Source: a virus | Length of the DNA stretch: 64,000 nt | Reading direction: 5' to 3' (one strand) | IMG/VR virus record: IMGVR_UViG_3300008740_000712 | Span: 55,131 to 119,130 of that record | Shown here: piece after piece, positions 1 through 64,000 of the stretch | Position numbering within the stretch: the stretch's first letter is position 1 | How the letters are laid out: each line of letters starts with the position of its first letter | Position numbers and translations under genes: made by a program | Notes under the pieces: model-generated | Told to the model about the DNA's origin: nothing | Databases searched by the model: none | Seen by the model: the letters and a program-made list of their open reading frames with translations, nothing else

Positions 1-523
1 CTATTTGGTCTAGTTCAAATTTTGTTTCATAATAAATGTTTGCTACTTCGGTATTGTCGATTTCTATTTTCTCTGATCTTATAATGTCCCTAACACTTCC
101 CTTAAAGTCTTTAGACAAATTAAGGATTCGGACCTCGACGTGGTTGTCTATTAGTCTGAGAATTCTGTCTTTTTCTCTCTTTAATCCTGATCTGGATTTT
201 TCTAGTAACCTCGGTTTTTTCAGTCTAATGACCTCTTCTGCCAGTGACTCTCTCTCTAGTCTTCCGACAGTCTTATCACAAAGTCCCACGGCATCACTAC
301 CAAGAGACAGAATGTCAGTTACTTCCGGGTTTTTAGAAATTACCACAACGAGCTTTAATAAATTGACCAATTTTTCATTGTTGAACCAGGTGCCTTCCAA
401 TTGTTCGTCGAGTTGATCTCTTGTGAGGATCTCCACATCGATGCTGCTCTTTGTCAGCACCATACGGGAAACATTTGCCGTGGGCAACTCATCTCCGATT
501 AAAGATAGGATCTTATCCGACAT
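1..523 (-). CDS. Hypothetical (probable virion) protein, partial; runs off the left edge
   Basis: Not in the ORF track. ATG at 523 overlaps the TAA of the upstream gene; the frame (MSDKILSLIGDELPTANVSRMVLTK...) has no stop down to position 1 by manual translation. Confidence 0.8.
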   Translation of the reverse strand, partial: MSDKILSLIGDELPTANVSRMVLTKSSIDVEILTRDQLDEQLEGTWFNNEKLVNLLKLVVVISKNPEVTDILSLGSDAVGLCDKTVGRLERESLAEEVIRLKKPRLLEKSRSGLKREKDRILRLIDNHVEVRILNLSKDFKGSVRDIIRSEKIEIDNTEVANIYYETKFELDQI

Positions 524-1632
524 TATTCTTCCTCTTCTCCGCATTCAGCAGAAGTTGGGTTTGGTGGAACCTTATTATAAATACTTTCTGACGAAGTTTG
601 TTCTTCTTTAGTACCCATGTCCTTTAGAGATTTTCCTGACATTCGTGCTATCTGATCCGGATCTAATCCTGCTGCTAGGGACGAACCCACCAGTCCGTGG
701 GGGGAATCCTGCTCGTCCTGTAGGAACTGACCTGATATGCCAAATGTTCTTATCTCATCCATGTCCGTCATAGTAGAGTTGCTTCCAATTGCTCTTCGGA
801 GGAAGTCCATGTCGATTCCCATGTCCGACTCAATGGATAGGAAGTTCTCTACATATGTTTCATCCACATCTTCATACTCTTCCTGTACATCGTCCAAGAG
901 AACATCATTGACAACCATCTGTCGTTCTTTCTTGAACTTCAGGGGAACTAGATTCTCTTGCCCATTTTCTTCATCGACTAAAAACACCTCGACTTCGAAC
1001 TTATCGTTAGACAAGGGAGAATTACTTTCCTCTACTTTTATCAAAAGTTCACCATCACTTTCGTCAATGGTCAGTGCGGTTCCGTCTTCGAAAAGGTGTC
1101 CATAAACATCTGCATTGAAATCTGGCTTTGATGTCGATTTTATCTTATACTTCAAATCTTGTAAATTTATTTGCGGTATCATGATATAGTTCATGTTCCC
1201 CGTATCATTTACGACCCTTGTGCTTGATTCGATTCTTGAGAAGTAACTCTTGACACTCCAAGCAGGTGCATAGTCTTTTGTTGTATCCGACTTGCCCAGT
1301 GCGTTGAGGAGGGAATAGCTCTTCTCCTTTACTTGTTGAATGTTTTCTGGAGTTATATTTCCATTTGTTCTTCTTATTTTATCGATTTTCTTATTTATGT
1401 CGGTTTCTATGCCAATATGGGCACTCTGAATCTTCATTCTTGGGGCATCTTTTATCCTAATACTAGCACTGTGTGCTTGCTCTGATACAGATCCCCACGA
1501 GGCGTCATATATGATGTCGTCATCAAAAAATGCGTAATACTTCGGACGGAACTTTCCATTGGCATACCTCTTCTTGCCAAATTGGGTTAGATTTATCTCT
1601 ATCACTTCTTCTTTTTTGTTAAAAAACTCCAT
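523..1632 (-). CDS. Hypothetical virion structural protein (369 aa)
   Basis: ORF coupled to both neighbours by stop/start overlap; lies in the tail module; acidic C-terminus. Confidence 0.7.
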   Translation of the reverse strand: MEFFNKKEEVIEINLTQFGKKRYANGKFRPKYYAFFDDDIIYDASWGSVSEQAHSASIRIKDAPRMKIQSAHIGIETDINKKIDKIRRTNGNITPENIQQVKEKSYSLLNALGKSDTTKDYAPAWSVKSYFSRIESSTRVVNDTGNMNYIMIPQINLQDLKYKIKSTSKPDFNADVYGHLFEDGTALTIDESDGELLIKVEESNSPLSNDKFEVEVFLVDEENGQENLVPLKFKKERQMVVNDVLLDDVQEEYEDVDETYVENFLSIESDMGIDMDFLRRAIGSNSTMTDMDEIRTFGISGQFLQDEQDSPHGLVGSSLAAGLDPDQIARMSGKSLKDMGTKEEQTSSESIYNKVPPNPTSAECGEEEE

Positions 1633-4600
1633 TAACTAATACCTTTAAACTTTTTTGGTTTTCTCGGTGGACTCTTCTTCGGAACAGGAGAACTCCTATA
1701 GGGGTTTCCAGCCTTCTTTTTTGGACCTCTTTTTGGCCTGTGTGGTGAAGTCACCTTTCTTGGTGCTGAAATTTGTTTTGCCAACTTCTCAATATGCTCC
1801 TTGCGAGCTTTTTTCTTTTCCGGTTCTGGTGGTGGTGGGGGAGGGGGTTGTGGTGGTGGTGGGTTTTCCATCTCCAACTCCATTGAGATGCTCGCATTCT
1901 CGATCAAACTAAAGAAATCATACGGCCAATTGTAACTATATTCTGGAACCAATGCAGATGTTCCTCCCTTTAAGTCAAACTTGAACCTGTCATCGTCACC
2001 GGCATCTTTAGTTGTTTCAAAGTAATTTGTTTTTGCCCTTCTTTTCACCTTAAAGATTATGAAAGATAGATCCCCAACAATGACTTCTCTAAGTTGTTCA
2101 TTGGAACCGAAGAAATTATGTCTGTTTATGTCGTGAGATATTTCGATCTCCGATGTTTCAAAATTGACAGCAATGTCAGGAGAGATATTTTGCCAGATGT
2201 TGTTTAAGTCTTCCTGATCGAGTGTGTGTGATACTTCCATGAAATACATAGCATAAGGTTTCCTAATGTTGGTGTCTTTTCTCATGGGATCAAAGTGTGG
2301 TGGTACTATATATTTTTTCAGTCCATCGATCATCCTAGATATGGAAGTCTCTCGGATTTCCTCTCCGGAAAATGAGTCCTCTTTTTTAACTGCGATTTTG
2401 CCCAAAGACTCTTCATAGGTTTTTCTCTGTTTATCAAATTCAGTTCTTTCTATTTCTATTAAATTATTCTCTACTGCAAACCTTGTGCGGTTTGATATGA
2501 CTTTAAAGAATTCACCGATGGAGGACTTGACCCCCAGATCACTGGAGTATCTTTGTAAATTAGGAGTGTTGAACCTTACCGTCGTAATCAATATTCGATC
2601 AGCCGTTGAAACCTCTTTGTAATAATCACGGTATAATTCGTAACTTGTTTCAGGCGAGTTTTTAGATGACTTTACATAAGGTATGATACATATTGCCTCA
2701 CTTATCTCCTTCGAACCCCTAACTCTGCCAATCTTTTTGGAATCGGCAGTAAATCCAGTATTTCCTATGATAGAACCAATTTTTTTAGATTCATCCTGAT
2801 ATGCGGCTGGTGAGAAACTTTCCTTTATTTCGAAGAAAATTCCGTTTTGGGAAGATGGGGTGACTCCGTAACTTGTCCACATCGTTCTTGGCAATTCCAG
2901 ATCCTGATCCAGATTTATCCCGTGGGCATTCCATGCTCTTCCGTCGTTTGACGAATACGAGGAACTATAATCTGCCACCGATGCCGTAAAATCCAGTACC
3001 GGTGTTTCAAACTTTGTTGAGATGACCCACCTTTTATTTTCCTCCGATACGTCGTTGGAGACTGTTGATGGTACGGCAGTATCTCCAGAACCGAGGACTT
3101 GGAACGTCGTCGTGGGATCAAATGTTCTGCCAAATAAGTCCACAGAAGAGGCAACAGTCGATGCTGATTCTTTCTGGTTTTGCGTGAATTCGTTCTTAAT
3201 AAAGTGAGTACCGTATGTAGAAACCCTTGATTCCTCTACCTCGTTGACATACTCAACATTCGCATTGGAAAAGATTTCCTCTACTCCATATTTCCCGGAT
3301 ACAGAGGGAGTGAAGGACACTCTTGCAATTGCTGTACCGTAAAAAGACGGGGGAGTATAAGCACAATATGCGGGATCATGAGGGAAGTCAATCGGGAGTC
3401 CATATAATTTACCATGCTGTTTGTAATCATAATAAGATTTGAACTCCAACGAAGCAGAAAACTGTGGTGAAGATATTGGTGTCTCGTCTGGATTGAAAGT
3501 CCCTATGTGGTTGCCTTGTTTCAGGTATGCAGAACCAGTGTGCATAAATATGTAAGACTTTCCAGATGCCTGTGAAGGTAGGTGATCGTTGCTCTCACTC
3601 TGTCTCGGTGAGGAGAACACGAACAGGGACTCCCCCTTGTTGTACGGATGCTCAGATCCACTTATGATTTTCAGAGTTCCCCTAATAGAATCCCTGAGTG
3701 CTGTTCCACCATACACATAGTCGGACGACATCCCCTGCAATGTTCTCACGGGCAGGAATGCTAAGCTGCCTGTGCCTGAACAATTGCCATCGAGTGCGGT
3801 AACGCACAACGCACCCTTGGCATTCAGGTGTGGGGATCTGTCCGAATTATCGGCACTTCCAGAGTAGATTGCCCCGTCGATGCCGAAAGATAGGTAAACT
3901 TGGTTTTCTGTTCCGTGGTCGTGATGTGAGGATTCGATAGAAAGCAAAGATCCCAACCCCAATGAATACCTTTGCCCGTATAAGGAACCTTGGGCACCGA
4001 ACTCGACAGGGTGGTTGCTTGCTGAGATTGCTGATCCGGTGAGCCAATCTAAGTTTATTTCAGCTGTTTTGCTGAATTCTAATCTCGGAGGTCCGTCTCG
4101 AACAGTCGCAACAATCACTGGTTCCCCAAACTCATTATTAACTACACTGCCAACATCATCACGTTCCGGAACATCTTCGTAGTCCTGAAATACTTTTCCT
4201 TCAAAAAGGTGAATTGCTCCAGCTTTTCTGTTGGGACTGGAAGTGGTGTTTGGTAGTGAAGTAACGGCAAAGTAGTACTTCTGGTTTGGTGCGGTCCCAT
4301 TCATACATGCAGACACCACAGAACCAAATTTGTCGTTGTTGCCACCGTCTGACAACTTATAGTAAGCAGAAGCAGTTCCATGAAGGGAACCGGAGTACCA
4401 CAGCATTATGTCACCCCTTTCGGCACCACTGGTTCCACCAGCTGGGGCCCGGCCGCATCCACCGACTAGAAGAATTCCATTCATGCTGGAACTGTTTTCG
4501 GTAGTGGTATCCTTGAAATCCAAATTGATCATGTCGTATGTTCCGGGATATCCCATTCTAGCATTGTGGTGGTTCAAGGCACTCTGACTATTGAGTCCAG

Positions 4601-7600
4601 CTCGTGACTGGTCGAGTCCCACATTGTGAATGATGTGAGTCTCTTTTATCCCATTGACTGAGGAACTCTCATTTAAGAAGAATACTCCAGTGTTGTGCGA
4701 TGTGGATATGGACGCGGTGAGTTCTGATGATGGATCTAACCCTCCACTCATTGGGGATTTGAGATTAACCGCAATACCCCCATGTGCCGAGTCCGAGGTT
4801 ATAACGTGGTATCCGTCTCCGTCTAGTTTTGGAAGTATACGGGTTTCGACACCGTAAGCATACAGTACTCTGCCTGCGCTGGTTGGGGTTATAAGTGACC
4901 CGGTGACATCATCGTAGTCCACAGGATCGAACATATGCTGTCCCGTGGATTGTGATGGTCTATATTTGTAGACTCTTACCGATCCAAGAACACCGTGGGT
5001 GTAATCCTGCTGGTTGCCGATGGCACAAAAGATGCCTTGACTTCCCGAACATGCAGAAATTCTTCTGGGCAGATCACCTGTGCTGTCGTTGTCCCAAGTT
5101 ATTGTATCGCATATTTCCCAGCCATCAGGGCCGAGTTTGTTCTTATAGAGGGATAGTCTATTTGGAGTAGACTGTTCTTTTTCTCCGTAAGCAAAAGCAG
5201 CACAATAATACCCATCAGAACCAGAGAAGAAATCCGTTGCTGTTCCTCCAGCATCGTTAATAAAGGTATCTCCAGTAACATCTGAATATCCCTTGTAATT
5301 GACAAAACGATCCATCTCGACATTATCTCTAAGGACAACATCCATGTAATATGTCTTGCCGGCCTCAAACTCTTGAAATTCTTTTTCTGGTTTTGAGATA
5401 AAATAATTTAATGTGCCTTCATCAAGGAAGAAGTCAACCGTTTCTGCCAAGAAGTTGTGCATTGCGAGTTGATAATTTGGTTTTGATGTGCCACCCCACA
5501 TGGCATAGTATGGAAAAGTTGGGGACACCGGTTCAGTACTAACGTAGGAGGGAGTAAATCTGATCGGAGTTGATTCCGGAAGGTTGCCTTTTGGGTCATA
5601 CAGAGTCTCGAATGGGAGTCTGTAGTCTGGAGTTGTGGTTAGGGAAAATTCCCTTTGAGGATTTTGTGCAGTTGTGGTGACAGTTGTCGCAGTTGGGACA
5701 CTACCAGTGTAGACTGGGTAATCGACAGCATAACCCGATTTTATAGAGTTATATAGAATTCCCGGAGACATAAATGCTTTTGCGAGAGCTTGGAGTCCCT
5801 GTGCTGGCTGTTGCGTGTTGGAGTCATCCTTGTACCCTCTGATGCTATCAGAAAAGGAGGAACTTAACTCGTGCCCTATCTGAACTGTTCTAGTTGCGGG
5901 GAAAAATCCATTATATGGTAAGAGTTTTTTTACTGCATTGCATTTAATCTTCAATTTCGATACCATCATTTCCGGATGATCATCGATAACCTGCTTGGCA
6001 TGAGTCATCGGTTCGGTGGTCATGTGAGTGTCGAAGAAGTTTTCAGTACCGGTGTCGGCAATGTCACCTGTTGGCAGATTTGCCCCCTGTATACTAAAAT
6101 ATTCTGCCGGTGGTTTGTTGAAATTTAAATCTGAAAGATACTCCCCGATGTGATTTGATATTCTAAATTCTGGTATGATTCCCATGCCTACCGTAAGGGG
6201 TCGGTGGTTTTCCCTAAAAGAATCATAAGTTTCATGGCCAGGAGTTCTTTCTGCTATCTTCTCCGTTAATCTCTCGACGTAATCAGTGAGAACATACCCG
6301 GATGAAGAAGATACATTTATGTTAGTATGTTCGACGAAACAAAGTGACGGTTGCGGGTCAATAGTGTAGGCACTCTCATCCGTGTCATGCATCAACTCAC
6401 CCAATGCGGAAGAGTAGCTTGCAGATTGGGGAAATGAGCTTGCTCCATCAGTCTGCAACGGGAAGAATGCCAGGCTCTCCTTTTGTCGCGACAAAGCTGT
6501 TTGAGTTATTTTTAAATTCCGTATTGCCCAGTGGTCGTACTGGTATCCGGAGTAAGAGGTTTGAGCAATCCTTATTTCTGCACCGGTGTCTGGAAATACA
6601 TTTCCACTGGAATCGACAATCTTTAGGCCGTTTGTGGGAATGTTACTCGACAAGCTTGTCCACATTGTGTTTGTGGCAAATTTAGTATAACCATCGTTTC
6701 CGAAGCGTGCCACTGTTGCCAGAAGGATTGCGTCTTCGGTGTTTCCAGTATTGCACTTCACCTTAGCAATGGACCACGAGTCAAGTGAGTTGAGTCTATA
6801 TTGTATAATTAAGTTCTCACCAGAATCAGGGTTCTCCAACCCAAGGGCATTGTAGGTTCCCTGAATAACATCAAAATCCAGGTAAACTGTTCCCTTGACA
6901 ACATTATTGAATTGCAAAAATCTTGCGGTAACTGACGTGTTTGTTGTGCCGAAAAGGAATGCCCAATTGCCTGCGGTTTCATCAAAGAGGACTCTTGATG
7001 ATGCATCGGAAATAAAGTCTGTTGGAAGTGTCGTATTGAAATCGTACTCTGTCGTCAGTTCTCCCGTTATTGACAACCCAGTGGTGTAATTTAAAGAATT
7101 TTTTGCTCCGGTGGTTCTCAATCTTGTTGGGTGATAGAACTTATTCTGCTTTCCGAATTGCTTATCATACCCATAAGAACCGGTGCCGGACTCCTCGTCG
7201 TATTTCTCCCTTTTTCGCACTCGTTTAAGCCCCGAATATCTCCCGATTGGGAAAATAACTTCCGAGTACTTAACCCCGTTCACTTCTCTCAACGGATTGT
7301 TGGATATATTTGGATCAGGGTTTATGTACAGTTTTTTCAAACTATCATAAAAGGTTCCCTTCTCACCAGAAGAGATGCCTAAAAATGTTTCAACATCTAC
7401 ACCCTTCTGACTATCGAAGTAAACCAGTTCATTCGAAAACGTGCTTTTCATCTCATATTCTGCGTTTGTTGGATCGTCCCTCAATTTAACTCTGTGCTTG
7501 ATCGGAAAGTATTTTGTTGTTACAGGAGTCTGAGTTATTGAGGTTATTGATTCTGGATTCTTGTTGTCCTCTCTCAGAAAGGAATATTGATTTGTTTCCC

Positions 7601-8738
7601 TAAGATATTTGGGATGTTGGTTGTCGTGCTTTCGGGTCTGTTCCCACGAGGAATGGCCATAACCAAAATTGTGATTATTGTTAGCAGAACTTGTAAAACC
7701 CTGAGATGTTGCGGTCAGAGGATCGTAATCATCCGTGATCGCTATTCTTCTCGGCTTCACCTCTAGTGCAAGATCATTGCTGTCTCTCTGGTATCCATAT
7801 GCCACACTGGAAGTTACATTCTTATTGATCCAACTATACCCTAATTCACTTTGGGGGATGGCATGTTGAACATAGTAATTATCATAAGAGCTTGTCGAGG
7901 ATATTGGCAACTCGATGCCTCCGACTAATTTTGACAACGGGTTTCTGTTGACACCATGAAGTGAACCTGATTGTATTGCCGAGTTTGAGGACGGCATATG
8001 GGTGGCAAGATTCCTTCTGTTAGCAATACGAACACTCTCATTCCTGAACGGTGTTGCATTGTAAACGGAAAACTCCTCTCCCGATGGGTTCAAAAAACCC
8101 CTAGACATAGTGTATCTGTCACCTGGTGCCGAGAACCTGCTTACAATAATTGATTTGTGCTTCGTTCTCTCTGGCAGATCAAACAAAGAATCCCTTGCTA
8201 CAGGAAGGCTGTTGACGACATTTGATTCGAACGACTTTCTCTCCTGGAATTGTTGATAACTCTCCACACTTTCGGCAAAGTGTCGAGGGTTAGTGGTCCT
8301 TCCAACAGTTTGAACAACCTCGTAATTGTTAGAAAAGTTTCCAATGGCAATCGAACCCGTTGAGGTTCGAATGTTGCGTATATTTACTGGCCTTTTGGCA
8401 AACTCATCCCTGTAGTAAATTGCCCTCGACTGATCGTTACCAAGTTGGTCAGAACCATATATCCTGAGTTGTCCCGATGATGGTACAATAGAGAATGCTT
8501 CTCCCCTAACAGATCCTTCTGTAAACAGTTCCTGGTGTCTTCTTTGGTGTCCTCCCACGAATTCGTTGGTAAACGGACCCTGCATAGAGGCATCACCGAA
8601 GGTTCCATATGAATCCATATGTAGGTTGGTAACATCAACACCTGATTTAAATTGGGCAAGAGTGCTATGGTATCCTCCGTCTGCGGAGGAACTATGCATC
8701 GTGAATGGGGCTCTATTTCTTGCTTTTTCTTTTGTCAT
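1632..8738 (-). CDS. Giant virion structural/adhesion protein (2368 aa) with jelly-roll and propeller-like inserts
   Basis: Long S/G/T-rich ORF in the tail module; Reelin-like segment near 6500-6950; FG-GAP-like motif near 4310-4365; polyproline plus basic C-terminal tail. Confidence 0.7.
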   Translation of the reverse strand: MTKEKARNRAPFTMHSSSADGGYHSTLAQFKSGVDVTNLHMDSYGTFGDASMQGPFTNEFVGGHQRRHQELFTEGSVRGEAFSIVPSSGQLRIYGSDQLGNDQSRAIYYRDEFAKRPVNIRNIRTSTGSIAIGNFSNNYEVVQTVGRTTNPRHFAESVESYQQFQERKSFESNVVNSLPVARDSLFDLPERTKHKSIIVSRFSAPGDRYTMSRGFLNPSGEEFSVYNATPFRNESVRIANRRNLATHMPSSNSAIQSGSLHGVNRNPLSKLVGGIELPISSTSSYDNYYVQHAIPQSELGYSWINKNVTSSVAYGYQRDSNDLALEVKPRRIAITDDYDPLTATSQGFTSSANNNHNFGYGHSSWEQTRKHDNQHPKYLRETNQYSFLREDNKNPESITSITQTPVTTKYFPIKHRVKLRDDPTNAEYEMKSTFSNELVYFDSQKGVDVETFLGISSGEKGTFYDSLKKLYINPDPNISNNPLREVNGVKYSEVIFPIGRYSGLKRVRKREKYDEESGTGSYGYDKQFGKQNKFYHPTRLRTTGAKNSLNYTTGLSITGELTTEYDFNTTLPTDFISDASSRVLFDETAGNWAFLFGTTNTSVTARFLQFNNVVKGTVYLDFDVIQGTYNALGLENPDSGENLIIQYRLNSLDSWSIAKVKCNTGNTEDAILLATVARFGNDGYTKFATNTMWTSLSSNIPTNGLKIVDSSGNVFPDTGAEIRIAQTSYSGYQYDHWAIRNLKITQTALSRQKESLAFFPLQTDGASSFPQSASYSSALGELMHDTDESAYTIDPQPSLCFVEHTNINVSSSSGYVLTDYVERLTEKIAERTPGHETYDSFRENHRPLTVGMGIIPEFRISNHIGEYLSDLNFNKPPAEYFSIQGANLPTGDIADTGTENFFDTHMTTEPMTHAKQVIDDHPEMMVSKLKIKCNAVKKLLPYNGFFPATRTVQIGHELSSSFSDSIRGYKDDSNTQQPAQGLQALAKAFMSPGILYNSIKSGYAVDYPVYTGSVPTATTVTTTAQNPQREFSLTTTPDYRLPFETLYDPKGNLPESTPIRFTPSYVSTEPVSPTFPYYAMWGGTSKPNYQLAMHNFLAETVDFFLDEGTLNYFISKPEKEFQEFEAGKTYYMDVVLRDNVEMDRFVNYKGYSDVTGDTFINDAGGTATDFFSGSDGYYCAAFAYGEKEQSTPNRLSLYKNKLGPDGWEICDTITWDNDSTGDLPRRISACSGSQGIFCAIGNQQDYTHGVLGSVRVYKYRPSQSTGQHMFDPVDYDDVTGSLITPTSAGRVLYAYGVETRILPKLDGDGYHVITSDSAHGGIAVNLKSPMSGGLDPSSELTASISTSHNTGVFFLNESSSVNGIKETHIIHNVGLDQSRAGLNSQSALNHHNARMGYPGTYDMINLDFKDTTTENSSSMNGILLVGGCGRAPAGGTSGAERGDIMLWYSGSLHGTASAYYKLSDGGNNDKFGSVVSACMNGTAPNQKYYFAVTSLPNTTSSPNRKAGAIHLFEGKVFQDYEDVPERDDVGSVVNNEFGEPVIVATVRDGPPRLEFSKTAEINLDWLTGSAISASNHPVEFGAQGSLYGQRYSLGLGSLLSIESSHHDHGTENQVYLSFGIDGAIYSGSADNSDRSPHLNAKGALCVTALDGNCSGTGSLAFLPVRTLQGMSSDYVYGGTALRDSIRGTLKIISGSEHPYNKGESLFVFSSPRQSESNDHLPSQASGKSYIFMHTGSAYLKQGNHIGTFNPDETPISSPQFSASLEFKSYYDYKQHGKLYGLPIDFPHDPAYCAYTPPSFYGTAIARVSFTPSVSGKYGVEEIFSNANVEYVNEVEESRVSTYGTHFIKNEFTQNQKESASTVASSVDLFGRTFDPTTTFQVLGSGDTAVPSTVSNDVSEENKRWVISTKFETPVLDFTASVADYSSSYSSNDGRAWNAHGINLDQDLELPRTMWTSYGVTPSSQNGIFFEIKESFSPAAYQDESKKIGSIIGNTGFTADSKKIGRVRGSKEISEAICIIPYVKSSKNSPETSYELYRDYYKEVSTADRILITTVRFNTPNLQRYSSDLGVKSSIGEFFKVISNRTRFAVENNLIEIERTEFDKQRKTYEESLGKIAVKKEDSFSGEEIRETSISRMIDGLKKYIVPPHFDPMRKDTNIRKPYAMYFMEVSHTLDQEDLNNIWQNISPDIAVNFETSEIEISHDINRHNFFGSNEQLREVIVGDLSFIIFKVKRRAKTNYFETTKDAGDDDRFKFDLKGGTSALVPEYSYNWPYDFFSLIENASISMELEMENPPPPQPPPPPPPEPEKKKARKEHIEKLAKQISAPRKVTSPHRPKRGPKKKAGNPYRSSPVPKKSPPRKPKKFKGIS

Positions 8739-8777
8739 ATGCTTTAACGATTATACCCTTCATTGGTTATTTTTTAA

Positions 8778-11700
8778 CTAAGCAATCCTTTTGATGTTCA
8801 CAGTGGATCCTGGGTTTGCGCGAAAATTAGTGCTCGTTTGCGAATCTATCGAGATCTGGATCGTGTCCGCTGCTGCCAGTGTGAAATATCCCGTCAAGGT
8901 TCTCGTAGCAGGATCAACCGAGCCATGGATGAAGGATTCGGTTGTTAGTATACTTGAATCATTTTTCCTGATCTCGATGTCTATCTCCCCGCTGGCAGTG
9001 GTGCTGCTTTTGAGTTGCAAGACGCAGGTGACTTCGTAAACTCCCGCATATGCTATTGTGAAATCTCCAGTTGAACTTGCATAAGTTATCCCGTTTGATG
9101 CGTGGGTTGTTGTTGTTCCATTGTTCAATGTCGAATCAAATGGGTTGAAGGCGGTGGATTTATAGTCGGTGGCCGCCGTTATTGAGGTAGAAATGTATTG
9201 CTGCATCCTGTTAGCAGATATTTCTCCGGAAAAAGATGCCGATGCGTTGGTGAGGGTGAAACTGTCATCAAAAGTGCCAGCATCGGTGACGGAACCCATA
9301 ACAATTTTTTGACCAGATTGTTTCCACCCGATCCAGCCACGTTCGTTACTGGCTTCACCGAAACCAATAAATGCGTTTACACCAGTACCAGACTCTAACG
9401 AAATTCTCTTATTACTGCCATCGTCGGTTACTCCCAGGTTTCCTCCAACTGCCAAGGCGACTGTTGGAGTGTTCTCTCCAATACCAACTTCACCCGAGCT
9501 ATCAATTGTCATTCTTCTTGCGTTGGCTGTCCCGAAATAGAGAGGCTGAGTTGCAGTGACATTAATGTACCCTGCGTTATCCATATTGATAGAGTTGCCG
9601 TCAAGATACATGTTGCAGGCTTCGTCTGTAATTTTTACTGTCGCATTCCCTAGAGTTAGTCCACCGATGTCACCTACAGTTGCGTTTCTGTCAATGTGAA
9701 GTTGGGCAGCAGGAGAAGTCGTGCCAACACCAACTTTTCCATCGTCCATGATTTTCATTCTTGTGGTCGCACCTGCGTATCTTGGAGAGGAGGCTTGACT
9801 GGTGTTTGTTTTTAGTTCGATTCCACCACCTGATGCGACTGAGTTAGCAAGAGTTAGGACATTGCTAGTGGTATAAATTGCACTCCAAGCACTTCCGCCA
9901 TCTTGGATAAATTCTATGTAGGGAGTGTCTCCCTCCGCGTTATTATCTGTGTCTGCCTCTAGTCTCAGCATTGCATCACCGGAAGTTCCAGCACTGACTT
10001 TTAACGCACCAGAAACTTCCACCTGCCCGTCGGCAATGACCATTTCTGTGCCTCCTCCGGCATCGCAAATGGTTGTATTGCCAGTGTTTTCGGACCATCC
10101 TATTCTTCGGTGTCCGTCAGAATCCTGTATCTCAGCAGTGGTATTGGTCAACCGAAGTTGGCCTGTTTGAAGTCTGTTCGCATTTGGATTATACCCTATG
10201 TACTGATCTGTCTTGAAGGTTTGTCCACTGGTCGTGGTATGGTCATCTACAAATGGTATATACCGAGTAGTGTTCGTGGATGCATCTGCGGTGGTGTCCA
10301 GTGTTGAACCTCCCCCGATGCCTGTTAGGTTTGAACCATCTCCGTAGAAGGCAGAAGCAGATATGTTGATGGAGGCAGACATGTTTCCAATAACTTCGAC
10401 CGAAGTTTCGTAATCGTTTGCGTAATGGATTTTAAGCTTGGGGTTGCCATTCCTATCATCAAAAATTGTAGAAGCTCCGTCGGCAATTGAAATTCGACTT
10501 GTGCCACCGGAGTCTTTGATGTCTCCACCAGAAACGGTGAAGTCCCCATTGATAGCTAAGTCTCCGTAAAAGTATCCACCCCCCTTGTAATAGAACCCAT
10601 AAGTTGAGTCGTACTTGAGATAGTTTGACGACGGACCTGTAGAAAGATAAACTGTGTCCCCTACCCAGAAGTCACCTCCTCGAACCTCTGAACCAGATAC
10701 TCCGAGGGAGGCAGAGAAGGCACCGGGTACAGAAAGGGTGCCAGCTGGTGAAAGGACGGCCGCTTTGCCGGAAAGGATGTTGCCGGAAGAAGCACCATCA
10801 AGAAGACCAAGTTCCCCCGAAGTGAGTGATGCCAGTTCTGCCGCGGCACCAGACTGCATTCCCGAAAGAGTATCTAAATCTGCATCGTGCGCCTGAACGT
10901 CCGATCCGATTGCTACACCAAGATTGGTTCTTGCACCAGAAGAATTTGAAGCACCAGTACCACCATTAGATAGTCCGAGATCGGTTCCTGACCAGTTTGC
11001 GTTATTGATTTTCACAGCAGAATTGAGTGCTGTTGCGGAAAGGACTTCATTGTTGTTTATTTTAAAAACCTTCCCGTTCGCAAGATCAATATGTTCACTT
11101 GAAGTCCAAGCATCTGTGGCATTAACCCAATTAAGTGTCTTATCACTGTCAGATGACTTGAGGGTAATTCCCCCGCCATCGACAGCTGAGTCATTCCCTT
11201 CCGAACCGCCGGGAGAATGTGCTAAGTCGATATTCTTGTCATCAATTTGTAGTGTGGTTGAGTTTACAGTAGTTGTAGTTCCGTTGACAGTTAAGTCACC
11301 AGTAACAGATAAGTCACCTGTGAAAGACCCTGTTCCAGCAACGTCAAGGGCAACAGAGGGACTTGCTATCCCCATGCCAATTTTTCCGTCATAAGTAATC
11401 ACCATTCTTTGGGTTGGATCACCCATATGATCGGTATTCTCTTTTGTGTAAAACTGTAGTTCTCCTTTTGCTTCGGTTCCGAGATCCTTATAAATAATGG
11501 ATGCCCCAATGCTGTCATCATTAATAAATCCAAGGCCAATGCCGTCATTGGTGGAAGTGCCTCCCTCCAAGAGAAGGTGATAATTGGTCCAAATGCCAAC
11601 GTCAGAAAAAACATTCTTTGAAGGATCGTAAATCAACGTTGTATCTCCCAACATTGTTTTTCCATCTACCTCAAACTTATATAACCCCGTGGTGGGAACC

Positions 11701-13235
11701 TTATTGATTCCAACCTCCCCGTCCTCGGTGATCACCATTCTCTGAACTGGATCTGCTGAATTGCTTACGGAGGATTTTGTATAAAATTCTAGCCGTCCCC
11801 GTCCATAACCTCCCACGTCCTTATAGATAATAGCTGCTCCAACATTATCAGAAGATCCTAGTGCAATACCTGCACTTTGGTCGGTGTTATCATCACACCT
11901 CAAATACAAATGGTAGTTTGCTATGGCACCTACATCGGTGAGAGCGTTCAAACTTTCGTTGTGAATAGTTTGCTGTTTTGATGTTAGTTTTGTGCCATCG
12001 AAAAGCAAATTGGCAGATCCGGCGAAAGCACCACCGTTGTTATATTGAACATGAGTGCTTGAGCCCGCGGGTGAAGTTGTGATGTTAGACAGAGTAGATC
12101 CGTCACCATAAAACCCAGAAGCAGATATGTTGATGGAGGCAGAGACATTACCTGCGAAGGTTCCTGTTCCCTCCACGTAGAAGTTGCCGTCGCCGGGATC
12201 AACCATGCTAGATCCAACACGCAATGCTTTGGGTTTGAGGAAATCGTCTACCCACATATCCCCATAGGCTTGAACGTAATTTGTTCCAATGGTAAACATG
12301 GGTGTTCCATCATGTGCTCTAAATATGGTGTTGGCATCGTCACTCACTTGAATCCTTGATTGCCCTCCGCTGTCCCTGATGTCTCCTCCGGCAAGGTAAA
12401 AGTCACCTGATGCAGAGATGTCACCGACAACATTGAGTGCGTAATCAAGTCCAGAGTTTGTGTTGATTCCCACCTTATCATTAACGGCATCGACAAAGAA
12501 GGTGTCAGTATCCACTGCCAGATCTCCATGATCGTCAAGTTGCATTCTTACGGTATTGTCATCAAACCATTTGAAATATCTATTCGTGTCATTGCCATCG
12601 TCGTCGATGTAAAAGAACATAGCACCATTGGAACGCAATGACATTGTGTTTGTGTCAGTGCGTAGAACCGGCGAATCTAAAGTTTGTCCATAAAAACCAG
12701 AGGCAGATACGTTGATGGAAGCAGAGAGATCCCCGATGACAGACAATTTGTGGTCAGGTGATGTTGTTCCAATTCCAAAGCTACCATTAGACAACATTCT
12801 CATCTTGGTGAATTCGGAGATGGTAAAATCAATATTGGTTGTTGCATCTAATTTTATTTCACCGGGAGAGTCAATTTCAAAATCATTTCCATTGCTGTAA
12901 ATCTTTGCCCTATTGGAGTCTGCTTGTCGGAATTGAATGACTCCTCCGTGGGTGGCATGGTTAATTGTTATAGTAGAATACCCTGAGTAATTTTGAGGAG
13001 AAGTTGTCCCGATGCCGACATTGCCGGTGATGTTTACCGTTCCAGTGAAGGTGTGCTTGTCATCGGAGGTGTTGCCAAACTCTGTGGAACCTGAGTTGTG
13101 AATTTTCATTGCTTGGATTTTTGTTTCTATGTATTCAAAAGATCCAGTTATTGCGTTTACCTTATTCCATCGTTTTGAAGATGATCCTAATTCACCTTCC
13201 TTGTCTGCTCTTGGTACTATGTTTTTTGTAGCCAT
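8778..13235 (-). CDS. Tail fibre / receptor-binding protein (1485 aa)
   Basis: Repeated GNVGIGTTSP / GKVGVGTTSP / GEVGIGENTP fibre motifs, G/S/T/N-rich, internal module repeats, C-terminal C1q-like segment (GDFTIAYAGVYEVTCVLQL). Confidence 0.85.
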   Translation of the reverse strand: MATKNIVPRADKEGELGSSSKRWNKVNAITGSFEYIETKIQAMKIHNSGSTEFGNTSDDKHTFTGTVNITGNVGIGTTSPQNYSGYSTITINHATHGGVIQFRQADSNRAKIYSNGNDFEIDSPGEIKLDATTNIDFTISEFTKMRMLSNGSFGIGTTSPDHKLSVIGDLSASINVSASGFYGQTLDSPVLRTDTNTMSLRSNGAMFFYIDDDGNDTNRYFKWFDDNTVRMQLDDHGDLAVDTDTFFVDAVNDKVGINTNSGLDYALNVVGDISASGDFYLAGGDIRDSGGQSRIQVSDDANTIFRAHDGTPMFTIGTNYVQAYGDMWVDDFLKPKALRVGSSMVDPGDGNFYVEGTGTFAGNVSASINISASGFYGDGSTLSNITTSPAGSSTHVQYNNGGAFAGSANLLFDGTKLTSKQQTIHNESLNALTDVGAIANYHLYLRCDDNTDQSAGIALGSSDNVGAAIIYKDVGGYGRGRLEFYTKSSVSNSADPVQRMVITEDGEVGINKVPTTGLYKFEVDGKTMLGDTTLIYDPSKNVFSDVGIWTNYHLLLEGGTSTNDGIGLGFINDDSIGASIIYKDLGTEAKGELQFYTKENTDHMGDPTQRMVITYDGKIGMGIASPSVALDVAGTGSFTGDLSVTGDLTVNGTTTTVNSTTLQIDDKNIDLAHSPGGSEGNDSAVDGGGITLKSSDSDKTLNWVNATDAWTSSEHIDLANGKVFKINNNEVLSATALNSAVKINNANWSGTDLGLSNGGTGASNSSGARTNLGVAIGSDVQAHDADLDTLSGMQSGAAAELASLTSGELGLLDGASSGNILSGKAAVLSPAGTLSVPGAFSASLGVSGSEVRGGDFWVGDTVYLSTGPSSNYLKYDSTYGFYYKGGGYFYGDLAINGDFTVSGGDIKDSGGTSRISIADGASTIFDDRNGNPKLKIHYANDYETSVEVIGNMSASINISASAFYGDGSNLTGIGGGSTLDTTADASTNTTRYIPFVDDHTTTSGQTFKTDQYIGYNPNANRLQTGQLRLTNTTAEIQDSDGHRRIGWSENTGNTTICDAGGGTEMVIADGQVEVSGALKVSAGTSGDAMLRLEADTDNNAEGDTPYIEFIQDGGSAWSAIYTTSNVLTLANSVASGGGIELKTNTSQASSPRYAGATTRMKIMDDGKVGVGTTSPAAQLHIDRNATVGDIGGLTLGNATVKITDEACNMYLDGNSINMDNAGYINVTATQPLYFGTANARRMTIDSSGEVGIGENTPTVALAVGGNLGVTDDGSNKRISLESGTGVNAFIGFGEASNERGWIGWKQSGQKIVMGSVTDAGTFDDSFTLTNASASFSGEISANRMQQYISTSITAATDYKSTAFNPFDSTLNNGTTTTHASNGITYASSTGDFTIAYAGVYEVTCVLQLKSSTTASGEIDIEIRKNDSSILTTESFIHGSVDPATRTLTGYFTLAAADTIQISIDSQTSTNFRANPGSTVNIKRIA
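10352..10379. repeat. 28-bp direct repeat, copy A (cagaagcagatatgttgatggaggcaga)
   Basis: Identical to 12116-12143; encodes SASINISAS in the tail fibre. Confidence 0.9.
12116..12143. repeat. 28-bp direct repeat, copy B
   Basis: Identical to 10352-10379; 1764 bp apart, so in frame. Confidence 0.9.
12698..12725. repeat. 28-bp direct repeat, copy C (25/28 match)
   Basis: cagaggcagatacgttgatggaagcaga; 582 bp from copy B, so in frame. Confidence 0.85.
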
Positions 13236-13254
13236 CTATAAGTCCTCCAAATCA

Positions 13255-16200
13255 CTACGATTTCTTTAATGCAAACCCGAATTTTATTTTCTTTTCGGGA
13301 GTGACTTCTCTTTCGCACTCAATATTGCTAGATACGACATCGGATGATTCTATTAATAAGTAATCGCCAGAACCAAAAGTTGTCTCTTTTACTGCATAAT
13401 CAATTGCATTTATGTTGTCAGAAAGTTGCTCTACATTGTCCACAATCAAGATTGCGGCCTTGTCTCTCTCTTTCTTGTAAGTGTTGCTCATGGAGTCAAA
13501 CAGACTTTGCCTTGCGGGAGTAATACTAGAACTCAAATTGGTATGCGACTTCTCTGCCCTCTGGTTCCACCATTGGCAATTCTGGGATTGTAATTGTGAT
13601 ATTGGTGCATGTCCTCTGGACCACCGATATGTCATGTCTCCCGATCCCTTAGCAGGAGATGAAATGGAAGCAATCCTTTCCTCCAGTGCAGGGTACTGGT
13701 GCTGATACTTGTTTCTCTCCATGACGTGACTTTCAATTATGTTAGCATTTGAATCTACCAAGTCAGCAGAAAGGGGAATAAATTGTTTTACTATTTCGAC
13801 AATGGAGTCGTCAATCCATTTGTAATACTCCATGAAATTTTCCACATCAGGATCATTTCCGACTGTTTCAAAAAAGTGAGTGCGTAACCAATCCAACTCT
13901 CTGTATCTGGGCCTATATTTGTTTACTGGTTCTCCAACCAGATTATTGAAATCCCTTATTGTAGATACGGTCTTCAACATCTCTTCGGAAATTGAAGAAT
14001 ACATGCTCTTTTCTAGAGAGAAAAAATACTCTTCTGGAGATGCAGTGCGTGAAAAATATTCGTCATCATTGGAGAGAACTTTAATCATATGATCCCCATT
14101 TACAATTTCTGGAATGTTCTTCTTTGCGACTGAGAGGTATTCTTTGTTCACCACCTTGGTGCTATTCACGGGGAACCCATATGCTAATCCGTCGTGCTGT
14201 GCTGTTAAACTATCTGTCTCCCTAGACAAAGCGGGCATAATTTCCATACCGATAACGTCCCAAAACTCATCCGATTGGGGAGTAGCTACTGGTTGTATTT
14301 CTCCACCACTTATCTCAAAAGTCACAGAGGTTCCGGCGGGCACACCGTCAAAGGGGAACAGTTCAGTATGGGTTGTTTCAAACAAGTACGACTTGGCATA
14401 CTCTGTCAGGTTTAAAGAACCAGAAGACAAGTCTGTCAACACAAATCCGCCAGAAGAGTCGGAGGTGGTGGTGTTGTCGAGATCCCAATGTAGGATAAGG
14501 GACTCTTTCCTCCTCTTTTTTTCGTGGTCGTCAATTCGACCTCCCTTTGTGGCCGATCTTGGTCCATAAATTGTCGGATCTTTGGAGTGGTCTATTATTT
14601 CAGAATCCTCCAGATAAGTGTCCCAATATCTCACAGAAGAAATGAGGACATCCGAGGAGTCTAAAATTGCCCCTATGTTGTTCTCTCTCCTGGCTCCAAC
14701 ATAAATTCTCCTATCGTCGGACAAGTAGTCCCTCCCCTGTGCAGTGCTAATGGGGGCAGACAGTGAAAATTCGTTTTTCCTATAATCATAACTGTGGTTT
14801 ACTCCATATAATTCTACCACATAATCTTCAGAGCTTCCAGAAACGAAGTTTGCATAAGGATATTTTTTCGGCTTAATTCGGAAAGCAATGTTCCACTTTT
14901 CATTATCGTATACCCCTTTAAATGTCTTTGACTTTATATCAACACCGAAGAGGGACGAAGTTAGTTGAAAGTAGGCATCCGGACTGTTCACAAGTGGCCT
15001 TACAGCATATACAGAAAAATCCGTGTTTCTTGTGGGCCATTCCGCAGATCCTGCGTCAGAAGACGTAGCAGAATTAACCCCCATGAGAGACACCTTCCTA
15101 AACGGGGTGTCGAAAAAGTAAGAATATTTCGGATCGATCTTTTTTGGAAAAATAAATTCTGCTTGGAAAGTGTTTGCGTCATAGGGGGTCATTGCACTTC
15201 CACTTAAAAAGGATCTCTGGTCCAGACTTGTGCTTGATGTCATTTGAAAAATTGTTGCACCAAATCTATCTGGATAATTGAAATCCGCATACCTTTTTGA
15301 TATTGACTTTTGGGTATAATTCTCATCGAAAGTGAAGAGGGAATTGTTAGAATACATATTGAGTTTCAAGAGATCCTCGTTTATGCCGAAACATCTTGTG
15401 ATATTTCTAATTGATTTTTCTGTTCCTTTCGAACGATACAGATAGAGGAGGTTGTTGTAGATATTTTGGTAGATCATGTTCTTTGTTGTGTTCAACTTCT
15501 CTTCATACACAACCTTGTCTGATCTGTCTGTTATGTACTCAAGAAGGTTTGAATCCACAAACAATTCTGGCATGTTCAGGCCCTGACTAGCTAGCAGCTG
15601 CTTTCCATATGGAAAAACCTTCTCACTACCACTGGGGTAGGTCAGGTGCCTAATTTCTGGGAGGGACTTTATCTGCAAATGAAGTTCATCAAAGTACTTT
15701 GACATTATTTGAGTCAGGTATTCTAAATCAGAATCATCCTCATCAACAATCCACGATGGCAAACTATTGAATAAATTCGTGTTGTTGTGCTTGTCGTGAA
15801 GAGAACCTGACTCCTGTAGTCTCGTGCTCAAATCGACGACATCCGGGTGGGAAGAGTACATAATTGGATCTTTTGTTTCCTTAGATAAGACTCCCGACTC
15901 GACATAGGCAGATGTCGTCGATCTGGATGTTGTCGCATATCCAAACCAATGTCCCAAAGTTGTTCTTCCTGAGTAGTCAATAACTTTTTTATCATAATTG
16001 TTTTTTGTTGTGACATCGTAGATGCCCTCGTTAAACTTGTAATAAACTGTAAGATCTGTTCCACTCTCTGTGTCCGTATTAGATCCTCCATGAACTGGTC
16101 CTCTCCAATTCTCACCTATCTGCTTTTTCGTTCTTGCTTTTTTCCAAAATCGAAAATCATCAACAGAACCAGACAACTTTCCGTATCCGTGGCCACCATG

Positions 16201-17139
16201 GCCATTGACGGTGGTGATGAGGGAACCAAGGTGTGCTTGCGTTTCACCATCGAAATTACTAATGGACGATCCAGTTGTAGCAGTTGCTGTTTGAGCACCG
16301 TCAACATAGGAGCACACCGTTAACTCGTTGCCCTGATTCTTTACTGTCACAGCATAGTGGTGCCACGCATTGTCATTCATATCTATTCCCGTGGAGAGTG
16401 GGATGTAGTCTGCTCCAGAACTTCCAGACGTGGCCTGTAGGATCAGTTTATTTCCAGAACCGGTAACTTCGATCCTAAATCTGCAATAATCATTTTGCCC
16501 TTGGGTTTTTCTATTCCACAAATCAAAAACAACCTGCTTATGTGATTCAACAGAGGAAGAGAAAGAACCCTTCTTTAACCAAAACTCAACCGTCACGCCA
16601 GCCTTTCCCGTGAAGGACAAGTTATTTTCTTGCAAGGAGTCTGTGTCGTATGTGTTAGACCCTGTAAAATTGTGGAATAGCGGGTTTTTGGAGACTTCTA
16701 GGGAACCAGTGTTCGGGCCGCCAGAGAATAAGATGTATTCTTTTTCTGTCGTATTATAGTACCCTCCACTACCTGCTCCGGTTCTTAGGTAGTTTTGACC
16801 GAGTTTGGCATGACCTGTGGATCTTGGATAGGAATTCTCAAAAAGATATAAATCTAAATATGACGCATTATTTTCCCACTCATACTTCTCCGCAGCAGAT
16901 CCATCGAAAGGATAATACCCGTAAATATTCACAAGTGCTTCTGAGTAATATTTTTTTGCTGATCCGTAGAAGGAGAAGTTCTTCGGGTCAGAATAGTCTA
17001 CCCTCGGTATGAACCTGTTGTCTGCGGTGATTTTGTTTCTTAAAAGATCCGCACTCTCTATCTCTTCTTTTATTTGTTCTAAATTCTTAGAAGAGACAGG
17101 TTTTAGTCCTTTTTTTCCAAATAAATCTTTTAATGCCAT
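13255..17139 (-). CDS. Virion structural protein with LamG/concanavalin-A-like domains (1294 aa)
   Basis: LamG-type motifs VTVEFWLKK, WHHYAVT, YVDG, LSGSVDDFRFWKKART; a second degenerate copy (ISSVRYWDTYL); tail module. Confidence 0.75.
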   Translation of the reverse strand: MALKDLFGKKGLKPVSSKNLEQIKEEIESADLLRNKITADNRFIPRVDYSDPKNFSFYGSAKKYYSEALVNIYGYYPFDGSAAEKYEWENNASYLDLYLFENSYPRSTGHAKLGQNYLRTGAGSGGYYNTTEKEYILFSGGPNTGSLEVSKNPLFHNFTGSNTYDTDSLQENNLSFTGKAGVTVEFWLKKGSFSSSVESHKQVVFDLWNRKTQGQNDYCRFRIEVTGSGNKLILQATSGSSGADYIPLSTGIDMNDNAWHHYAVTVKNQGNELTVCSYVDGAQTATATTGSSISNFDGETQAHLGSLITTVNGHGGHGYGKLSGSVDDFRFWKKARTKKQIGENWRGPVHGGSNTDTESGTDLTVYYKFNEGIYDVTTKNNYDKKVIDYSGRTTLGHWFGYATTSRSTTSAYVESGVLSKETKDPIMYSSHPDVVDLSTRLQESGSLHDKHNNTNLFNSLPSWIVDEDDSDLEYLTQIMSKYFDELHLQIKSLPEIRHLTYPSGSEKVFPYGKQLLASQGLNMPELFVDSNLLEYITDRSDKVVYEEKLNTTKNMIYQNIYNNLLYLYRSKGTEKSIRNITRCFGINEDLLKLNMYSNNSLFTFDENYTQKSISKRYADFNYPDRFGATIFQMTSSTSLDQRSFLSGSAMTPYDANTFQAEFIFPKKIDPKYSYFFDTPFRKVSLMGVNSATSSDAGSAEWPTRNTDFSVYAVRPLVNSPDAYFQLTSSLFGVDIKSKTFKGVYDNEKWNIAFRIKPKKYPYANFVSGSSEDYVVELYGVNHSYDYRKNEFSLSAPISTAQGRDYLSDDRRIYVGARRENNIGAILDSSDVLISSVRYWDTYLEDSEIIDHSKDPTIYGPRSATKGGRIDDHEKKRRKESLILHWDLDNTTTSDSSGGFVLTDLSSGSLNLTEYAKSYLFETTHTELFPFDGVPAGTSVTFEISGGEIQPVATPQSDEFWDVIGMEIMPALSRETDSLTAQHDGLAYGFPVNSTKVVNKEYLSVAKKNIPEIVNGDHMIKVLSNDDEYFSRTASPEEYFFSLEKSMYSSISEEMLKTVSTIRDFNNLVGEPVNKYRPRYRELDWLRTHFFETVGNDPDVENFMEYYKWIDDSIVEIVKQFIPLSADLVDSNANIIESHVMERNKYQHQYPALEERIASISSPAKGSGDMTYRWSRGHAPISQLQSQNCQWWNQRAEKSHTNLSSSITPARQSLFDSMSNTYKKERDKAAILIVDNVEQLSDNINAIDYAVKETTFGSGDYLLIESSDVVSSNIECEREVTPEKKIKFGFALKKS

Positions 17140-18614
17140 TAATCAACCCTAAACTTGAATACTTCGGATTGCTCGTCATAACGATCATTTATTTTGTAAA
17201 CAAACTTTAGGGCATATGAATATCCTTTTTCTAATATTGACATGTCAACATCAAAATAATTTCCATCGTTATCGTATGACATCCTCGTGTGATTCAAACT
17301 TCCTGTACCGTAATCGATAATCGTCTCATTATCCATTACTCGATATATCTTCCAGTATGCATCCTCGACCGTCTTACTTTGAATATTCTTTGTAGCTACA
17401 GTGTAAATTGTTGGATTCCAATCTCTATCCCTAACGTACAATCTCATCCTGGCCAATTCTCGGTTGGTGTAGGATGGTTTTAGATTAGTTATATTAGAGA
17501 CATGATCTCCTATCCCCACCTGAACGTCTGCGTCGTAACTTAATACTGTTATTTTACTCCCGGTAACATACTGTGTTACGGAATTGTTGTGCCACACGTC
17601 ATACAAATACGAAGAAGTGGTGTCCAAGGCAACAGATGCCGAATAGATGCCAGTTGAAACATACCCCCCCGTCAGTGCGGTGGTGCCGTCAAACAATGTC
17701 AATGGGTTTCCTCGTGGACCAGAGGCACCAGTTAAATACAGACTGACATAAATGCTTCCTGTGCCGACAGCCGGGATGTTTCGCAATTGTCCTCGTACAC
17801 GATTATAAATATAGATCGTGTTCAGGTTATCCTCAGCTGGAACCAATGAACTGCTGGCATAGAAACTGCTTCTACGATCCTTCTTCGAGGAGTCCCATCG
17901 AGCTTCGATTGTGGGTCTTTTGTAAAAATGGTGAGTGCCTCTTCCGAAGAACCTCTTTGTGTAATAGCTTCTTCTTGCTCCATCGGTGTTGTGGATGTGA
18001 GAACCACTGTTTAATCCGGATGAGTTTGACAGATATGCTTCATAGGTTGGCGAAAACTTTATGCACAATCCGTGATTGTCTTTTGTTCCTGCCATCCACT
18101 CCTCGACGAAGGAGGTTATATCTATTTCCAAATCCTCCAAACCTGTATCAAGAGACTTTACATAAGATGGTGATGCATGATAGTCTCCACCGGGAGTCAC
18201 CCATGTTGATGCCGAGGTGTTGGAAATCCAGTTCGACTCGCCACTGTCTGAATAATCTTCCATATCCATTCCCGTACCCTCGTTCCACGACGAAGAAATT
18301 GCAAGAATAGAAACCTGACTATTCGCCGGAACTGTATTGGTGTGTTCCGCATTTGACATTTTTAAAATAAAATTAACACCTCCAGATAAAGGAATTGCTC
18401 CAGAAGACCGATCAGAGGAGATGGTTCCTACTGGAAACTTCAACATCGCCCTAGACAACTCGGCCGAAGAAGTTGTCTGTTGTCCGTAGATAGAGAATAC
18501 TTCTAAAATATCAGAAGCACCCATGTTGGAACCAGTACCTCGGATGGAAGTAGTTATTCCTGCGGCATTTGTAATGGTGTTGTCGGCATTGGAAAAGTAT
18601 TTTTTAATAGACAT
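17139..18614 (-). CDS. Virion structural protein, DNRLRE-like beta-sandwich (491 aa)
   Basis: Motifs SRAMLKF, SWNEGTG, WVTPGGDY, IDITSFVEEW..G...NHGLCIK are typical of DNRLRE-like domains; overlaps both neighbours. Confidence 0.6.
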   Translation of the reverse strand: MSIKKYFSNADNTITNAAGITTSIRGTGSNMGASDILEVFSIYGQQTTSSAELSRAMLKFPVGTISSDRSSGAIPLSGGVNFILKMSNAEHTNTVPANSQVSILAISSSWNEGTGMDMEDYSDSGESNWISNTSASTWVTPGGDYHASPSYVKSLDTGLEDLEIDITSFVEEWMAGTKDNHGLCIKFSPTYEAYLSNSSGLNSGSHIHNTDGARRSYYTKRFFGRGTHHFYKRPTIEARWDSSKKDRRSSFYASSSLVPAEDNLNTIYIYNRVRGQLRNIPAVGTGSIYVSLYLTGASGPRGNPLTLFDGTTALTGGYVSTGIYSASVALDTTSSYLYDVWHNNSVTQYVTGSKITVLSYDADVQVGIGDHVSNITNLKPSYTNRELARMRLYVRDRDWNPTIYTVATKNIQSKTVEDAYWKIYRVMDNETIIDYGTGSLNHTRMSYDNDGNYFDVDMSILEKGYSYALKFVYKINDRYDEQSEVFKFRVD

Positions 18615-20407
18615 TATTTAACAGCCCCCTTGATGTCCTTGTTGGGAAATTTTATCTCCCAAATCACGTTCTTGGGAATAGAGACATACCTCCCATCAGG
18701 AGATAAATTGTTATTTATATCAAAAGAAATATCTGCATAACTGTTTCCCGACTTCTTGAACACAGAAACCTTCACAACATCGACGACACCATCTGTCTCA
18801 TTCAGGGTATTGTATATGTCTGTTATGAAGAAGTCTTCCCCTATTTCAAAAGTCTCCAATGTGAATCTGTCCTTTAGGGCAGTAATGCAACCCTCCAATA
18901 CATCTGTAGAATCTTTTTCTGCGTCCGCGACAACTTCAAAATTTACACCAAGATTAAGGATCTTTGCATCCAATATATCTATAGTATCATTAATCATCTT
19001 GTTTTTATTCAACCAAGTTTTCAAATTTCCCTTAGTTGTCTGGTTGCACGAAGCAAGCTTGCCTTTGTAGTCTTCACTAACAACATATAAATTCATATTC
19101 CTTCTCAGAGAGTCGGGATCTCGGTGGATTGCTGCTCTCTTTATTGCCCCGAATCGGGTTGGCATTGCGTACACATTTGCAACATAGTCTTGCTGGGTAA
19201 CTGCTCTGTTTTGGCCTGCGAAATTATTAAGTACTCGGTTCTTCAGTTCATCAACAGTAACGTCTTCGGTGTCACCCGTTATTGGCTCTTCGTTTGTACA
19301 CTCGACGGAAGACTTGACAAAATCCAGTGTTACCTTGTCTAGAGACAGTTCATCAGGAAATTCAAGTTCTGCATTAACAACCCTGGTCATCGTGTTGCTT
19401 GCAACATTTACATTGTCAATTGTGTTCTGTCTGTAGACAACTGTCAACGTCGTATTTGCGGGGGAAAGACCAAAATTATCACTTTGTATTAATTTTGTGG
19501 GGTCTATAACTTGGTCTGTAATGTGCCCTTTGCCGTGGACTTTTAATGAAACACTCTTTGGATCTAGAGACAAATCTGTAGAGTAGTCTTCTTCTTTTCC
19601 AGATCCAAACTGCATCTCTATATAATTTGGAAAAATGTCTGTCGTGAACCTTCTTGCTGCGACGAATGGTTTCAACAACATGCTTGACTGCTCCTTTGTC
19701 GATGAGTCTCTATTCGTAATCGAACGATATATGGTGTTTTGTGATAAGTAATCTACCTCATAATATTCATGACCCTGGGTGTCGATTACTGACACTATCT
19801 CGCTGACATTTGAGATGTCTAGTTTCACTTTCGTAAACCTCTTGAATTCACCAATGACAACATCTGTCTGTTTCAATATTCCCGATATGACACGACCATA
19901 CGACTTAATCGCATAATAAGAGGGAGCACCGGTTGCCTCGTTGACTCTCGCAACAACTGTCGGTCTGTTGGTGAACGTAACATCTTCTTCAAGAACAAAC
20001 GTGGCACCATTATCTGCGACGAATTCAGATCCTTGTTTCAAAACTGGCAAGTATCTTGTGTCTGGGGAAGTACCAGCAGTGGTGGCTGGTATCAACACAA
20101 AGAAGGATGCCAATGTGTTGGAAGATGGGTTGTTTTTGTGTTTGTACCCTGACTGTTTTGAAAGTCTCAATACGTTGTCGAACTCGGCCGCGTTTTGGAT
20201 AAAAGTCTCGTTGGCCTGAAAGTCTAAATAGAAAGACAGAACATCTCCTATGTAGGAAACGGAGTCCAGCATGAGGGCACCGAAACCGGATTCATTAAAA
20301 TCCTTAAAGGTTGTCGGATAGTATCTCTTTGCGTGATCGACCAAATCATTCTTGATTGTTTCGAAACTTCTGCTTGTGTATTTTATTGGAACATTCTTTT
20401 TTGGCAT
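18614..20407 (-). CDS. Baseplate wedge subunit (T4 gp6 / baseplate-J-like)
   Basis: N-terminal SRSFETIKNDL...FKDFNESGFGALMLDSVSYIGDVLSFYLDFQANETF and RAVTQQDY motifs; ATG at 20407 preceded by GAGGA. Confidence 0.85.
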   Translation of the reverse strand: MPKKNVPIKYTSRSFETIKNDLVDHAKRYYPTTFKDFNESGFGALMLDSVSYIGDVLSFYLDFQANETFIQNAAEFDNVLRLSKQSGYKHKNNPSSNTLASFFVLIPATTAGTSPDTRYLPVLKQGSEFVADNGATFVLEEDVTFTNRPTVVARVNEATGAPSYYAIKSYGRVISGILKQTDVVIGEFKRFTKVKLDISNVSEIVSVIDTQGHEYYEVDYLSQNTIYRSITNRDSSTKEQSSMLLKPFVAARRFTTDIFPNYIEMQFGSGKEEDYSTDLSLDPKSVSLKVHGKGHITDQVIDPTKLIQSDNFGLSPANTTLTVVYRQNTIDNVNVASNTMTRVVNAELEFPDELSLDKVTLDFVKSSVECTNEEPITGDTEDVTVDELKNRVLNNFAGQNRAVTQQDYVANVYAMPTRFGAIKRAAIHRDPDSLRRNMNLYVVSEDYKGKLASCNQTTKGNLKTWLNKNKMINDTIDILDAKILNLGVNFEVVADAEKDSTDVLEGCITALKDRFTLETFEIGEDFFITDIYNTLNETDGVVDVVKVSVFKKSGNSYADISFDINNNLSPDGRYVSIPKNVIWEIKFPNKDIKGAVK

Positions 20408-20421
20408 GGGCAATCCTCAAA

Positions 20422-20430
20422 ATAAATAGT
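20422..20430 (-). promoter_or_regulatory. Putative late promoter motif ACTATTTAT
   Basis: Intergenic motif just upstream of the wedge gene RBS; recurs upstream of other genes. Confidence 0.55.
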
Positions 20431-20442
20431 TTTCATGATATT

Positions 20443-20856
20443 TTATACTAAAAACTTTGGTCCTCCGGTTGAGGTGTCATTTTTTGCACCCACTGATAAT
20501 TCGTCTTCTGTGTTTAGACTTGGAATCTCATATCTTATAGTGACTCGTATCAGATTCTCACCCTCATCCTTGATATCTGTGTCGATAAGGGAGATAAAGG
20601 GTGCGTATCGCGATACCTGAGATGCTATGGATTGTTTCAATCTTCCCTCGAATGAACCAACATTTTCAAACAGATAGGTTGAAACTCCAACACCAAAGTC
20701 AGGGTCCATCGATCTTTCTCCGGGAATTGTCAAAAGAATATTCTTCAAGTTCTGTTTTACCAAGTCTTCAAGATTTCTTATATAATCATAATCAAAAGAA
20801 CTCCCCCTTGACAAAGGGAGATGCGGTGTGTAAAATTTATCTAAATTATTTGCCAT
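20443..20856 (-). CDS. Baseplate wedge gp25-like protein (GPW/gp25 family)
   Basis: VKQNLKNILLTIPGERSMDPDFGVGVSTYLFE is the gp25 family signature; adjacent to the gp6-like gene. Confidence 0.9.
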   Translation of the reverse strand: MANNLDKFYTPHLPLSRGSSFDYDYIRNLEDLVKQNLKNILLTIPGERSMDPDFGVGVSTYLFENVGSFEGRLKQSIASQVSRYAPFISLIDTDIKDEGENLIRVTIRYEIPSLNTEDELSVGAKNDTSTGGPKFLV

Positions 20857-20865
20857 CGTTTATCC

Positions 20866-23800
20866 TCAACAGTTTGATTTCCCATATCCACCGACACTAA
20901 CGGGGTCTGGCCCTGATGGGGCACATGAATCATCTTCATCGGGTTTTTGCTTTCTTGGGGTTCGTCCACCTGATTCTTCTTCCTCTTCTTCCTCTTCCGG
21001 TATGCACAATGGAATTGGATCTTGCAGATTCAATCCAGCATTTTCAAGACCTCTTTGAAGGTTTGGATCGTTCTTCATAAGTTCATTTGCCCACGGGGAC
21101 ATTAGCATGAGAAGAGGATCAACTAATAAATAGTATATCAAACCAAATGGTGTTGGTGGGAATGGAGGTAACATAACCAAGCAGGGGGCAAAAGTGACAC
21201 CGAGGGCAACAAGTTGCGTAAAACCTGGGAATCCAATCTTCTCTCCTGGAAACGTCGGGAGCATCAATGTTTCGCAATCGACTGGATCGGTGAATGGTAT
21301 TTCTATTTTTTGCTCCACCATTTTAGGAATTAGAAATCCAGCTTGGCCAAGTTCAACAATTGTCTGAGTGATGAGTACATGGGGATCTGCCATCTTTGAC
21401 CACCCCTTGTAGATGTGCAGTGGGGTCATCAGCAAAAGCAGTAGCAAAGAGGGGTTCCACAAATCATCCATGTTGGAGTTGCCCATGTTGAACATGCTCT
21501 TGGCCATTTGTGCCTCGTTACATCCGGTGGCACTATTGAAGTAATTTGAACCCTCCGAGGCATTAAACAGATAATTCTCCAGTCTACGTTTGGTTACGTC
21601 GAACATCTTCTGCATCTCTCTTGTGCTGTTAGCTAAAAAGGAATAAGATGAAATGACAGATGAAACATCCTGTAAATTAAAGCAATACTCGAACATAACT
21701 CTAAAGTCTTCAGTGTCTATCAATTCTCTCGATAGGTGATCAAAAATCTTTCTTGAAACTTTGCCCGTAATAGTGTCTTGACCCTCTTCTATGTCACTGT
21801 CCTGAACCAGTTCGTGAACATGATTTTCTCTCACTACAGATCTCGGAAATACATATACCTCGTTCTGCACCTTGAAATCAACAATTTCGTGCTCGTGATC
21901 CACTACATCATACTTGTTATCATCACCGACCAAAACAGCAGTGGTGTGGCCGTTGCCGTTGGCATCAACCTCATATTCGTGATAGTGATCTGGGACTCCT
22001 ACATTTTTTCGTTCGGCGATGCCGGGTCCAGTGAAACCCTCTAGTGCAAAGCACTCAACCTTGTCCGAGTCGTCTCTTGAGATTCCCAACAGACCCAAAA
22101 GATCATCGGCATCCACTTCATATTCAGCAAGTGGGTGAACGAAAAATGTCTTAGTCTTGTTTGGTCTGGGTTTGGCATTCCTAATTGTATACTCCTTGTC
22201 ATAGTCCTCTTTTTCTTTTCTCCAATATCTCTTATGTTTTGTGCCTCCGTCTTTGGGGTAATTGAATCCGGCCAGGAACTCATTGTCATTGACAACATAT
22301 GCGTCATCCTTATTGGAAGCAGCCAAAGTAATCAATTCCTCTATGCTTACTTCCTCTCCGTCGGGGGTTGTCCTCTCCCTCTTGTGATCTGCCAATTCCA
22401 CATACACAAGCCTAATACCATATTTTTCTACTTTCGAATTTAATAAATGCTTTGAACTGTTGAGGTTTACATCTTTTTGTCCAATGGTTTTCACAATATT
22501 TCCACTGGTGTTTCTGATGTATCTTTCTAGGTAAATCTGTCCTCTGCCCAATATTTCGAGCCGGTTTTTGTCCTTGTATCTTGCTTTTTGACGAACTGCT
22601 CGGTTTTTTAACAGTTCCCTCCTTCTTTTCTGCTTTTCTTTAAATCTCTTTCTTCTGTCCTTTAACGCATCTCTTCTGTCCTTATCGCTGTCAAATATGT
22701 CTACTAAATCATATTTCTCCATTATCTCAACGCCATGATCTCGAACAATCTTGTTTGTCATTCCGACCAACCTTTTGGTTCTTCGGATTGCCCTCTTGGT
22801 TCTTCTTAGTGAATTTCTCTGATTCCTGTTCAATCCCACCCTTATCTTGGAAAATCGATTATCCACAACATCTAACATAGAGATATTATCAATCAGAATC
22901 TTCTTCAACTCTAGTGCGAAATTACCAGGGACACCCTCGGTGTTGGAGTTGGATGCGGGGTTAGGGTCGGTTCCTGTCTCCCCTTCATCTTCCGATGTGT
23001 CCGGTGGGCACTCTTTCAGAACTACTTGTCGAAGTTTCTCCAACACAAACGCATACTCTTTCCTGAGAATTGGCATAAAAGATTCGTCAATCGTTTCCGA
23101 TGTGTCTTCTTTCAATAGACCATACTCTGCCTTGAGGTTTTGCATCTCCAGTGTGTTGTCCGAGAACTCTTTAAAATAGCCCGGCCTTTTTCGCATGTCG
23201 TTGCGGATTTTATCCATGAGCATCTTTTCTGTTGTGGGGTCAAGTTCAGAATTGAACTCTATCACCGGAAATATTGCTTGCAGAAGATACTCTAACGAAT
23301 ACAATCTTGCGACCATATTGGGGTGTGCTGCTCGAAGGGCCATTGACAGGGGAGTTTTGTATTTCCTTTTACCATCTCGATTTACTTCTCCAAGTTTACA
23401 ATCCTTAAAGAATTTGTAATCATCTTGCACCTGTTTCGTAAAGGATTTAAAATCCATGATTCTAGGATCTAATCCATGCTTCTTATGTATTTCTGATTGA
23501 GTTGGGTTGAAATCCGCAAATTGAATACCAATTGCAGAGTCTCCAGTGTCTTCGTTTTCCGTCCCCTCTATCTTGGAAAGGAGGGGTGTGTTTCTCACTT
23601 CAGTGGCCAGTGAGATCATGACCTTCCTCATTATGTCGTCATAAGTAGACCCCATCATGTCATCGTCATCCCCATCGTCGATAGAGTCCAACAACTCACT
23701 CTTTATAAGTCCTTCGTCTAAATCTCTCCCGTATGCGGATTTCCACTTTGAAGAGATGACCTTGGAAAAAACATTTTCCTGAGATGTGTATTTCGTTTGA

Positions 23801-26800
23801 ATAATCTTTCCGGTTGCGTCGTCACACTCAGAGGGGTCGTAATTATATTTTGTTTCCAAATGCGATTCCAAAAGAGGATCGATACTATTCTTCTTCACAG
23901 CATTAAGTTGCACCGGATCTTTGCCAAACCTCCTGATGCTTAGTAGGGAATTGTTTTCATACTTTGTTCCGAAATCATTTGCATAAGTTACATTGAATGT
24001 CGGAAGTTTTGGAGCAGGGTCTGTATATCCTCTCGATGATGCGACTTTTTTGAGAACCGAGTTTTCCGCAACTCCGTCCAAACCGTAAAATGCCTTGTCT
24101 GCATATATATCCAAATTTGAGGAGCCGGAAACAGTGTGCTTCAAGTAGGCATTTTTCTTTTTCTTCATGGATCTAGACAGTGATGCTGTCTGCTCCACAG
24201 AAGAGGAGAGTGCCTTCATTGTATCCGAACCACCAAAACTGAATCCGAAAAAAGTTGTCTTTGAGTTGTGCTGCCTCTGTAATACCCTAAGTCTTGCCTT
24301 TGCTCTTTTGAATTTCTTCTTTATCTGATTGTACTCTCTCAGTAGTTTTATACTCTTTTCGTCATTGTTTCTTGCCTTGAACGAAAACTCACTTCGGCCG
24401 GAGAAATAATTTTCTTCGAGGTTTTCGGGTTTTAGATGCCTTCGGACATTTGCTGCTACGGAAACTTTCTGTATATCCTTGAATGCAAATGGGCTGCCAC
24501 CGGTATCTTCATCGTAATCGGTGTAGGGCCCGAGTGCTCCAGGAAGATCATCAACAGATGCGTCACCCTTAGATTCCCCGTCCTCACCTTTGCCAAGTGG
24601 AATCCTCTCACTTTTAGACATCCAATCTTCATCCCAGGGTGGCCACCATTTTGTTTTTAATATTGCACCGAACTCGGTTCCGTCAGGTTTGCCGTCTTTT
24701 TTCATAGGAATGTGACCGGAAGCAATCATTGCCTTAAACTCCGGATTCATTATCGTCTCTTTCAATTTACCCTTTTGTGATGCAACTTTGCCGTCCTCAA
24801 ATGTCGTCACTTGTATGTCCTCTCCTTGCCAGAGGATCTTGGGGACTCTCCTGGCAGCAGGCAACTGCTCAGACAGAGCAGGTTTATAGAGAAGCATGTC
24901 AGCATCGTAAGCCATAACAAGAGGAGAGATTGAAGACTGTATTGTCCTAGCTAGCATCTCCTCAACTATCTCTGGTTCTGGGACGGAATCATATACATTT
25001 TTTTCACACTTCTTTTCGTCTTCGTCGTCTTTGTCGGTGGTGGGATCTTTGCCCAAAGACATATCCAACAGGTCATTAAATCTTCTCTTTCGATCTTCCT
25101 GTGCTTTTTTTAACAAGTCTTCTATCTGCTCCTTTGATAGTTTACTGTTTAAGACATCTCTCATGAACCTCTCTTTATCGAAGAGATCCTCTTCCTGACT
25201 TGAGAAGCAGAATGTGGATGAATTCTTACCCAACTGAGTGGCATCATCGGCAGCTGCCAAAACTTTGTCCCTCAACTTATCCAGTCCGGTGAATACTCCC
25301 AATATTCCAAATGCCTGGTTAAAGAATTCTGGATTGTCGGATAAAAATGAGAGGTGTGGATACTTCGTATTTGTCACCTTCGCAACTACCTCCAGAGTAT
25401 TGATGGATGCCTCACCCGCAAGGAGTCTGAGTATCTCATCTGGTGGTACGAGGGAGGAAACATCCCTCATTATGCTGCCCAAGTCTTTGGTCGGGTTGCA
25501 GAAAATCTGCTCACGCAATGCCTGTCTCGGTGTCCCCTTTCGTTTCTTGAGGGGTTTAGCAGCATACTCCTCATCGTTATCTGACTCGTTCATCCACGAC
25601 TCTGAGATTCCTGATTTTCTTGCTTCCACTTCTTGGGGGGTAACAATATCAAAATCTTCCACGGCCGCACTGTAATCTCTCTCTTCACCCGTAATCGGAT
25701 CTCTGTACTTTGTTACAACACCATTCTTTATAGCTTTTTCTAAAAATTGCCCGGTTTCGTTCATGAACTCCTCAGTCTGCTTCATTATATCAGCAGTTAC
25801 TCCGATTAATTCCTGTGAGAGTGGGTTTTTAGAAATCTCACCTAAATCACCTGTAGCAATTTTGTCTAGCAAGTCTCCGAAGTTGTCGGCAAACTTTGCC
25901 ATCTCTGTGCCTGCAAAATCTCCCTCCAACACTTTCCCTATGTCATTACATGAAACAGACAATTGCTCAAACAAGTTCATGAAAATGGACATGGTAGTAT
26001 CCACGACCAACCTCACGACTGCCTCCTCAAGAAGTTTCAAGAGGGCTCCGAAAGGGTTGTTGGTCGGTAGTTTCGGAATTCCCATAGGTCCACCGAATTC
26101 AGGAATGTCGATACCGAAAGCATTAAAGACTGCCATCAAGAGAAGTTGGCAAAAAACTTCGAGATCAAAGACCTCTTCGATAATTGCAACAAGTTCATCG
26201 AGCATCCCATCATCGAAGGGGTGGGCATCGTAAATCCCCGATGACCTGCGATTAAACCTTTTTGGAGTCCCATGCATATCATTTAACTGATCGTGGATTC
26301 GGTTTAATCTAGTGAACGAATTTGAACTCCTGTCTATAATATCCCTCTGATCGTCTCCCATCCTCCACCAATGCATTGCGTTTTTCGTTAAGGACGAATC
26401 GTTTCTGAGGACAAGCTTGGGGTTAGAGAGAGTTTTCGCGTTTGTGGAGTTTAACTCCTTTTTGAAAATTACAACTTCGTCAAGGAATCCTGTGTAGTTT
26501 TTCGTCTTATTTCCTGAGCAGGCAAACGTAATTGGGGCAGAAGAGTTAAAGACTTTAGTAAAGTTAGAATAATTCCTTACTTTTGAATTCTTGTCTTCTT
26601 CTCCGTTTATATATATCTTTATCTTGCCTCTTGGTCCGTTAAAGGTAACAAGAACATGGTGCCAATCTGAATCGAAAACTCTCTTGCTGGATATGATCTC
26701 TTTTCTGTCTGCATAGTGGCCATTGCCGTGGAAAGTTACCTTTATATTTCTCTCCGATCCCACCTTGACTGCAAATGCTCTCTCTGCCTCCGGTCTTGTC

Positions 26801-28050
26801 CTATAGTGACTAAAGATATGGGTTCCATTCTTGTTGTCATCCGATCTTGCTCGGACCCACAGGGAGATAGAGAATTCTTGAAGATTTTCGTGTATCCCAC
26901 CGGTGATTGGTTCTGCCTGCATATACGATCGCCCAGTGAACTTTATTGCCTTCACATTCTGTTGCTCTCTTAATTTCTCCCACTTCTTTCGAACCGTTCT
27001 AAGCCTGGGGTCGAAAGTCTCGAATTGTGAAATTGTCGGAATTATTCTCTTTATGCCGAATTCTTTCAGGAGTTCCCGGCACTCTAGTGATGGCAGGGTA
27101 CACTCCATCACTTTGCCCATTATGGTAGTGGGACATACCTTATTTAATATATCTGTCCAAAGTTTATGATGCTTGATCTGATAATCCATCGTGGCACCAA
27201 GTCTAGATCTAATTGCTTCGAGGTTTTCTTTTTCAAAAAACAAATCAGATGATTTGGCAAATGATGTCTTCTCCCTCTCGTACTGCTCCCCAAAGATGGA
27301 CAAAGTTTCGTTAGAGGGGTTCCTCGTTATCTTCTCGAAGTAACCTTTCTGCTCTGACCGATCAGAAAGAGACATTCTCAATTTATCGGCATTTGGTGGT
27401 TCATCTAGAGAATCTCCAACTTTCTCAACCGTGACCCACGAAGTGAGGTATCTATCTACAAACTGCTTCCACCCTACTGGTGATGGGGTTGACTTGTGAG
27501 ACTGCCCCCTGCGTTTCTTAACCTCGTCCTTAACGAGTGGAAGAACTTTCTCTTGCACAAATTCGGGCATCACGCATCCTGGCTCATCAAGAAGTGACTT
27601 GTCGGGAATCTTTGCTGGGTTTACTGTCTTTTTCGCAAGCTCCACAATCTCATCTAGATTTCCAAGAATTATCGTCAAGTTCGAATTTTTGACCACAAGG
27701 CTGTGCTTTTTTGGGTGGGGAATGGCGTGATGTTTGCTGTCCTTCCCAACAAGTTCATATTCCCCATTGCTGTAGATGTAGTCGTCGTATTTCTCTATCT
27801 CCTCCAACGCGTTGACTTCTTGCAAGTGTTCCATAATCTCGTTGTCTAGGGCACCTAGTTTGTTTCCTATGTTTCTCTCAAAATCAAAACCGACGACTTT
27901 GTATTGCTTATTTCGAATCGATTCTTTCATCTCATCATTGAGGGTATTCATATACTCCCTGACGATTGAGATCTTCTTCCCAGTCTTGGACTTGGAGAAA
28001 CTCTTCTTTTCTGATAAATCTCCAATGTATATTTTTACATAATTTCTCAT
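20866..28050 (-). CDS. Giant baseplate-associated protein (2394 aa) with a LamG domain and His-rich segment
   Basis: LamG motifs FSISLWVR, WHHVLVTF, IYINGEE, YTGFLDEVVIFKKEL; HxH repeats near 21805-21995; hydrophobic Pro-rich C-terminal region. Confidence 0.65.
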   Translation of the reverse strand: MRNYVKIYIGDLSEKKSFSKSKTGKKISIVREYMNTLNDEMKESIRNKQYKVVGFDFERNIGNKLGALDNEIMEHLQEVNALEEIEKYDDYIYSNGEYELVGKDSKHHAIPHPKKHSLVVKNSNLTIILGNLDEIVELAKKTVNPAKIPDKSLLDEPGCVMPEFVQEKVLPLVKDEVKKRRGQSHKSTPSPVGWKQFVDRYLTSWVTVEKVGDSLDEPPNADKLRMSLSDRSEQKGYFEKITRNPSNETLSIFGEQYEREKTSFAKSSDLFFEKENLEAIRSRLGATMDYQIKHHKLWTDILNKVCPTTIMGKVMECTLPSLECRELLKEFGIKRIIPTISQFETFDPRLRTVRKKWEKLREQQNVKAIKFTGRSYMQAEPITGGIHENLQEFSISLWVRARSDDNKNGTHIFSHYRTRPEAERAFAVKVGSERNIKVTFHGNGHYADRKEIISSKRVFDSDWHHVLVTFNGPRGKIKIYINGEEDKNSKVRNYSNFTKVFNSSAPITFACSGNKTKNYTGFLDEVVIFKKELNSTNAKTLSNPKLVLRNDSSLTKNAMHWWRMGDDQRDIIDRSSNSFTRLNRIHDQLNDMHGTPKRFNRRSSGIYDAHPFDDGMLDELVAIIEEVFDLEVFCQLLLMAVFNAFGIDIPEFGGPMGIPKLPTNNPFGALLKLLEEAVVRLVVDTTMSIFMNLFEQLSVSCNDIGKVLEGDFAGTEMAKFADNFGDLLDKIATGDLGEISKNPLSQELIGVTADIMKQTEEFMNETGQFLEKAIKNGVVTKYRDPITGEERDYSAAVEDFDIVTPQEVEARKSGISESWMNESDNDEEYAAKPLKKRKGTPRQALREQIFCNPTKDLGSIMRDVSSLVPPDEILRLLAGEASINTLEVVAKVTNTKYPHLSFLSDNPEFFNQAFGILGVFTGLDKLRDKVLAAADDATQLGKNSSTFCFSSQEEDLFDKERFMRDVLNSKLSKEQIEDLLKKAQEDRKRRFNDLLDMSLGKDPTTDKDDEDEKKCEKNVYDSVPEPEIVEEMLARTIQSSISPLVMAYDADMLLYKPALSEQLPAARRVPKILWQGEDIQVTTFEDGKVASQKGKLKETIMNPEFKAMIASGHIPMKKDGKPDGTEFGAILKTKWWPPWDEDWMSKSERIPLGKGEDGESKGDASVDDLPGALGPYTDYDEDTGGSPFAFKDIQKVSVAANVRRHLKPENLEENYFSGRSEFSFKARNNDEKSIKLLREYNQIKKKFKRAKARLRVLQRQHNSKTTFFGFSFGGSDTMKALSSSVEQTASLSRSMKKKKNAYLKHTVSGSSNLDIYADKAFYGLDGVAENSVLKKVASSRGYTDPAPKLPTFNVTYANDFGTKYENNSLLSIRRFGKDPVQLNAVKKNSIDPLLESHLETKYNYDPSECDDATGKIIQTKYTSQENVFSKVISSKWKSAYGRDLDEGLIKSELLDSIDDGDDDDMMGSTYDDIMRKVMISLATEVRNTPLLSKIEGTENEDTGDSAIGIQFADFNPTQSEIHKKHGLDPRIMDFKSFTKQVQDDYKFFKDCKLGEVNRDGKRKYKTPLSMALRAAHPNMVARLYSLEYLLQAIFPVIEFNSELDPTTEKMLMDKIRNDMRKRPGYFKEFSDNTLEMQNLKAEYGLLKEDTSETIDESFMPILRKEYAFVLEKLRQVVLKECPPDTSEDEGETGTDPNPASNSNTEGVPGNFALELKKILIDNISMLDVVDNRFSKIRVGLNRNQRNSLRRTKRAIRRTKRLVGMTNKIVRDHGVEIMEKYDLVDIFDSDKDRRDALKDRRKRFKEKQKRRRELLKNRAVRQKARYKDKNRLEILGRGQIYLERYIRNTSGNIVKTIGQKDVNLNSSKHLLNSKVEKYGIRLVYVELADHKRERTTPDGEEVSIEELITLAASNKDDAYVVNDNEFLAGFNYPKDGGTKHKRYWRKEKEDYDKEYTIRNAKPRPNKTKTFFVHPLAEYEVDADDLLGLLGISRDDSDKVECFALEGFTGPGIAERKNVGVPDHYHEYEVDANGNGHTTAVLVGDDNKYDVVDHEHEIVDFKVQNEVYVFPRSVVRENHVHELVQDSDIEEGQDTITGKVSRKIFDHLSRELIDTEDFRVMFEYCFNLQDVSSVISSYSFLANSTREMQKMFDVTKRRLENYLFNASEGSNYFNSATGCNEAQMAKSMFNMGNSNMDDLWNPSLLLLLLMTPLHIYKGWSKMADPHVLITQTIVELGQAGFLIPKMVEQKIEIPFTDPVDCETLMLPTFPGEKIGFPGFTQLVALGVTFAPCLVMLPPFPPTPFGLIYYLLVDPLLMLMSPWANELMKNDPNLQRGLENAGLNLQDPIPLCIPEEEEEEEESGGRTPRKQKPDEDDSCAPSGPDPVSVGGYGKSNC

Positions 28051-28958
28051 TAATTTACCTTATTGAACTTACTGTTTATATAACTTTTTCCATGAGGCAT
28101 CATATATGTGTCTCGAAATAGTTGCAAATTCTTAGTGAAGTCCAGAAGTCCCATTGTCACATCCTGGAAGTGGTTTTGGAGGGTTTGCAATCCCTGATCT
28201 ATTAACGTGTCACTTGGCAGTGTCGGGATTCCATAGAACGGGGAAATATGAAAATGAGTCATCGTTGCGATATTGAACGTGTCTTGCTGCATGGCAAAAG
28301 AATTTAGTATTCCAGACAGATCGTAAACAAGGGCAGTCAGTTCATCAATGGCCATGACCAAATTATGACCCTTTGGGATGGGCTGTAAGTCCGTGTCGTC
28401 GTTGTTCGCAATAATTTCTACGCCAGAATATGTCTCTATCTTTCCATCCTTGGAGTTAGTTGAATCTCCTCCGGAAATTATTTTAATCCCCTCTCTGCCA
28501 ATAACTCGAACGGCATCGGCCTTGACGGCAATTGCGGATCTTTCATACGATGGGCCTAAGTCTCCAGCACAAATTCCAAAGTTTGAATCAACGTCTGTTT
28601 TTTGTGAAATGTGGATTCTGGCAGCATCATTAGTAAAATCTGGATTCACATGCTCTTCCGCATATCCGACTCTGCCGACGACAAGATCCATCGAACTAGC
28701 ACCAGTGTGTCCTAGTCCACCATATCCACTACCCATATGGGATGGTCTGTCTCTACCCACTACGATATTAGCATTAGCTGTCTCTCCGAAAACCTGTTCC
28801 GAATCAGTCCTTATCAGTTGAGGAAATCCTTCGGAGATTGCTCCACCGGCCAGGCCAGATGTTGCAATATCTTGAATTGGTGACTTCCTTCTGTGCTTCG
28901 ACTTAGCATAAGAATCACTAAAAGAATTATCTATGTTTTTTGTCCTGTTTCTCGTCAA
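28050..28958 (-). CDS. Baseplate spike-like protein (gp5/gpV C-terminal-like)
   Basis: Gly-rich beta segments (KADAVRVIGREGIKIISGG) and a THFH motif near the C-terminus; baseplate context. Confidence 0.5.
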   Translation of the reverse strand: MTRNRTKNIDNSFSDSYAKSKHRRKSPIQDIATSGLAGGAISEGFPQLIRTDSEQVFGETANANIVVGRDRPSHMGSGYGGLGHTGASSMDLVVGRVGYAEEHVNPDFTNDAARIHISQKTDVDSNFGICAGDLGPSYERSAIAVKADAVRVIGREGIKIISGGDSTNSKDGKIETYSGVEIIANNDDTDLQPIPKGHNLVMAIDELTALVYDLSGILNSFAMQQDTFNIATMTHFHISPFYGIPTLPSDTLIDQGLQTLQNHFQDVTMGLLDFTKNLQLFRDTYMMPHGKSYINSKFNKVN

Positions 28959-28968
28959 TGGTTTTTAC

Positions 28969-30180
28969 CTATGATTTCTTTGCAAAGCTTTTGTTTGCTT
29001 TTTTCCTCTGTGCCAGGGAACCGTGTCCCTTTAATTCTATGTGAGCCGGGTCCCATCCTATGCGATACTTCTTCCACAATGTCTGCTGTGCTGCTTTTCC
29101 ACTCGGTGGCCATTTGCCTCCCCAAGTCAGCCCGCCGACCCTTTCTGCTTCTTCTCCGAGTGCTTTCCAAAACTTGGCAATTTGTTCTGTCTTGCCATTT
29201 CCCCAATGTAAACTCTTTCCAGACCTAAAGTCTCTCGGATGTCCGTGTATGATGTCTGCACCCATTGATGCAGGGGCATTGGGGCCTGTTTCGTTATTGT
29301 GGAAACTAAATTGCACCTTGCTCTTGTTGGTGTCATATAGATGCTTTTGTACGGCAGAAGATCTCCACCCGAAAAAGACATAGGCAGGAAAACCTCTTGC
29401 CTTCAATCTAGAGATAATTAACTTTACTTTTTGCCTCAACACCGGGTGCATACTTTCAAGAATTTTGTCTTGTGACCAATTATTCGCATCAGACTTGCCA
29501 GACCAGTCCTTGTTAGATGGGGCGGGTTGGGTAGACACTGTTGTTTCTGTTGACTGACCTTGTTCTGTTGGTGGTGGAGCAGGTGACATGGATATTTCAG
29601 GAGCTGTGTCGAAGGTGGCCAACAAACTATCCACTACCGACTTGCCGATTTCAAGGATTCCGGACATGAAACTACCCGGCTTGTGATAAACATCAACAAT
29701 AATTCCTTCCGTAAAATCTTTCCTGTTTCGGAAGTCACACTCAACAAGATCACCAACTTGGGGAGTTGCTTGGGTGTTGTCCATCATAGTGAAGGTATCA
29801 TGCATGTGAACATACAGATCGTCAAAGGTCGGGTTATCTGGATCAAAAGATAAGTTCGTTGGCTCTGGAATTGCTGCGTGTAACTCTGGTATTCTTACTA
29901 TGAATTGCCTTATTTCTGTTCCTCCAGGAACTCTAAGGTTTGCTTTTTGGTGTTTAGAGAAGTCTTTAGTAGAATCCTTATTGGACAGAACCTTCAGTAC
30001 ATATCCCGTCCAAGTTTGAATATCATTTACATCAGAACTCTCAGTCCCGGAAATGATCTTCCTCAGTCTATCTAGTTGACTTACTTCTTGGGGATTGTCA
30101 TAGGCAAGAGAGTCGGTATCTGACTTTATGGTATTGAGGGTGCCGTGTTTCCATTTTCTTACCTTCTTATCATTCGACAT
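28969..30180 (-). CDS. Baseplate hub-like protein with C-terminal M15 (L-Ala-D-Glu / D-Ala-D-Ala type) peptidase
   Basis: N-terminal OB-like part (IVRIPELH...PQVGDLVECDF); C-terminal HPVLRQKV, GWRS..VQ, SFHN...ADII, WGGKW, WDPAHIEL match the M15 zinc ligands and catalytic motifs. Confidence 0.8.
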   Translation of the reverse strand: MSNDKKVRKWKHGTLNTIKSDTDSLAYDNPQEVSQLDRLRKIISGTESSDVNDIQTWTGYVLKVLSNKDSTKDFSKHQKANLRVPGGTEIRQFIVRIPELHAAIPEPTNLSFDPDNPTFDDLYVHMHDTFTMMDNTQATPQVGDLVECDFRNRKDFTEGIIVDVYHKPGSFMSGILEIGKSVVDSLLATFDTAPEISMSPAPPPTEQGQSTETTVSTQPAPSNKDWSGKSDANNWSQDKILESMHPVLRQKVKLIISRLKARGFPAYVFFGWRSSAVQKHLYDTNKSKVQFSFHNNETGPNAPASMGADIIHGHPRDFRSGKSLHWGNGKTEQIAKFWKALGEEAERVGGLTWGGKWPPSGKAAQQTLWKKYRIGWDPAHIELKGHGSLAQRKKANKSFAKKS

Positions 30181-30472
30181 TCTCTTTACTCTCCTGAATC
30201 AAGTCAAAGAGATCTTCCTTGTCCCTCATTGAAAGTCCGGTGTCGGAGGTGGTTTTCTTATGCATTATACCAACAAGTTTAACCAATTGCTCGTTTGACC
30301 TCTGTAGTGTTTCCACATACTTTGCTGCGACGGTGCCGACCTCGACGTGACGTTCTTTGGAAGCACTCAAGTATTCCATAATATCATTGAGTAAAGTTCT
30401 AGTTACTGCTCTGTCGTTCTTTATGTTGGAGATTGCTTTTGCTATTTCTTTTTCAATCTTATCAGATGCCAT
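30170..30472 (-). CDS. Hypothetical coiled-coil protein (100 aa)
   Basis: Helical ORF overlapping both neighbours. Confidence 0.65.
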   Translation of the reverse strand: MASDKIEKEIAKAISNIKNDRAVTRTLLNDIMEYLSASKERHVEVGTVAAKYVETLQRSNEQLVKLVGIMHKKTTSDTGLSMRDKEDLFDLIQESKENVE

Positions 30473-31160
30473 CTTTATCCCACCTCGTTTTAAATTGAGA
30501 ATACTTTTGTCTTAATCTATTAAGTCCGCCGACAACTTGTTTCGTATTTAACCCGGTTATTTCTCTTATATAGAAGTAAATAGCTTTTTTGTTGAAAATT
30601 TCAATGTTGTCGGATGACTCAAAAAGTTGCTTGATGGCACCTAGAACCTTTCTTTCGTTCTCTTTTAGATCCATTTTTTCCCATTCATCGATGTTGTCCC
30701 AGAACAGGCTCCAAAATTCTTTAGATTCTCTAATCTCAAAATAGTGATTTGTGGTTGACATATGTGCCTGCTCCAAATCTTTTGGCATTTCGTCGTAATA
30801 CACTTCTCGCTTGTTTTGTGCCGTGTTTCTCTTTACCTTGTGGATGAACCAATTTTTTGTAATTACCGAAAAATATGAGAATGCTTTCGAACCCTTATTG
30901 GGATCGAACTTGTCCAAAATAGTTGTTAGAAAAACCTTACACTCCGATTTAAGATCTTCTATGTTTGGCAAAGTAGTGAACTTATATGTATAAACAATCT
31001 TGTCCACCATCTCATTAAATGCTGGGTTTATAAGATCTACATATAGTTGTGTCTTCTTTTCTCGACTATCCGTTGTAGAGTATTCTACTATGGCATCTTC
31101 GTGAATTTTGGTAAAATATAATTTACCCTTCTTCTTGCGTTTTGGTGTTTGCATCGTCAT
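30462..31160 (-). CDS. Phage sigma-70-like factor (probable late sigma)
   Basis: EDLKSECKVFLTTILDKFDPNKGSKAFSYFSVITKNWFI resembles sigma region 2 (xxFDPxxGxxFxxY); possible C-terminal HTH (IREITGLNTKQVVGGLNRLR). Confidence 0.75.
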   Translation of the reverse strand: MTMQTPKRKKKGKLYFTKIHEDAIVEYSTTDSREKKTQLYVDLINPAFNEMVDKIVYTYKFTTLPNIEDLKSECKVFLTTILDKFDPNKGSKAFSYFSVITKNWFIHKVKRNTAQNKREVYYDEMPKDLEQAHMSTTNHYFEIRESKEFWSLFWDNIDEWEKMDLKENERKVLGAIKQLFESSDNIEIFNKKAIYFYIREITGLNTKQVVGGLNRLRQKYSQFKTRWDKDGI

Positions 31161-31398
31161 TTGTCTCTTGCATTTCTCCCAAAAAGATTGATAATTCTTT
31201 TGAGTGCTCTAAAAGGGAGCCTAGGGTGTCATCTCCGTAATATGTGTCTAAGTTGTAAACAATTTCCAGATGCTCACGGAAGGACTCGACGGCCTCGAAG
31301 CTTTCATCTACCCTTGAGTATGTCTCCAGTGCTTTTCTGGAAACTACAAAAAGGAGTAGTGTTAAAATAATGTTTAAAATAATAGATATATATATCAT
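31123..31398 (-). CDS. Small membrane-anchored hypothetical protein
   Basis: Start reassigned to ATG 31398 (ATGA overlap with upstream stop); N-terminal hydrophobic helix MIYISIILNIILTLLLFVV. Confidence 0.65.
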   Translation of the reverse strand: MIYISIILNIILTLLLFVVSRKALETYSRVDESFEAVESFREHLEIVYNLDTYYGDDTLGSLLEHSKELSIFLGEMQETNDDANTKTQEEG

Positions 31399-31652
31399 TC
31401 GATAATCCTCGACGAGAGAGTTTCTCTTTCTCCCTTGATTTCTTCTTTTGTTTCTTCTATGAATTTTTTCACTTCTGTGCCCGCGGGCTTTTCTGAGTTT
31501 GTCTCTTTGGTTTTGCCTAGAGAAAAGTCGGAAATCCTTTTTTGGATTTCTCCCTTTCCACACTCTACACAATTATCTACTCTTTCCGCCATGCCATGTC
31601 GGACTTCGAAAATCTCTTTGCAGGATAGACATTCATAAATATATTTCGGCAT
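31395..31652 (-). CDS. FmdB-family zinc-ribbon protein
   Basis: MPKYIYECLSC...CVECG...IQKRIS matches the CxxC-CxxC family. Confidence 0.85.
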   Translation of the reverse strand: MPKYIYECLSCKEIFEVRHGMAERVDNCVECGKGEIQKRISDFSLGKTKETNSEKPAGTEVKKFIEETKEEIKGERETLSSRIIE

Positions 31653-31840
31653 TAGAGGGAACTATCTTCCACTCCAGATTCATCAATCTTGAAAGTGGGG
31701 GGGTTATTCACCACCAACTCACCCTCAGAACTTACGTCAAATTCAAGTTCGTCTAAGATTACAGTTATATCAGACTGCTCCAATAGACACTTCTGTAGTG
31801 CCATCATGAGAGTGCCATTTGCTTGTTTGCTCAATTTCAT
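31652..31840 (-). CDS. Hypothetical protein (62 aa)
   Basis: Preceded by GAAAGGA RBS-like sequence; stop overlaps the next start. Confidence 0.65.
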   Translation of the reverse strand: MKLSKQANGTLMMALQKCLLEQSDITVILDELEFDVSSEGELVVNNPPTFKIDESGVEDSSL

Positions 31841-31900
31841 ATTATAATTCCTTTCACATATGATTTATATTATAGGGTAAATGTTCTATAAATTTAAGAA

Positions 31901-31909
31901 ATAAATAGT
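31901..31909 (-). promoter_or_regulatory. Putative late promoter motif ACTATTTAT
   Basis: Same 9-mer as 20422-20430, at the start of the AT-rich intergenic gap 31841-31909. Confidence 0.5.
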
Positions 31910-32272
31910 CTAATCACCTTTTTGGATACGATAGCTGTCCTCATCGAAATGTTGTGTTGAAAATTCAAACAACTCTGAATTGTCGATCGCGATCATTTGG
32001 TGTCTCAATCCCCTGTAGACGTGAAAGTTTTCACCTGGTTCAAGAATTATCTCTTTACAATTCTCCAAATCGTCTTCGTCGGAATAGAGAACCCTCATCC
32101 TCCCCGACTGTAAGTAGAAAACCTCGTCTTTCAATTTGTGATAATGCCAAGAGCATCGTTTTCCGGCCTCGAAGAAAAGTAACTTTCCGCAATATTCTTC
32201 GCAATTAACAATCCATCGTTCCCATCCCCACCCCTTGTCAACGTGGTTCATGGGTAATTCTACACTGTTCAT
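31910..32272 (-). CDS. Cupin-fold sugar isomerase (mannose-6-phosphate / D-lyxose isomerase-like)
   Basis: VDKGWGWERWI, CSWHYHKLKDEVFYLQSG, GLRHQM cupin motifs; GGAG precedes ATG 32272. Confidence 0.8.
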   Translation of the reverse strand: MNSVELPMNHVDKGWGWERWIVNCEEYCGKLLFFEAGKRCSWHYHKLKDEVFYLQSGRMRVLYSDEDDLENCKEIILEPGENFHVYRGLRHQMIAIDNSELFEFSTQHFDEDSYRIQKGD

Positions 32273-32283
32273 ATCACTGTCTC

Positions 32284-33279
32284 CTATTTCTTCCAAAAAT
32301 CATAAATACCTTTATCCAGTTCGTAATTGTCCCACACAAATCTATCTTTCATTGGCTGCTTTTGTGCCCAATTCCACATCAGGGTTAATCCTTCTTCCAA
32401 ACTTATCGAGTGTTCGAAACCTAACAAGTCAACTGATTTTTGCCAAGTGGACCATGCATGTTTGGCTTCGTGCCTTTGCTCCAAATAGACCGGTTTCAAT
32501 TTAGTTCCTGCCACTTTTATCAAAGTCTCACACGCTTCATTAATCGTGCTCTCCTTAATCCCACCTAAGTTTATTATCTGATCGATACATTGGGGATTTT
32601 GAGATGCATTCCAAAACGGCAACAGAGAATCGTCAACATAACTGAATGCTCTTTTTTGCTCTCCGTCACCGAAAATTGTGGGACTAACCCCATTCATGAT
32701 CTGGTACATCCAAATTCCCAGAACATTTCGATATTTATCCCAAATATTCTGATTTCTTCCATAGAAGTTGTGGGGTCTTATTATTGTATAGTCTAGACCA
32801 TGCTGGTCATATGCTATTTTCAAATCCTGTTCAACAGAAAATTTTGCTACCCCGTAGGGATCTATCGGGCACTGCTGAAGATCTTCGTGAAATGGTGGTT
32901 CATATTTATCTCCATATACTGACATCGAACTTGCGAATACGAACCTCTTAACGTCAAATTCAATGCTAGCGGTGATCAGATTCGTAGAGGATATTAAATT
33001 GTTTTCGTAATTGTATTTTCTTATAAAAGGACTAAGACCTTCCGCAGCATAGGCTGCGAAGTGATATACAATTTCTGGTCTTTCTTTTTCGAATAAATCC
33101 TTAACTTTATCAAGATTTTTTAAATTGAATTTGAAAAACTTAACTCTTGAGTTTACGTTGCTCATATATCCACCGCTCAAATCATCGATGCCGATGACTT
33201 GGTGGTCTGTGTTTTCGAGAATCCAATCTGCCAATCGGGAACCTAAAAGACCTGCTACACCTGTAATTAAAATTTTCAC
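32284..33279 (-). CDS. NAD-dependent nucleotide-sugar epimerase/dehydratase (extended SDR)
   Basis: GVAGLLG, HFAA, YGVAK, RPHNFYG, IFGDGEQKRAFSYVDD. Confidence 0.9.
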   Translation of the reverse strand: MKILITGVAGLLGSRLADWILENTDHQVIGIDDLSGGYMSNVNSRVKFFKFNLKNLDKVKDLFEKERPEIVYHFAAYAAEGLSPFIRKYNYENNLISSTNLITASIEFDVKRFVFASSMSVYGDKYEPPFHEDLQQCPIDPYGVAKFSVEQDLKIAYDQHGLDYTIIRPHNFYGRNQNIWDKYRNVLGIWMYQIMNGVSPTIFGDGEQKRAFSYVDDSLLPFWNASQNPQCIDQIINLGGIKESTINEACETLIKVAGTKLKPVYLEQRHEAKHAWSTWQKSVDLLGFEHSISLEEGLTLMWNWAQKQPMKDRFVWDNYELDKGIYDFWKK

Positions 33280-33280
33280 C

Positions 33281-34174
33281 TTATTTAAACCTACCCTTCA
33301 ATAAACTGGACACGTCTTCGGTGGGACTCAATCCCTTATTTTTATGAACCGAATACATGAGTGCTGGGTCAATAGTGTGGCAAAAATAGAACTGTAATTG
33401 GTCTTTTACATTAAGTGGTGATATATCACTGATTTTTCTTGCATCTGTTTTTTCCCATGTCATTAATTCGGCACCCTTATCAGAAATAAAGAATTTTGCG
33501 AATGTTACGTCGTCACCAATACACTTTACCTCGTAAGGACTGCGTACCATATCCACCCTGTTCTCTCTCTCCTCTTTAACTAACTCTTCAATAAGTTTTC
33601 GACTGACCAGGAATGCGGAACCACTAGCAAACATTATGACAGGTGGTTGATTTTGATTGTGCCCGTTGTCGTAAACACCTGGACTACCAGCATACACATT
33701 GTCTCTTTTCCCCAGAGATTCAACATATTGTTTTAAGATATTCAAATCTATATAAGTTCCACAGTTTGTTCTCAACACATAGTCAAACTCTTCATTATCC
33801 AAAATCCACTCAAAAGCATCAATTGTTTTGTAATATATATTTTCTCGGCCCTCCTGGGTATCGGAGTAGATACAATCATCAATTGCAAAAGGATGTCGCT
33901 TTCTTCGCACGTTGGTGCTGGCATCTTTAGGTGGTTGCCCTTCGTATATACAGGAGTCCTCGACCACATCTCTGTATTCAGATTCTTCAGGAAAATCAGT
34001 TCCTGGTCGATGCCCATATATGTAAAAAACTTTTACCCCGTCTACCTGCTGGGATGCCCACGTTCTACGGACTGCTGTTACCATATCTGTGTAACTAGAT
34101 GCTCGACCATCCTTGATGCATCTTCCGCAGACACATACATCATCATTCGATAAAACTATAACTGCTATTTTCAT
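33281..34174 (-). CDS. Putative GT-A glycosyltransferase (GT31-like)
   Basis: IRRTW-like VRRTWA, KTIDAFEWI...FDYVLRTN, FASGSAFLVS, GDDVTF pattern resembles galactosyltransferase-type enzymes. Confidence 0.55.
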   Translation of the reverse strand: MKIAVIVLSNDDVCVCGRCIKDGRASSYTDMVTAVRRTWASQQVDGVKVFYIYGHRPGTDFPEESEYRDVVEDSCIYEGQPPKDASTNVRRKRHPFAIDDCIYSDTQEGRENIYYKTIDAFEWILDNEEFDYVLRTNCGTYIDLNILKQYVESLGKRDNVYAGSPGVYDNGHNQNQPPVIMFASGSAFLVSRKLIEELVKEERENRVDMVRSPYEVKCIGDDVTFAKFFISDKGAELMTWEKTDARKISDISPLNVKDQLQFYFCHTIDPALMYSVHKNKGLSPTEDVSSLLKGRFK

Positions 34175-34214
34175 TCTGTCTCTCTCCTTAATTTACCCAC
34201 CATTGGTAATGTAT

Positions 34215-35000
34215 TTACCATGCTGATCTTCCGCCATTCATCACTATGTTCTCACCCGTCATATAGGAACTTGCCTCAGAACACAGAAAAACTATGGCAC
34301 CTTTATATTCGTCCCTTTTAGCCATACGACCCATAGGAATTAGATTTGCAAGTTTCTCAACAAACTCAACTGGCTGATTGTTGTAAACTCCTCCCGGACT
34401 CAAGCAATTAACTCTAATATTCTTTTCCGCAAAATAAGTGGCAAGATACTTTGTCATTCCCACAATTCCAAATTTAGAAGCAGAGTATGTTATCGGTTTT
34501 TTGCCATTTAAGTATATTCTTTGGTCAGGGGCAATGACACCCAAATCTGAGGAGATGTTCACAATTACACCGGAGCCGTCGGATGCGAACTTGTTACAAA
34601 ACACTTGGGAACACAAAAATGTTCCATCCAAACAAGTCTCTATTCCACTCTTCCATTCTTTTAGAGTCATTGTCTCAAAATCTCCCCCTACTTTTCCCTC
34701 TGAAGAAACTGTGGGGTTTTTTGCTGCGTTATTTATTAAGACATTGACAGTAGGGTGGGCAGAGGCAGCTGCTTCAATTGTCTTTCTGTCTGTCACGTCC
34801 ACAAAAACGGATCGTACTCTTTTTTGATCAAATTTCTCACACAATTTATCCGCAACCTCGGTGGCTTTTTCTAAGTCGTTATCTGCTATCACCACTGATC
34901 CTCCATGCTCCAGAATTGCCTCGGCGTGCATTTGACCCAACATTCCGGCACCACCAGTTATAAACACCGTCTTGCCCTTTAAATCAAAAATACTTGTCAT
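34215..35000 (-). CDS. Short-chain dehydrogenase/reductase (SDR)
   Basis: TGGAGMLG, LINNAA, NISS, YSASK, IRVNCLSPGG. Confidence 0.9.
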   Translation of the reverse strand: MTSIFDLKGKTVFITGGAGMLGQMHAEAILEHGGSVVIADNDLEKATEVADKLCEKFDQKRVRSVFVDVTDRKTIEAAASAHPTVNVLINNAAKNPTVSSEGKVGGDFETMTLKEWKSGIETCLDGTFLCSQVFCNKFASDGSGVIVNISSDLGVIAPDQRIYLNGKKPITYSASKFGIVGMTKYLATYFAEKNIRVNCLSPGGVYNNQPVEFVEKLANLIPMGRMAKRDEYKGAIVFLCSEASSYMTGENIVMNGGRSAW

Positions 35001-35760
35001 ATAAATCCTTGAATATTTTTGTATGATTTCTTATTGTCGATAATTCATCACCCGGCTTTTCTCTGGCAGTCTGTAATATAAATTGCCCAGAATAGTCCAC
35101 GGAACTTAATTTTTTAAATATTAGATCAAAATCTGTATCTCCGGTAGTGGGGGAGACTGTTTGTCTGTCATATGTTCTGTCCTTTATGTGTACATTTACA
35201 ATCTTTTCCCCGAAAAAATCTATAAACTCCTCGTGGTCAACACCGCAAGAAGTGATGTTTCCTGTATCATATGTAACACAAAAGTTATCACACAGACGCA
35301 CTATGTCATTTAATTTATCGATTGGCATTTCGGACTCAAAAGCAAATTTTATCTCAGGATACTTATCTCCATACTCCTTCACTATCTTACAAAAGTCCTG
35401 CCTCTCTTTGTCGTCATTTAAGTCACTTTCATCTAAAACAGGTATTGTCAAAATATACACCCCAATCGTCTGTGCCTGTCTGCAAACAGGATCTAAGTAT
35501 TTTGCTAAGAACTCCCTGTTTGCTATGAAATTGCTGACTAACGTATCAAGACATATCGACAACACTGGTTTTTCTCTAATGTCATCGGGATTAAGAAATA
35601 ATGGATTCTTATCAAAGGAATTGGGAGTAACCAACCACTCGACACCAGATAATCCTATTTTCTCCAAGGCATCGAATTCGTTTCTCCAATATCTTGGGAA
35701 CTCCTGATATAGACCGTCGGTGGGCCTCGTCAGTCGTCCTTGTAGCACCCCTATCTTCAT
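34984..35760 (-). CDS. Sugar-phosphate isomerase/epimerase (xylose-isomerase-like TIM barrel)
   Basis: IGVLQGRL, GVEW, FAFES, VTYDTGN, NVHIKDR, GDTDF motifs. Confidence 0.85.
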   Translation of the reverse strand: MKIGVLQGRLTRPTDGLYQEFPRYWRNEFDALEKIGLSGVEWLVTPNSFDKNPLFLNPDDIREKPVLSICLDTLVSNFIANREFLAKYLDPVCRQAQTIGVYILTIPVLDESDLNDDKERQDFCKIVKEYGDKYPEIKFAFESEMPIDKLNDIVRLCDNFCVTYDTGNITSCGVDHEEFIDFFGEKIVNVHIKDRTYDRQTVSPTTGDTDFDLIFKKLSSVDYSGQFILQTAREKPGDELSTIRNHTKIFKDLYDKYF

Positions 35761-36482
35761 TGCACAAACATCCTGTTTAACCTCACCTCTTCAGAAATCA
35801 TATGTCCGTCGTAAGAAATAACATGATGAGTATATTTTGCAACATCCTGAGTCGTCATAAAGGTATCATAAATTTGCCCCAACTTTTCAACTTCCTTGCC
35901 CATGTCGGTCTGAATCGATCCTGGGGAGATGCAGTACACTCTCACACCATCTTGCTTCAATTCCTTGAACAAAGACCTAGACAAACCCAAGAGGGCGTGC
36001 TTTGAGGCACAATAAGCAGATGTCTTGGGGGAACCACCGTAGGCTGAAGAGGAAGCAATATTCACAATTCTGCCCCACTGATTTTTCTTCATGCCGGGTA
36101 AAAACTCTCGAATAATAACAAAAGGAGATTCTACATTCACCTTCATGCAATTTTGAAAATCCTTCGTTGTCATATCCTCGATAGAAGATATGGGAAAAGT
36201 GGCAGCTGCGTTGACTACGACATCGATGTTCCCAAAATCATTTTTGATTGTAGATGTCATACTCAGTACAGACTCACTATCCGACAATTCGCAGACATAA
36301 GTTCCAATCTTCTGTTCTTTCATTGCGATAAGTGATAACTCGTCTTTTAAATTCAGAAGCTTTTTCCAGTCTCTTCCCACCAAAACAACATTGTTTCCTG
36401 TTTTGAGAAACTCTTCACACATCGACTTTCCAAGTCCTCCATACGCACCTGTTATAAGAATATTTTTACCCTGTAGTGTCAT
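35757..36482 (-). CDS. Short-chain dehydrogenase/reductase (SDR)
   Basis: TGAYGGLG, VVNAA, NIASS, YCASK, VRVYCISPG. Confidence 0.9.
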   Translation of the reverse strand: MTLQGKNILITGAYGGLGKSMCEEFLKTGNNVVLVGRDWKKLLNLKDELSLIAMKEQKIGTYVCELSDSESVLSMTSTIKNDFGNIDVVVNAAATFPISSIEDMTTKDFQNCMKVNVESPFVIIREFLPGMKKNQWGRIVNIASSSAYGGSPKTSAYCASKHALLGLSRSLFKELKQDGVRVYCISPGSIQTDMGKEVEKLGQIYDTFMTTQDVAKYTHHVISYDGHMISEEVRLNRMFVQ

Positions 36483-37299
36483 CTTTTTTTCTCAACTTTT
36501 TAGCAATTGGGATTTCCGAATCATAAACAATCTTTGCTCCCGTTCCTAGCATCAGTTCCATTTTTCGAATGCCATCAATTAAGGAATCGGAGTCTTCAAT
36601 CGAAGCAGACTGATCTGAACCGTAGGCAGTCCTATCGTTGGTTATGTGAAATTCAATGCACTCTGCACCAAGAGCAACTGCACCGACGCAGGCGTCTAAT
36701 CCACTATAGTGATTTGAAAAACCAACAGATAAATCAGGATAGTTTCCCTTTAGTGTTCGAATGTGTCTTAGGTTTATCTCTTCCGGTGCTGTGGGGTATG
36801 TGCTCGTACATGCTAGAACGATTTTTAAATTTTTAAGAATTCTTATTGCAGCAGAGATTTGCTCCGTAGTACACATTCCGGTAGACAGAATAACAGGTTT
36901 TCCTGTTTCGTTTAATTTGTTTAAAAACTCCTTATCGGTCGCAAGTGCAGATGCCACTTTATGATATTTGACATTTAAGTTTTCTTCAACAACATCGACA
37001 CTATCGATATCCCAACAGGAAATAATGAATTCCATGCCCTTCTTGGCGGTGTATTCTTCCAACTCTTTATATTGCTCAATGGAGAATTCCAGACCTTCCT
37101 TCTGCTGTCGATTGGTGGTGCCCCAGGGTGATTCCCTACCATTGTCCAACTCCTCTTTGGTATAGACAAGTTCTATTGTTCTTTTTTGAAACTTAACAGC
37201 ATTAGCACCAGATGATGCTGATTTATCTATTAGTTTCTTTGCCAGCTCTATATCACCGTTGTGGTTGATTCCTATTTCTGATATTACATATGTGGTCAT
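36466..37299 (-). CDS. neuB: N-acetylneuraminate / nonulosonic acid synthase (NeuB family)
   Basis: ISEIGINHNGD, ANAVKFQK, KVASA, KPVILSTGM, CTSTYP, GFSNH, IEFHIT; lacks the usual C-terminal SAF/AFP domain (277 aa). Confidence 0.9.
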   Translation of the reverse strand: MTTYVISEIGINHNGDIELAKKLIDKSASSGANAVKFQKRTIELVYTKEELDNGRESPWGTTNRQQKEGLEFSIEQYKELEEYTAKKGMEFIISCWDIDSVDVVEENLNVKYHKVASALATDKEFLNKLNETGKPVILSTGMCTTEQISAAIRILKNLKIVLACTSTYPTAPEEINLRHIRTLKGNYPDLSVGFSNHYSGLDACVGAVALGAECIEFHITNDRTAYGSDQSASIEDSDSLIDGIRKMELMLGTGAKIVYDSEIPIAKKLRKKDDTTG

Positions 37300-38510
37300 T
37301 AGTCTCTCCTATTATTGAAATATTCAATTGTTTTTCTCAGTGCATCTGCCTTGCTCTTTGCGATCCCTAGATTACGATAATTTGTCTTAATCTGCATTAA
37401 TCTTGGTTGCAACTCCTCTGCCACCGGGCATATCCCCTTTTGGTAAGATACGTTGGAATAAATTTCCGGATACCTTTTAACATATTCCCTATTATACATG
37501 AGGGGTTCTAGATACGGATTTTTCCAAGCGGCATAATATCCATCACCCCCAAGTTCGACATACTTGTCTCTAAACTCTTGCCAGATTACTCCCATGTGTG
37601 TGTCTCCATCATATCTTACTCCCAAAGTATAATACGAATGGACTGAATTGTAAAGAACTTTCTGAGGGGTTAAATAATCACACTCCCCAATTGCTTGCAG
37701 AAATAGATTTGCTACTGATTTTCTCATTTCTATTTTCTCTTCCAAGTCCTCGAATTGTGCCAAGGCAATTGCTGCGGAAAACTCACTGAGTCTGTAGTTC
37801 CAACCTAATGAGTCGTGTCTTTCGAAATCGGGATCTTGAAAATCATATTGGTTTGAGAACTTTATTTTTCCACCATCAGCGCTCAAATTCTTATAACCAT
37901 GTCCTGCTACTTTTCGAGCAGACATTGCAAGATTCTCATCATTGGTCAATAGTATGCCACCCTCTCCGCAACTCATTTGTTTAGCATTCTCGAAACTCCA
38001 ACTAGAAAAGGAATTAGAAACACCTACTCGGTTTCCCTTATGTTGGGACAAGAGGCATTGCGCGTGGTCCTCAATGACTGGAATATTGTATTTTTCGGAG
38101 ATCTCATTGATCCTACCCATGTCACAAACGGCACCGTATAAAGTGACGACAATAATTGCCTTTGTTGACGGAGTTATTTTTCTCTCTATATCCTCCGGAT
38201 CTATAACAAAAGTCTCCGGATCGACATCTGCATAGACTGGGATTGCATTACACTGTATGATAGTGGATGTATCCATGATTACCGTAAGTGCCGGTGTTAT
38301 AACTTCGTCACCAGCACCAACACCGAGGGCCTCTAGGGCAGCATGTAAGGTTGCGGTGCCGGAATTCATGGCAATAGCATACTTGCATTCAAAAAAATCC
38401 GAAAACTTCTTTTCCAGTGTTCTGCACCAGGTGCCGTGTTCTGCGGGTTGGCCATCCAGTACCATCTTCAGGTATTTTAATTCATTTCCTGTATATTTGT
38501 CACTCTTCAC
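37299..38510 (-). CDS. DegT/DnrJ/EryC1/StrS PLP-dependent sugar aminotransferase
   Basis: NSGTATLHAALEALGVGAGDEVI, VIEDHAQ, SFENAKQMSCGEGG, GWNYRLSE. Confidence 0.92.
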   Translation of the reverse strand: MKSDKYTGNELKYLKMVLDGQPAEHGTWCRTLEKKFSDFFECKYAIAMNSGTATLHAALEALGVGAGDEVITPALTVIMDTSTIIQCNAIPVYADVDPETFVIDPEDIERKITPSTKAIIVVTLYGAVCDMGRINEISEKYNIPVIEDHAQCLLSQHKGNRVGVSNSFSSWSFENAKQMSCGEGGILLTNDENLAMSARKVAGHGYKNLSADGGKIKFSNQYDFQDPDFERHDSLGWNYRLSEFSAAIALAQFEDLEEKIEMRKSVANLFLQAIGECDYLTPQKVLYNSVHSYYTLGVRYDGDTHMGVIWQEFRDKYVELGGDGYYAAWKNPYLEPLMYNREYVKRYPEIYSNVSYQKGICPVAEELQPRLMQIKTNYRNLGIAKSKADALRKTIEYFNNRRD

Positions 38511-39267
38511 TTTTGCTCTCCTTCAAAATTGGTTTATTAATATTTTCCTGATTCTTCTTCCACTTCTCATCAAGATAAAAATTAATATTTGCTAATTCAG
38601 GATTATCGCAAATCAACTTATATGCTTCTTGGAAGTTAATTGTTCTACCCTCTTGCAACAATCTTTTTATCACAGATTCAAAAAAAACCAAGTCGTCTTC
38701 GTAATCCAGAGTCATTCTTACATTCTTTTTTCTATAACATTCTGGCACATCTTGTATTCTCTGGACATCGAACAGATCTGTTTCGGTGAAGTATGGTCTG
38801 ATATATTCCGTCTTCTCTGTTGCCTTGATGTCGCAGACTTTTTTTAGAGAGTTGTAGGAAATTCCATAAGCATCATTATACAGTCCATGACCGTCTATAA
38901 AATCGACGTTGCTATTCTTGTTCTGCTCGAATATCAAATCAGCAAGTCCACAATCAAACAACAAATCATCTCCATCTACGTTCACAAAAAAATCAACCCC
39001 ATACTCTTCACAGGCAGACTTCCATCGAACTAACTTGTCCTCGTTTGCGCCGCGGAAGAAGGATATTCCATTCTCAGTTGCTATGTCGCACAAGGCAGTG
39101 TCCTCTTCTCTCTCGGTCGTACATAAAATAATTCTATCAGCATGTTTAGACTTCTTTAAACTGTCAATCAAGTAAAAGATAGTTGGTTTATCAACTATTT
39201 CCCTCATGGCCTTGAAGGGCAGCCTACTAGAATTTGCCCTAACAGATATAAAAATGCAATTACTCAC
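38500..39267 (-). CDS. CMP-nonulosonate synthetase / cytidylyltransferase (SpsF/PseF-like)
   Basis: VRANSSRLPFKAM, FFRGANEDKLVR, VNVDGDDLL, RMTLDYEDD. Confidence 0.85.
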   Translation of the reverse strand: MSNCIFISVRANSSRLPFKAMREIVDKPTIFYLIDSLKKSKHADRIILCTTEREEDTALCDIATENGISFFRGANEDKLVRWKSACEEYGVDFFVNVDGDDLLFDCGLADLIFEQNKNSNVDFIDGHGLYNDAYGISYNSLKKVCDIKATEKTEYIRPYFTETDLFDVQRIQDVPECYRKKNVRMTLDYEDDLVFFESVIKRLLQEGRTINFQEAYKLICDNPELANINFYLDEKWKKNQENINKPILKESKSEE

Positions 39268-40025
39268 CCTACACCACAGTCCAATAAATTGTCATGATTA
39301 AGATCCAGCATCGTATTCATGTACGGATCTATTTTAATGCAAGAATTTAGGGACAAGAGTCTCTTGAAGTAGGAGAGTTGAACCATCGCAGCATGGCTAC
39401 CGTGACCAAAGGTTCTCCCATCCGTGTCGGCCTTGTCCATATGACCAGGGCAATAAAGGTCTTCATATCTTTCACCACCGGTATAGAAAGAGAATCCGGT
39501 TATAAGCAATTCTTTGATAGGATAGTTAAGTAAAGTTACGATGCTTGCCATGCCTGTGTGAAACTCTACACCTATTTCTGCATATATCCTATTGTAATCC
39601 CTCACCCCAATCCAATAAAAAGGGAGGTCGTATTCGTTAATATCTTGAAAATTATGCACCACCTGACTTACGTGGTTGTCCGGCCAATTGAGAAAATCTA
39701 CGTCTTGGTGGGATGCTTTGGTGGCAGAACACACGACAAGTTTTAGATTTTTAAAATACTCTCGTCTGTCCTCCGACTCGATCTTCCTCTTTATACCTGG
39801 CATCCATTGCGTCCCGAAATTGCAAAACATAATATCTGTCCTGTTACCATAGTCCAACCTCTGTTGTTTTAGGGGAATGATCTCATTTGGTCGGCAGACT
39901 ACATCATAGTCATCAAGATGCTTGTGAAGATTTTTTCCCTGTAGGTATCCGGCCGGACCAATTAAAGCTACCGTCTTTCCCTGCACAATATCATACAAAT
40001 CCTTGTTTATCTCCAACTTTTTCAC
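39264..40025 (-). CDS. GT29-like sialyl/nonulosonyl-transferase
   Basis: Sialylmotif L-like GKTVALIGPAGYLQGKNLHKHLDDYDVVCRPN and S-like FHTGMASIVTLLNYPIKELLITGFSFY; probable GTG start at 40025 overlapping the upstream TAG. Confidence 0.7.
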   Translation of the reverse strand: MKKLEINKDLYDIVQGKTVALIGPAGYLQGKNLHKHLDDYDVVCRPNEIIPLKQQRLDYGNRTDIMFCNFGTQWMPGIKRKIESEDRREYFKNLKLVVCSATKASHQDVDFLNWPDNHVSQVVHNFQDINEYDLPFYWIGVRDYNRIYAEIGVEFHTGMASIVTLLNYPIKELLITGFSFYTGGERYEDLYCPGHMDKADTDGRTFGHGSHAAMVQLSYFKRLLSLNSCIKIDPYMNTMLDLNHDNLLDCGVG

Positions 40026-40672
40026 TATTTGTAATCCATTGTGCAAACTTCTGCTTTTTTTCTTAGAATAGTCATACCATTGCATCTTGGAATTGTAGAA
40101 TATTCCCACTCATCTAAATCCAACTCGGCAATTGCTCGATATGGGCCACCATGATCCCACTGTTTATCTTTCGAGTCCTGAACCGATCTATATTGGGGCT
40201 GTGAATTATAGTACATAAGATCGTGTAAAAGGAACAGGTCATTGGGTGTGGCATACTTGGAGATCAATTCTATCTCCCTCTTAACATGTTCATATGAATG
40301 CCAATCGTCAATATAAAAAATCCTAGACCTAGAAGAATTAGATGTTTCTTGCAATACTTCTTCCAGATCTTCTTCCAAGAATTTTATAGCATCTTTTTGG
40401 TGGAACTGCCATCTCTGCTTCCAGTGATCGGGGAATTGGAAGTCTGGTACTACCGGGTCAATATCGACCGAGATCAATTTTGAATCAATGATGTCGCAAG
40501 CACACAAGAAAGGCAAAGTGCTTCTAGCAGTACGGACTCCCAATTCTAAAATGAGACACGGCTTCATGGATATCGAAAGTGAGAAGAGTGTCATAAGATG
40601 TTCATCGATATCTCCCTTGCCGTGTACCACAAGGTGCGTCAGTAAGTCAATTGGATTAATATTTTTATTCAT
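40025..40672 (-). CDS. Class I SAM-dependent methyltransferase (Methyltransf_24-like)
   Basis: LELGVRTARST, SVDID, FYIDDWHSYEHV, LLHD. Confidence 0.8.
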   Translation of the reverse strand: MNKNINPIDLLTHLVVHGKGDIDEHLMTLFSLSISMKPCLILELGVRTARSTLPFLCACDIIDSKLISVDIDPVVPDFQFPDHWKQRWQFHQKDAIKFLEEDLEEVLQETSNSSRSRIFYIDDWHSYEHVKREIELISKYATPNDLFLLHDLMYYNSQPQYRSVQDSKDKQWDHGGPYRAIAELDLDEWEYSTIPRCNGMTILRKKAEVCTMDYK

Positions 40673-40699
40673 ATCTCTTTTCTCCTGAATCTATTGTAA

Positions 40700-40847
40700 T
40701 GGTGGAGGAGAGAGGATTCGAACCTCTGTCTCTTGTGTGCGAATTGGGTGTTTTTCCAATTAAACTACGGTATTTAACCGACAGACTCGAACTGCCATCT
40801 CTCAATTCATAGCACACACAATTGTTTTCCCACTAAACTACTCCCCC
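40700..40847 (-). ncRNA. Nested double-tRNA: tRNA-Ala-like shell with a circularly permuted second tRNA body fused through the anticodon arm
   Basis: Reverse complement parses as GGGGGAG TA GTTT AGTGGGA AAAC A ATTGT GTGTG CTATGAA TTGAG AGAT GGCAG TTCGAGT CTGTC GGTTAAATACCG TA GTTT AATTGGAA AAAC A CCCAA TTCGCAC ACAAG AGAC AGAGG TTCGAAT CCTCT CTCCTCC ACCA. It has two D-arms, two T-arms and one acceptor stem with G3:U70, A73 and CCA. Confidence 0.85.
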
Positions 40848-40859
40848 TTTATAATTCTC

Positions 40860-40887
40860 ATTGTATCACATTTATTGGATTTGTTAT
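40860..40887 (-). promoter_or_regulatory. Putative sigma70-type promoter of the tRNA-like RNA
   Basis: ATAACA-16 nt-TACAAT with an extended -10 (TG-A-TACAAT), 12 nt upstream of the RNA 5' G. Confidence 0.5.
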
Positions 40888-40901
40888 ATAATTTTCTTTC
40901 T

Positions 40902-41669
40902 TCACAAAATTGCTTGAACCTTAGTTGGTTCGAAAAGCATTCTTTCTTTCCACACTGGGTATGCTCCGTGGCCACCGTAAATCACATATCTAACACCATC
41001 TCGATGAAATAAATTCTTTATGACGGAAACGAGCATAGTCATCATAATCCCATCCCTAAGATGATCGGCATCTGCCAAAATAAGGTGAACAAGTACGGTT
41101 TCTCCCTCTATCGCAATTCTACAGTATCCATACAACCTTTCATTAGTAACTCTATCATCTTGTTTGTAGTTTTTTAAGTACCTGAAGATGCCATGCCACA
41201 AAGAATAGTGGTTCTGATCTTCCCATCTATGTTCACCACCAGTGTGCATCCCAGAAAAATTCTCAGGCTTTTGCAAGTACCACGGATTCATATTTCCTTT
41301 TCGTCTTTGTTGTGAAAAGTTAATCTTTGAAAAGTCCTGCACAAACTCATTAAAATCGTATTCTCTTACATAATATTTCTTTTTTTTGCAGTTCTCTATA
41401 TCTCTCCTGACATTTGCGGATAGATTACTGTAATATTTTTTAAAATCATAATCATATTTCTCTAAATCAATGACGGACATCCCGGCGGTGCCGGAATAAA
41501 GGGGGTGAGTGCCGTTATTTATGCTTTTTATAACATTCTCATATTCTCGTCCATTGAAATTATCACGACAATGATTCAAGTCCCACAACTTATAACAATC
41601 GGAATGATAAGAAATTCCTTGCAATTTTATTCTTTCGTTATTATAAAGTTTTGGATATATTGTTTTCAC
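40902..41669 (-). CDS. GNAT-fold protein, FemAB / Acetyltransf_6-like
   Basis: SVIDLEKYDYDFKKYYSNLSANVRRDIENCKKKKYYVREY matches the Fem-like xDL...L....RRxI.K...V pattern; the C-terminus has a GNAT-like strand/helix order (LYGYCRI...VHLILAD...GIMMTML...YVIYGG). Confidence 0.6.
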   Translation of the reverse strand: MKTIYPKLYNNERIKLQGISYHSDCYKLWDLNHCRDNFNGREYENVIKSINNGTHPLYSGTAGMSVIDLEKYDYDFKKYYSNLSANVRRDIENCKKKKYYVREYDFNEFVQDFSKINFSQQRRKGNMNPWYLQKPENFSGMHTGGEHRWEDQNHYSLWHGIFRYLKNYKQDDRVTNERLYGYCRIAIEGETVLVHLILADADHLRDGIMMTMLVSVIKNLFHRDGVRYVIYGGHGAYPVWKERMLFEPTKVQAIL

Positions 41670-41986
41670 TTCATCTCCTCTATCATAAAAAATTCTCTTG
41701 AGTTTATTGCTTTGTCACAAATAAAAATATCATAAGATGGTTTGCCCATCTTCAATTCTGCGTACTTAACTCCCCAATCGTCCAATTGCGTGGATGTAAG
41801 CAAAGAGTGATCTTCTCCCGTGGTGCCTCCCCTGGCAGTCCAATATACTATGGTATGGCCAGCATCATAAAATTTGTTAATTTTTTCTATATTTTTAACC
41901 AGAGGTGTTGCAGCTGCATAATCTCTTTTTCCACTTGTCTTCGGATGTTCGCAAATAGTCTCGTCAATATCAACATATATAATCAT
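41666..41986 (-). CDS. Small HAD-superfamily phosphatase (capsule-biosynthesis type)
   Basis: IYVDIDETIC, VYWTARG, MGKPSYDIFICDKA. Confidence 0.8.
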   Translation of the reverse strand: MIIYVDIDETICEHPKTSGKRDYAAATPLVKNIEKINKFYDAGHTIVYWTARGGTTGEDHSLLTSTQLDDWGVKYAELKMGKPSYDIFICDKAINSREFFMIEEMK

Positions 41987-42703
41987 TTAATAATCCTCCC
42001 AACTCAATACGGGATTGGATAGTCTATCGTCTATACTCTTTCCGTTTGGTCGTATTCTAGTAAACCTAATTGGGTATCTCCCTATCCGCAGGCCGGATGT
42101 GGTCAGGTGCCAAAAGAGGGTAGATTCAGCATGTAGTGATCCACCCTGTGATACAAATTCCCTAACTCGTTCATATTCAGAAAGGTATATCTGCATATTC
42201 TCATAGTTGCTCACTGCGAACCTATCATTGCAACCTCCGCCCTGAACTCTGTCGAAATTGTGGAAATCGGGGACACACATATTTGCAAGATCTAAATCCT
42301 TGGGGATGTGCTTTAGAAAAGATATATCTAATCTCGAAAAAACAACCTTATCGTAAATGAAGTTATTTTCCCTACAATGCTCCCTAATCATCTCTCCACA
42401 TTTCTTTCTCGACAACAGCATGTTCAGATATGTTTGTTTTGGGAATTGACCGGAGTGTGGGCCTGCGGGCCAATTGTGTTGCCAACGAAGACCTTCCAAC
42501 TCGATTTCTTCATCGGACTCTACTTTTAGTTGTATAATGTTCTCGTAGTTCAGATGCTCGTGTACCTGATCTATAAATTTTGAATCGGAGACATGGGCAA
42601 ATATATCACATTGCTCTTCAGTATCTATGAGGTACTTCTTTAAGTTCTCGTGAGTATACTTTAACGATCTCCCTGTTCCAGTGAAGCAAATTGCTGTTTT
42701 CAT
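41987..42703 (-). CDS. Putative glycosyltransferase / glycan-modifying protein
   Basis: MKTAICFTGTGR, YDKVVFSRLDI, CNDRFAV, HAESTL pattern; context in the glycan island; start moved to ATG 42703. Confidence 0.5.
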   Translation of the reverse strand: MKTAICFTGTGRSLKYTHENLKKYLIDTEEQCDIFAHVSDSKFIDQVHEHLNYENIIQLKVESDEEIELEGLRWQHNWPAGPHSGQFPKQTYLNMLLSRKKCGEMIREHCRENNFIYDKVVFSRLDISFLKHIPKDLDLANMCVPDFHNFDRVQGGGCNDRFAVSNYENMQIYLSEYERVREFVSQGGSLHAESTLFWHLTTSGLRIGRYPIRFTRIRPNGKSIDDRLSNPVLSWEDY

Positions 42704-42713
42704 TTTCTTTTTC

Positions 42714-43640
42714 CTAATAGTTTGCATACCAAGGTGAATCAATAATTGAGTATGTTTTTATAAGTTCTCTTATTCCATCATCTAGATCATAAAGACAAGA
42801 AAATCCCTTAGAATAAAATTTGTCACTGCTGACGATGTAATCTCTGACATCTGGATCTGAATTAAACTCTGTCCTTATTATCTCTATGGGGGAGTGCTTG
42901 TTTATTGTTTTTGCCAGCTGTAGTTTGTTCATATTCAACGAGTCGTTACCGACGTTGTATGTTTCGTTCTTACATTTATCCCAATTTTCTATAACGAACA
43001 AGAAAGACCGGCAAACGTCGTCGATGTGAATGTAATTTCTCATAAACTCACATTCGTATAAGACGATCACCCTATCCTTCAATGCTCTTAGGACAAAATT
43101 ATTAACCAACAGATCACTTCGCATCCGACTGCTTGGCCCGAAGACTGTGGCAAGTCGGAATGTAACATGATTGTCTGCTTGCCTATAAAACTCCTCTGCT
43201 TCAACCTTTGTTTTGCCATATAGGGAAACGGGAGTGAGTGGTGATTCCTCGGTGCAGACTTTTCCATCCAATGATTTTCCGTATCCTGAATTTGTACATG
43301 GGTAAATGACAATCTGTTCTTTTGATTTGTTTTCTGCTATCCACTTATTTATATCTCTATTTATCTCTTCGGCATCTCTTGGACTGCGGTCGCACAATGG
43401 GAAACCAACTAGGGCAGCTAGTGGGATTATCACGTCACTGTCTCTCATCAGTGGTTCCAGTATGCTCGTATTTCGAACATCACCCTTAACAAAATTAAAG
43501 TTTTTCTCCTTGGTATATCTAAGGAGTGAGGTGTGATCATACATCAGACTGTCAACGACGGTGACTTGATGGTCTGGTAAAAGATATGATAACAATTCAC
43601 TTCCTATATATCCAGCACCTCCTGTAATTAAGATTTTCAT
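42714..43640 (-). CDS. NAD-dependent nucleotide-sugar epimerase/dehydratase
   Basis: MKILITGGAGYIG, PLAALVG, YGKTK, FRLATVFG; start moved to ATG 43640. Confidence 0.9.
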   Translation of the reverse strand: MKILITGGAGYIGSELLSYLLPDHQVTVVDSLMYDHTSLLRYTKEKNFNFVKGDVRNTSILEPLMRDSDVIIPLAALVGFPLCDRSPRDAEEINRDINKWIAENKSKEQIVIYPCTNSGYGKSLDGKVCTEESPLTPVSLYGKTKVEAEEFYRQADNHVTFRLATVFGPSSRMRSDLLVNNFVLRALKDRVIVLYECEFMRNYIHIDDVCRSFLFVIENWDKCKNETYNVGNDSLNMNKLQLAKTINKHSPIEIIRTEFNSDPDVRDYIVSSDKFYSKGFSCLYDLDDGIRELIKTYSIIDSPWYANY

Positions 43641-43641
43641 A

Positions 43642-44037
43642 CTATTCTTCTCCCAATATATTAGAGGTCGAAAAATTACCGACCCTATCAAAATACTTAA
43701 CCTCTCGGCAATATTGGCTCCCTACCACTGGTTTTTCCATATAGTCCGATCCAACAACTATGAAGTCCGGATCATAGATCCTAATCTTGTCTTCCAGTTC
43801 CATCGGTGAGGCAAAGGAGACTACTTCATCTACATATTTTATCGAAGACATCATCTCCACTCTATCAGAAAGGGTGTTTATCGGTCTTGTTTTTCCCTTG
43901 TCTCTTCTCACCTTTTCGTCAGTATCCAATCCGACGACGAGGGTGTGCCCAAGTGAACTTGCGTACTTCAACATCTCAATGTGGCCAATGTGAAGGATGT
44001 CAAAACACCCATTTGTCCACACTCTTATATTTCTCAT
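43642..44037 (-). CDS. HldE/RfaE domain II-like nucleotidyltransferase (HIGH family)
   Basis: VWTNGCFDILHIGH, LVVGLDTD, KGKTRPIN, IVVGSDY, FSTSNIL. Confidence 0.85.
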   Translation of the reverse strand: MRNIRVWTNGCFDILHIGHIEMLKYASSLGHTLVVGLDTDEKVRRDKGKTRPINTLSDRVEMMSSIKYVDEVVSFASPMELEDKIRIYDPDFIVVGSDYMEKPVVGSQYCREVKYFDRVGNFSTSNILGEE

Positions 44038-44041
44038 CTCA

Positions 44042-44794
44042 TTAGGTGTCTCGGTCAACTACAACAACCCCCTTTCGCTGAACAACACTGGTTGCACACT
44101 TGTTTGCAAACTGTAGTGAAAAATTAACATCACCTGTTTTAAGGATCTGCGTTGCGAAAGCTGCTAAAAAAGTATCTCCTGCTCCTGACAGGTCTTTGAT
44201 TTCGACCTTCTTGACTGGGAAAGTTTTTTTCCCGTATAAGCATCCGGATGAACCCTTTGTAATAATCAATTTCTCATCCAACCATTTCTTGTTTTCTATA
44301 AACTCTCTGCTTCTCTCATACTCAATCTCATTAACTTTTATAAAAGTTATGTTCTTGGCCCATGTGCCCAAAATCTTTTTTGTATCCAAAAAAGTACAAC
44401 CATGCTTTGAGGATATTTCAAAAATATCTTCCTTCTTTAAGAAACCCTTATCATAATCTGAGATAACAATTGCATCATATTTTTCGTAATCTATCCTGCC
44501 TATGTCTTCTATCCTCTTTACGGACTCTTCACCTGAATCGACTCTAACGATCATGTGGTTTGTCTTTTCCTCCACATACCTCGTCTTTGTAACTTCGTCA
44601 AGATTAGTGATCAAGTCACACTCCACTCCGAGGGAGATCAAGTTAGAATAAACATTACCAGACATACCTTTGCTTATAATATTTTTCGTTGGTACGAAAA
44701 CAGGAACAGGTGCATCGGGGCATTGCCTGTCGGCAGTGCCGTAAACGTAAACATCCTTACAACTGTCTCCTATAACAAGAACCCTCACTTCCAA
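44042..44794 (-). CDS. HldE/RfaE domain I-like heptose-7-phosphate kinase (PfkB family)
   Basis: LVIGDSCKD, PDAPVPV, IVISDYDKG, DLSGAGDTF. Confidence 0.85.
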   Translation of the reverse strand: MEVRVLVIGDSCKDVYVYGTADRQCPDAPVPVFVPTKNIISKGMSGNVYSNLISLGVECDLITNLDEVTKTRYVEEKTNHMIVRVDSGEESVKRIEDIGRIDYEKYDAIVISDYDKGFLKKEDIFEISSKHGCTFLDTKKILGTWAKNITFIKVNEIEYERSREFIENKKWLDEKLIITKGSSGCLYGKKTFPVKKVEIKDLSGAGDTFLAAFATQILKTGDVNFSLQFANKCATSVVQRKGVVVVDRDT

Positions 44795-45195
44795 CTAATC
44801 TCCCAATCTTTAAAATCAGCTGCCAGACAGTCAACTTTATAATCCTTCCTGCCACCAGCAATTTCTTGGATTTTATTTTTTGAGGTGTTCCTTATCCCAT
44901 TTAGTCCATGCGTGAGTTCCAAATTGTTACCATCCTTGATTCCTCTTCTGTAATTGCTTTCATTGTGCCAAATGTGAAGATTCATTTGTGAGAGAACGAC
45001 GATGGCTCTGATTATCTCTGCTCCGATGTCTTCTTCGCAATCCCTTAAACATATATCGATGTCGTGGACGATTTCGGAAATCTCTTTTGCATATTCCTCT
45101 TTGTGTTCTGGTATGAACACTTCCTTTAGTTGAGCTATTGACAATCTGTCAATTAATTCACTCAGTGTTGGTAAATATTTTCTCTCTTGCTTCAT
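44785..45195 (-). CDS. Hypothetical helical protein
   Basis: YLPTLSELIDRLSIAQLK...IWHNE; ATGA overlap at 45192-45195. Confidence 0.65.
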   Translation of the reverse strand: MKQERKYLPTLSELIDRLSIAQLKEVFIPEHKEEYAKEISEIVHDIDICLRDCEEDIGAEIIRAIVVLSQMNLHIWHNESNYRRGIKDGNNLELTHGLNGIRNTSKNKIQEIAGGRKDYKVDCLAADFKDWEISWK

Positions 45196-46145
45196 AACAT
45201 CTCCCTTTTGTACCAATCCACAGTCTTGGCAAGACCTTCTCTTAAAGTGTGTAACTTATTATCAACCGTCCACCCATACAATCTCTTTGATTTATCTATG
45301 TTCAGTACTTTCCTCTTTACTCCGACAAAACGATCTGTGTTATATACGATGTCTCCCTTAAACCCAGATACATCTTTAATCATTTCTGCTAAATCAGAAA
45401 TCCTGGTTTCTTCTCCGCAACCGATATTAATCAAATCTCCGTCATGGTCGCAGGTTAATAGTAGTCCAGTAATCTGATCTTCTACAAATATCAACTCGCG
45501 GGTTTGGGTGCCATCTCCCCATACTTCCACTTCCCCCTTATCGTCCCTAACTGCTTCACAAAATTTCTTAATCAAAGCAGAAACGACATGACTCTTTGTT
45601 GGATCAAACTCATCATGTGGTCCATATAGGGTCGCGAAGACAGCAGTTGTACCTGGCAAATCGTACTGTTGCTTGTATGCTCGGATTCCTTGCTGCATCA
45701 GGCACTTTGTCAATCCGTATGTCTCGACAGAGGGATGTAGTGGTCCAGTAAAATAATCACTCTCTGACAGCACTGGAATGTCTCCGGGGTACGAACATGT
45801 GCTGCCGATGCCTACGATGCGGGAATCTGGTTGGAACCTCTTGCGGCACTCCAGTACGTTCGTGTGAATAAGGTTATTCTTATAAAATTGATCTGCTGGA
45901 TATTTTATTGTGAAGTCTCCTGCTCCTTGGAAAACAGCTGCATGGAATATTATATCATAGTCTTTCATTGTGAAGAGTTCTTTTGTCCTCTCCCAATCCA
46001 TTAGATTATAATTTCTTCCGGTGGCAGTCACATCTATTCCAGAGTCCCTAAGCAGGGGGACCATATTTTTCCCAAGGAATCCAGTTCCTCCGGTAATCAA
46101 AACTGTTTTATATTTTTCACTAAATTTTCTTATTACTTCTTGCAT
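45192..46145 (-). CDS. fcl: GDP-L-fucose synthase-like epimerase/reductase
   Basis: TGGTGFLG, GSTCSYP, YGLTK, LYGPHDEFDPTKSHVVSALI, EVWGDGTQTRELIFVED. Confidence 0.8.
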   Translation of the reverse strand: MQEVIRKFSEKYKTVLITGGTGFLGKNMVPLLRDSGIDVTATGRNYNLMDWERTKELFTMKDYDIIFHAAVFQGAGDFTIKYPADQFYKNNLIHTNVLECRKRFQPDSRIVGIGSTCSYPGDIPVLSESDYFTGPLHPSVETYGLTKCLMQQGIRAYKQQYDLPGTTAVFATLYGPHDEFDPTKSHVVSALIKKFCEAVRDDKGEVEVWGDGTQTRELIFVEDQITGLLLTCDHDGDLINIGCGEETRISDLAEMIKDVSGFKGDIVYNTDRFVGVKRKVLNIDKSKRLYGWTVDNKLHTLREGLAKTVDWYKREML

Positions 46146-46454
46146 CTACCACCTTATCTTTCCAGTTATAATATCCTTGCACATAATGATGTCACACATC
46201 TTTGCCTTTAGTGTTGTAATTCCGTAATCACCAGCACCGTCCCAAGCAAGAGGTTTGTTTTTTTCGAACAAAATATGTCCGGCCCAAGCAAAGGGGTAGA
46301 CGATGAATGGGGAAAAGATCAGAAACCAATATATTTCAAAATATAAACACAAAAGTACAAAGGAGACAGTAAAAACTTGGCCAATGAAGTGGAGTCGTCG
46401 ATTCCATCGGTTCTGATGTAATGATAGGTAGAATTTATAATATTCTTTTAACAT
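46146..46454 (-). CDS. DUF962 / Mpo1-like small membrane protein
   Basis: YLSLHQN..NRRLHFIG and FAWAGHILFEKNKP motifs. Confidence 0.75.
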   Translation of the reverse strand: MLKEYYKFYLSLHQNRWNRRLHFIGQVFTVSFVLLCLYFEIYWFLIFSPFIVYPFAWAGHILFEKNKPLAWDGAGDYGITTLKAKMCDIIMCKDIITGKIRW

Positions 46455-47291
46455 CTAAGTGGTGACTCCTCTCTTTGGCAATAATCCAACTTCATCAATC
46501 CAATAATCCAGAAACAATTTATCTTTGTTGGAGTCTCTCAGGATCTCTTCATATTGATTGTTTAAATAATCTTCATCTATGATTTTCCAATCGTCAACGA
46601 CCATTATTGGCATGTCCTCGTAGAAAGAAATATTGTGGCACCTCTCGACGACGGGGATTGTGCCGACAGATATTGACTCCCATATTCGGTGACAATCAAT
46701 TCCTGCTCCGGGTGGTGATACAGTAAACTTACTCTTTCGTAAGTCAACAATGTATTCCCCAAATGGTTTAGGCCCGGATTGTTTTACAAAAGTTTTATTT
46801 AAAAAAGTCTCCTGAATAGGTGTCCTCTTTGTGGAGTTTGTTGAAACATCAAAATTCATATACATTAGGTGTTCTTTCTCCAGTATCTCTGAATTTGCAT
46901 TTTGTATTAAACTGTAGTCTCCATGCATCCACCTATAATTTGCCAGACCGAGTGGCAATGAAAATAGTTTTGGATGTGGGAAATTAGCATTTTGAGCAAA
47001 CCAGTTTATTACTTTTGGATTCTCCAGCAAACTTACAAAATCCTCGTTTATTCCAAGGGCACTATTATGGGTTATAATGTTTATATCATAATCAATAATG
47101 GGAAGCACGTTATCTTCAAAAAGTTTTATATAATCCGTCTTAACGAAAACGAATTGGCCGTGGTGCGATATACTGGAGGCGGGATCATTTCTAAACTCGT
47201 CAAACACCATGTGGCATCGGTTTCGGAACCCCATACCTGTGACATAGGGGTAGGAGTCCATAGTGGCAGGTACGTCATCTCTGAAAGGCAT
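46455..47291 (-). CDS. Exostosin/GT47-like glycosyltransferase
   Basis: SKFTVSPPGAGIDCHRIWESISVGTIPVV. Confidence 0.7.
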   Translation of the reverse strand: MPFRDDVPATMDSYPYVTGMGFRNRCHMVFDEFRNDPASSISHHGQFVFVKTDYIKLFEDNVLPIIDYDINIITHNSALGINEDFVSLLENPKVINWFAQNANFPHPKLFSLPLGLANYRWMHGDYSLIQNANSEILEKEHLMYMNFDVSTNSTKRTPIQETFLNKTFVKQSGPKPFGEYIVDLRKSKFTVSPPGAGIDCHRIWESISVGTIPVVERCHNISFYEDMPIMVVDDWKIIDEDYLNNQYEEILRDSNKDKLFLDYWIDEVGLLPKRGVTT

Positions 47292-48051
47292 TTTTACTCT
47301 TCCTTGCTTTTTCTAAAATATCATTTATCTCTTCTTCGTAATTGCTAAATGGTCGAGGCATATGATAGTCAATATACCCACCAGATGATAACATTCCCTC
47401 ATCATATGCGGAAGCTTCGGATCTATCTACCCTGCCTATGGTGATTGCCGATCCATTATTAAACCCTCTTCTTAGAAATACCGTTCTCTCATCTTTGTCA
47501 ACCCAATTCCACCATTTTTGGAAAAACACTTTTTCATCTGTATACCATCCGTAAGAATGTTTCATCCAAGTTTCAACCTCTGGGATAAAATTGTGAATGT
47601 TAGATCTCAAGATCTTTTCGAACGTATTTCCAGTGGCACACATGTAGCACATAGGGAAAGCAGGGTAAGCAGGGTTTCCTGGCAAATAAGCATCAGCAGA
47701 ATAGAAAATAATATTGTCTGCATCAAGTGACTTTACTGGGTCTTTAAAATATCTCGTTTGTAAAGGGAGCATATCCAAGTCAGATATTAGACACATGTCG
47801 TCAGGGAACAAGGTTGTTCCGAAAAAACGGATAATCTGTGCTTGCTGTGCTGATGGAACGGAGTCTGATGGTGTTTGATAATATACATCTCCATACTTAG
47901 TGCTTAAATTTAAATCCTCATTGCCGATGACGAATAGAGTTGGTCTTATCCCAACATTCTCGCTCCATGCTTCAGAGACTATATTCCAAAATTCTAAATA
48001 ATCTCTATTATCATTTGATGACAAAATTACTCTATCTATTTCCATCTTCAT
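47275..48051 (-). CDS. Putative glycosyltransferase
   Basis: IIRFF...CLISDLDMLP (DxD), YIDYHMPRP; glycan-island context. Confidence 0.55.
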   Translation of the reverse strand: MKMEIDRVILSSNDNRDYLEFWNIVSEAWSENVGIRPTLFVIGNEDLNLSTKYGDVYYQTPSDSVPSAQQAQIIRFFGTTLFPDDMCLISDLDMLPLQTRYFKDPVKSLDADNIIFYSADAYLPGNPAYPAFPMCYMCATGNTFEKILRSNIHNFIPEVETWMKHSYGWYTDEKVFFQKWWNWVDKDERTVFLRRGFNNGSAITIGRVDRSEASAYDEGMLSSGGYIDYHMPRPFSNYEEEINDILEKARKSKNAFQR

Positions 48052-48697
48052 ATTCCATCAAAACCCTAACGTGCTCTTCGACGGTCTGTTCGTTTTCATC
48101 AAAAACTTGTCCCACAAAATTGCCTGCGGTTCTTTGAGATGGAAATTCCCTTCCTTCAAAGAATGGGTCGTGAACCAACATATCGGAAGTTACTAGGGGA
48201 TAGACTTTGCGGCCGAAGAACCAGTAATCAGTACCATATTCGTCTGTTTGCGAAAACTCTGATATTAGTTTCTTCATCTGGGGTAGGACACCTTTTTTGA
48301 CTCCCCACATTCCACCAAGGACAGGATATTTGTGCCAAGGGTGATCTCTCATTATGTGAAAACCCTTATCACTAGAAACCCACTCATCAACTGCCATTTT
48401 CTCTCTAGCACTTAACCTGCTATCTGTATCCCTAGAGATCATGATATCAACGTCGTCCTCTGCTGCTGGTTCGAACCTCCAGAACATGGATGTCCAATCA
48501 CCGTCGGAATCCATATACTTAACCTGTGTGTTGTCCATGTTCTCAAGGGATTCTATTATATCTTGCGGCACCGATCTAGCAACATAAAACCTACATACCC
48601 AATCAGGGTATATATTCTTTGCCAGTTCTGCATTCCTCAATGCTCCCACTGTATACTTGGGGTTTGTGCCCCAAAGGCTGAAAGAGATTATCTTCAT
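48032..48697 (-). CDS. Putative GT-A glycosyltransferase
   Basis: IISFSLWG, MFWRF, ISRDTDSRL (DxD), GFHIMRDHPWH, GGMWG. Confidence 0.6.
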   Translation of the reverse strand: MKIISFSLWGTNPKYTVGALRNAELAKNIYPDWVCRFYVARSVPQDIIESLENMDNTQVKYMDSDGDWTSMFWRFEPAAEDDVDIMISRDTDSRLSAREKMAVDEWVSSDKGFHIMRDHPWHKYPVLGGMWGVKKGVLPQMKKLISEFSQTDEYGTDYWFFGRKVYPLVTSDMLVHDPFFEGREFPSQRTAGNFVGQVFDENEQTVEEHVRVLMEYEDGNR

Positions 48698-48701
48698 GTT
48701 G

Positions 48702-50687
48702 TTATCCTACTTTCGCAGTCCTCTTCATATATTCCTCGGAATACTTTTTGAATACCATCTTTTCCTCTTCCACTTTCCACGAATTGTTAATTGGGTCGGT
48801 AGAAATCCCCTTGGGATTAAAATAATAAAGTCCCAGTGGGATATTTACTTTCTTAAATTTAGATCCATTGAACGCAGCTCGAAGCCACATATCCCAGTCA
48901 CCTGCTGACCTGTATTTTGGATCAAACATGCCATGTTTGTCGTGAAGATTCTTTCTCCACATGGGGTTGTTGTGTGGGAGGTTTGCCTTCAACATCTCCT
49001 CTAAGGAGAACCCCTCAGACTTATATCGTTGTCGGTGGTTAGAAGAATGATATCCGTCATTTATCTTGTGTGTAACGAAGGAGTCCGACCAAACCAAGTC
49101 GATATCTTCATTTAGCACCAATGTCTTTGCGAGAACCTCGATAAACCTATCATGCCGACTGTCATCCAAATTTGCATTCATAATATATTCTCCAGATGAG
49201 TTCTCGATAGCATGATTCCACACACCATATATTCCAGGATCTTTCTCTAATTTTATATATTTAATATTTTCTGGGAATTTCTTCAGATATTCCTCTATAA
49301 CAACCCCCTCATTGCCTGGGGAGTTTGCATTTACGAGAATCAATTCGCACTTGTCTTTGAAAACACTCTGTTTGGTTATTTCACTCATGAAATGTTTGAT
49401 GTATTTGTCCCCGTCATAAACAGAAGTTATAATAGAGATTTTTGGCAAATCACCAGAATCTACGGATGTAAATGCCTCTCCGAGAACTTCATCGTGAAAG
49501 AGGTTATATTGTTTTTCTGAATCGTGGTTTTGTAAGACCTTCTCTTGCAGTTTCTTGGCAATGGATTTCTTCATGCCATAATTTTTATAAACTTCTCTCA
49601 ATTTTTGTTTATAACTGTTTTTCTTGGGGTAACACCACTTGCTGTCTTTGGTGATAACACCTTCCCAATAAGATGCCTGTGGTACTGTTCCTAGTTCATA
49701 ATCGACCTTTGAAAACAATGCCTTTCTCTTCACTTTCCCCTTAGAGTCTTCCACTTCGTGATTCAAGAAGTCAACATGGCCACTCCAATTTGGGGCAATG
49801 ATGGGCAAACCATTACATGCTGCTTCGAATATGGGTAATCCAAATCCCTCTCCGTGTGAGAGGGTCACTAATGCTTTTACCCTCTCGTTACAGTAGAGGG
49901 AATTTTTTTCCTCCTCGGACAATCTTCCGTGAAGTAAATAAATCTTACATTTTCTGTCAGGATACCCCTGCAACATGTTCTCAATTGCTTCAGTAGTCCT
50001 CATCCTATCTTCTGTGCATCCACTTCGAATTGCAGTCTTGACAACCAAACCCACGTCGGGGTCGTCTTTGAATTCCTCTACAAACCATTTAATAGTATTA
50101 TCAATATTCTTTCTATTACCCATTAGGGCCATGGTGAGAAAATTAAAATCTGTTGTTAATTCTAGTTCAACTTCTTCTTGTTCCATCGTAGGAACCGGAT
50201 AATGTACGACGGATACCGGTGTTGTTACCTTTTTGACCGTTTGTTGTCCGGTGGATTGATCTATGAGAGGAAAAATCGTTTTAACAAGTCCATTTCTCGA
50301 ATGCTCAGAAATCGTAATGATCTTGTCCATGAGGTTACACTGATCTACCCACTCTAATGCAATTCTATCAGTTTCTATCCCAGCAGTTACTCCAATATTG
50401 TATGCTGCTAGTTCTCTAAACTCATTTGGGATAGTCACCTGAACACTGACATCAAATACCGGCTCACCTTGTGCGGCATATGCCCTAGTCTTATTGATCA
50501 ACCCAAAGAGTTTTTCTCTCTCAGGAGAAGACTTGGGTTCATATCCTAGTGTACCCCAATTTATATTATCCAAATAAACATCGAACAAATCTGATTGTTC
50601 TAGTGCTCGAATTAGAAATCTTGCGTGAACTCCGTATCCGGAGGCACTAAGTGCTGGTCCTCTGACTATTATTTTTACGTTTCTCAT
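48702..50687 (-). CDS. Bifunctional glycosyltransferase (GT4 N-terminal, GT2 C-terminal)
   Basis: SHGEGFGLPIFEAACNGLPII (GT4); ISIITSVY, NANLDD, AGDWDMWLR (GT2); ATGA overlap at 50684-50687. Confidence 0.85.
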   Translation of the reverse strand: MRNVKIIVRGPALSASGYGVHARFLIRALEQSDLFDVYLDNINWGTLGYEPKSSPEREKLFGLINKTRAYAAQGEPVFDVSVQVTIPNEFRELAAYNIGVTAGIETDRIALEWVDQCNLMDKIITISEHSRNGLVKTIFPLIDQSTGQQTVKKVTTPVSVVHYPVPTMEQEEVELELTTDFNFLTMALMGNRKNIDNTIKWFVEEFKDDPDVGLVVKTAIRSGCTEDRMRTTEAIENMLQGYPDRKCKIYLLHGRLSEEEKNSLYCNERVKALVTLSHGEGFGLPIFEAACNGLPIIAPNWSGHVDFLNHEVEDSKGKVKRKALFSKVDYELGTVPQASYWEGVITKDSKWCYPKKNSYKQKLREVYKNYGMKKSIAKKLQEKVLQNHDSEKQYNLFHDEVLGEAFTSVDSGDLPKISIITSVYDGDKYIKHFMSEITKQSVFKDKCELILVNANSPGNEGVVIEEYLKKFPENIKYIKLEKDPGIYGVWNHAIENSSGEYIMNANLDDSRHDRFIEVLAKTLVLNEDIDLVWSDSFVTHKINDGYHSSNHRQRYKSEGFSLEEMLKANLPHNNPMWRKNLHDKHGMFDPKYRSAGDWDMWLRAAFNGSKFKKVNIPLGLYYFNPKGISTDPINNSWKVEEEKMVFKKYSEEYMKRTAKVG

Positions 50688-51946
50688 TTTACCTCCGAAA
50701 GAGTCCATCTTTTATAATTTTCCCTAGTGGCCCAGGCACCGTGTTTTTTCATGGTGTTGTCTATAATCTCTTCCCACTTTTTCTGGTATTGTTCGAAACT
50801 ATAGTTTTTCATAACATGCTCTCTGCCCATCATGCCAAGTTTATGTAATTCTTCTTTGGGCATGTGATATACTTTATCAAAAGCAGCAACAACATCTGCT
50901 CCGTCAAGACGATCTTCGTAGATCCAAGGGATCTCCTGAGATCCAATGATTGCTTTCGAAGCTGGGTGGAGTCCTATTCCAAAGTAATTCTCACCGTCGT
51001 AAACTTGCTCCTGCATTCCACCAGTCATGGTACAGATTACTGGTTTGCCGCAAGATAGGGACTCCTGTATGGACAACCCAAAACCTTCTGCATCAGAAAC
51101 TGCCACAGTGACATCGGACATACAGTACATTAGGGAAAGATTCTCAAAATCAAATTTTCCAGTTGAGAAAATAACCTCCCCATTGTCAATACCTAGTTCC
51201 CTAATTATTGCTTCCAAGTCCTGTCCATGCGGGTCAGTGACATCCGTGTGCATAATCAAATTTACTCGGTTGTGTCCCAACTTTTCTATGAAATCTGCAT
51301 ACCAAAACAGCAGAGAACCACTTTGTTTTCTTCTAGCATTTCTGCTATTCCAAAAGAAGGTAAAATAGTCTGCTCGTTCGGGAGTCTTTTCATATATAAG
51401 TTGCTTTAGTTTCCTAACCTTTGCCTTATCCTTATCTGGTGTAAAGATATTGTTTGGTACTGCATGAGGGTGATATATGACCTCTACATCTGGAGAAACC
51501 GTCCTTACAATGTCGTCTGTAACTTTACTTATTGTGACTACTAAATCGTTGGAGTCGTAACATTTCTTGTTATATTTTGGGTACGGGTAGTTATCCCATA
51601 CATGATAGTACACCATAGGTATGTTCGAACGGATCTCGTCATCTATTTCCCACAGAAACCCCCAAAATCTTGGGTCTGTCATAAACCAAAGAAGATCTGG
51701 TTTTTCTGCTGCTATCAGTTCCCTGATTAAGTCCTGAGTTCCGTACCCGTCTACTGGTAGAATCCTCCATTTTCCGTCGTATTCCTCCGGAATTATCATA
51801 TTGTAATCGTGATGCTTAATAGCTCCTGCGAGGGAAAAGACCTCATACTCTCCCGTTTTTATCAGACCTTCGATAAAGTACTTGGTCTGAGTTCCTACGC
51901 CCGATGGGGACAAGGGGTGATCACTGATGGTTAAAATCTTCTTCAT
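50684..51946 (-). CDS. GT4 glycosyltransferase
   Basis: SDAEGFGLSIQESLSCGKPVI, NARRKQ; start moved to ATG 51946. Confidence 0.88.
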   Translation of the reverse strand: MKKILTISDHPLSPSGVGTQTKYFIEGLIKTGEYEVFSLAGAIKHHDYNMIIPEEYDGKWRILPVDGYGTQDLIRELIAAEKPDLLWFMTDPRFWGFLWEIDDEIRSNIPMVYYHVWDNYPYPKYNKKCYDSNDLVVTISKVTDDIVRTVSPDVEVIYHPHAVPNNIFTPDKDKAKVRKLKQLIYEKTPERADYFTFFWNSRNARRKQSGSLLFWYADFIEKLGHNRVNLIMHTDVTDPHGQDLEAIIRELGIDNGEVIFSTGKFDFENLSLMYCMSDVTVAVSDAEGFGLSIQESLSCGKPVICTMTGGMQEQVYDGENYFGIGLHPASKAIIGSQEIPWIYEDRLDGADVVAAFDKVYHMPKEELHKLGMMGREHVMKNYSFEQYQKKWEEIIDNTMKKHGAWATRENYKRWTLSEVK

Positions 51947-51954
51947 ATCGATAC

Positions 51955-52728
51955 CTATGGGCAATGCTTAGTTCGATTAAAATCGCACTTTGAGCAAGAC
52001 AATTTGTTTTTTATAAAATTCTCGTTATCAACATTATATGCTGCTGTTTCCAAAAGTTTAAGGGCATTGCTTGTTTTTTTCTTTCCACTAGAAACCTCAA
52101 CAAGTTCAAGAGGATTTCCTTTCGTGATTCTCTTCATCAACACAAAGTGTGTGCTTATCTTGTCGAAAGGGAGTCCTGTCAACATTTGATAGAAAAACTT
52201 ATAATACGACAATTGGTAAGTAACCATCGGATCATTCTTTCTTCTTGCATCCCAACCCCACGAGCAAGTCTTCCAATCAATGATGTGGTGTTGTCCATCT
52301 GGTGTTCTTATTATGCAATCAACATACCCAACGAAGTCGAATTCGTTATGATATTCTTCTTCGAAGGTGATTGGTATCCTAAGACTCTTTTCAGTATCAA
52401 CAACTTCATAATCACCAAAAGTCTCATTCATGAAACTTTCTAAATTTTCAATTATCTTAACGCCAGAAGAGAAGAACTCTTCTTCTTGTTTTTTTGACAC
52501 CTGTTCTTCGAGCAGTGAAATTTCTTTTTTCAACTCTTTTCTAAAAAAAGGAACAGAATTAAACTTCTGGCCCTTTTTTAGAATTGTTTGTTCGCAAACA
52601 CTGTGTATCGATGTTCCAAAAGCGGTGTAGATGTTTCCCTTAAACGGTTTAAGTTTATCTATCCTCGTTAATTTATAATAATATGGACAAAACTTAAAAT
52701 CCTTGATGGACGAGAATGAAAGGTGCAT
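51955..52728 (-). CDS. PD-(D/E)XK nuclease, Cas4/RecB-like
   Basis: HLSFSS...CP, FGTSIH, GYVD...IIDWKT, QL..Y, C-terminal CSKC...C cluster. Confidence 0.85.
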   Translation of the reverse strand: MHLSFSSIKDFKFCPYYYKLTRIDKLKPFKGNIYTAFGTSIHSVCEQTILKKGQKFNSVPFFRKELKKEISLLEEQVSKKQEEEFFSSGVKIIENLESFMNETFGDYEVVDTEKSLRIPITFEEEYHNEFDFVGYVDCIIRTPDGQHHIIDWKTCSWGWDARRKNDPMVTYQLSYYKFFYQMLTGLPFDKISTHFVLMKRITKGNPLELVEVSSGKKKTSNALKLLETAAYNVDNENFIKNKLSCSKCDFNRTKHCP

Positions 52729-53087
52729 TATTTTCCTTTTCTTTGAGAGTGAACGGAGTTGTCCGTCTTTTTACTACTAATAATAGCAGGTTCAATTGCA
52801 CTTGTCAAGTCCTTTTTTGCGTCTTCCTGTATTTTCCTGGGTGATGGTTTTGTTTCTTTATTTACAGAAAAGACCCATGAACCGCGGTGGTTGTCCTCAG
52901 ACTTGTGATTATTCGCCGAGTCAGACTTTCTGCATCCTGTTACATCGAACCCTGCTTTTGATAAGAGTTCCCTAGCATCCTTTGTTAAAAAATTAACAAC
53001 AGGGTCGTTAGCAGATTTCCTTTCACTCAATTCAATAGTCAGAGTAACAATTCCTGCTTTTTTATCTTCTTTTATTGTTTTTTTCAT
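52728..53087 (-). CDS. Hypothetical protein
   Basis: ORF coupled to the nuclease gene; start moved to ATG 53087. Confidence 0.6.
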   Translation of the reverse strand: MKKTIKEDKKAGIVTLTIELSERKSANDPVVNFLTKDARELLSKAGFDVTGCRKSDSANNHKSEDNHRGSWVFSVNKETKPSPRKIQEDAKKDLTSAIEPAIISSKKTDNSVHSQRKGK

Positions 53088-53091
53088 AATT

Positions 53092-53682
53092 TTAATTCTC
53101 CTTGCACATTTTTTCAATGTCCTTTATGATAGAAAGAAAGTTTTTATAATCCCTCTTCCTTATTTGCCCACACATATGGGCATTAAATAGATGCGAAAAA
53201 TAATTCTCTAAACTAAGAGAAGATTCATAATTTACAAAATATTTCTGTGTATTACTTAGCACATCTTCAAATTCTATTTTCCTAATCGACCTCACGAAAT
53301 CAGACGGACTTTCTGTATTTAAAAAGTCGGAGAGCGCGAGGTTGGGGGTGAAACCTATTAGGTCATAATATAAGTCCCTCCTTTTTATGAGGAACTCCTT
53401 TTTCAGCAAATCATCACAGAACACATAATTGTATTTCTTATAGAGAGATTCCCCAACGGTAAGTGTGAAATTCTCAACAAGAAGTGGTTCACAGTAATGT
53501 TCGTTGCTGATAAAAATTGTGTCTCCCTCTAATAATCTCTCTTCTTTTGTTATTTTGGCCAAGTCTGCGATAATAAGAGCTTCTACCTCAGACAAGAAGT
53601 GTGAGGGAATAGTCTTCTCGATAGATTTCATAATTCTTGATATTTTCATGCCAGTGGGAAGTTTTTTGGTCTGATAGACCAT
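53092..53682 (-). CDS. Hypothetical protein
   Basis: ORF between phoH and the next gene; start uncertain (first ATG downstream of the phoH stop). Confidence 0.6.
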   Translation of the reverse strand: MVYQTKKLPTGMKISRIMKSIEKTIPSHFLSEVEALIIADLAKITKEERLLEGDTIFISNEHYCEPLLVENFTLTVGESLYKKYNYVFCDDLLKKEFLIKRRDLYYDLIGFTPNLALSDFLNTESPSDFVRSIRKIEFEDVLSNTQKYFVNYESSLSLENYFSHLFNAHMCGQIRKRDYKNFLSIIKDIEKMCKEN

Positions 53683-53704
53683 CACTTTGTCGTGTATCTT
53701 CTTT

Positions 53705-55051
53705 TTATAAGATTTTTGCGCCAAGGGTAGCAACCTCCGATCTTTCACCTTTTACCAATGTTACATGACCTGCAACATCGTAGGACTTGAATTTCTCCAC
53801 AGCATGAACCAAACCATTTGATGTTTCGTTTATATAAACATTGTCGATTTGTTCGATGTCTCCTGTGAGAATAATCTTTGTCCCTTCTCCTACCCTTGTT
53901 ATTATAGTCTTTAATTCGTGTCTTGTTAAATTCTGTGCTTCGTCTATAATAATATAGGCATTTGCAATAGATCGACCTCGAATGTAAGAAAGTGCTTCTA
54001 TCTCTATAATTCCTTTTTCCAGATAATCCTGAACCATCATCTTGTCGTTTCCAAGAAGGTATTGTAAATTATCCCTGATGGGTGCCAACCATGGCTCCAT
54101 CTTCTCTTCTAAAGTTCCTGGTAGGAAACCGATGTCTCTCCCCATCGGCTGCACTGGTCTTGATACAATCATTTTTGTATACTGACTGTCTGCTCCCCCA
54201 TTGGTGCGGGGGTTTTGTAAAGTTTGTTCTAATCCAGCAGCAAGGGCACATAGTGTTTTCCCCGATCCTGCTCGACCAATAAGGGAGACAACTTTTATAC
54301 TGTCATCCGTAAGTAAGTCCATAGCAAAGGTTTGCTCTTTGTTTCTTGGTGCGAATCCCCAAGTTGAATTATCAAATTTCCTAACCCTGCGGAGGGGGGT
54401 ATTGTAGGAGAGAAACCTTGCAAGGGCAGTTCTCTTATCGTTCACTCTCGAAATCAACATAACATACTGATTTGGTAACATACCTCTATGTTCGTCTTCT
54501 TCCAGCATAATGTCGTCACCGCAATAGAACCTATCTATGTGTTCATCGTCGATGAGAATTTCTGAAAATCCTTTGAACATTTCCTTCTGACTTGTTATTG
54601 CCTTGTCGGGATCGTAGTCTTCCGTCTTGACACCAACGGAGTCACCGATGACTCTCATGTTTATGTCTCTAGTTACCAGCACCAACCTCTTAGGGTTGCT
54701 CATGGTGTTGGAGTAATTCAGTGCAGTCTGGATGATGATGTGATCTGGAACTGTCTTTGACAATTCTTCTGGAAGAATCCATGAGTCTCCAACATTTTCG
54801 GAAACAATTATCTTCCCGAATCCTTTGCCGATCCTGATGCCTGATTTTAAACTACCTCTTGATCTGAGTTCGTCCAAGATCTTTATAACATTCCTGGCCA
54901 TAGCACCAACGGAATCTTGTCTCTTCTTATGTTTATCTATTTCTTCGAGAACCATCATTGGAACAAGTATATCGTTGTTTCCAAATGAGTAAATAGAATT
55001 TGCGTTGGTCAATAAAACACTTGTATCTAGTGCGTAAAGTTTCTTTGCCAT
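53705..55051 (-). CDS. phoH: PhoH-family ATPase with N-terminal PIN domain
   Basis: LDTSVLL and EEIDKHK (PIN); GRAGSGKT, IGFLPG, YIRGRS, IIDEAQN, GDIEQID (PhoH); GGAAAGGA precedes ATG 55051. Confidence 0.93.
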   Translation of the reverse strand: MAKKLYALDTSVLLTNANSIYSFGNNDILVPMMVLEEIDKHKKRQDSVGAMARNVIKILDELRSRGSLKSGIRIGKGFGKIIVSENVGDSWILPEELSKTVPDHIIIQTALNYSNTMSNPKRLVLVTRDINMRVIGDSVGVKTEDYDPDKAITSQKEMFKGFSEILIDDEHIDRFYCGDDIMLEEDEHRGMLPNQYVMLISRVNDKRTALARFLSYNTPLRRVRKFDNSTWGFAPRNKEQTFAMDLLTDDSIKVVSLIGRAGSGKTLCALAAGLEQTLQNPRTNGGADSQYTKMIVSRPVQPMGRDIGFLPGTLEEKMEPWLAPIRDNLQYLLGNDKMMVQDYLEKGIIEIEALSYIRGRSIANAYIIIDEAQNLTRHELKTIITRVGEGTKIILTGDIEQIDNVYINETSNGLVHAVEKFKSYDVAGHVTLVKGERSEVATLGAKIL

Positions 55052-55067
55052 AGTGTTCCTTTCCCTA

Positions 55068-55076
55068 TTAAATAGT
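55068..55076 (-). promoter_or_regulatory. Putative late promoter motif ACTATTTAA
   Basis: Variant of the recurrent motif, just upstream of the phoH RBS. Confidence 0.45.
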
Positions 55077-55116
55077 TTATTTGTAGTAAATAAGTTGTAA
55101 GGTTTGTATTTATAGT

Positions 55117-55842
55117 ATGAAGAAAATAATGACTTCTTTAATAGTGGCAATGCTCATACTTGGTGGGTGTTCCTTTATAACAAAACAAATACTCAAAAAT
55201 AAAAGGAAATCCTTTGTTCAGGTGATGGCACTATCCATACAAGCAACAAATGGGATGCCCGCGTCTTCGGTGGCATCTGGGTTTGCGGTTGCTGAGAGAG
55301 ATGAGGGAACATACATCCTTACTGCTGGACATTTCTGCGTGAACTCCATAACTCTGGATGGGCAAATCGTTCTTGAGAACAACATCTTCGTAAACACGTC
55401 GAAAGGGGAGAGTCACAAAGCTATCCTCGTGGGATTAAGTCACAAAATAGATGCCTGTCTACTGAGAACGAAACCACTAGATATGGAACCTCTTGAGATT
55501 TCATTACATAATCCGGATCGTTATGATGAGATTCTAAACATTGCTGCACCTGCGGGAATGTTTGGTAAAGATGTTGCCATTGTCTACGAGGGGAGATACA
55601 TCGGTAAAGAAACTATTGGAGCATTGTCAATGGATGTATACAATCTTCCTGCATTTCCCGGTAGTTCTGGTTCTCCTGTTTTGAATTCCTACGGGCATGT
55701 GATCGGAATGGTCGTTAGTACAGCAGGTGGGTTTTTTCATATGGCATTCTCTCCAACGCATGATGAAATTATTGACTTTTTAGAGGAACACATCGATCTC
55801 GAAAGGTACGAGATCCCGAAAGAAACTCTAATTATAGAGTGA
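55117..55842 (+). CDS. Trypsin-like serine protease with lipoprotein-type signal
   Basis: Catalytic triad motifs TAGHFC, DACLL, PGSSGSPV; N-terminal hydrophobic stretch ending LILGGC. Confidence 0.85.
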   Translation: MKKIMTSLIVAMLILGGCSFITKQILKNKRKSFVQVMALSIQATNGMPASSVASGFAVAERDEGTYILTAGHFCVNSITLDGQIVLENNIFVNTSKGESHKAILVGLSHKIDACLLRTKPLDMEPLEISLHNPDRYDEILNIAAPAGMFGKDVAIVYEGRYIGKETIGALSMDVYNLPAFPGSSGSPVLNSYGHVIGMVVSTAGGFFHMAFSPTHDEIIDFLEEHIDLERYEIPKETLIIE

Positions 55843-56438
55843 ACAAAAATCGTCTAAAAAGAAAACAATTAGAATTTAACCTAGTAAAGTTCGACCTCGA
55901 TGATGTGGAAGATGTAATGAGGGTTTGCAATCAACATTTCAATAGTAAATTCGTGCATGAAAGTGAATTGAATTCCCAAAATGAAGAACCTGTTGAGACT
56001 TCCGAAGAAGAGGAAGAGGTCGGGGAAATTGCGAAAGACAGAGAAGAGAAAATTCACGAAGGGGCAAATAAAAAAATAAGTAAAGAGTCCCGTTCACTCT
56101 TTAAAAAAATAGCTGTCAAGTCGCATCCGGATAAGATGTTATGCTTAGACGAAGACGAGAAAGAGGAGAGGGAGACACTCTATCTTATCGCACAGAGGGC
56201 AGTGGCAGATGATGACCTCGCAACTCTAATAGAGGTTGCTGCCGAACTAGGTATTGATAGTGGTATTGCTCAAGATACCCAAGTAAAGATAATACAGCAG
56301 AAGATAGATTTTATTCGTGAGAAGATGCACAACATAAAGCAAACTGCTGCTTGGGTCTGGTATCATGCAGATAAAAACCAAAAAGACCAGATAGAAAAGC
56401 AACTAACTGGTCAAATGGGGTTTAAAAGAAAAATATAA
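55839..56438 (+). CDS. J-domain (DnaJ-like) protein
   Basis: SRSLFKKIAVKSHPDK contains the HPD motif in a helical context; GTGA overlap with the protease stop. Confidence 0.7.
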   Translation: MNKNRLKRKQLEFNLVKFDLDDVEDVMRVCNQHFNSKFVHESELNSQNEEPVETSEEEEEVGEIAKDREEKIHEGANKKISKESRSLFKKIAVKSHPDKMLCLDEDEKEERETLYLIAQRAVADDDLATLIEVAAELGIDSGIAQDTQVKIIQQKIDFIREKMHNIKQTAAWVWYHADKNQKDQIEKQLTGQMGFKRKI

Positions 56439-56573
56439 TTATTGGTTGACAACGACGATACTCATTTCTTCAAATGAGTGCTTGGTTGTCTGGTCTTTAT
56501 CCGTTTTGACAACCAATGGGTTGCACGACAAACAGGATAATGCCAATAATGATAAAGCAGTGTATTTTTTCAT
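56439..56573 (-). CDS. Small lipoprotein-like peptide (44 aa)
   Basis: Not in the ORF track. MKKYTALSLLALSCLSCNPLVVKTDKDQTTKHSFEEMSIVVVNQ; AGAAAGAGAG upstream; late-type motif at 56614-56622. Confidence 0.5.
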   Translation of the reverse strand: MKKYTALSLLALSCLSCNPLVVKTDKDQTTKHSFEEMSIVVVNQ

Positions 56574-56613
56574 TCTATTACTCTCTTTCTTGTGATAGGG
56601 AATGTTTCGGGTT

Positions 56614-56622
56614 ATAAGTAGT
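56614..56622 (-). promoter_or_regulatory. Putative late promoter motif ACTACTTAT
   Basis: Identical to 60863-60871; intergenic. Confidence 0.45.
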
Positions 56623-56684
56623 GTCTTATGTTTTATTATACCACATTAAATGCAGTTTTTTATCCCGTATGGTTAGCAGAAGGC

Positions 56685-56713
56685 AAAAAAAGAGCCCCCG
56701 CAAGGGGACTCTC
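56685..56713 (-). terminator. Rho-independent terminator
   Basis: Minus strand GAGAGTCCCC-TTGC-GGGGGCTCT followed by a T-run, about 30 nt after the beta-barrel stop. Confidence 0.85.
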
Positions 56714-56741
56714 AAAATATCACACTAAAAGTAGAATTACT

Positions 56742-57395
56742 CTAGAATGATAAACTTGCATACACACCGACAGTGTGGCTGTTTGTTTTAGTGTCAGACA
56801 TCAAACCGTCGGTTTGTAAGAAGTATTCTGCCGTTACGTTTACCGCAGAAACTTTTGTGCCTACTGAGGCAATTGCACGATTGCTGGTTAAACCTGTTTC
56901 ATCTGCGAAGAGTTCATCTCCAATAGATAACTTCAAGTCTTTACCTGCAATGGCAACTGTCTTGGAAACGTCGAGTCTATCTCTCAACGATGCTTGCTTG
57001 GTAGTTACATCCTTAATGTTTGTAATACCATCCAACTGAAGTCGTGTTCGGTTAGTAATATCTAAACCGAAGGCACTACACCCAGTATCAGCATCTAAAG
57101 AAAGACGGTTGGTAGACGCACCAGCAGTATTCGTATTACGAACACGCAAGGTTAAGTCTAACTTATCCCCAACAGATTTGGTTGCTGCAAACACAGTATG
57201 TTCATACGGTGCGGCAGTTGTAACCATTTCCTCACTAACTCCTAAATCATGGCGAACTTGTTCCTCGACGGTCAAAGTCAAATCACCTAGTTTAGCAGAA
57301 GCTTTTGCTTCTAAACGAAGTTCGTCAGCATAACTTACTCCGCTAATCATTAACGCCATAATGGTCGTCATTAATAGTTTCTTTAACATAGTCAC
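56742..57395 (-). CDS. Outer-membrane beta-barrel protein (DUF2490-like) with signal peptide
   Basis: Signal MLKKLLMTTIMALMISGVSYA; alternating amphipathic strands; C-terminal VGVYASLSF ends in the Phe typical of BAM substrates. Confidence 0.7.
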   Translation of the reverse strand: MTMLKKLLMTTIMALMISGVSYADELRLEAKASAKLGDLTLTVEEQVRHDLGVSEEMVTTAAPYEHTVFAATKSVGDKLDLTLRVRNTNTAGASTNRLSLDADTGCSAFGLDITNRTRLQLDGITNIKDVTTKQASLRDRLDVSKTVAIAGKDLKLSIGDELFADETGLTSNRAIASVGTKVSAVNVTAEYFLQTDGLMSDTKTNSHTVGVYASLSF

Positions 57396-57436
57396 TTTCC
57401 TTTCCTTGCTGCGTAAACAGCAATTGAATTGTTCCC

Positions 57437-57464
57437 ATTATACAGGAACGAAATCTTTTGTCAA
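57437..57464 (-). promoter_or_regulatory. Consensus sigma70 promoter TTGACA-16-TATAAT
   Basis: Perfect -35 and -10 hexamers about 40 nt upstream of the beta-barrel start. Confidence 0.85.
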
Positions 57465-57623
57465 GCCCCAAGTTAATGTTCTACTTTAGCTTTGTGCGTC
57501 ATTTTTTCTTTTCTATTTTAAACTTGTTATCTATCCAGCACTTAGTATAATACATTGCACCAACCCACAAGGTAAATAAAATGCCATCAACGTATGTTAG
57601 GTGATTCCAGATGTCTAAAAAGT

Positions 57624-57794
57624 TCATTTCTTTTTTCTCTTCTGAAGTTTCTTTACATCTTTTTCAAGTTGTTCGATTTTATACTTCATAACCTCAACAT
57701 CGGTTTCGAGATTGTTTACCGTGTTGAGTTGCCATGTCAAAACACCGATTACAAGTGCGGTGACAACTGTTACTAATAATTTCTTCATATCCAT
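57624..57794 (-). CDS. Small single-pass membrane / coiled-coil protein (56 aa)
   Basis: Not in the ORF track. MDMKKLLVTVVTALVIGVLTWQLNTVNNLETDVEVMKYKIEQLEKDVKKLQKRKKK; ATGA overlap at 57794. Confidence 0.65.
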   Translation of the reverse strand: MDMKKLLVTVVTALVIGVLTWQLNTVNNLETDVEVMKYKIEQLEKDVKKLQKRKKK

Positions 57795-58621
57795 CAATTC
57801 ATTATATCCGATATCATGTCGAAGAGTTCTTGGGAGATTTTATCCCACTCGGCATCAGGCTCGTCTTCTGCCTTTGTCTTCTCTCTATTGAGAACGACTG
57901 CTGCTGTCTTAATTTGTTCGGGAGAATCATCAGCTAATGCTTCGATTGCCTCTTCATTGTCTTCGTCCTTTACTTGAAAGGAGTTTCTATCGAATCGAAC
58001 CTCATGTTGGAAAATAAAGTTTACAGGAACCATCTTGATTCCCAACTGCTTTGCAATTGCGAGCCTGTGGTTTCCTTCTCCGATTTTAGCAACACCATTC
58101 TTGCCTAGATTGACCATGATTGGATATTTGGGATTGAATCCTTTTTTGATACTCGCAACTAATGTGTCCCACTCTTCCTGATCTCCCCTGTGTTTCTCTG
58201 AACTCCAATCGTATTCCCTGATTGGCCAAAGATCTTCCACTGAGTAGAAACCGTGATAATTTAGATCTCCATGTCCAGTCATTGTACTTCCAGCATCATA
58301 TGCTTTTTTGCCGTCAATCCAATCTTCCAAAACATCCTTTATCGGTGGTGGGTTTTTTGGATTAATTCCATAATACCCTTCGTTTAGAGACTTCTCATCA
58401 TCGAGAGTTTTCTTACTCTTCTTTTCATCGGGCAAGAACTTCTCAATTCTGAACTTCAACATTGGTTTACCATTGATGGTGGGTTGTCCAAGTTCATCTT
58501 TTCCGATCTCTTTTACTTCGATTCTTTTGTTCTTATATTTCCCGCCTAAAACAATGTCACCAACCTCGATGTCAACGTCGATACTTTCTGCCAAGAACTT
58601 TCTCCACTTCCCTATCTTCAT
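57794..58621 (-). CDS. ParB/Srx-like domain protein with small N-terminal domain
   Basis: SIKKGFNPKYPIMV...IGEGNHRLAIAKQLG is a ParB-like GxHR motif. Confidence 0.7.
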   Translation of the reverse strand: MKIGKWRKFLAESIDVDIEVGDIVLGGKYKNKRIEVKEIGKDELGQPTINGKPMLKFRIEKFLPDEKKSKKTLDDEKSLNEGYYGINPKNPPPIKDVLEDWIDGKKAYDAGSTMTGHGDLNYHGFYSVEDLWPIREYDWSSEKHRGDQEEWDTLVASIKKGFNPKYPIMVNLGKNGVAKIGEGNHRLAIAKQLGIKMVPVNFIFQHEVRFDRNSFQVKDEDNEEAIEALADDSPEQIKTAAVVLNREKTKAEDEPDAEWDKISQELFDMISDIMN

Positions 58622-59490
58622 TACTTGACATCACTCTTTTGTGGGTTGCTATAATTTACGGCACCTGTTCCCAATGCTTTATTAACCTTGTCTTGTCCAC
58701 CTTCTCCGCCGGACTTACCTGCCTGTGGCATACCTTTTTCTCTCTCAAACTTGCCACGACGTTTTTGGATAATCTTATGGTTTTTTCCGTAATACTGTGC
58801 TGCCACCTCTTTAGATGGTTCCGGAATCTTCTTTGCCTCTACGAGAAGTCCCAACACTTCGTCGGTGATGTTTTCCGCAACAAACTTCATAACCTCACCA
58901 GTTCCCATCGTCATGAGATTGGCACCGGTAAGTGGTGCGGTAACAACATTCTGTGCCACGATAGCAATTGCCAGCTGGGTCATTTTAAGAGCATCCTCAG
59001 CAGACTTCAGTGCTGGCCCTGACATGCTATCAATCTTCACATCTGCCTCTGGGTTTGTCATCATGATTTGTGACCAACGATGGTGTCCGTCGAGAATGTA
59101 CTTATTGTTCCAAACAAAGAGTGGTACAGGCCCGGACTCATCAGTCATGACGATGGGGGTTCCCTTTAGACCAAGTGCTATCTCTGTTAGTCCATATCTA
59201 TTCACCATTTGGTCTTCTAAACTTTTAAGTAATCCGATTTCTGACTGCGTAGCATAAAGACTAGCAATTGGCACTACACCACCTTCATCAACGGTAACAA
59301 TCTCGTCACTGGGTTCTCCGTCAGTTTTTCCTGCTCTTGCTATTTTTTGGAAGTCGGGATCTTTAGCAACTTTCTTTAAGAAACTGGTATAATCATAAAG
59401 ACCTTTCTCTCCTGCTTTCTCAAAGTCGGCAGCTGCATCTTCCTTTACAAAGTTTCTAAAGTTTTCAAAAAGTTTCTTGGTATTAGTCAT
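58621..59490 (-). CDS. ParB/Srx-like domain protein
   Basis: LYATQSEI, YILDGHHRWSQ; GGAGG precedes ATG 59490. Confidence 0.7.
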   Translation of the reverse strand: MTNTKKLFENFRNFVKEDAAADFEKAGEKGLYDYTSFLKKVAKDPDFQKIARAGKTDGEPSDEIVTVDEGGVVPIASLYATQSEIGLLKSLEDQMVNRYGLTEIALGLKGTPIVMTDESGPVPLFVWNNKYILDGHHRWSQIMMTNPEADVKIDSMSGPALKSAEDALKMTQLAIAIVAQNVVTAPLTGANLMTMGTGEVMKFVAENITDEVLGLLVEAKKIPEPSKEVAAQYYGKNHKIIQKRRGKFEREKGMPQAGKSGGEGGQDKVNKALGTGAVNYSNPQKSDVK

Positions 59491-59522
59491 TCTAGTGACC
59501 TCCTGGGGGTTTTTCTTCACTT

Positions 59523-59530
59523 ATAAATAG
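59523..59530 (-). promoter_or_regulatory. Putative late promoter motif CTATTTAT
   Basis: Core of the recurrent motif, upstream of the ParB-like gene. Confidence 0.45.
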
Positions 59531-59535
59531 AATGC

Positions 59536-59880
59536 CTATGGGTGATTGTCAGGTTTCTTATCAAAAAAGTCTGCTGGAATGTATTTCTTGAGGAGTTTTG
59601 ACCAAATTGGTATATCAAGCCCTAAGAACCTTCGAGCTGAGTTGAAAGAACCACAGTATGATAAAGTAAATTTAATGATTGATTCTTTTATCAGGTGATC
59701 AATATTTTTCCATAGATGTAGCCCATAGGTTTTATCACCTATTGATTTATATATAAGCTCTAGCTTTAAAGAAATGATTTCTTCAATTGAAAGCTGATTG
59801 ATCTTTGTTTCAAAGTCGGGATCTGATCTTTTTTCTTTTCTAAGCTTAGCTATTAGAGAGTAGTTTTTAACTTTTGACAT
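59536..59880 (-). CDS. Small protein with Fis-like (HTH_8) helix-turn-helix
   Basis: IKESIIKFTLSYCGSFNSARRFLGLDIPIWSKLLKKY parallels the Fis/NtrC C-terminal pattern (ALxxxxGNxxxAAxxLGIxxxTLxxKLKKY). Confidence 0.55.
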   Translation of the reverse strand: MSKVKNYSLIAKLRKEKRSDPDFETKINQLSIEEIISLKLELIYKSIGDKTYGLHLWKNIDHLIKESIIKFTLSYCGSFNSARRFLGLDIPIWSKLLKKYIPADFFDKKPDNHP

Positions 59881-59972
59881 AATTTAAATTAATTAATTAA
59901 ATATAAAATATGTTTATATGAATATCATGGATCTCAGGATTTGTTAAAATGAATTTTTTTTGATGACTGATC

Positions 59973-60845
59973 TTATAAGGTTATATCAATATCATCATCT
60001 TCTTCTTCACCACCCAAATCATCAGGTGATCCCAGATCATCTTCACCACCCAATTCATCACCAGCTGGTTCTGCATCCATCTCTGCTTTTTCATCTTCGT
60101 ATTCGTCAGTAGATGGTTCAGCAACAACTCCCTTGAGTTCGTCTTCATATTTATCAAAATAAAGTTTCAAGTTAGTGAGAAGGTAGTCAGTAAACATATC
60201 TTCATCTTTGGGATTTGCGAGAATACTAAAAGAGTCAGAAATGTTTTGTTCAATCTTATCAAATGTTTTCGCAGCAAAGTTTCTTCCTGTTAAGTCGGCA
60301 TCTGCACTTTGCATGTCAATTGAACCATCACCATCAGCATCTGTTGCAGTTGAAGATCGAGGTGCGGTGATGTCAATGAACTTATCGAACTCACTTTCTG
60401 CTTCTTCAAGTTCATCAGCAGACATCCCCATTGGTTTCTCTTCCTCTTCACTACCAGCTTTTGCAATTGCAGAAGCATCGGCAGGATCTTCGACAACTCG
60501 AAGGCTGCCAAGTGTGTTTTGTACTGCTTTCACAAAGTGTGCTCTGTAAGAATCTCTTTGGTCGGTATTTGTGGTAAGTGACTTATAATCTCTTTCAATA
60601 ACGGGAAGAATTCTTTCCAATAAGTCAGTAAGAACATTGATACCGGTATTGCCATGAGGTGCAAAGTCGGTCTTCTCTTTGAGGATCATTTTTCTAACAT
60701 GCCTCCTCAGCTTTCTGTCTTCCGACAAAACAAAATCTTCTTTGTCGTTTATTACAGTCTTGGTAGTTATAAGCTTCTTTAAAATCTCTCGAACGCCTTG
60801 ACGTAATCTTAATTCTTGTAAAAACTCTTCTCTTGAAATCATCAT
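59973..60845 (-). CDS. Acidic hypothetical (probable head/scaffold-type) protein
   Basis: Very D/E-rich C-terminal half; AGAGGA RBS; late-type motif upstream. Confidence 0.65.
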   Translation of the reverse strand: MMISREEFLQELRLRQGVREILKKLITTKTVINDKEDFVLSEDRKLRRHVRKMILKEKTDFAPHGNTGINVLTDLLERILPVIERDYKSLTTNTDQRDSYRAHFVKAVQNTLGSLRVVEDPADASAIAKAGSEEEEKPMGMSADELEEAESEFDKFIDITAPRSSTATDADGDGSIDMQSADADLTGRNFAAKTFDKIEQNISDSFSILANPKDEDMFTDYLLTNLKLYFDKYEDELKGVVAEPSTDEYEDEKAEMDAEPAGDELGGEDDLGSPDDLGGEEEDDDIDITL

Positions 60846-60856
60846 AATAAAATCCT

Positions 60857-63001
60857 CTACCTATAAGTAGTATTTTTCTTTTTCTTCTTACCCATCGGAC
60901 CAGCAAAACCTTCCACTCCACCACCTGCAATGGAGGAAATCTCATTCATCTCTTCTGTCCACTTCATGAGAAATTCTAATGCTGCTTTATGGTCTTTGTC
61001 AACGAGATCCATAAATTTATCCTTAGCTTCTTCGGGAACGGACTTGTCAAAAATAAATTTGAAAGTCTCCTCGGCATAAAGGGGGTTATAATCTGCGGGA
61101 GCATTGCCCAACTCAGAAGCAACTTCGTTATAAAACTCCTCTACGAGATTGTAGAGGGCATCTCTACCAATGCCTACCCTCACAGGGTCTTTGGGTGCCT
61201 TTGCGATTACAGACGAACCTGGTGCTTCTGAGAGTATGTTTGACTTCACCATCTCGTAAATCTCTTGTCGTTCTTTTTTATCGAGCTTTGAGGGTAGGTT
61301 TTTCATGAAGTTTGCGTGATCTCCGTCTTTGGCAAAGTTCCTCATCTTAGTACCAGAGATACCACCGAATTTTACGGCATACATGGAGACATTAACGTCT
61401 TCCCTGTCCTTACCCACACCAGCATATCTTCCGTCGTCAATATCTTTTTTACCAAGAACGAGGACAACGGTTGTACCGGGGTCTAATTTCTTTACATAGT
61501 CATAGGTTGTTTGTATTGGACTTTTAGCATCCTTTACAAGTTCGGTGTGGCCAACTGGGATCATTCTACCTTGGTATCCATATTTTGCTATATACTTCTC
61601 CCATAACCAAAGTGATAATTCTACTGAGATTCCATCTCTTGGTTTTTCGGAAACAATAACGTAAACTTTATCTGCCTTATTCATTCCTGCTTCTGCTGCC
61701 TGGAAGTGGCCACTGTGTGGAGGTTTGAATCCACCGGGAAAGATGGCAATCGTTTGTCCCTCTCCACCATCTTCTTGCAACTTCCTCGTAGCAGCACCTT
61801 TGCCGTAACGGAGTATTCCCATGATTTGGTTGATGGGTGCAAAGTTGCCGGTGAACTTATAAGTGTTTCCGTCGTAATTGAATACAAACCCCTCTGCCGC
61901 AGAAGACACATTTTCCAAGTCTTTCAACTTTGCTAATTGCGATTGCAACTTATCCATCTCCTCTTCGTCACCAGTGTTGGTAATTTGCTGGATGGCTCTT
62001 TCAACATCTTTTCTCATACGGAATACTTCTGCATCATTGTCAAGAACATACAAACTGTGTACTCCCCTGAGCATTTCTACTGCGAAGTCGTGAATGGCAT
62101 CTTCAATAGGAAAGATTGCTCTCTTTAACAATAGGGGAGAGGTGTTGACAAAATCCTTTACTTGAACCTTTGTTTCATTTTCAGCACCATCTAGTTTTTT
62201 ATAGATGTCGGTGAGCTTAACTCCCTTCACCTTCATGACACGGGCAACAATCATCTTCTTTGCTTCCATTTCGATTTCAGGAAACATCTTCTCTGTTTCG
62301 TCTGAGACTACCTTGACCATGTAGTCACCAATGGTGTCTCCCTCACTAAGACCTTCGTCTGAGAGAACTTTCTTTATTCTTGTCATTGCTGTTTTGGCAT
62401 CCACATCACCACTCAATGCTCGAAGGGTTTGAACAGCATTCACAACGAGTCTATGTTCTCCTTGGTTTGCCAAGTCTTCAACTTGTTTGAAAATCTTTTC
62501 AATTAGTTCAACACCCTTCTTCGAAGGATCGGGTTTAGGTCCATCGTCGGTTCGAAGCATACCACCATCTCTATGAATGGTGACAACCTTAGTGTCATAC
62601 TGGATGACATTGGTTGTTTCGGGATTCATAACTTCAATGTTGTAAAACCTATTTGCTTGTGCTCCGAATATCTCATTCTGCATCTCTGTGGAAAGGTTCT
62701 TTACAAAACTCTCGAATGCACGAAGAGCATCTGCGAACGAATATTCTAATGGACCTCTGCCCCTAAACTTGTCTCCAAGTTCGTCGGCATCGATACCACC
62801 TCTTCCGATTTCTGATTTGTTTCTTGCTGCAATTGCCTTATCTTGCGGAATTGAAAAAGACACATACAGGTTTTGCCCGTCGGTCTTTTCAGTTCCTACG
62901 AGCTTACCTGCTGATGCTTTTTGGATTACGTCGAAGATGTCGGCAAATGACAAGTTGGGATTATCATATAGATGATACATGTGTCCGTAAAGACCACCCA
63001 T
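60857..63001 (-). CDS. Fusion of a ligase-like (KxDG) nucleotidyltransferase domain and a HIGH-family cytidyltransferase-like domain
   Basis: N-terminal TEKTDGQN, NIEVM, AEGFVF, YKFTG; C-terminal IAIFPGGFKPPHSGH, LVLGKKD, ISGTKMR. Confidence 0.65.
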   Translation of the reverse strand: MGGLYGHMYHLYDNPNLSFADIFDVIQKASAGKLVGTEKTDGQNLYVSFSIPQDKAIAARNKSEIGRGGIDADELGDKFRGRGPLEYSFADALRAFESFVKNLSTEMQNEIFGAQANRFYNIEVMNPETTNVIQYDTKVVTIHRDGGMLRTDDGPKPDPSKKGVELIEKIFKQVEDLANQGEHRLVVNAVQTLRALSGDVDAKTAMTRIKKVLSDEGLSEGDTIGDYMVKVVSDETEKMFPEIEMEAKKMIVARVMKVKGVKLTDIYKKLDGAENETKVQVKDFVNTSPLLLKRAIFPIEDAIHDFAVEMLRGVHSLYVLDNDAEVFRMRKDVERAIQQITNTGDEEEMDKLQSQLAKLKDLENVSSAAEGFVFNYDGNTYKFTGNFAPINQIMGILRYGKGAATRKLQEDGGEGQTIAIFPGGFKPPHSGHFQAAEAGMNKADKVYVIVSEKPRDGISVELSLWLWEKYIAKYGYQGRMIPVGHTELVKDAKSPIQTTYDYVKKLDPGTTVVLVLGKKDIDDGRYAGVGKDREDVNVSMYAVKFGGISGTKMRNFAKDGDHANFMKNLPSKLDKKERQEIYEMVKSNILSEAPGSSVIAKAPKDPVRVGIGRDALYNLVEEFYNEVASELGNAPADYNPLYAEETFKFIFDKSVPEEAKDKFMDLVDKDHKAALEFLMKWTEEMNEISSIAGGGVEGFAGPMGKKKKKNTTYR
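60863..60871 (-). promoter_or_regulatory. Putative late promoter motif ACTACTTAT
   Basis: Lies 18 nt upstream of the start of 59973-60845, just before its RBS. Confidence 0.45.
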
Positions 63002-63002
63002 T

Positions 63003-63257
63003 TTACTCCTCCTGATTTTCTTCTAAAATACTCAATCTTTCTTCGAGTGTTGTAACCTTCTCCATAAGTCTTTTGCTGTGTCTCTTTACATTTCGAACAT
63101 GCTCTTTAGCAATCTCAATGCGACGATGCTCAGACTTCGAGGAAGGTTTAAGTGCATAAACAATTTCTTCTAAAGATTGAATATAACTCATTAAACTCGG
63201 TGTGTCAAGTCTTTCTCCTAAAAGAAAGTTTTTTGTCATTTTTCGAAAGTCAACCAT
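63003..63257 (-). CDS. Hypothetical coiled-coil protein (84 aa)
   Basis: ORF tightly packed between neighbours; GGAG precedes the next gene. Confidence 0.65.
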   Translation of the reverse strand: MVDFRKMTKNFLLGERLDTPSLMSYIQSLEEIVYALKPSSKSEHRRIEIAKEHVRNVKRHSKRLMEKVTTLEERLSILEENQEE

Positions 63258-63443
63258 TTACTCTTCTTCTTCATCATCGTCTAGGATGGAGGAAAACACT
63301 TCCTTCACAGTCTTCATGGGGTTTTTCGCAATTGGCTCGGGTGCCGGTGCTTCGACCTCAACTGGTAGGACTTCTAAGACCTCTTCTCTCTGTTGTTCTC
63401 TAAGTAAGACCTTTTTTTGTCTTCTTCTTCTTGGGCTTGGCAT
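63258..63443 (-). CDS. Hypothetical protein (61 aa), basic N-terminus and acidic C-terminus
   Basis: AAGGAGA RBS; stop abuts the next ATG. Confidence 0.6.
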   Translation of the reverse strand: MPSPRRRRQKKVLLREQQREEVLEVLPVEVEAPAPEPIAKNPMKTVKEVFSSILDDDEEEE

Positions 63444-63459
63444 AATAAAATTCTCCTTA

Positions 63460-64000
63460 TTATTTCTTTTTCAAAGCATTTAACTTTGATTGTAAAGTTT
63501 TAATTTTCGCAGAAATACCTTCTGCAATCTCCCCACCACCTTCTTGGGGTACGAGTTGGTTGACATTCTTCAACAAGTTTCTCAAAACAAGAGTAAGTTC
63601 TTTTTCACCGACCTTTTCAGCACTCTGCATAAGTCCCCTCACTTGAGAAACCATGACATCTTGTAGTTTTGACACATTGGTGATTCTTCCACCGACAGCA
63701 TCACTTCGTTTGTCAGATGATGCTCGTGCTTTATCCATGTCTTTAGACAATTGTCCCTGATCTCCGAACTCTTCGGCCATTGTATGATCACCGTATTTTG
63801 TATCGGTCATCTCAGGATTGGCATCCATCTTGTCCATGATGGCAAGAACATCACCCTCTAAAGGAGTTCCCACTACCTTTGATCGAAGATTGTCGAGCAT
63901 CGCATACACATCTTGGGAAGGATTATCATTTCCCTGTGGTTCTTCACCGTCCATGTCGGCATACTCTTCACCGTATCGAGGTGACTCGTCAAGTTCTTCT
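63460..64000 (-). CDS. Acidic hypothetical protein, 5' partial
   Basis: The frame of the 63460-63954 ORF stays open to the right edge (EELDESPRYGEEYADM...). Confidence 0.65.
   Translation of the reverse strand, partial: EELDESPRYGEEYADMDGEEPQGNDNPSQDVYAMLDNLRSKVVGTPLEGDVLAIMDKMDANPEMTDTKYGDHTMAEEFGDQGQLSKDMDKARASSDKRSDAVGGRITNVSKLQDVMVSQVRGLMQSAEKVGEKELTLVLRNLLKNVNQLVPQEGGGEIAEGISAKIKTLQSKLNALKKK

Follow-up and report, generated by a model that had tools for sequence, protein, structure and literature searches.

Organization of the locus

The window, a 64,000-nucleotide stretch of the IMG/VR virus record IMGVR_UViG_3300008740_000712 (positions 55,131 to 119,130), carries an RNA gene between the gene for a 255-aa protein and a group of nonulosonic acid genes (Table 1). 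Read on the minus strand, the outer frame of the RNA is a complete tRNA, with acceptor stem, D-arm, T-arm, G3:U70, A73, and CCA, which encloses a second tRNA body in permuted order, from T-arm to small hairpin to D-arm. The two bodies meet in a central rod of ~17 bp composed of two fused anticodon stems, with a conserved UAU(G) bulge on its 5′ strand. A previous reading of this DNA from its letters (the sequence-only reading) had listed the elements of the outer tRNA, the permuted inner body, and the hairpin, as well as two loop-like 7-nt strings (CTATGAA and TTCGCAC), and all of these are present in the window sequence. The canonical tertiary-core bases (U8, A14, G18, G19, T54, T55, C56, and A58) are kept in both the outer frame and the inner module, and the free 7-nt anticodon loop of a canonical decoding tRNA is absent.

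Table 1. Features of the RNA gene and its neighbors, in window coordinates
Feature	Coordinates	Strand	Evidence
Whole RNA gene, 148 nt with encoded CCA; one long helix joining two tRNA-like elbows	40700..40847	(-)	Model R1, 107 bits, E 5e-21; homologue covariation
Outer acceptor stem, 5′ strand, G1-G7 (GGGGGAG); G1 to G4 family-invariant	40841..40847	(-)	Homologue alignment
Outer D-arm, GTTT / AGTGGGA / AAAC, with G18 G19	40824..40838	(-)	Helix 2, 100% paired
Central rod, 5′ strand: outer anticodon-stem strand, GUGUG, conserved YUAUGA with 3-5-nt bulge, inner anticodon-stem strand	40801..40822	(-)	
Conserved UAU bulge of the rod 5′ strand	40809..40811	(-)	RNAalifold; single-sequence folds of most homologues
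Inner T-arm, GGCAG / TTCGAGT / CTGTC	40780..40796	(-)	Helix 5, 99.2% paired; double changes in 4/5 pairs
Inner acceptor-like mini-hairpin, GGT-TAAAT-ACC	40769..40779	(-)	
Inner D-arm, GTTT / AATTGGAA / AAAC, preceded by U8/A9-like UA	40750..40765	(-)	Helix 6, 97.8% paired; GG invariant
Central rod, 3′ strand, continuous, without bulge	40732..40748	(-)	Helices 3 and 4; double changes in 15/17 pairs
Vestigial anticodon loop UUCGCAC, fully paired, within the rod 3′ strand	40737-40743 (CGC 40739-40741)	(-)	
Outer T-arm, AGAGG / TTCGAAT / CCTCT, with A49-U65, G50-C64, A51-U63	40711..40727	(-)	Helix 7
Outer acceptor stem, 3′ strand, CTCCTCC, with discriminator A73 and encoded CCA	40700..40710	(-)	
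Putative extended -10-like site TG-n-TACAAT, 13-21 nt upstream of G1	40860..40868	(-)	Inferred
255-aa gene directly upstream; no Pfam family, predicted double-GNAT fold	40902..41669	(-)	
Downstream nonulosonic acid genes: CmcI-like methyltransferase, GT29-like transferase, CMP-sugar synthetase, DegT aminotransferase, NeuB synthase	36466..40672	(-)	

With default settings, ARAGORN detected neither a tRNA nor a tmRNA in the window. With introns allowed, a check that the sequence-only reading had proposed, a single tRNA was called, interrupted at 32/33 by an insert of 72 nt; the 281 calls produced at a lowered threshold were judged spurious and set aside. The Rfam tRNA model (RF00005) matched the window only as half-tRNAs (27.7 and 19.4 bits; gathering score 29), and the match of tmRNA_permuted had an E-value of 0.28. 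RF02553 (YrlA) was the only non-tRNA match in Rfam, placed on the inner module at 20.6 bits (E = 0.05; gathering score 69). The single-sequence fold of the window was modestly better than that of shuffles (z = -2.0), and the window sequence by itself is thus weak evidence.

A family of RNAs in uncultured marine phages

Homologous loci were recovered by an alignment-based query; queries with either flanking protein alone gave no related loci. The resulting 25 distinct homologues derive from independent marine viral and metagenomic contigs of uncultured marine phages, encode RNAs of 135–150 nt, and are all matched at full length by model R1 with scores of 85–160 bits. A homologue of the RNA is present in five IMG/VR contigs and at every metagenome locus (of 29) having downstream sequence, and more than 30 contigs, independent of one another and derived from different samples, show the two-elbow architecture. 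An RNA-pattern scan of IMG/VR, run independently, returned the identical five contigs found by the protein scan. No match to a family was obtained in Rfam, nor any match in cultured-phage records, or prokaryotic genomes: blastn of the region and tblastn of the 255-aa protein against GenBank phage records gave no match, and no relative turned up when the proteins of 185,579 prokaryotic genomes were scanned. In IMG/VR, an initial strict DNA pattern had no match. A loose pattern of two T-loops had matches in 22 contigs of genomes and in 48 stretches of IMG/VR, which beyond the known IMG/VR contigs were ordinary tRNA arrays (R1 hits of ~72 nt, ≤57 bits).

Several parts of the RNA vary among the homologues. 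CCA is encoded by only about a quarter of them, the inner mini-hairpin is optional (0–5 bp, with a sequence that differs by lineage), and the inner body is without any acceptor stem in 15 of the 25. A textbook TTGACA-17-TATAAT promoter lies upstream of G1 in several homologues and clades, placed to start transcription just before G1; in L003, L014, and L022 the RNA begins, without a promoter, 5–10 nt past an upstream stop codon. ARAGORN found no tmRNA among the 25 homologues.

Covariation and invariant positions

All seven helices covary across the 25 distinct homologues, with double changes in 28 of 42 pairs. Pairing cells amounted to 96.6% over the seven helices, compared with 82.0% in shuffles (0/500 reached the observed value) and 42–59% in slid controls, and the covariation score was 0.493 versus 0.211, where it should be noted that the alignment was fitted to the CM and that the pair counts are biased toward the model. 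The same helices were recovered by RNAalifold from an unfitted MAFFT alignment, and the rod is visible in most single-sequence folds of the homologues. Invariance is concentrated at tRNA-specific positions. The tertiary-core columns of both elbows do not vary, those of the inner T-arm (T54′, T55′, C56′, and A58′) included, and G1-C72, G2-C71, G3.U70, G4-C69, and A73 are identical in 25/25 sequences, while pairs 5–7 of the acceptor stem covary. The RNA is conserved, and both an artefact of assembly and a gene in decay are ruled out.

The region corresponding to an anticodon loop is paired throughout the family (positions 33–38), and the pair at position 34 changes in a compensatory manner (GC:19, UA:3, AU:1), which bears out the earlier proposal that pairing masks this loop. 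The rod helix between CCCAATT and AATTGAG from the same reading likewise covaries, but the 5-nt CTATG bulge given with it fits the family less well: in that register the helix is 88.4% paired with no compensation at the position-34 pair, compared with 94.6% for a 3-nt UAU bulge, where position 34 has the G of UAUGA as its partner. Either register is possible in the window itself because of a GU repeat. YUAUGA or a one-base variant occurs in all 22 main-clade sequences and is replaced in the distant clade L037-L039. A k-turn formed by UAUGA and UCGCA was considered and dropped upon sequence inspection, as the required G.A pairs are missing on the non-bulged strand.

The triplet at the anticodon position is CGC, UGC, or AGC in the main clade and AGU, with U37, in L037-L039, where it sits on an acceptor stem of Ala identity. 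U33 and an NGC triplet, mostly followed by A37, are found in 22/25 sequences. In the outer T-stem, 15 of the 25 sequences have an A-U pair at 49:65 and 17 have one at 51:63; such pairs may mirror no more than the A+T richness of the genome.

The neighboring 255-aa protein

All 33 informative loci have the RNA on the same strand as the 255-aa gene and downstream of it, usually at a distance of 5–70 nt, and this linkage persists down to 28% protein identity. The same set of sugar genes surrounds the pair in other loci, its neighbors always being epimerase/dehydratase, DegT, NeuB, CMP-transferase, GT29-like, and methyltransferase genes. No further N-acyltransferase was found in the island.

An AF2 model of the 255-aa protein (pLDDT 76, pTM 0.79) aligned over residues 10–253 with aminoacyl-tRNA transferases in all of the top 14 VIA-align rows (FemX, Sba18/Sbb17, MprF, and FemA; Z 12.6–13.7). 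The top 10 Foldseek matches (E about 1e-5) were led by a tandem-GNAT protein of the clavulanic acid pathway and otherwise consisted of Sba18/Sbb17, MprF-type, and FemX chains. Sequence comparison gave no significant match in Pfam or the PDB. The Pfam HMMs for FemAB, FemAB_like, DUF2156, and Acetyltransf_6 gave nothing above threshold for the 255-aa protein, a weak FemAB_like match (E = 0.045) appeared in one of ten family members, ESM Atlas leads pointed to Acetyltransf_6/Mig-14, and profiles A1 and A6 had no sequence match in the PDB. The wider relatives of the protein number 472; a Pfam scan of 40 distant ones detected no GNAT or Fem domain, and four carried fused sulfotransferase domains. 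FemX has near its C-terminus a catalytic Lys that follows an aromatic residue (F304-K305; role of K305, PMC12945691). An invariant W240-K241 of the phage protein is separated from the end of the structural alignment by 12–13 residues, and F304-K305 lies at the equivalent distance, a comparison by distance rather than by superposition.

By its predicted fold, which is its only link to these enzymes, the 255-aa protein is probably a Fem/MprF-like aminoacyl-tRNA transferase. Acetyl-CoA-dependent tandem GNATs score only about 1–1.5 Z below the Fem/MprF-type matches, and the protein could thus be an ordinary N-acetyltransferase that fills the PseH slot.

Discussion

The RNA probably carries alanine for a private use, the decoration of sugars, and does not act as a translational tRNA, because it always adjoins a Fem/MprF-like gene within a cluster for sialic acid-like sugars. 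We infer charging, a donor role, and the acceptor substrate. On balance, we lean toward an RNA that remains unspliced, is charged by AlaRS, stays outside of decoding, and carries alanine for the 255-aa enzyme. The sequence-only reading had offered an unspliced mimic or aminoacyl donor as one of two outcomes, and this is the alternative favored by the conserved masked anticodon, the invariant AlaRS identity set, and the strict Fem/MprF-like linkage.

As proposed, the RNA would be transcribed from its own sigma-70-type promoter or together with the upstream gene, its 5′ end would be trimmed by host RNase P, and 3′ processing and CCA addition would complete it. Alanylation would fall to the host AlaRS, as this enzyme reads only the acceptor stem, and the invariance of its identity set in 25/25 sequences while adjacent pairs drift indicates selection for charging. 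The charged RNA would be kept from decoding because it has no anticodon loop and because the rod and second elbow would misfit in the ribosomal A site; T-stem pairs of the weak type may also reduce EF-Tu binding. The adjoining double-GNAT enzyme would then remove the alanyl group from the RNA 3′ end and move it to the amino group of a nonulosonic acid precursor, the product of the DegT, NeuB, and CMP-transferase genes, to yield an N-alanyl sugar. Legionaminic acid that bears an alanyl group exists in marine Vibrio (PMC7371886), and the Gly-tRNA-dependent acylation of an amino sugar has been described for Orf11 (PMC12945691).

The donor role would require the acceptor arm alone, which leaves the complete and conserved second elbow unexplained. 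This elbow may be a binding handle, a stabilizer, or a ribosome excluder. More tentatively, and with somewhat less confidence than in the alanine donor itself, we suggest an 'aminoacyl carrier RNA' in which one end is charged by host AlaRS and the second elbow and UAU-bulged rod form a private handle that takes the RNA off the ribosome and to an unrecognized aminoacyl-transferase family, such that alanine could be placed on sialic acid-like sugars without competing with translation. The retention of U33 and an Ala-type NGC in 22/25 sequences counts against the carrier interpretation, as the triplet could still matter.

Among the alternatives, a tRNA mimic that is not aminoacylated is unlikely but fares best. 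Such an RNA would serve either as a YrlA-like scaffold or as a decoy or sponge for a tRNA-binding protein or a host defence nuclease that targets tRNAs, and its linkage to sugar genes would be regulatory or incidental. The inner module and rod have the topology of YrlA, a bacterial Y RNA (RF02553; PMC4201824), in which T-arm, acceptor-like hairpin, and D-arm follow in the same order and are closed by a long bulged helix, and the conserved second elbow and UAU bulge, unneeded by the donor model, resemble protein-binding features. However, the RF02553 score is far under its gathering score, and the helix of YrlA closes on the free 5′ and 3′ termini, whereas that of the phage RNA runs into a predicted chargeable tRNA body. 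Further, a TROVE/Rsr gene was not found in the 119-kb record (which is 66% complete), the AlaRS identity set with its G.U wobble does not vary although adjacent pairs drift, and the predicted fold of the partner protein is that of enzymes that use charged tRNA.

Less probable still is an intron-containing tRNA-Ala, from which the inner module would be excised to leave a decoding tRNA-Ala (CGC, UGC, or AGC) for phage translation. Large phages often encode tRNAs, and when introns are allowed ARAGORN reads 14/25 homologues as tRNA-Ala (13 cgc, 1 tgc), in addition to its call in the window; the U33-NGC context, mostly with A37, would also suit such a tRNA. Against this, the insert of 63–80 nt has non-canonical positions that vary between homologues (31/32 to 35), consists of a T-arm and a D-arm, matches no Rfam intron family, and is too small for group I, which would call for a self-splicing core of at least about 200 nt within the anticodon loop. 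A bulge-helix-bulge (a 3-nt bulge on either strand, separated by 4 bp) is absent, the 3′ strand of the rod being unbulged. A decoding or spliced tRNA is unlikely because pairing never leaves the 'anticodon' free, its first base changes together with its partner, and a distant clade carries AGU, which on an Ala-identity stem would mis-insert alanine at Thr codons. An intron would have no need for invariant tRNA tertiary-core bases, and the strict linkage to the Fem-like gene would be unaccounted for. The same observations (no bulge-helix-bulge or group I core, the insert at 31/32, and the AGU clade with Ala identity) speak against the other outcome raised by the sequence-only reading, a precursor spliced into tRNA-Ala(CGC) and a circular or permuted tRNA, and an inner body without an acceptor stem, as in 15/25 homologues, could not mature into a tRNA. 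In archaea and red algae, intron-containing and circularly permuted tRNA genes have a frame interrupted near the anticodon or a 3′-half that precedes the 5′-half. The phage RNA differs from these in the missing bulge-helix-bulge, in its presumably bacterial hosts, and in the inner body of most homologues having no acceptor stem.

There is little to recommend a cis-acting element for processing or punctuation, in which the tRNA-like structure would guide RNase P/Z cleavage or stabilize flanking mRNAs without a function in trans. The RNA does lie between same-strand ORFs, closely follows a stop codon without a promoter in the three loci noted above, and has no terminator downstream in the window sequence. 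Conversely, several clades have the consensus promoter just before G1, one tRNA-like fold would suffice for punctuation, and an invariant G3.U70/A73 and a covarying two-elbow structure would be superfluous. An assembly chimera or a decaying, functionless remnant of two recombined tRNA genes, for which the modest fold score of the window and its rejection by default tRNA finders could be cited, is scarcely credible: the architecture and cross-pairing recur in the 25 homologues, the architecture also in over 30 contigs that are independent of each other, every helix shows compensatory changes, and the functional positions do not vary. Neither of these outcomes, both anticipated by the sequence-only reading, was borne out. 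It is plausible, as the same reading suggested, that the two tRNA bodies go back to a duplicated ancestor.

The alanine carrier proposed here shares individual features with several known systems, though the architecture as a whole, in agreement with the sequence-only reading, appears undescribed in Rfam 15 and in literature searches. The tRNA-like domain of tmRNA is without an anticodon, is charged with alanine via G3.U70, and has a reduced D-arm. In contrast, the phage RNA has two complete elbows and no mRNA-like reading frame, pseudoknots, or tag peptide. In Staphylococcus aureus, non-proteogenic tRNAGly species are reserved as donors for the GNAT-fold transferases FemXAB rather than for the ribosome, and bind EF-Tu weakly through A49-U65 and A51-U63 pairs (PMC7826273) that are common to the window RNA and most homologues. 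Those host-encoded tRNAs have the usual cloverleaf form, anticodon loop included and functional, and serve peptidoglycan synthesis, whereas the phage RNA has a second elbow in place of that loop, Ala identity, and a sugar-biosynthesis context, and is encoded beside the enzyme gene. FemX of Weissella viridescens (PDB 1NE9, 4II9), which uses Ala-tRNAAla, recognizes its alanyl donor through the acceptor stem only, as does AlaRS; G1-C72 and G2-C71 (C71/C72) are required by the transferase and G3.U70 by AlaRS (PMC2175331), which are exactly the pairs that are invariant in the phage RNA. The model of the phage protein aligns with FemX at Z 12.6–13.7, but there is no detectable sequence homology, the protein is shorter (255 vs about 335 aa), and the acceptor would presumably be a nucleotide sugar or nonulosonic acid rather than UDP-MurNAc-pentapeptide. 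Also comparable are Sba18/Sbb17 and Orf11 (PDB 9WQW-9WQY; PMC12945691), double-GNAT enzymes that transfer an amino acid from a charged tRNA to the sugar amino group of streptothrisamine, with Sba18/Sbb17 among the best structural matches of the phage protein model. These differ in using ordinary cellular Gly-tRNA, with no dedicated RNA alongside, within an actinomycete antibiotic pathway.

Significance

To our knowledge, the use of amino acids from charged tRNAs outside of translation is limited to a few cases (Fem, MprF, L/F-transferase, and some antibiotic pathways), and the special tRNAs that we know to be reserved for non-translational use are still ordinary cloverleaves. If the proposed role is true, the phage RNA would be a tRNA rebuilt to be chargeable yet non-decoding, forming one genetic unit with its enzyme and borne by a virus. 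No other RNA cofactor that is non-decoding and dedicated to glycan modification would precede it, and it would be the first RNA found in nature to have two tRNA bodies fused through their anticodon stems. Confirmation would extend the known architectures of tRNA mimics by one with two elbows on a single rod, define a new enzyme family without a Pfam model, and imply that 'tRNA with intron' calls in phages can conceal non-translational RNAs. It would also provide a testable route to the amino acid decorations of nonulosonic acids, the enzymology of which is largely unknown.

Results

Read from the sequence, the minus-strand unit of 148 nt, here called the two-elbow RNA, contains every element that the sequence-only reading had listed for an outer tRNA frame enclosing a permuted inner tRNA body (see table). 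Standard finders largely pass over it: default ARAGORN returned no match in the 64 kb, and Rfam at gathering thresholds returned none for the region. With introns enabled, ARAGORN made one tRNA call across all 119 kb of the record, "Arg(tcg)", interrupted at 32/33 by a 72-nt insert, and relaxed Rfam searching gave two half-and-half tRNA matches (27.7 and 19.4 bits, where the gathering score is 29) and a match of the inner module to YrlA (Y RNA-like; 20.6 bits). The single-sequence fold shows a mild excess of stability over shuffles (z −2.0), such that the window RNA by itself decides nothing.

The gene immediately upstream encodes a 255-aa Fem-like protein with relatives in metagenomes, and the alignment of these relatives (A1), used as a query, led to 5 IMG/VR and 29 metagenome loci. 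Wherever sequence is available 3′ of the gene, a homologous RNA follows on that strand (31 complete copies and two truncated at the end of a contig, with one further locus uninformative), usually starting 5–70 nt past the stop codon. The sole non-adjacent case is that of L012, L013, and L016, where one small ORF intervenes. An independent, RNA-only pattern scan of IMG/VR returned exactly the five contigs found with the protein. A covariance model built from 7 of the 25 distinct RNAs (134–152 nt) recovers all 25 full-length at 85–160 bits, and the search for homologues proposed with the sequence-only reading has yielded a family of one architecture in independent contigs. These matches, with an RNA at every informative locus, rule out an assembly chimera.

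From a plain MAFFT alignment, RNAalifold predicts the outer acceptor, D, and T stems, the inner T and D stems, and a central helix carrying a 3-nt UAU bulge. Pairing was measured on a model-fitted alignment, which leans towards the model; standard pairs fill 96.6% of its cells, compared to 82.0% in shuffles (0 of 500 reach the observed value) and 42–59% when partners are slid by 1–3 columns. Both sides have changed in 28 of 42 pairs (about 19 in shuffles), and the covariation score is 0.493 against 0.211 in the control. The unfitted RNAalifold structure and most single-sequence folds agree with the fitted one. Compensatory pairs occur in all seven helices (15 of 17 in the central rod), and the invariant columns fall, in both elbows, on positions of the tRNA tertiary core (U8, A14, G18, G19, T54, T55, C56, and A58). 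The family is thus predicted to form two L-shaped elbows on one rod of about 17 bp, with a continuous 3′ strand and, in the main clade, a 5′ strand bearing a conserved YUAUGA. Not every member needs the inner acceptor-like hairpin, which is optional: it is missing in 15 of 25 RNAs, which have a 4–5-nt linker between the T-stem and the U8/A9-like UA, and elsewhere has 3–5 bp of unrelated sequence (GGT/ACC, GTGC/GCAC, ACAAT/ATTGT, CTAGC/GCTAG).

The window RNA and other long forms could adopt the pairing first proposed for the rod, GUGUG with CGCAC plus a CUAUG bulge of 5 nt, but the family better fits the UAU bulge, with 94.6% of the central helix paired compared to 88.4%. In the UAU register the G of UAUGA pairs with position 34 (GC in 19, UA in 3, and AU in 1), while the corresponding pair of the other register is broken whenever position 34 changes. 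Either register places the would-be anticodon inside a helix.

In all 25 RNAs G1-C72, G2-C71, G3.U70, G4-C69, and A73 are invariant, while pairs 5:68, 6:67, and 7:66 vary freely with compensation; at the level of sequence, a fixed wobble beside drifting Watson–Crick pairs is the pattern left by selection for recognition by alanyl-tRNA synthetase (AlaRS). Both AlaRS, which requires G3.U70, and the alanyl-transferase FemX(Wv), which requires C71 and C72, act on bare acceptor-stem helices (PMC2175331), and thus an RNA lacking an anticodon could plausibly be aminoacylated and serve as a donor. The window RNA and about a quarter of homologues encode their CCA. In six homologues a consensus TTGACA-17-TATAAT ends some 8 nt ahead of G1, which suggests strong transcription by host RNA polymerase; the window has an extended −10-like TG-n-TACAAT, and in other homologues the RNA starts a few nt after the upstream stop codon without a promoter. 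The RNA may therefore be made alone or with the enzyme mRNA, and presumably needs tRNA-type end processing.

Pfam has no family for the 255-aa protein, giving only faint GNAT matches and one FemAB_like match (E 0.045) among ten family members, and PDB sequence searches found no match to the family. An AlphaFold model from the family alignment reaches fair confidence (pLDDT 76, pTM 0.79). Its best Foldseek matches in the PDB are a clavulanic-acid-pathway tandem-GNAT protein and Sba18/Sbb17, tied at E 1.3e-5, followed by the MprF C-terminal domain and FemX (E about 1e-5). With VIA-align the top 14 rows (Z 12.6–13.7) are all aminoacyl-tRNA-dependent transferases (FemX, Sba18/Sbb17, MprF, and FemA), with single GNATs near Z 10 and CoA-dependent tandem GNATs near Z 12, a small margin that leaves aminoacyl-tRNA a putative donor. 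The invariant W240-K241 lies at the same distance from the structural-alignment end as F304-K305 of FemX, in which K305 has a catalytic role (PMC12945691). The protein family exceeds the phage clade (472 representatives at E ≤ 1e-3); some wider relatives reach 500–900 aa, and among 40 sampled 4 are sulfotransferase-domain fusions and a Pfam scan found no GNAT or Fem domain. Neighbours in the ESM Atlas include Acetyltransf_6 and Mig-14 clusters, as leads only.

The record, a fragment of 119 kb (66% complete), comes from a large tailed phage. Among its genes are those for a baseplate wedge protein, PhoH, and glycosyltransferases, and identity to the closest cultured relatives is only about 30%. 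L023, L012, L036, and L038 share these neighbours, with epimerase, methyltransferase, GT29-like gene, enzyme, RNA, CMP-synthetase, DegT, and NeuB, with L038 falling in a clade of 28–31% identity. The GT29-like gene, of a eukaryote-type sialyltransferase family, is conserved in these phage clusters; in L023 and L012 it immediately precedes the Fem-like gene, and in the window it lies downstream of the RNA. L029 holds a variant pathway around the same enzyme–RNA pair. With a heptose-nucleotide-like module beside the nonulosonic-acid genes, the phage may make a second activated sugar; beside a baseplate-wedge gene, four very large ORFs presumably encode fibre or tail proteins, which may be targets of glycosylation.

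Features of the two-elbow RNA, its neighbours, and homologous loci (window positions unless a locus is named)
Feature	Position	Strand	Description
Two-elbow RNA	40700–40847	−	read from 40847 to 40700
Acceptor stem		−	7 bp, G3.U70; then U8 A9
Outer D-arm		−	GTTT/AGTGGGA/AAAC; then long 5′ strand
Inner T-arm		−	GGCAG/TTCGAGT/CTGTC; then 11-nt mini-hairpin
Inner D-arm		−	UA + GTTT/AATTGGAA/AAAC
Long 3′ strand		−	includes UUCGCAC; then 4-nt variable region
Outer T-arm		−	AGAGG/TTCGAAT/CCTCT
3′ end		−	acceptor 3′ strand, A73, CCA
Fem-like gene	40902–41669	−	255 aa
GT29-like gene	39264–40109	−	also L023:1761–2501, L012:1684–2508
After enzyme–RNA pair			CmcI-like methyltransferase, GT29-like transferase, CMP-sugar synthetase
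Next			DegT aminotransferase, NeuB synthase, short-chain dehydrogenase (SDR)
Further, NeuB side			second SDR, TIM-barrel protein, NAD-dependent epimerase/dehydratase, cupin
Heptose-pathway module, opposite side of pair	41666–44794	−	phosphoheptose-isomerase-like (PHROG 1238), DUF7796, NAD-epimerase, cytidylyltransferase-like, PfkB kinase
Four large ORFs	1632–28050	−	2368, 1485, 1294, 2394 aa
Promoter	L002:4735–4772		near-perfect sigma-70, just before G1; equivalents in L004, L015, L017, L019, L021
Intervening ORF	L012:3241–3891		216 aa, weak DOT1-like methyltransferase match; also L013, L016
Radical SAM protein	L029:3437–5131		564 aa, after RNA, replacing CMP-sugar synthetase; UDP-glucose/GDP-mannose dehydrogenase upstream

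Discussion

The simplest account, to which we give somewhat better than even chances, is that the two-elbow RNA is a dedicated alanyl carrier. Host AlaRS would alanylate the acceptor arm of the outer tRNA, decoding would be blocked by the fused rod with its second elbow, and the adjacent enzyme would transfer the alanine to a sugar amino group. Compensated masking of the anticodon, the invariant alanine set, and the strict linkage to the Fem-like gene favour the aminoacyl donor, one of the options of the sequence-only reading. PseH or LegH is the N-acetyltransferase of ordinary pseudaminic or legionaminic acid pathways; no other N-acyltransferase was detected in the sugar island, so the Fem-like protein would fill this slot. 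Alanyl-bearing legionaminic acid occurs in marine Vibrio (PMC7371886), and Orf11 carries out Gly-tRNA-dependent acylation of an amino sugar (PMC12945691). The T-stem pairs A49-U65 and A51-U63 are those of the staphylococcal non-proteogenic tRNAGly, which bind EF-Tu weakly (PMC7826273), though A+T richness could also account for them.

A tRNA-mimic scaffold or decoy is unlikely. Less likely again is a spliced tRNA-Ala. The triplet at 34–36 is CGC in most RNAs, UGC in L020, and AGC in L012 and L016, and NGC with U33, kept in 22 of 25, looks like the relic of a tRNA-Ala anticodon loop, as YUAUGA looks like that of the inner tRNA; such relics would be compatible with recombination of two tRNA genes within their anticodon loops. 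Against splicing, ARAGORN intron calls disagree across homologues in identity (Ala, Val, Leu, Arg, Thr, Asn, "stop") and position (32–35, 41), the family has no bulge-helix-bulge motif and no match to Rfam intron families, the insert is far below group I intron size, and the distant clade (L037–L039) has AGU with U37 on the same Ala-type acceptor stem. The proposed release of a permuted or circular tRNA from a precursor is not supported, on the same grounds, and the inner body, without an acceptor stem in most homologues, could not become a tRNA. The RNA is probably unspliced and not a decoding tRNA. An operon processing element is improbable, and a decayed remnant, given compensatory pairs in every helix, is scarcely credible.

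A tRNA reserved for a Fem-type transferase is already known, but the architecture is, as far as can be told, undescribed, in keeping with its having gone unrecognised on first reading. Only the generic tRNA model of Rfam 15 matches, GenBank phage records match neither region nor protein, and 185,579 prokaryotic genomes hold no relative of the protein and no member of the RNA family. The literature search found only analogous systems, and the three bacterial tRNA-mimic families of a 2026 preprint are different RNAs. For the alanyl carrier, the donor model gives no reason why the second elbow is kept in full along with the UAU bulge, and this conservation is its most interesting loose end.

Follow-up and report, generated by a model that had tools for sequence, protein, structure and literature searches.

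A tRNA-Ala-like RNA without an anticodon arm and a linked Fem/MprF-like enzyme: a candidate alanylation module in nonulosonic-acid clusters of marine phages

Aminoacyl-tRNAs are used outside the ribosome by several groups of enzymes, including the Fem enzymes, MprF, the L/F-transferase and enzymes of natural-product synthesis. To our knowledge, the aminoacyl donors in these reactions are ordinary tRNAs or near-ordinary isoacceptors. In the canonical pathways to pseudaminic and legionaminic acid, an acetyl-CoA N-acetyltransferase is required at exactly the step that follows the DegT aminotransferase. The non-proteinogenic tRNA-Gly carriers of staphylococci bind EF-Tu weakly (PMC4574755, PMC3239215). 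FemX_Wv of Weissella viridescens uses Ala-tRNA-Ala as donor; its C-terminal catalytic lysine, Lys305, follows an aromatic residue (F304-K305), as does that of DhpH-C (F328-K329) (PMC12945691). Glycylthricin is formed from streptothrisamine by Orf11, with Gly-tRNA as donor (PMC12945691). The bacterial alanine identity set comprises A73, G2-C71, G3·U70 and G4-C69 in the acceptor stem, and the anticodon holds no determinant (PMC9976931). Mimicry of tRNA has been described for YrlA (PMC4201824). An alanyl-bearing legionaminic acid, Leg5Ac7AcAla, is reported from Vibrio vulnificus by a study that leaves the enzyme of the alanyl step unnamed (PMC7371886).

The locus described here lies in a window of 64 kb, the whole stretch of viral DNA that was analysed, within a 119-kb record. 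A gene for a 148-nt alanine-type RNA follows a gene for a 255-aa Fem/MprF-like enzyme, and both are embedded in a nonulosonic-acid cluster. Another 31 loci, metagenomic or viral, carry the same gene pair, the proteins being as little as 28% identical. On balance, we lean towards the view that the two genes form a module for tRNA-type alanylation, independent of the ribosome, within a phage nonulosonic-acid pathway. The features concerned are the following.

36466..37299 (-): NeuB-family nonulosonate synthase (Pfam NeuB, 2.5e-62), conserved in relatives
37299..38510 (-): DegT/PseC-type aminotransferase (Pfam DegT_DnrJ_EryC1, 5e-79)
38500..39267 (-): CMP-nonulosonate-type cytidylyltransferase (Pfam CTP_transf_3, 5.6e-14)
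39264..40109 (-): GT29-like (sialyltransferase-like) protein (Pfam Glyco_transf_29, 6.5e-5, just below the family cut-off)
40025..40672 (-): methyltransferase of the CmcI/Methyltransf_24 type, the first gene after the RNA in the window
40700..40847 (-): alanine-type RNA, 148 nt (encoded CCA at 40700-40702; G1 at 40847)
40860..40887 (-): promoter-like site, ATAACA-16-TACAAT with a TG extension, between the enzyme stop codon and the RNA
40902..41669 (-): Fem/MprF-like GNAT-fold transferase, 255 aa (P0001), from the ORF and its predicted fold

The RNA, its family and its linkage to the enzyme gene

As folded from the window sequence, the RNA combines a tRNA-Ala-type acceptor stem with a D arm and a T arm, and the anticodon loop is absent. 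Its position is occupied by a 16-bp helix that terminates in a second, YrlA-like D/T 'elbow'. The acceptor stem pairs GGGGGAG with CUCCUCC, includes G3·U70 and is followed by A73 and an encoded CCA. The T stem (AGAGG/CCUCU) contains A49-U65 and A51-U63. The parts of the RNA map as follows.

40703..40727 (-): outer T arm (AGAGG-UUCGAAU-CCUCU), 3' strand of the acceptor stem (CUCCUCC, with U70) and A73 discriminator
40733..40821 (-): extended helix in the anticodon-arm position with the inner module that it encloses, from the consensus structure
40824..40847 (-): 5' strand of the acceptor stem (GGGGGAG), U8-A9 and outer D arm (GUUU-AGUGGGA-AAAC)

The extended helix consists of about 8 bp, a conserved 3-nt bulge and a further 8 bp. 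Within the inner module a variable loop is followed by a second T arm (GGCAG-UUCGAGU-CUGUC), a closed mini-hairpin (GGU-UAAAU-ACC) and a second D arm (GUUU-AAUUGGAA-AAAC). The enzyme stop codon and G1 of the downstream RNA are 54 nt apart on the same strand. The sequence features described in the first-pass annotation are all present: the enzyme ORF with its quoted peptide, this gap, the RNA, and the DegT gene (37299-38510) with its neighbouring sugar genes. No terminator was found after the RNA, which stands at an operon junction. Five relatives carry a perfect TTGACA-17-TATAAT that ends 8 nt before G1, and another, L014, has an 11/12 match ending at the same distance from G1.

Established RNA classes do not accommodate this molecule. 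ARAGORN calls no tRNA or tmRNA in the window or in the whole 119-kb record, and nothing in the 64 kb matches Rfam at gathering thresholds. The best Rfam match to the RNA is tmRNA (RF00023; 30.1 bits, E 2.8e-10, against a threshold of 47), in an alignment that uses only the two ends of the RNA and skips 273 model positions. YrlA (RF02553) scores 20.6 bits (E 0.1, against a threshold of 69), and the inner module matches the YrlA consensus order of T arm, closed acceptor-like hairpin and D arm. A canonical tRNA-Ala was rejected on the lack of a 7-nt anticodon loop, the anticodon stem continuing into the 16-bp helix and a second multiloop. A reading as an intron-containing or permuted tRNA was likewise rejected: the RNA can form no anticodon loop, and the inner 'acceptor' is only a 5-nt linker in about half of the family. 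Membership of tmRNA fails on the sub-threshold score and the absence of a tag reading frame and pseudoknots, 148 nt leaving no room for a tag frame; YrlA membership fails on score and on missing defining parts. The RNA is a structured class new to Rfam, and the protein family is new to Pfam.

Conservation was assessed on 23 distinct RNA sequences, with a consensus structure of 36 pairs obtained by RNAalifold. The RNAs of the family are 136-152 nt long. Compensatory changes are found in 23 of the 36 pairs and in each of consensus helices 3-6; the paired fraction of the consensus is 96.5%, compared with 82.4% in shuffles. None of 500 shuffles reached the observed values on either measure. G1-G4, G3·U70, C69, C71, C72 and A73 are invariant in all 23 sequences, whereas acceptor pairs 5-68, 6-67 and 7-66 covary freely. 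The invariant positions include every member of the bacterial acceptor-stem alanine identity set, which bears out the earlier claim that this set is kept; the minor determinant G20 is present in 11 of the 23 only. Both elbows retain U8, A14, the D-loop GG and the T-loop UUC.A...C; in the outer elbow U8, A14 and the D-loop GG do not vary. The inner mini-hairpin is variable, reduced in about half of the family to the short linker, and most members do not encode CCA. The two T-stem pairs had also been read as marks of weak EF-Tu binding, which holds for one of them. In the published EF-Tu table A51-U63 is weak (+1.1) and A49-U65 is tight-binding (-0.5 kcal/mol), so that the T stem is predicted to bind EF-Tu somewhat less than that of a true tRNA-Ala, with a modest net weakening of about 0.7-1 kcal/mol.

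In the window, and in each of the 31 related loci with sufficient sequence beyond the enzyme gene, the RNA lies downstream of that gene, a linkage that extends to relatives of 28-35% protein identity. Its 5' part is visible in two truncated contigs. With a covariance model the RNA scores 118-143 bits in every one of the 31 loci long enough to hold it and 131.6 bits in the window; three loci outside model building still score 123-128 bits. Because the model matches in every related locus with room and consensus pairing exceeds that of shuffles, the RNA is far beyond chance occurrence. Flanking genes vary among loci, and the order of enzyme then RNA stays constant through several cluster rearrangements. 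Searches led by the protein and by the RNA agree: an RNA-only pattern scan of IMG/VR (2.9 million contigs) returned the same five contigs as the protein scan. The co-occurrence proposed as a check on the first reading is thus found throughout these loci. L043, a distant member of the enzyme family in another phage, stands without the RNA and without sugar genes in its neighbourhood, and many of the enzyme's relatives are fusions with sulfotransferases or glycosyltransferases; dependence on this RNA is therefore not general to the enzyme family. The INPHARED records of cultured phages gave no protein match and a DNA match of only 35 nt, T-arm-like. An exact 25-mer of the RNA 3' end had no match in IMG/VR. 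Among 185,579 genomes of prokaryote species there was no match to the protein or RNA patterns, which were strict enough for distant forms to escape.

Fold and active-site features of the enzyme

No Pfam family contains the enzyme; the single match is Acetyltransf_8 at E 0.15. Searches against PHROG, and with two profiles against PDB sequences, gave no match, and FemAB was not found in the record. Acetyltransf_6 is faint (4 of 62 relatives, best E 0.006), and sequence methods place the enzyme in none of FemAB, DUF2156 and Acetyltransf_6. A language-model look-alike search points to Mig-14/Acetyltransf_6 and FemAB clusters, as leads only. The enzyme had been labelled a GNAT of Fem/Acetyltransf_6 type. 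The Fem-like fold survives scrutiny, and the Acetyltransf_6 half of the label amounts to that faint signal; since the enzyme has no Pfam family, 'GNAT/Fem-type' describes a fold and not a sequence family. The enzyme family has 472 representatives at E up to 0.001, and its bacterial relatives include clusters of 296-298 aa from Pseudomonadota.

Two independent models of the enzyme were compared exhaustively with 48,161 PDB representatives. The five nearest folds are, for both models, aminoacyl-tRNA-dependent transferases, which answers the fold check suggested alongside the label. Their Z scores are 13.5-15.5 with the first model and 12.6-14.0 with an AF2 model of pLDDT 96.7, for which the matches cover enzyme residues 5-254. 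The folds nearest to the AF2 model are FemX (Z 14.0), MprF (13.7), Sbb17 (13.0), FemX_Wv (12.9) and FemA (12.6). The nearest acetyl-CoA GNAT for that model is VipF, at Z 11.9 over residues 61-250 only, and the Fem-type folds lead the acetyl-CoA tandem GNATs by no more than 1-2 Z. Single-domain acetyl-CoA GNATs score at most Z 12.0 with the first model and 10.5 with the confident one, over residues about 90-255 only. PseH was considered as the nearest fold and rejected, PseH structures being absent from all fold-match lists. Foldseek agrees, with top matches at E 2e-6 to 3e-5, the best being Sbb17 at E 2.2e-6. By its PDB title, the Sbb17 entry is the streptothrisamine complex of an aminoacyl-tRNA-dependent peptide synthase.

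Across 63 diverse members of the family, K241 does not vary and W240, directly before it, is 94% conserved; Y182 is likewise invariant in the family. Alignment ranges (model residues 10-254 against chain residues 14-319) place K241 at about residue 306, roughly one residue from K305 of FemX_Wv. The pair W240-K241 resembles F304-K305 of FemX_Wv and F328-K329 of DhpH-C. The acetyl-CoA P-loop motif Q/R-x-x-G-x-G/A, which binds pyrophosphate after strand beta-4, reads L204-x-x-G207-x-M209 in this enzyme, and the three residues are conserved in 84%, 94% and 94% of the family, respectively. This degenerate P-loop is no more than suggestive evidence against the use of acetyl-CoA, the motif being one that CoA binding does not strictly require.

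Pathway context, proposed mechanism and alternatives

The DegT/NeuB/CMP-transferase cluster surrounds the gene pair in 21 of the 21 loci compared and in three relatives of 16 kb. In most relatives the cytidylyltransferase gene comes immediately after the RNA and the GT29-like gene immediately precedes the Fem-like gene. A search for further acyltransferases in the window's cluster (33281-48051) found none, which makes the DegT-made amine a reasonable acceptor; a hexapeptide acyltransferase is also present in one of the three relatives' loci. The sugar island of the window adjoins baseplate and very large tail-fibre-like genes.

The most likely course of events, which we rate a little better than even, is that the RNA receives alanine from host AlaRS and that the enzyme passes it to an amino sugar. 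(i) The RNA would be made as a small stable RNA, either from its own promoter or cut from the operon transcript by RNase P and RNase Z. (ii) RNAs from genes that lack CCA would have it added. (iii) Host AlaRS, reading the acceptor stem only (G2-C71, G3·U70, G4-C69 and A73), would charge the RNA with L-alanine. (iv) The charged RNA would be kept from translation, as the missing anticodon arm and the bulky second elbow should preclude decoding; weaker predicted EF-Tu binding of the T stem would act in the same direction. (v) The 255-aa enzyme would take Ala-RNA as aminoacyl donor and form an amide with an amine, K241 presumably playing the role of FemX Lys305. The likely acceptor is the DegT product, whose 4-amino group on a nucleotide-hexose would become N7 of the nonulosonate; the expected compound is a nucleotide-4-amino-4,6-dideoxy-HexNAc, made by DegT together with the dehydratase of the island. 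(vi) The N-alanyl nonulosonic acid would then be CMP-activated and transferred by the GT29-like enzyme. The second elbow is probably a handle that lets the phage enzyme, or processing or charging factors, distinguish the carrier from cellular tRNA-Ala.

A wider formulation is offered more tentatively, and we would not quite lean towards it. A class of non-decoding aminoacyl-carrier RNAs and a new Fem-like family may together make N-alanyl nonulosonic acids in marine phages, sparing the translational Ala-tRNA pool. The acceptor half of a tRNA-Ala would here be joined through the anticodon stem to a second elbow that serves as specificity handle, orthogonal to cellular tRNA.

The enzyme might instead be an ordinary acyl-CoA-dependent N-acyltransferase, a counterpart of PseH/LegH. 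The RNA would then be unrelated to catalysis, acting as tRNA-like operon punctuation for processing or stabilization, or as a decoy for tRNA-binding or tRNA-cleaving factors of the host. We consider this unlikely, though it would account for a good deal: an N-acyltransferase is needed after DegT and no other is seen in the window, the fold is that of a GNAT, the acetyl-CoA tandem GNATs VipF and MAB_4324 come within 1-2 Z of the Fem-type matches, and the RNA sits at an operon junction with a terminator-free 3' side and its own promoter in several relatives. The hexapeptide acyltransferase in one of the three relatives' loci also fits. A processing signal or decoy would not, however, need G3·U70, G2-C71, G4-C69 and A73 to be invariant while pairs 5-7 drift. 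The RNA moreover stays with one gene through several cluster rearrangements, and RNA and protein turn up in the same five contigs of IMG/VR's 2.9 million. The degenerate P-loop of the enzyme, and best full-length structural matches that are users of aminoacyl-tRNA, likewise count against this reading.

Strict linkage of the two genes would also suit an RNA that is target or partner of the enzyme and not its donor. The RNA or its aminoacyl group might be modified, in the manner of GNAT toxins that acetylate aminoacyl-tRNA, or the RNA, as a scaffold or regulator resembling a Y RNA, might tether the enzyme or a host protein. The YrlA layout of the inner module, with its weak match (20.6 bits, E 0.1), points in this direction, and a simple donor model gives the second elbow no evident function. 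Yet that score is far under the 69-bit threshold, no Ro/TROVE gene was found in the record, itself about 66% complete, and a scaffold leaves the invariant alanine identity set and the open acceptor end with A73 unexplained. The full-length fold, too, resembles aminoacyl-tRNA-donor transferases and not small GNAT toxins, and a target or partner role seems improbable to us. We give slightly less credence still to a charged RNA that is used by the enzyme on some other acceptor: the N-terminus of a virion or host protein (the kind of acceptor that the L/F-transferase uses), a lipid (MprF), a peptidoglycan precursor (Fem enzymes) or the finished glycan. The structural neighbours MprF, FemX and ATE1 do act on lipids, peptidoglycan precursors and protein N-termini, and the island lies beside genes for baseplate and tail-fibre-like proteins. 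Against this, the pair is inside the DegT-NeuB-CMP-transferase cluster in all 21 loci, the cluster otherwise has no N-acyl step, and Sbb17, a close structural match, has an amino-sugar substrate.

If alanyl transfer from the RNA to the amino sugar is correct, the phage RNA would be a clean natural aminoacyl carrier outside translation, with the anticodon arm lost, a second elbow gained and its enzyme linked to it. The pair would open a route to alanylated sialic-acid-like sugars, with implications for the way in which marine phages decorate the surfaces of virions or hosts. A 148-nt RNA and a 255-aa enzyme would also provide a compact system for the reading of tRNA shape by AlaRS, EF-Tu, RNase P and Fem-type enzymes.

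Comparison with known systems

Staphylococcal FemXAB joins a GNAT-fold transferase with a charged tRNA-type carrier outside translation, as is proposed for the phage pair. The phage enzyme matches FemX_Sa at Z 14.0-15.5 and FemA at Z 12.6-14.1. The staphylococcal carriers, however, have the whole cloverleaf and an anticodon; their genes do not adjoin those of the enzymes, and they serve peptidoglycan synthesis. The putative phage carrier is missing the anticodon arm, has a second elbow, adjoins its enzyme gene and belongs to a phage sugar pathway. Unlike FemXAB, the phage enzyme consists of one full GNAT domain with a reduced N-terminal part and falls outside Pfam FemAB. The proposed likeness to FemX_Wv lies in an alanine donor recognized through its acceptor end. 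The two enzymes match at Z 12.9 over 211 residues, with undetectable sequence similarity. FemX_Wv takes the cell's ordinary tRNA-Ala and UDP-MurNAc-pentapeptide, unlike the proposed phage pair.

In Sbb17, Sba18 and Orf11, Fem-like GNAT enzymes carry out aminoacyl transfer from tRNA within a natural-product pathway. Amide synthases of the Sbb17 type are the best Foldseek matches to the phage enzyme (E 2.2e-6) and reach Z 13.0-15.2. These are enzymes of actinomycete antibiotic pathways that work with ordinary Gly-tRNA-Gly, and a dedicated RNA is absent. The C-terminal domain of MprF (DUF2156) is a tandem GNAT that depends on aminoacyl-tRNA; its match, at Z 13.5-13.7, spans 191 residues, and Foldseek too ranks it near the top. 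MprF differs from the phage enzyme in its lipid acceptor, its fusion to a membrane flippase and its use of ordinary Lys- or Ala-tRNA.

Two known RNAs resemble different parts of the phage RNA. The tRNA-like domain of tmRNA shares the GGGG.../...CUCCA acceptor stem with G3·U70, the T arm and a long helix where the anticodon arm would be, and it is charged by AlaRS, as is proposed for the phage RNA. Unlike tmRNA, the phage RNA has a true D stem, is only 136-152 nt long and contains no mRNA-like reading frame or pseudoknots. YrlA resembles the inner module, in which helix, T arm, closed acceptor-like hairpin and D arm follow one another in the YrlA order and with the YrlA shape. The outer helix of YrlA binds Ro60/Rsr and has no aminoacylatable end, whereas the outer end of the phage RNA is an alanine-type acceptor stem.

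Structure and conservation of the double-elbow RNA

The Fem-like gene and the double-elbow RNA, an anticodon-less tRNA-like molecule, are separated by a gap of 54 nt:

40902-41669 (-): ORF of the Fem-like enzyme, 255 aa
40847-40700 (-): double-elbow RNA, 148 nt

The peptide singled out by the first-pass annotation was confirmed within the product of this ORF. The parts of the RNA were defined by direct sequence reading and folding. The acceptor stem has 7 bp (GGGGGAG/CUCCUCC), with G3·U70, A73 and an encoded CCA. The outer D arm is GUUU/AAAC, the outer T arm is AGAGG-UUCGAAU-CCUCU, and the variable region has 5 nt. The place of the anticodon stem-loop is taken by a helix of ~8 bp, a 3-nt bulge and a second 8-bp helix, which ends in a second multiloop, where a further T arm is followed by a closed mini-hairpin and a further D arm. 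Assignment as a tRNA, tmRNA or YrlA RNA was rejected: ARAGORN, run on the window and the whole record, makes neither a tRNA nor a tmRNA call here, and the Rfam matches are sub-threshold, at 30.1 bits versus 47 for tmRNA (through the two ends) and 20.6 bits versus 69 for YrlA (covering the inner module). At gathering thresholds, Rfam gives no family match across the 64-kb window.

The window covers the last 64 kb, at the 3' end, of an IMG/VR virus record of 119 kb with an estimated completeness of 66%. Because it encodes a baseplate wedge protein, PhoH and an endolysin-like protein alongside tail-fibre-like ORFs of very large size, the source is a marine myovirus-type phage. ARAGORN detects no conventional tRNA gene in the whole record (119,130 bp), and the double-elbow RNA is its sole tRNA-like gene. 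The window also encodes the following ORF:

60857-63001 (-): 714-aa ORF, C-terminal part cytidyltransferase-like (PHROG 395/3041)

Relatives were fetched via the protein, yielding 5 viral and 29 metagenomic loci, all of them uncultured marine sequences. When the sequence downstream of each protein match was read, the same RNA was seen. From an alignment of 23 distinct RNA sequences, RNAalifold places 36 consensus pairs in seven helices: the acceptor stem, D arm, two long-helix segments, inner T arm, inner D arm and outer T arm. Compensatory double changes occur in 23 of the 36 pairs. By pair count, 96.5% of cells are paired versus 82.4% in shuffles, none of 500 shuffles attains any of five measures, and pairing drops to 43-64% when partner columns are slid by 1-3. 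The covariance model built from the alignment scores 118-143 bits in the window and in each of the 31 loci that extend far enough downstream, and also finds a 3'-truncated copy at one contig end. Three loci left out of model building (L007, L008 and L011), in which one methyltransferase-like ORF lies between enzyme gene and RNA, are nevertheless matched. Both elbows keep U8, A14 and the D-loop GG, as well as T-loop U54-U55-C56, A58 and C61, which are the universal tertiary nucleotides. A promoter, TTGACA-17-TATAAT, is perfect in L002 (8730-8772), L004, L010, L012 and L016 and an 11/12 match in L014; each of the six stops 8 nt short of G1. The match upstream of the window RNA is weaker. In the clade with sigma-70 promoters, transcription would yield the RNA directly as a primary transcript, with the start site on or beside the mature 5' end. 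Given the conserved structure, the covariance-model matches, the kept tertiary nucleotides and the promoters, the double-elbow RNA is an RNA gene and no chance fold.

Linkage of RNA and enzyme

A pattern of RNA features only, run against IMG/VR (2.9 million contigs), returned five contigs, the same five as the protein scan. In 185,579 prokaryote species genomes, the protein patterns and the RNA pattern were both without a match, and neither molecule is present in cultured-phage records. Gene order was compared by tblastn of the window's sugar-gene island against 21 loci. The genes flanking the pair vary, and the order enzyme to RNA is constant in all; the co-occurrence of GNAT and RNA, proposed as a test in the first-pass annotation, holds across the compared loci.

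Genes flanking the pair
Upstream of enzyme: GT29-like (most loci); cytidylyltransferase (L006); TIM-barrel protein (L032-L034); HAD-like gene (window)
Downstream of RNA: cytidylyltransferase (most loci); DegT (L006, L032-L034); methyltransferase (window); inverted block (L031)

The wider family extends beyond these loci. A distant 199-aa member in another phage (L043:1547-2146, IMGVR_UViG_3300020576_000703) lies beside the genes for the portal and for both terminase subunits, small and large, on a 6.1-kb locus without double-elbow RNA, tRNA or sugar genes. The wider family is therefore independent of the RNA, and only the pair-bearing clade is tied to it.

Alanine identity and the fold of the enzyme

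In the acceptor stem, pairs 5-68, 6-67 and 7-66 vary freely with compensation (A-U, G-C, U-A), whereas G1-C72, G2-C71, G3·U70, G4-C69 and A73 are invariant in 23/23 sequences. Wobble pairs are not generally frozen in this RNA, since its G·U pair 10-26 alternates with G-C. The bacterial tRNA-Ala identity set consists of A73, G2-C71, G3·U70, G4-C69 and the minor G20, with no anticodon determinant (PMC9976931). As all major determinants of this published set are invariant, charging of the RNA by AlaRS is a strong inference from sequence; the minor G20 is present in only 11/23 RNAs. CCA is encoded in 4/23; in the remainder it would have to be supplied by the host CCA-adding enzyme.

EF-Tu binding was estimated by summing the published contributions of the T-stem pairs 49-65, 50-64 and 51-63 (PMC3239215). 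The 18 calculable RNAs are predicted at -9.8 to -8.0 kcal/mol (mean -9.3); five more, with a non-standard 50-64 pair, fall outside the calculation. All 18 are predicted to bind more weakly than the tRNA-Ala mean (class means -10.0 to -10.3 kcal/mol, sigma about 0.5; PMC3239215), and only 2/18 lie beyond the 1.3 kcal/mol outlier criterion of the same study. Of the two pairs earlier taken as weak, A51-U63 is so (+1.1), whereas A49-U65 is tight (-0.5). The absent anticodon arm is a stronger reason than the T stem to expect exclusion from decoding.

The 255-aa protein has no Pfam family and no PHROG, and a PDB sequence search with two profiles gave no match. A profile run against 1.84 billion representatives found 472 relatives (E up to 0.001). 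The domain common to 62 examined relatives is likewise without a Pfam family, and the Acetyltransf_6 signal is faint (4/62, best E 0.006). Fusions to sulfotransferase (4/62), GT2, asparagine synthase/GATase and hexapeptide-transferase domains suggest a glycan-tailoring domain of general use.

Two AlphaFold models were compared exhaustively with 48,161 PDB representatives, one with pLDDT 74.8 and a second, from 63 sequences, with pLDDT 96.7 and pTM 0.92. The top five are aminoacyl-tRNA-dependent transferases with both models, covering residues 5-254.

Leading structural matches (Z, first model; Z, second model)
FemX_Sa: 15.5; 14.0
MprF soluble domain: 13.5; 13.7
Sbb17: 14.8; 13.0
FemX_Wv: 14.1; 12.9
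FemA: 14.1; 12.6

VipF, the first acetyl-CoA enzyme in the ranking, has Z 13.5 and 11.9, over residues 58/61-250 only; for single-domain GNATs the maxima are 12.0 and 10.5, over only residues about 90-255. Foldseek gives the same picture, led by Sbb17, Sba18, the MprF DUF2156 domain and FemX (E 2e-6 to 3e-5). Y182 and K241 are the only residues invariant in 63 family members, and W240 immediately precedes K241. In FemX_Wv the catalytic Lys305 is preceded by Phe304, and DhpH-C has Phe328-Lys329 (PMC12945691); K241 maps ~1 residue or less from Lys305, as estimated from alignment ranges. The position of the acetyl-CoA P-loop motif reads L-x-x-G-x-M. The modelled fold favours an aminoacyl-tRNA donor, short of proof because acetyl-CoA tandem GNATs score only slightly lower.

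Pathway context and possible acceptors

The genes around the pair encode a DegT aminotransferase, a NeuB synthase, a CMP-type cytidylyltransferase, two SDRs, a TIM-barrel epimerase-like protein, NAD epimerase/dehydratases, a GT29-like protein, a methyltransferase and a heptose-type set (PfkB kinase, cytidylyltransferase-like, HAD). Relatives share the DegT, NeuB and cytidylyltransferase genes. Two further features of the cluster are:

39264-40109 (-): GT29-like gene, eukaryote-type sialyltransferase-like
41666-46145 (-): second sugar set, upstream of the Fem-like gene

The GT29-like gene has conserved counterparts at 43-55% identity in L002-L027, with a Pfam score marginally below the family cut-off (22.9 versus 23 bits); in most relatives it immediately precedes the Fem-like gene, and in the window it is shifted downstream of the RNA. 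The second set comprises a HAD/phosphoheptose-isomerase-like ORF, DUF7796, an NAD epimerase, a cytidylyltransferase-like protein, a PfkB kinase and another epimerase, and resembles a heptose-type nucleotide-sugar pathway adjoining the nonulosonate genes. Neighbouring ORFs in the 16-kb loci L003, L004 or L006 include a class IV aminotransferase, a hexapeptide acyltransferase, an FkbM methyltransferase, a GT47-like protein and a cyanophage outer-membrane-protein-like barrel. The class IV family includes D-alanine aminotransferases.

We lean, at a little better than an even chance, towards an alanine-carrier RNA that host AlaRS charges and that serves the Fem-like enzyme in the N-alanylation of an amino sugar. 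Canonical 5,7-diamino nonulosonate pathways (Pse, Leg) require an N-acyltransferase after the aminotransferase. No second acyltransferase could be detected in the island of the window, and the 56 other ORFs of three 16-kb relatives include a single hexapeptide transferase. The same vacancy would be filled if the enzyme were the pathway's acyl-CoA N-acyltransferase and the RNA had another role; with the fold ranking set beside it, this is considered unlikely. Carbon bookkeeping places the DegT amine at N7 of the nonulosonate, since hexose C4 becomes nonulosonate C7. An N-alanyl nonulosonate is chemically precedented by Leg5Ac7AcAla, reported from Vibrio vulnificus, a legionaminic acid with the alanyl group written at position 7 (PMC7371886).

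The closed elbow resembles YrlA, and the RNA might be a Y-RNA-like target, scaffold or regulator of the enzyme; set against the invariant alanine set of the acceptor stem, such a role appears improbable to a greater degree. Slimmer still is the chance that the donor chemistry is right and the acceptor different. An RNA with a tRNA-Ala-like acceptor half and a YrlA-like elbow has no description in Rfam 15 or the literature searched; the acceptor half is similar to that of tmRNA and tRNA-Ala. Though no sequence member of either group, the Fem-like protein would, under the favoured alanine-carrier reading, work like the staphylococcal FemXAB enzymes with their non-proteinogenic tRNA-Gly, and like the Sbb17/Orf11 enzymes, which acylate an amino sugar.
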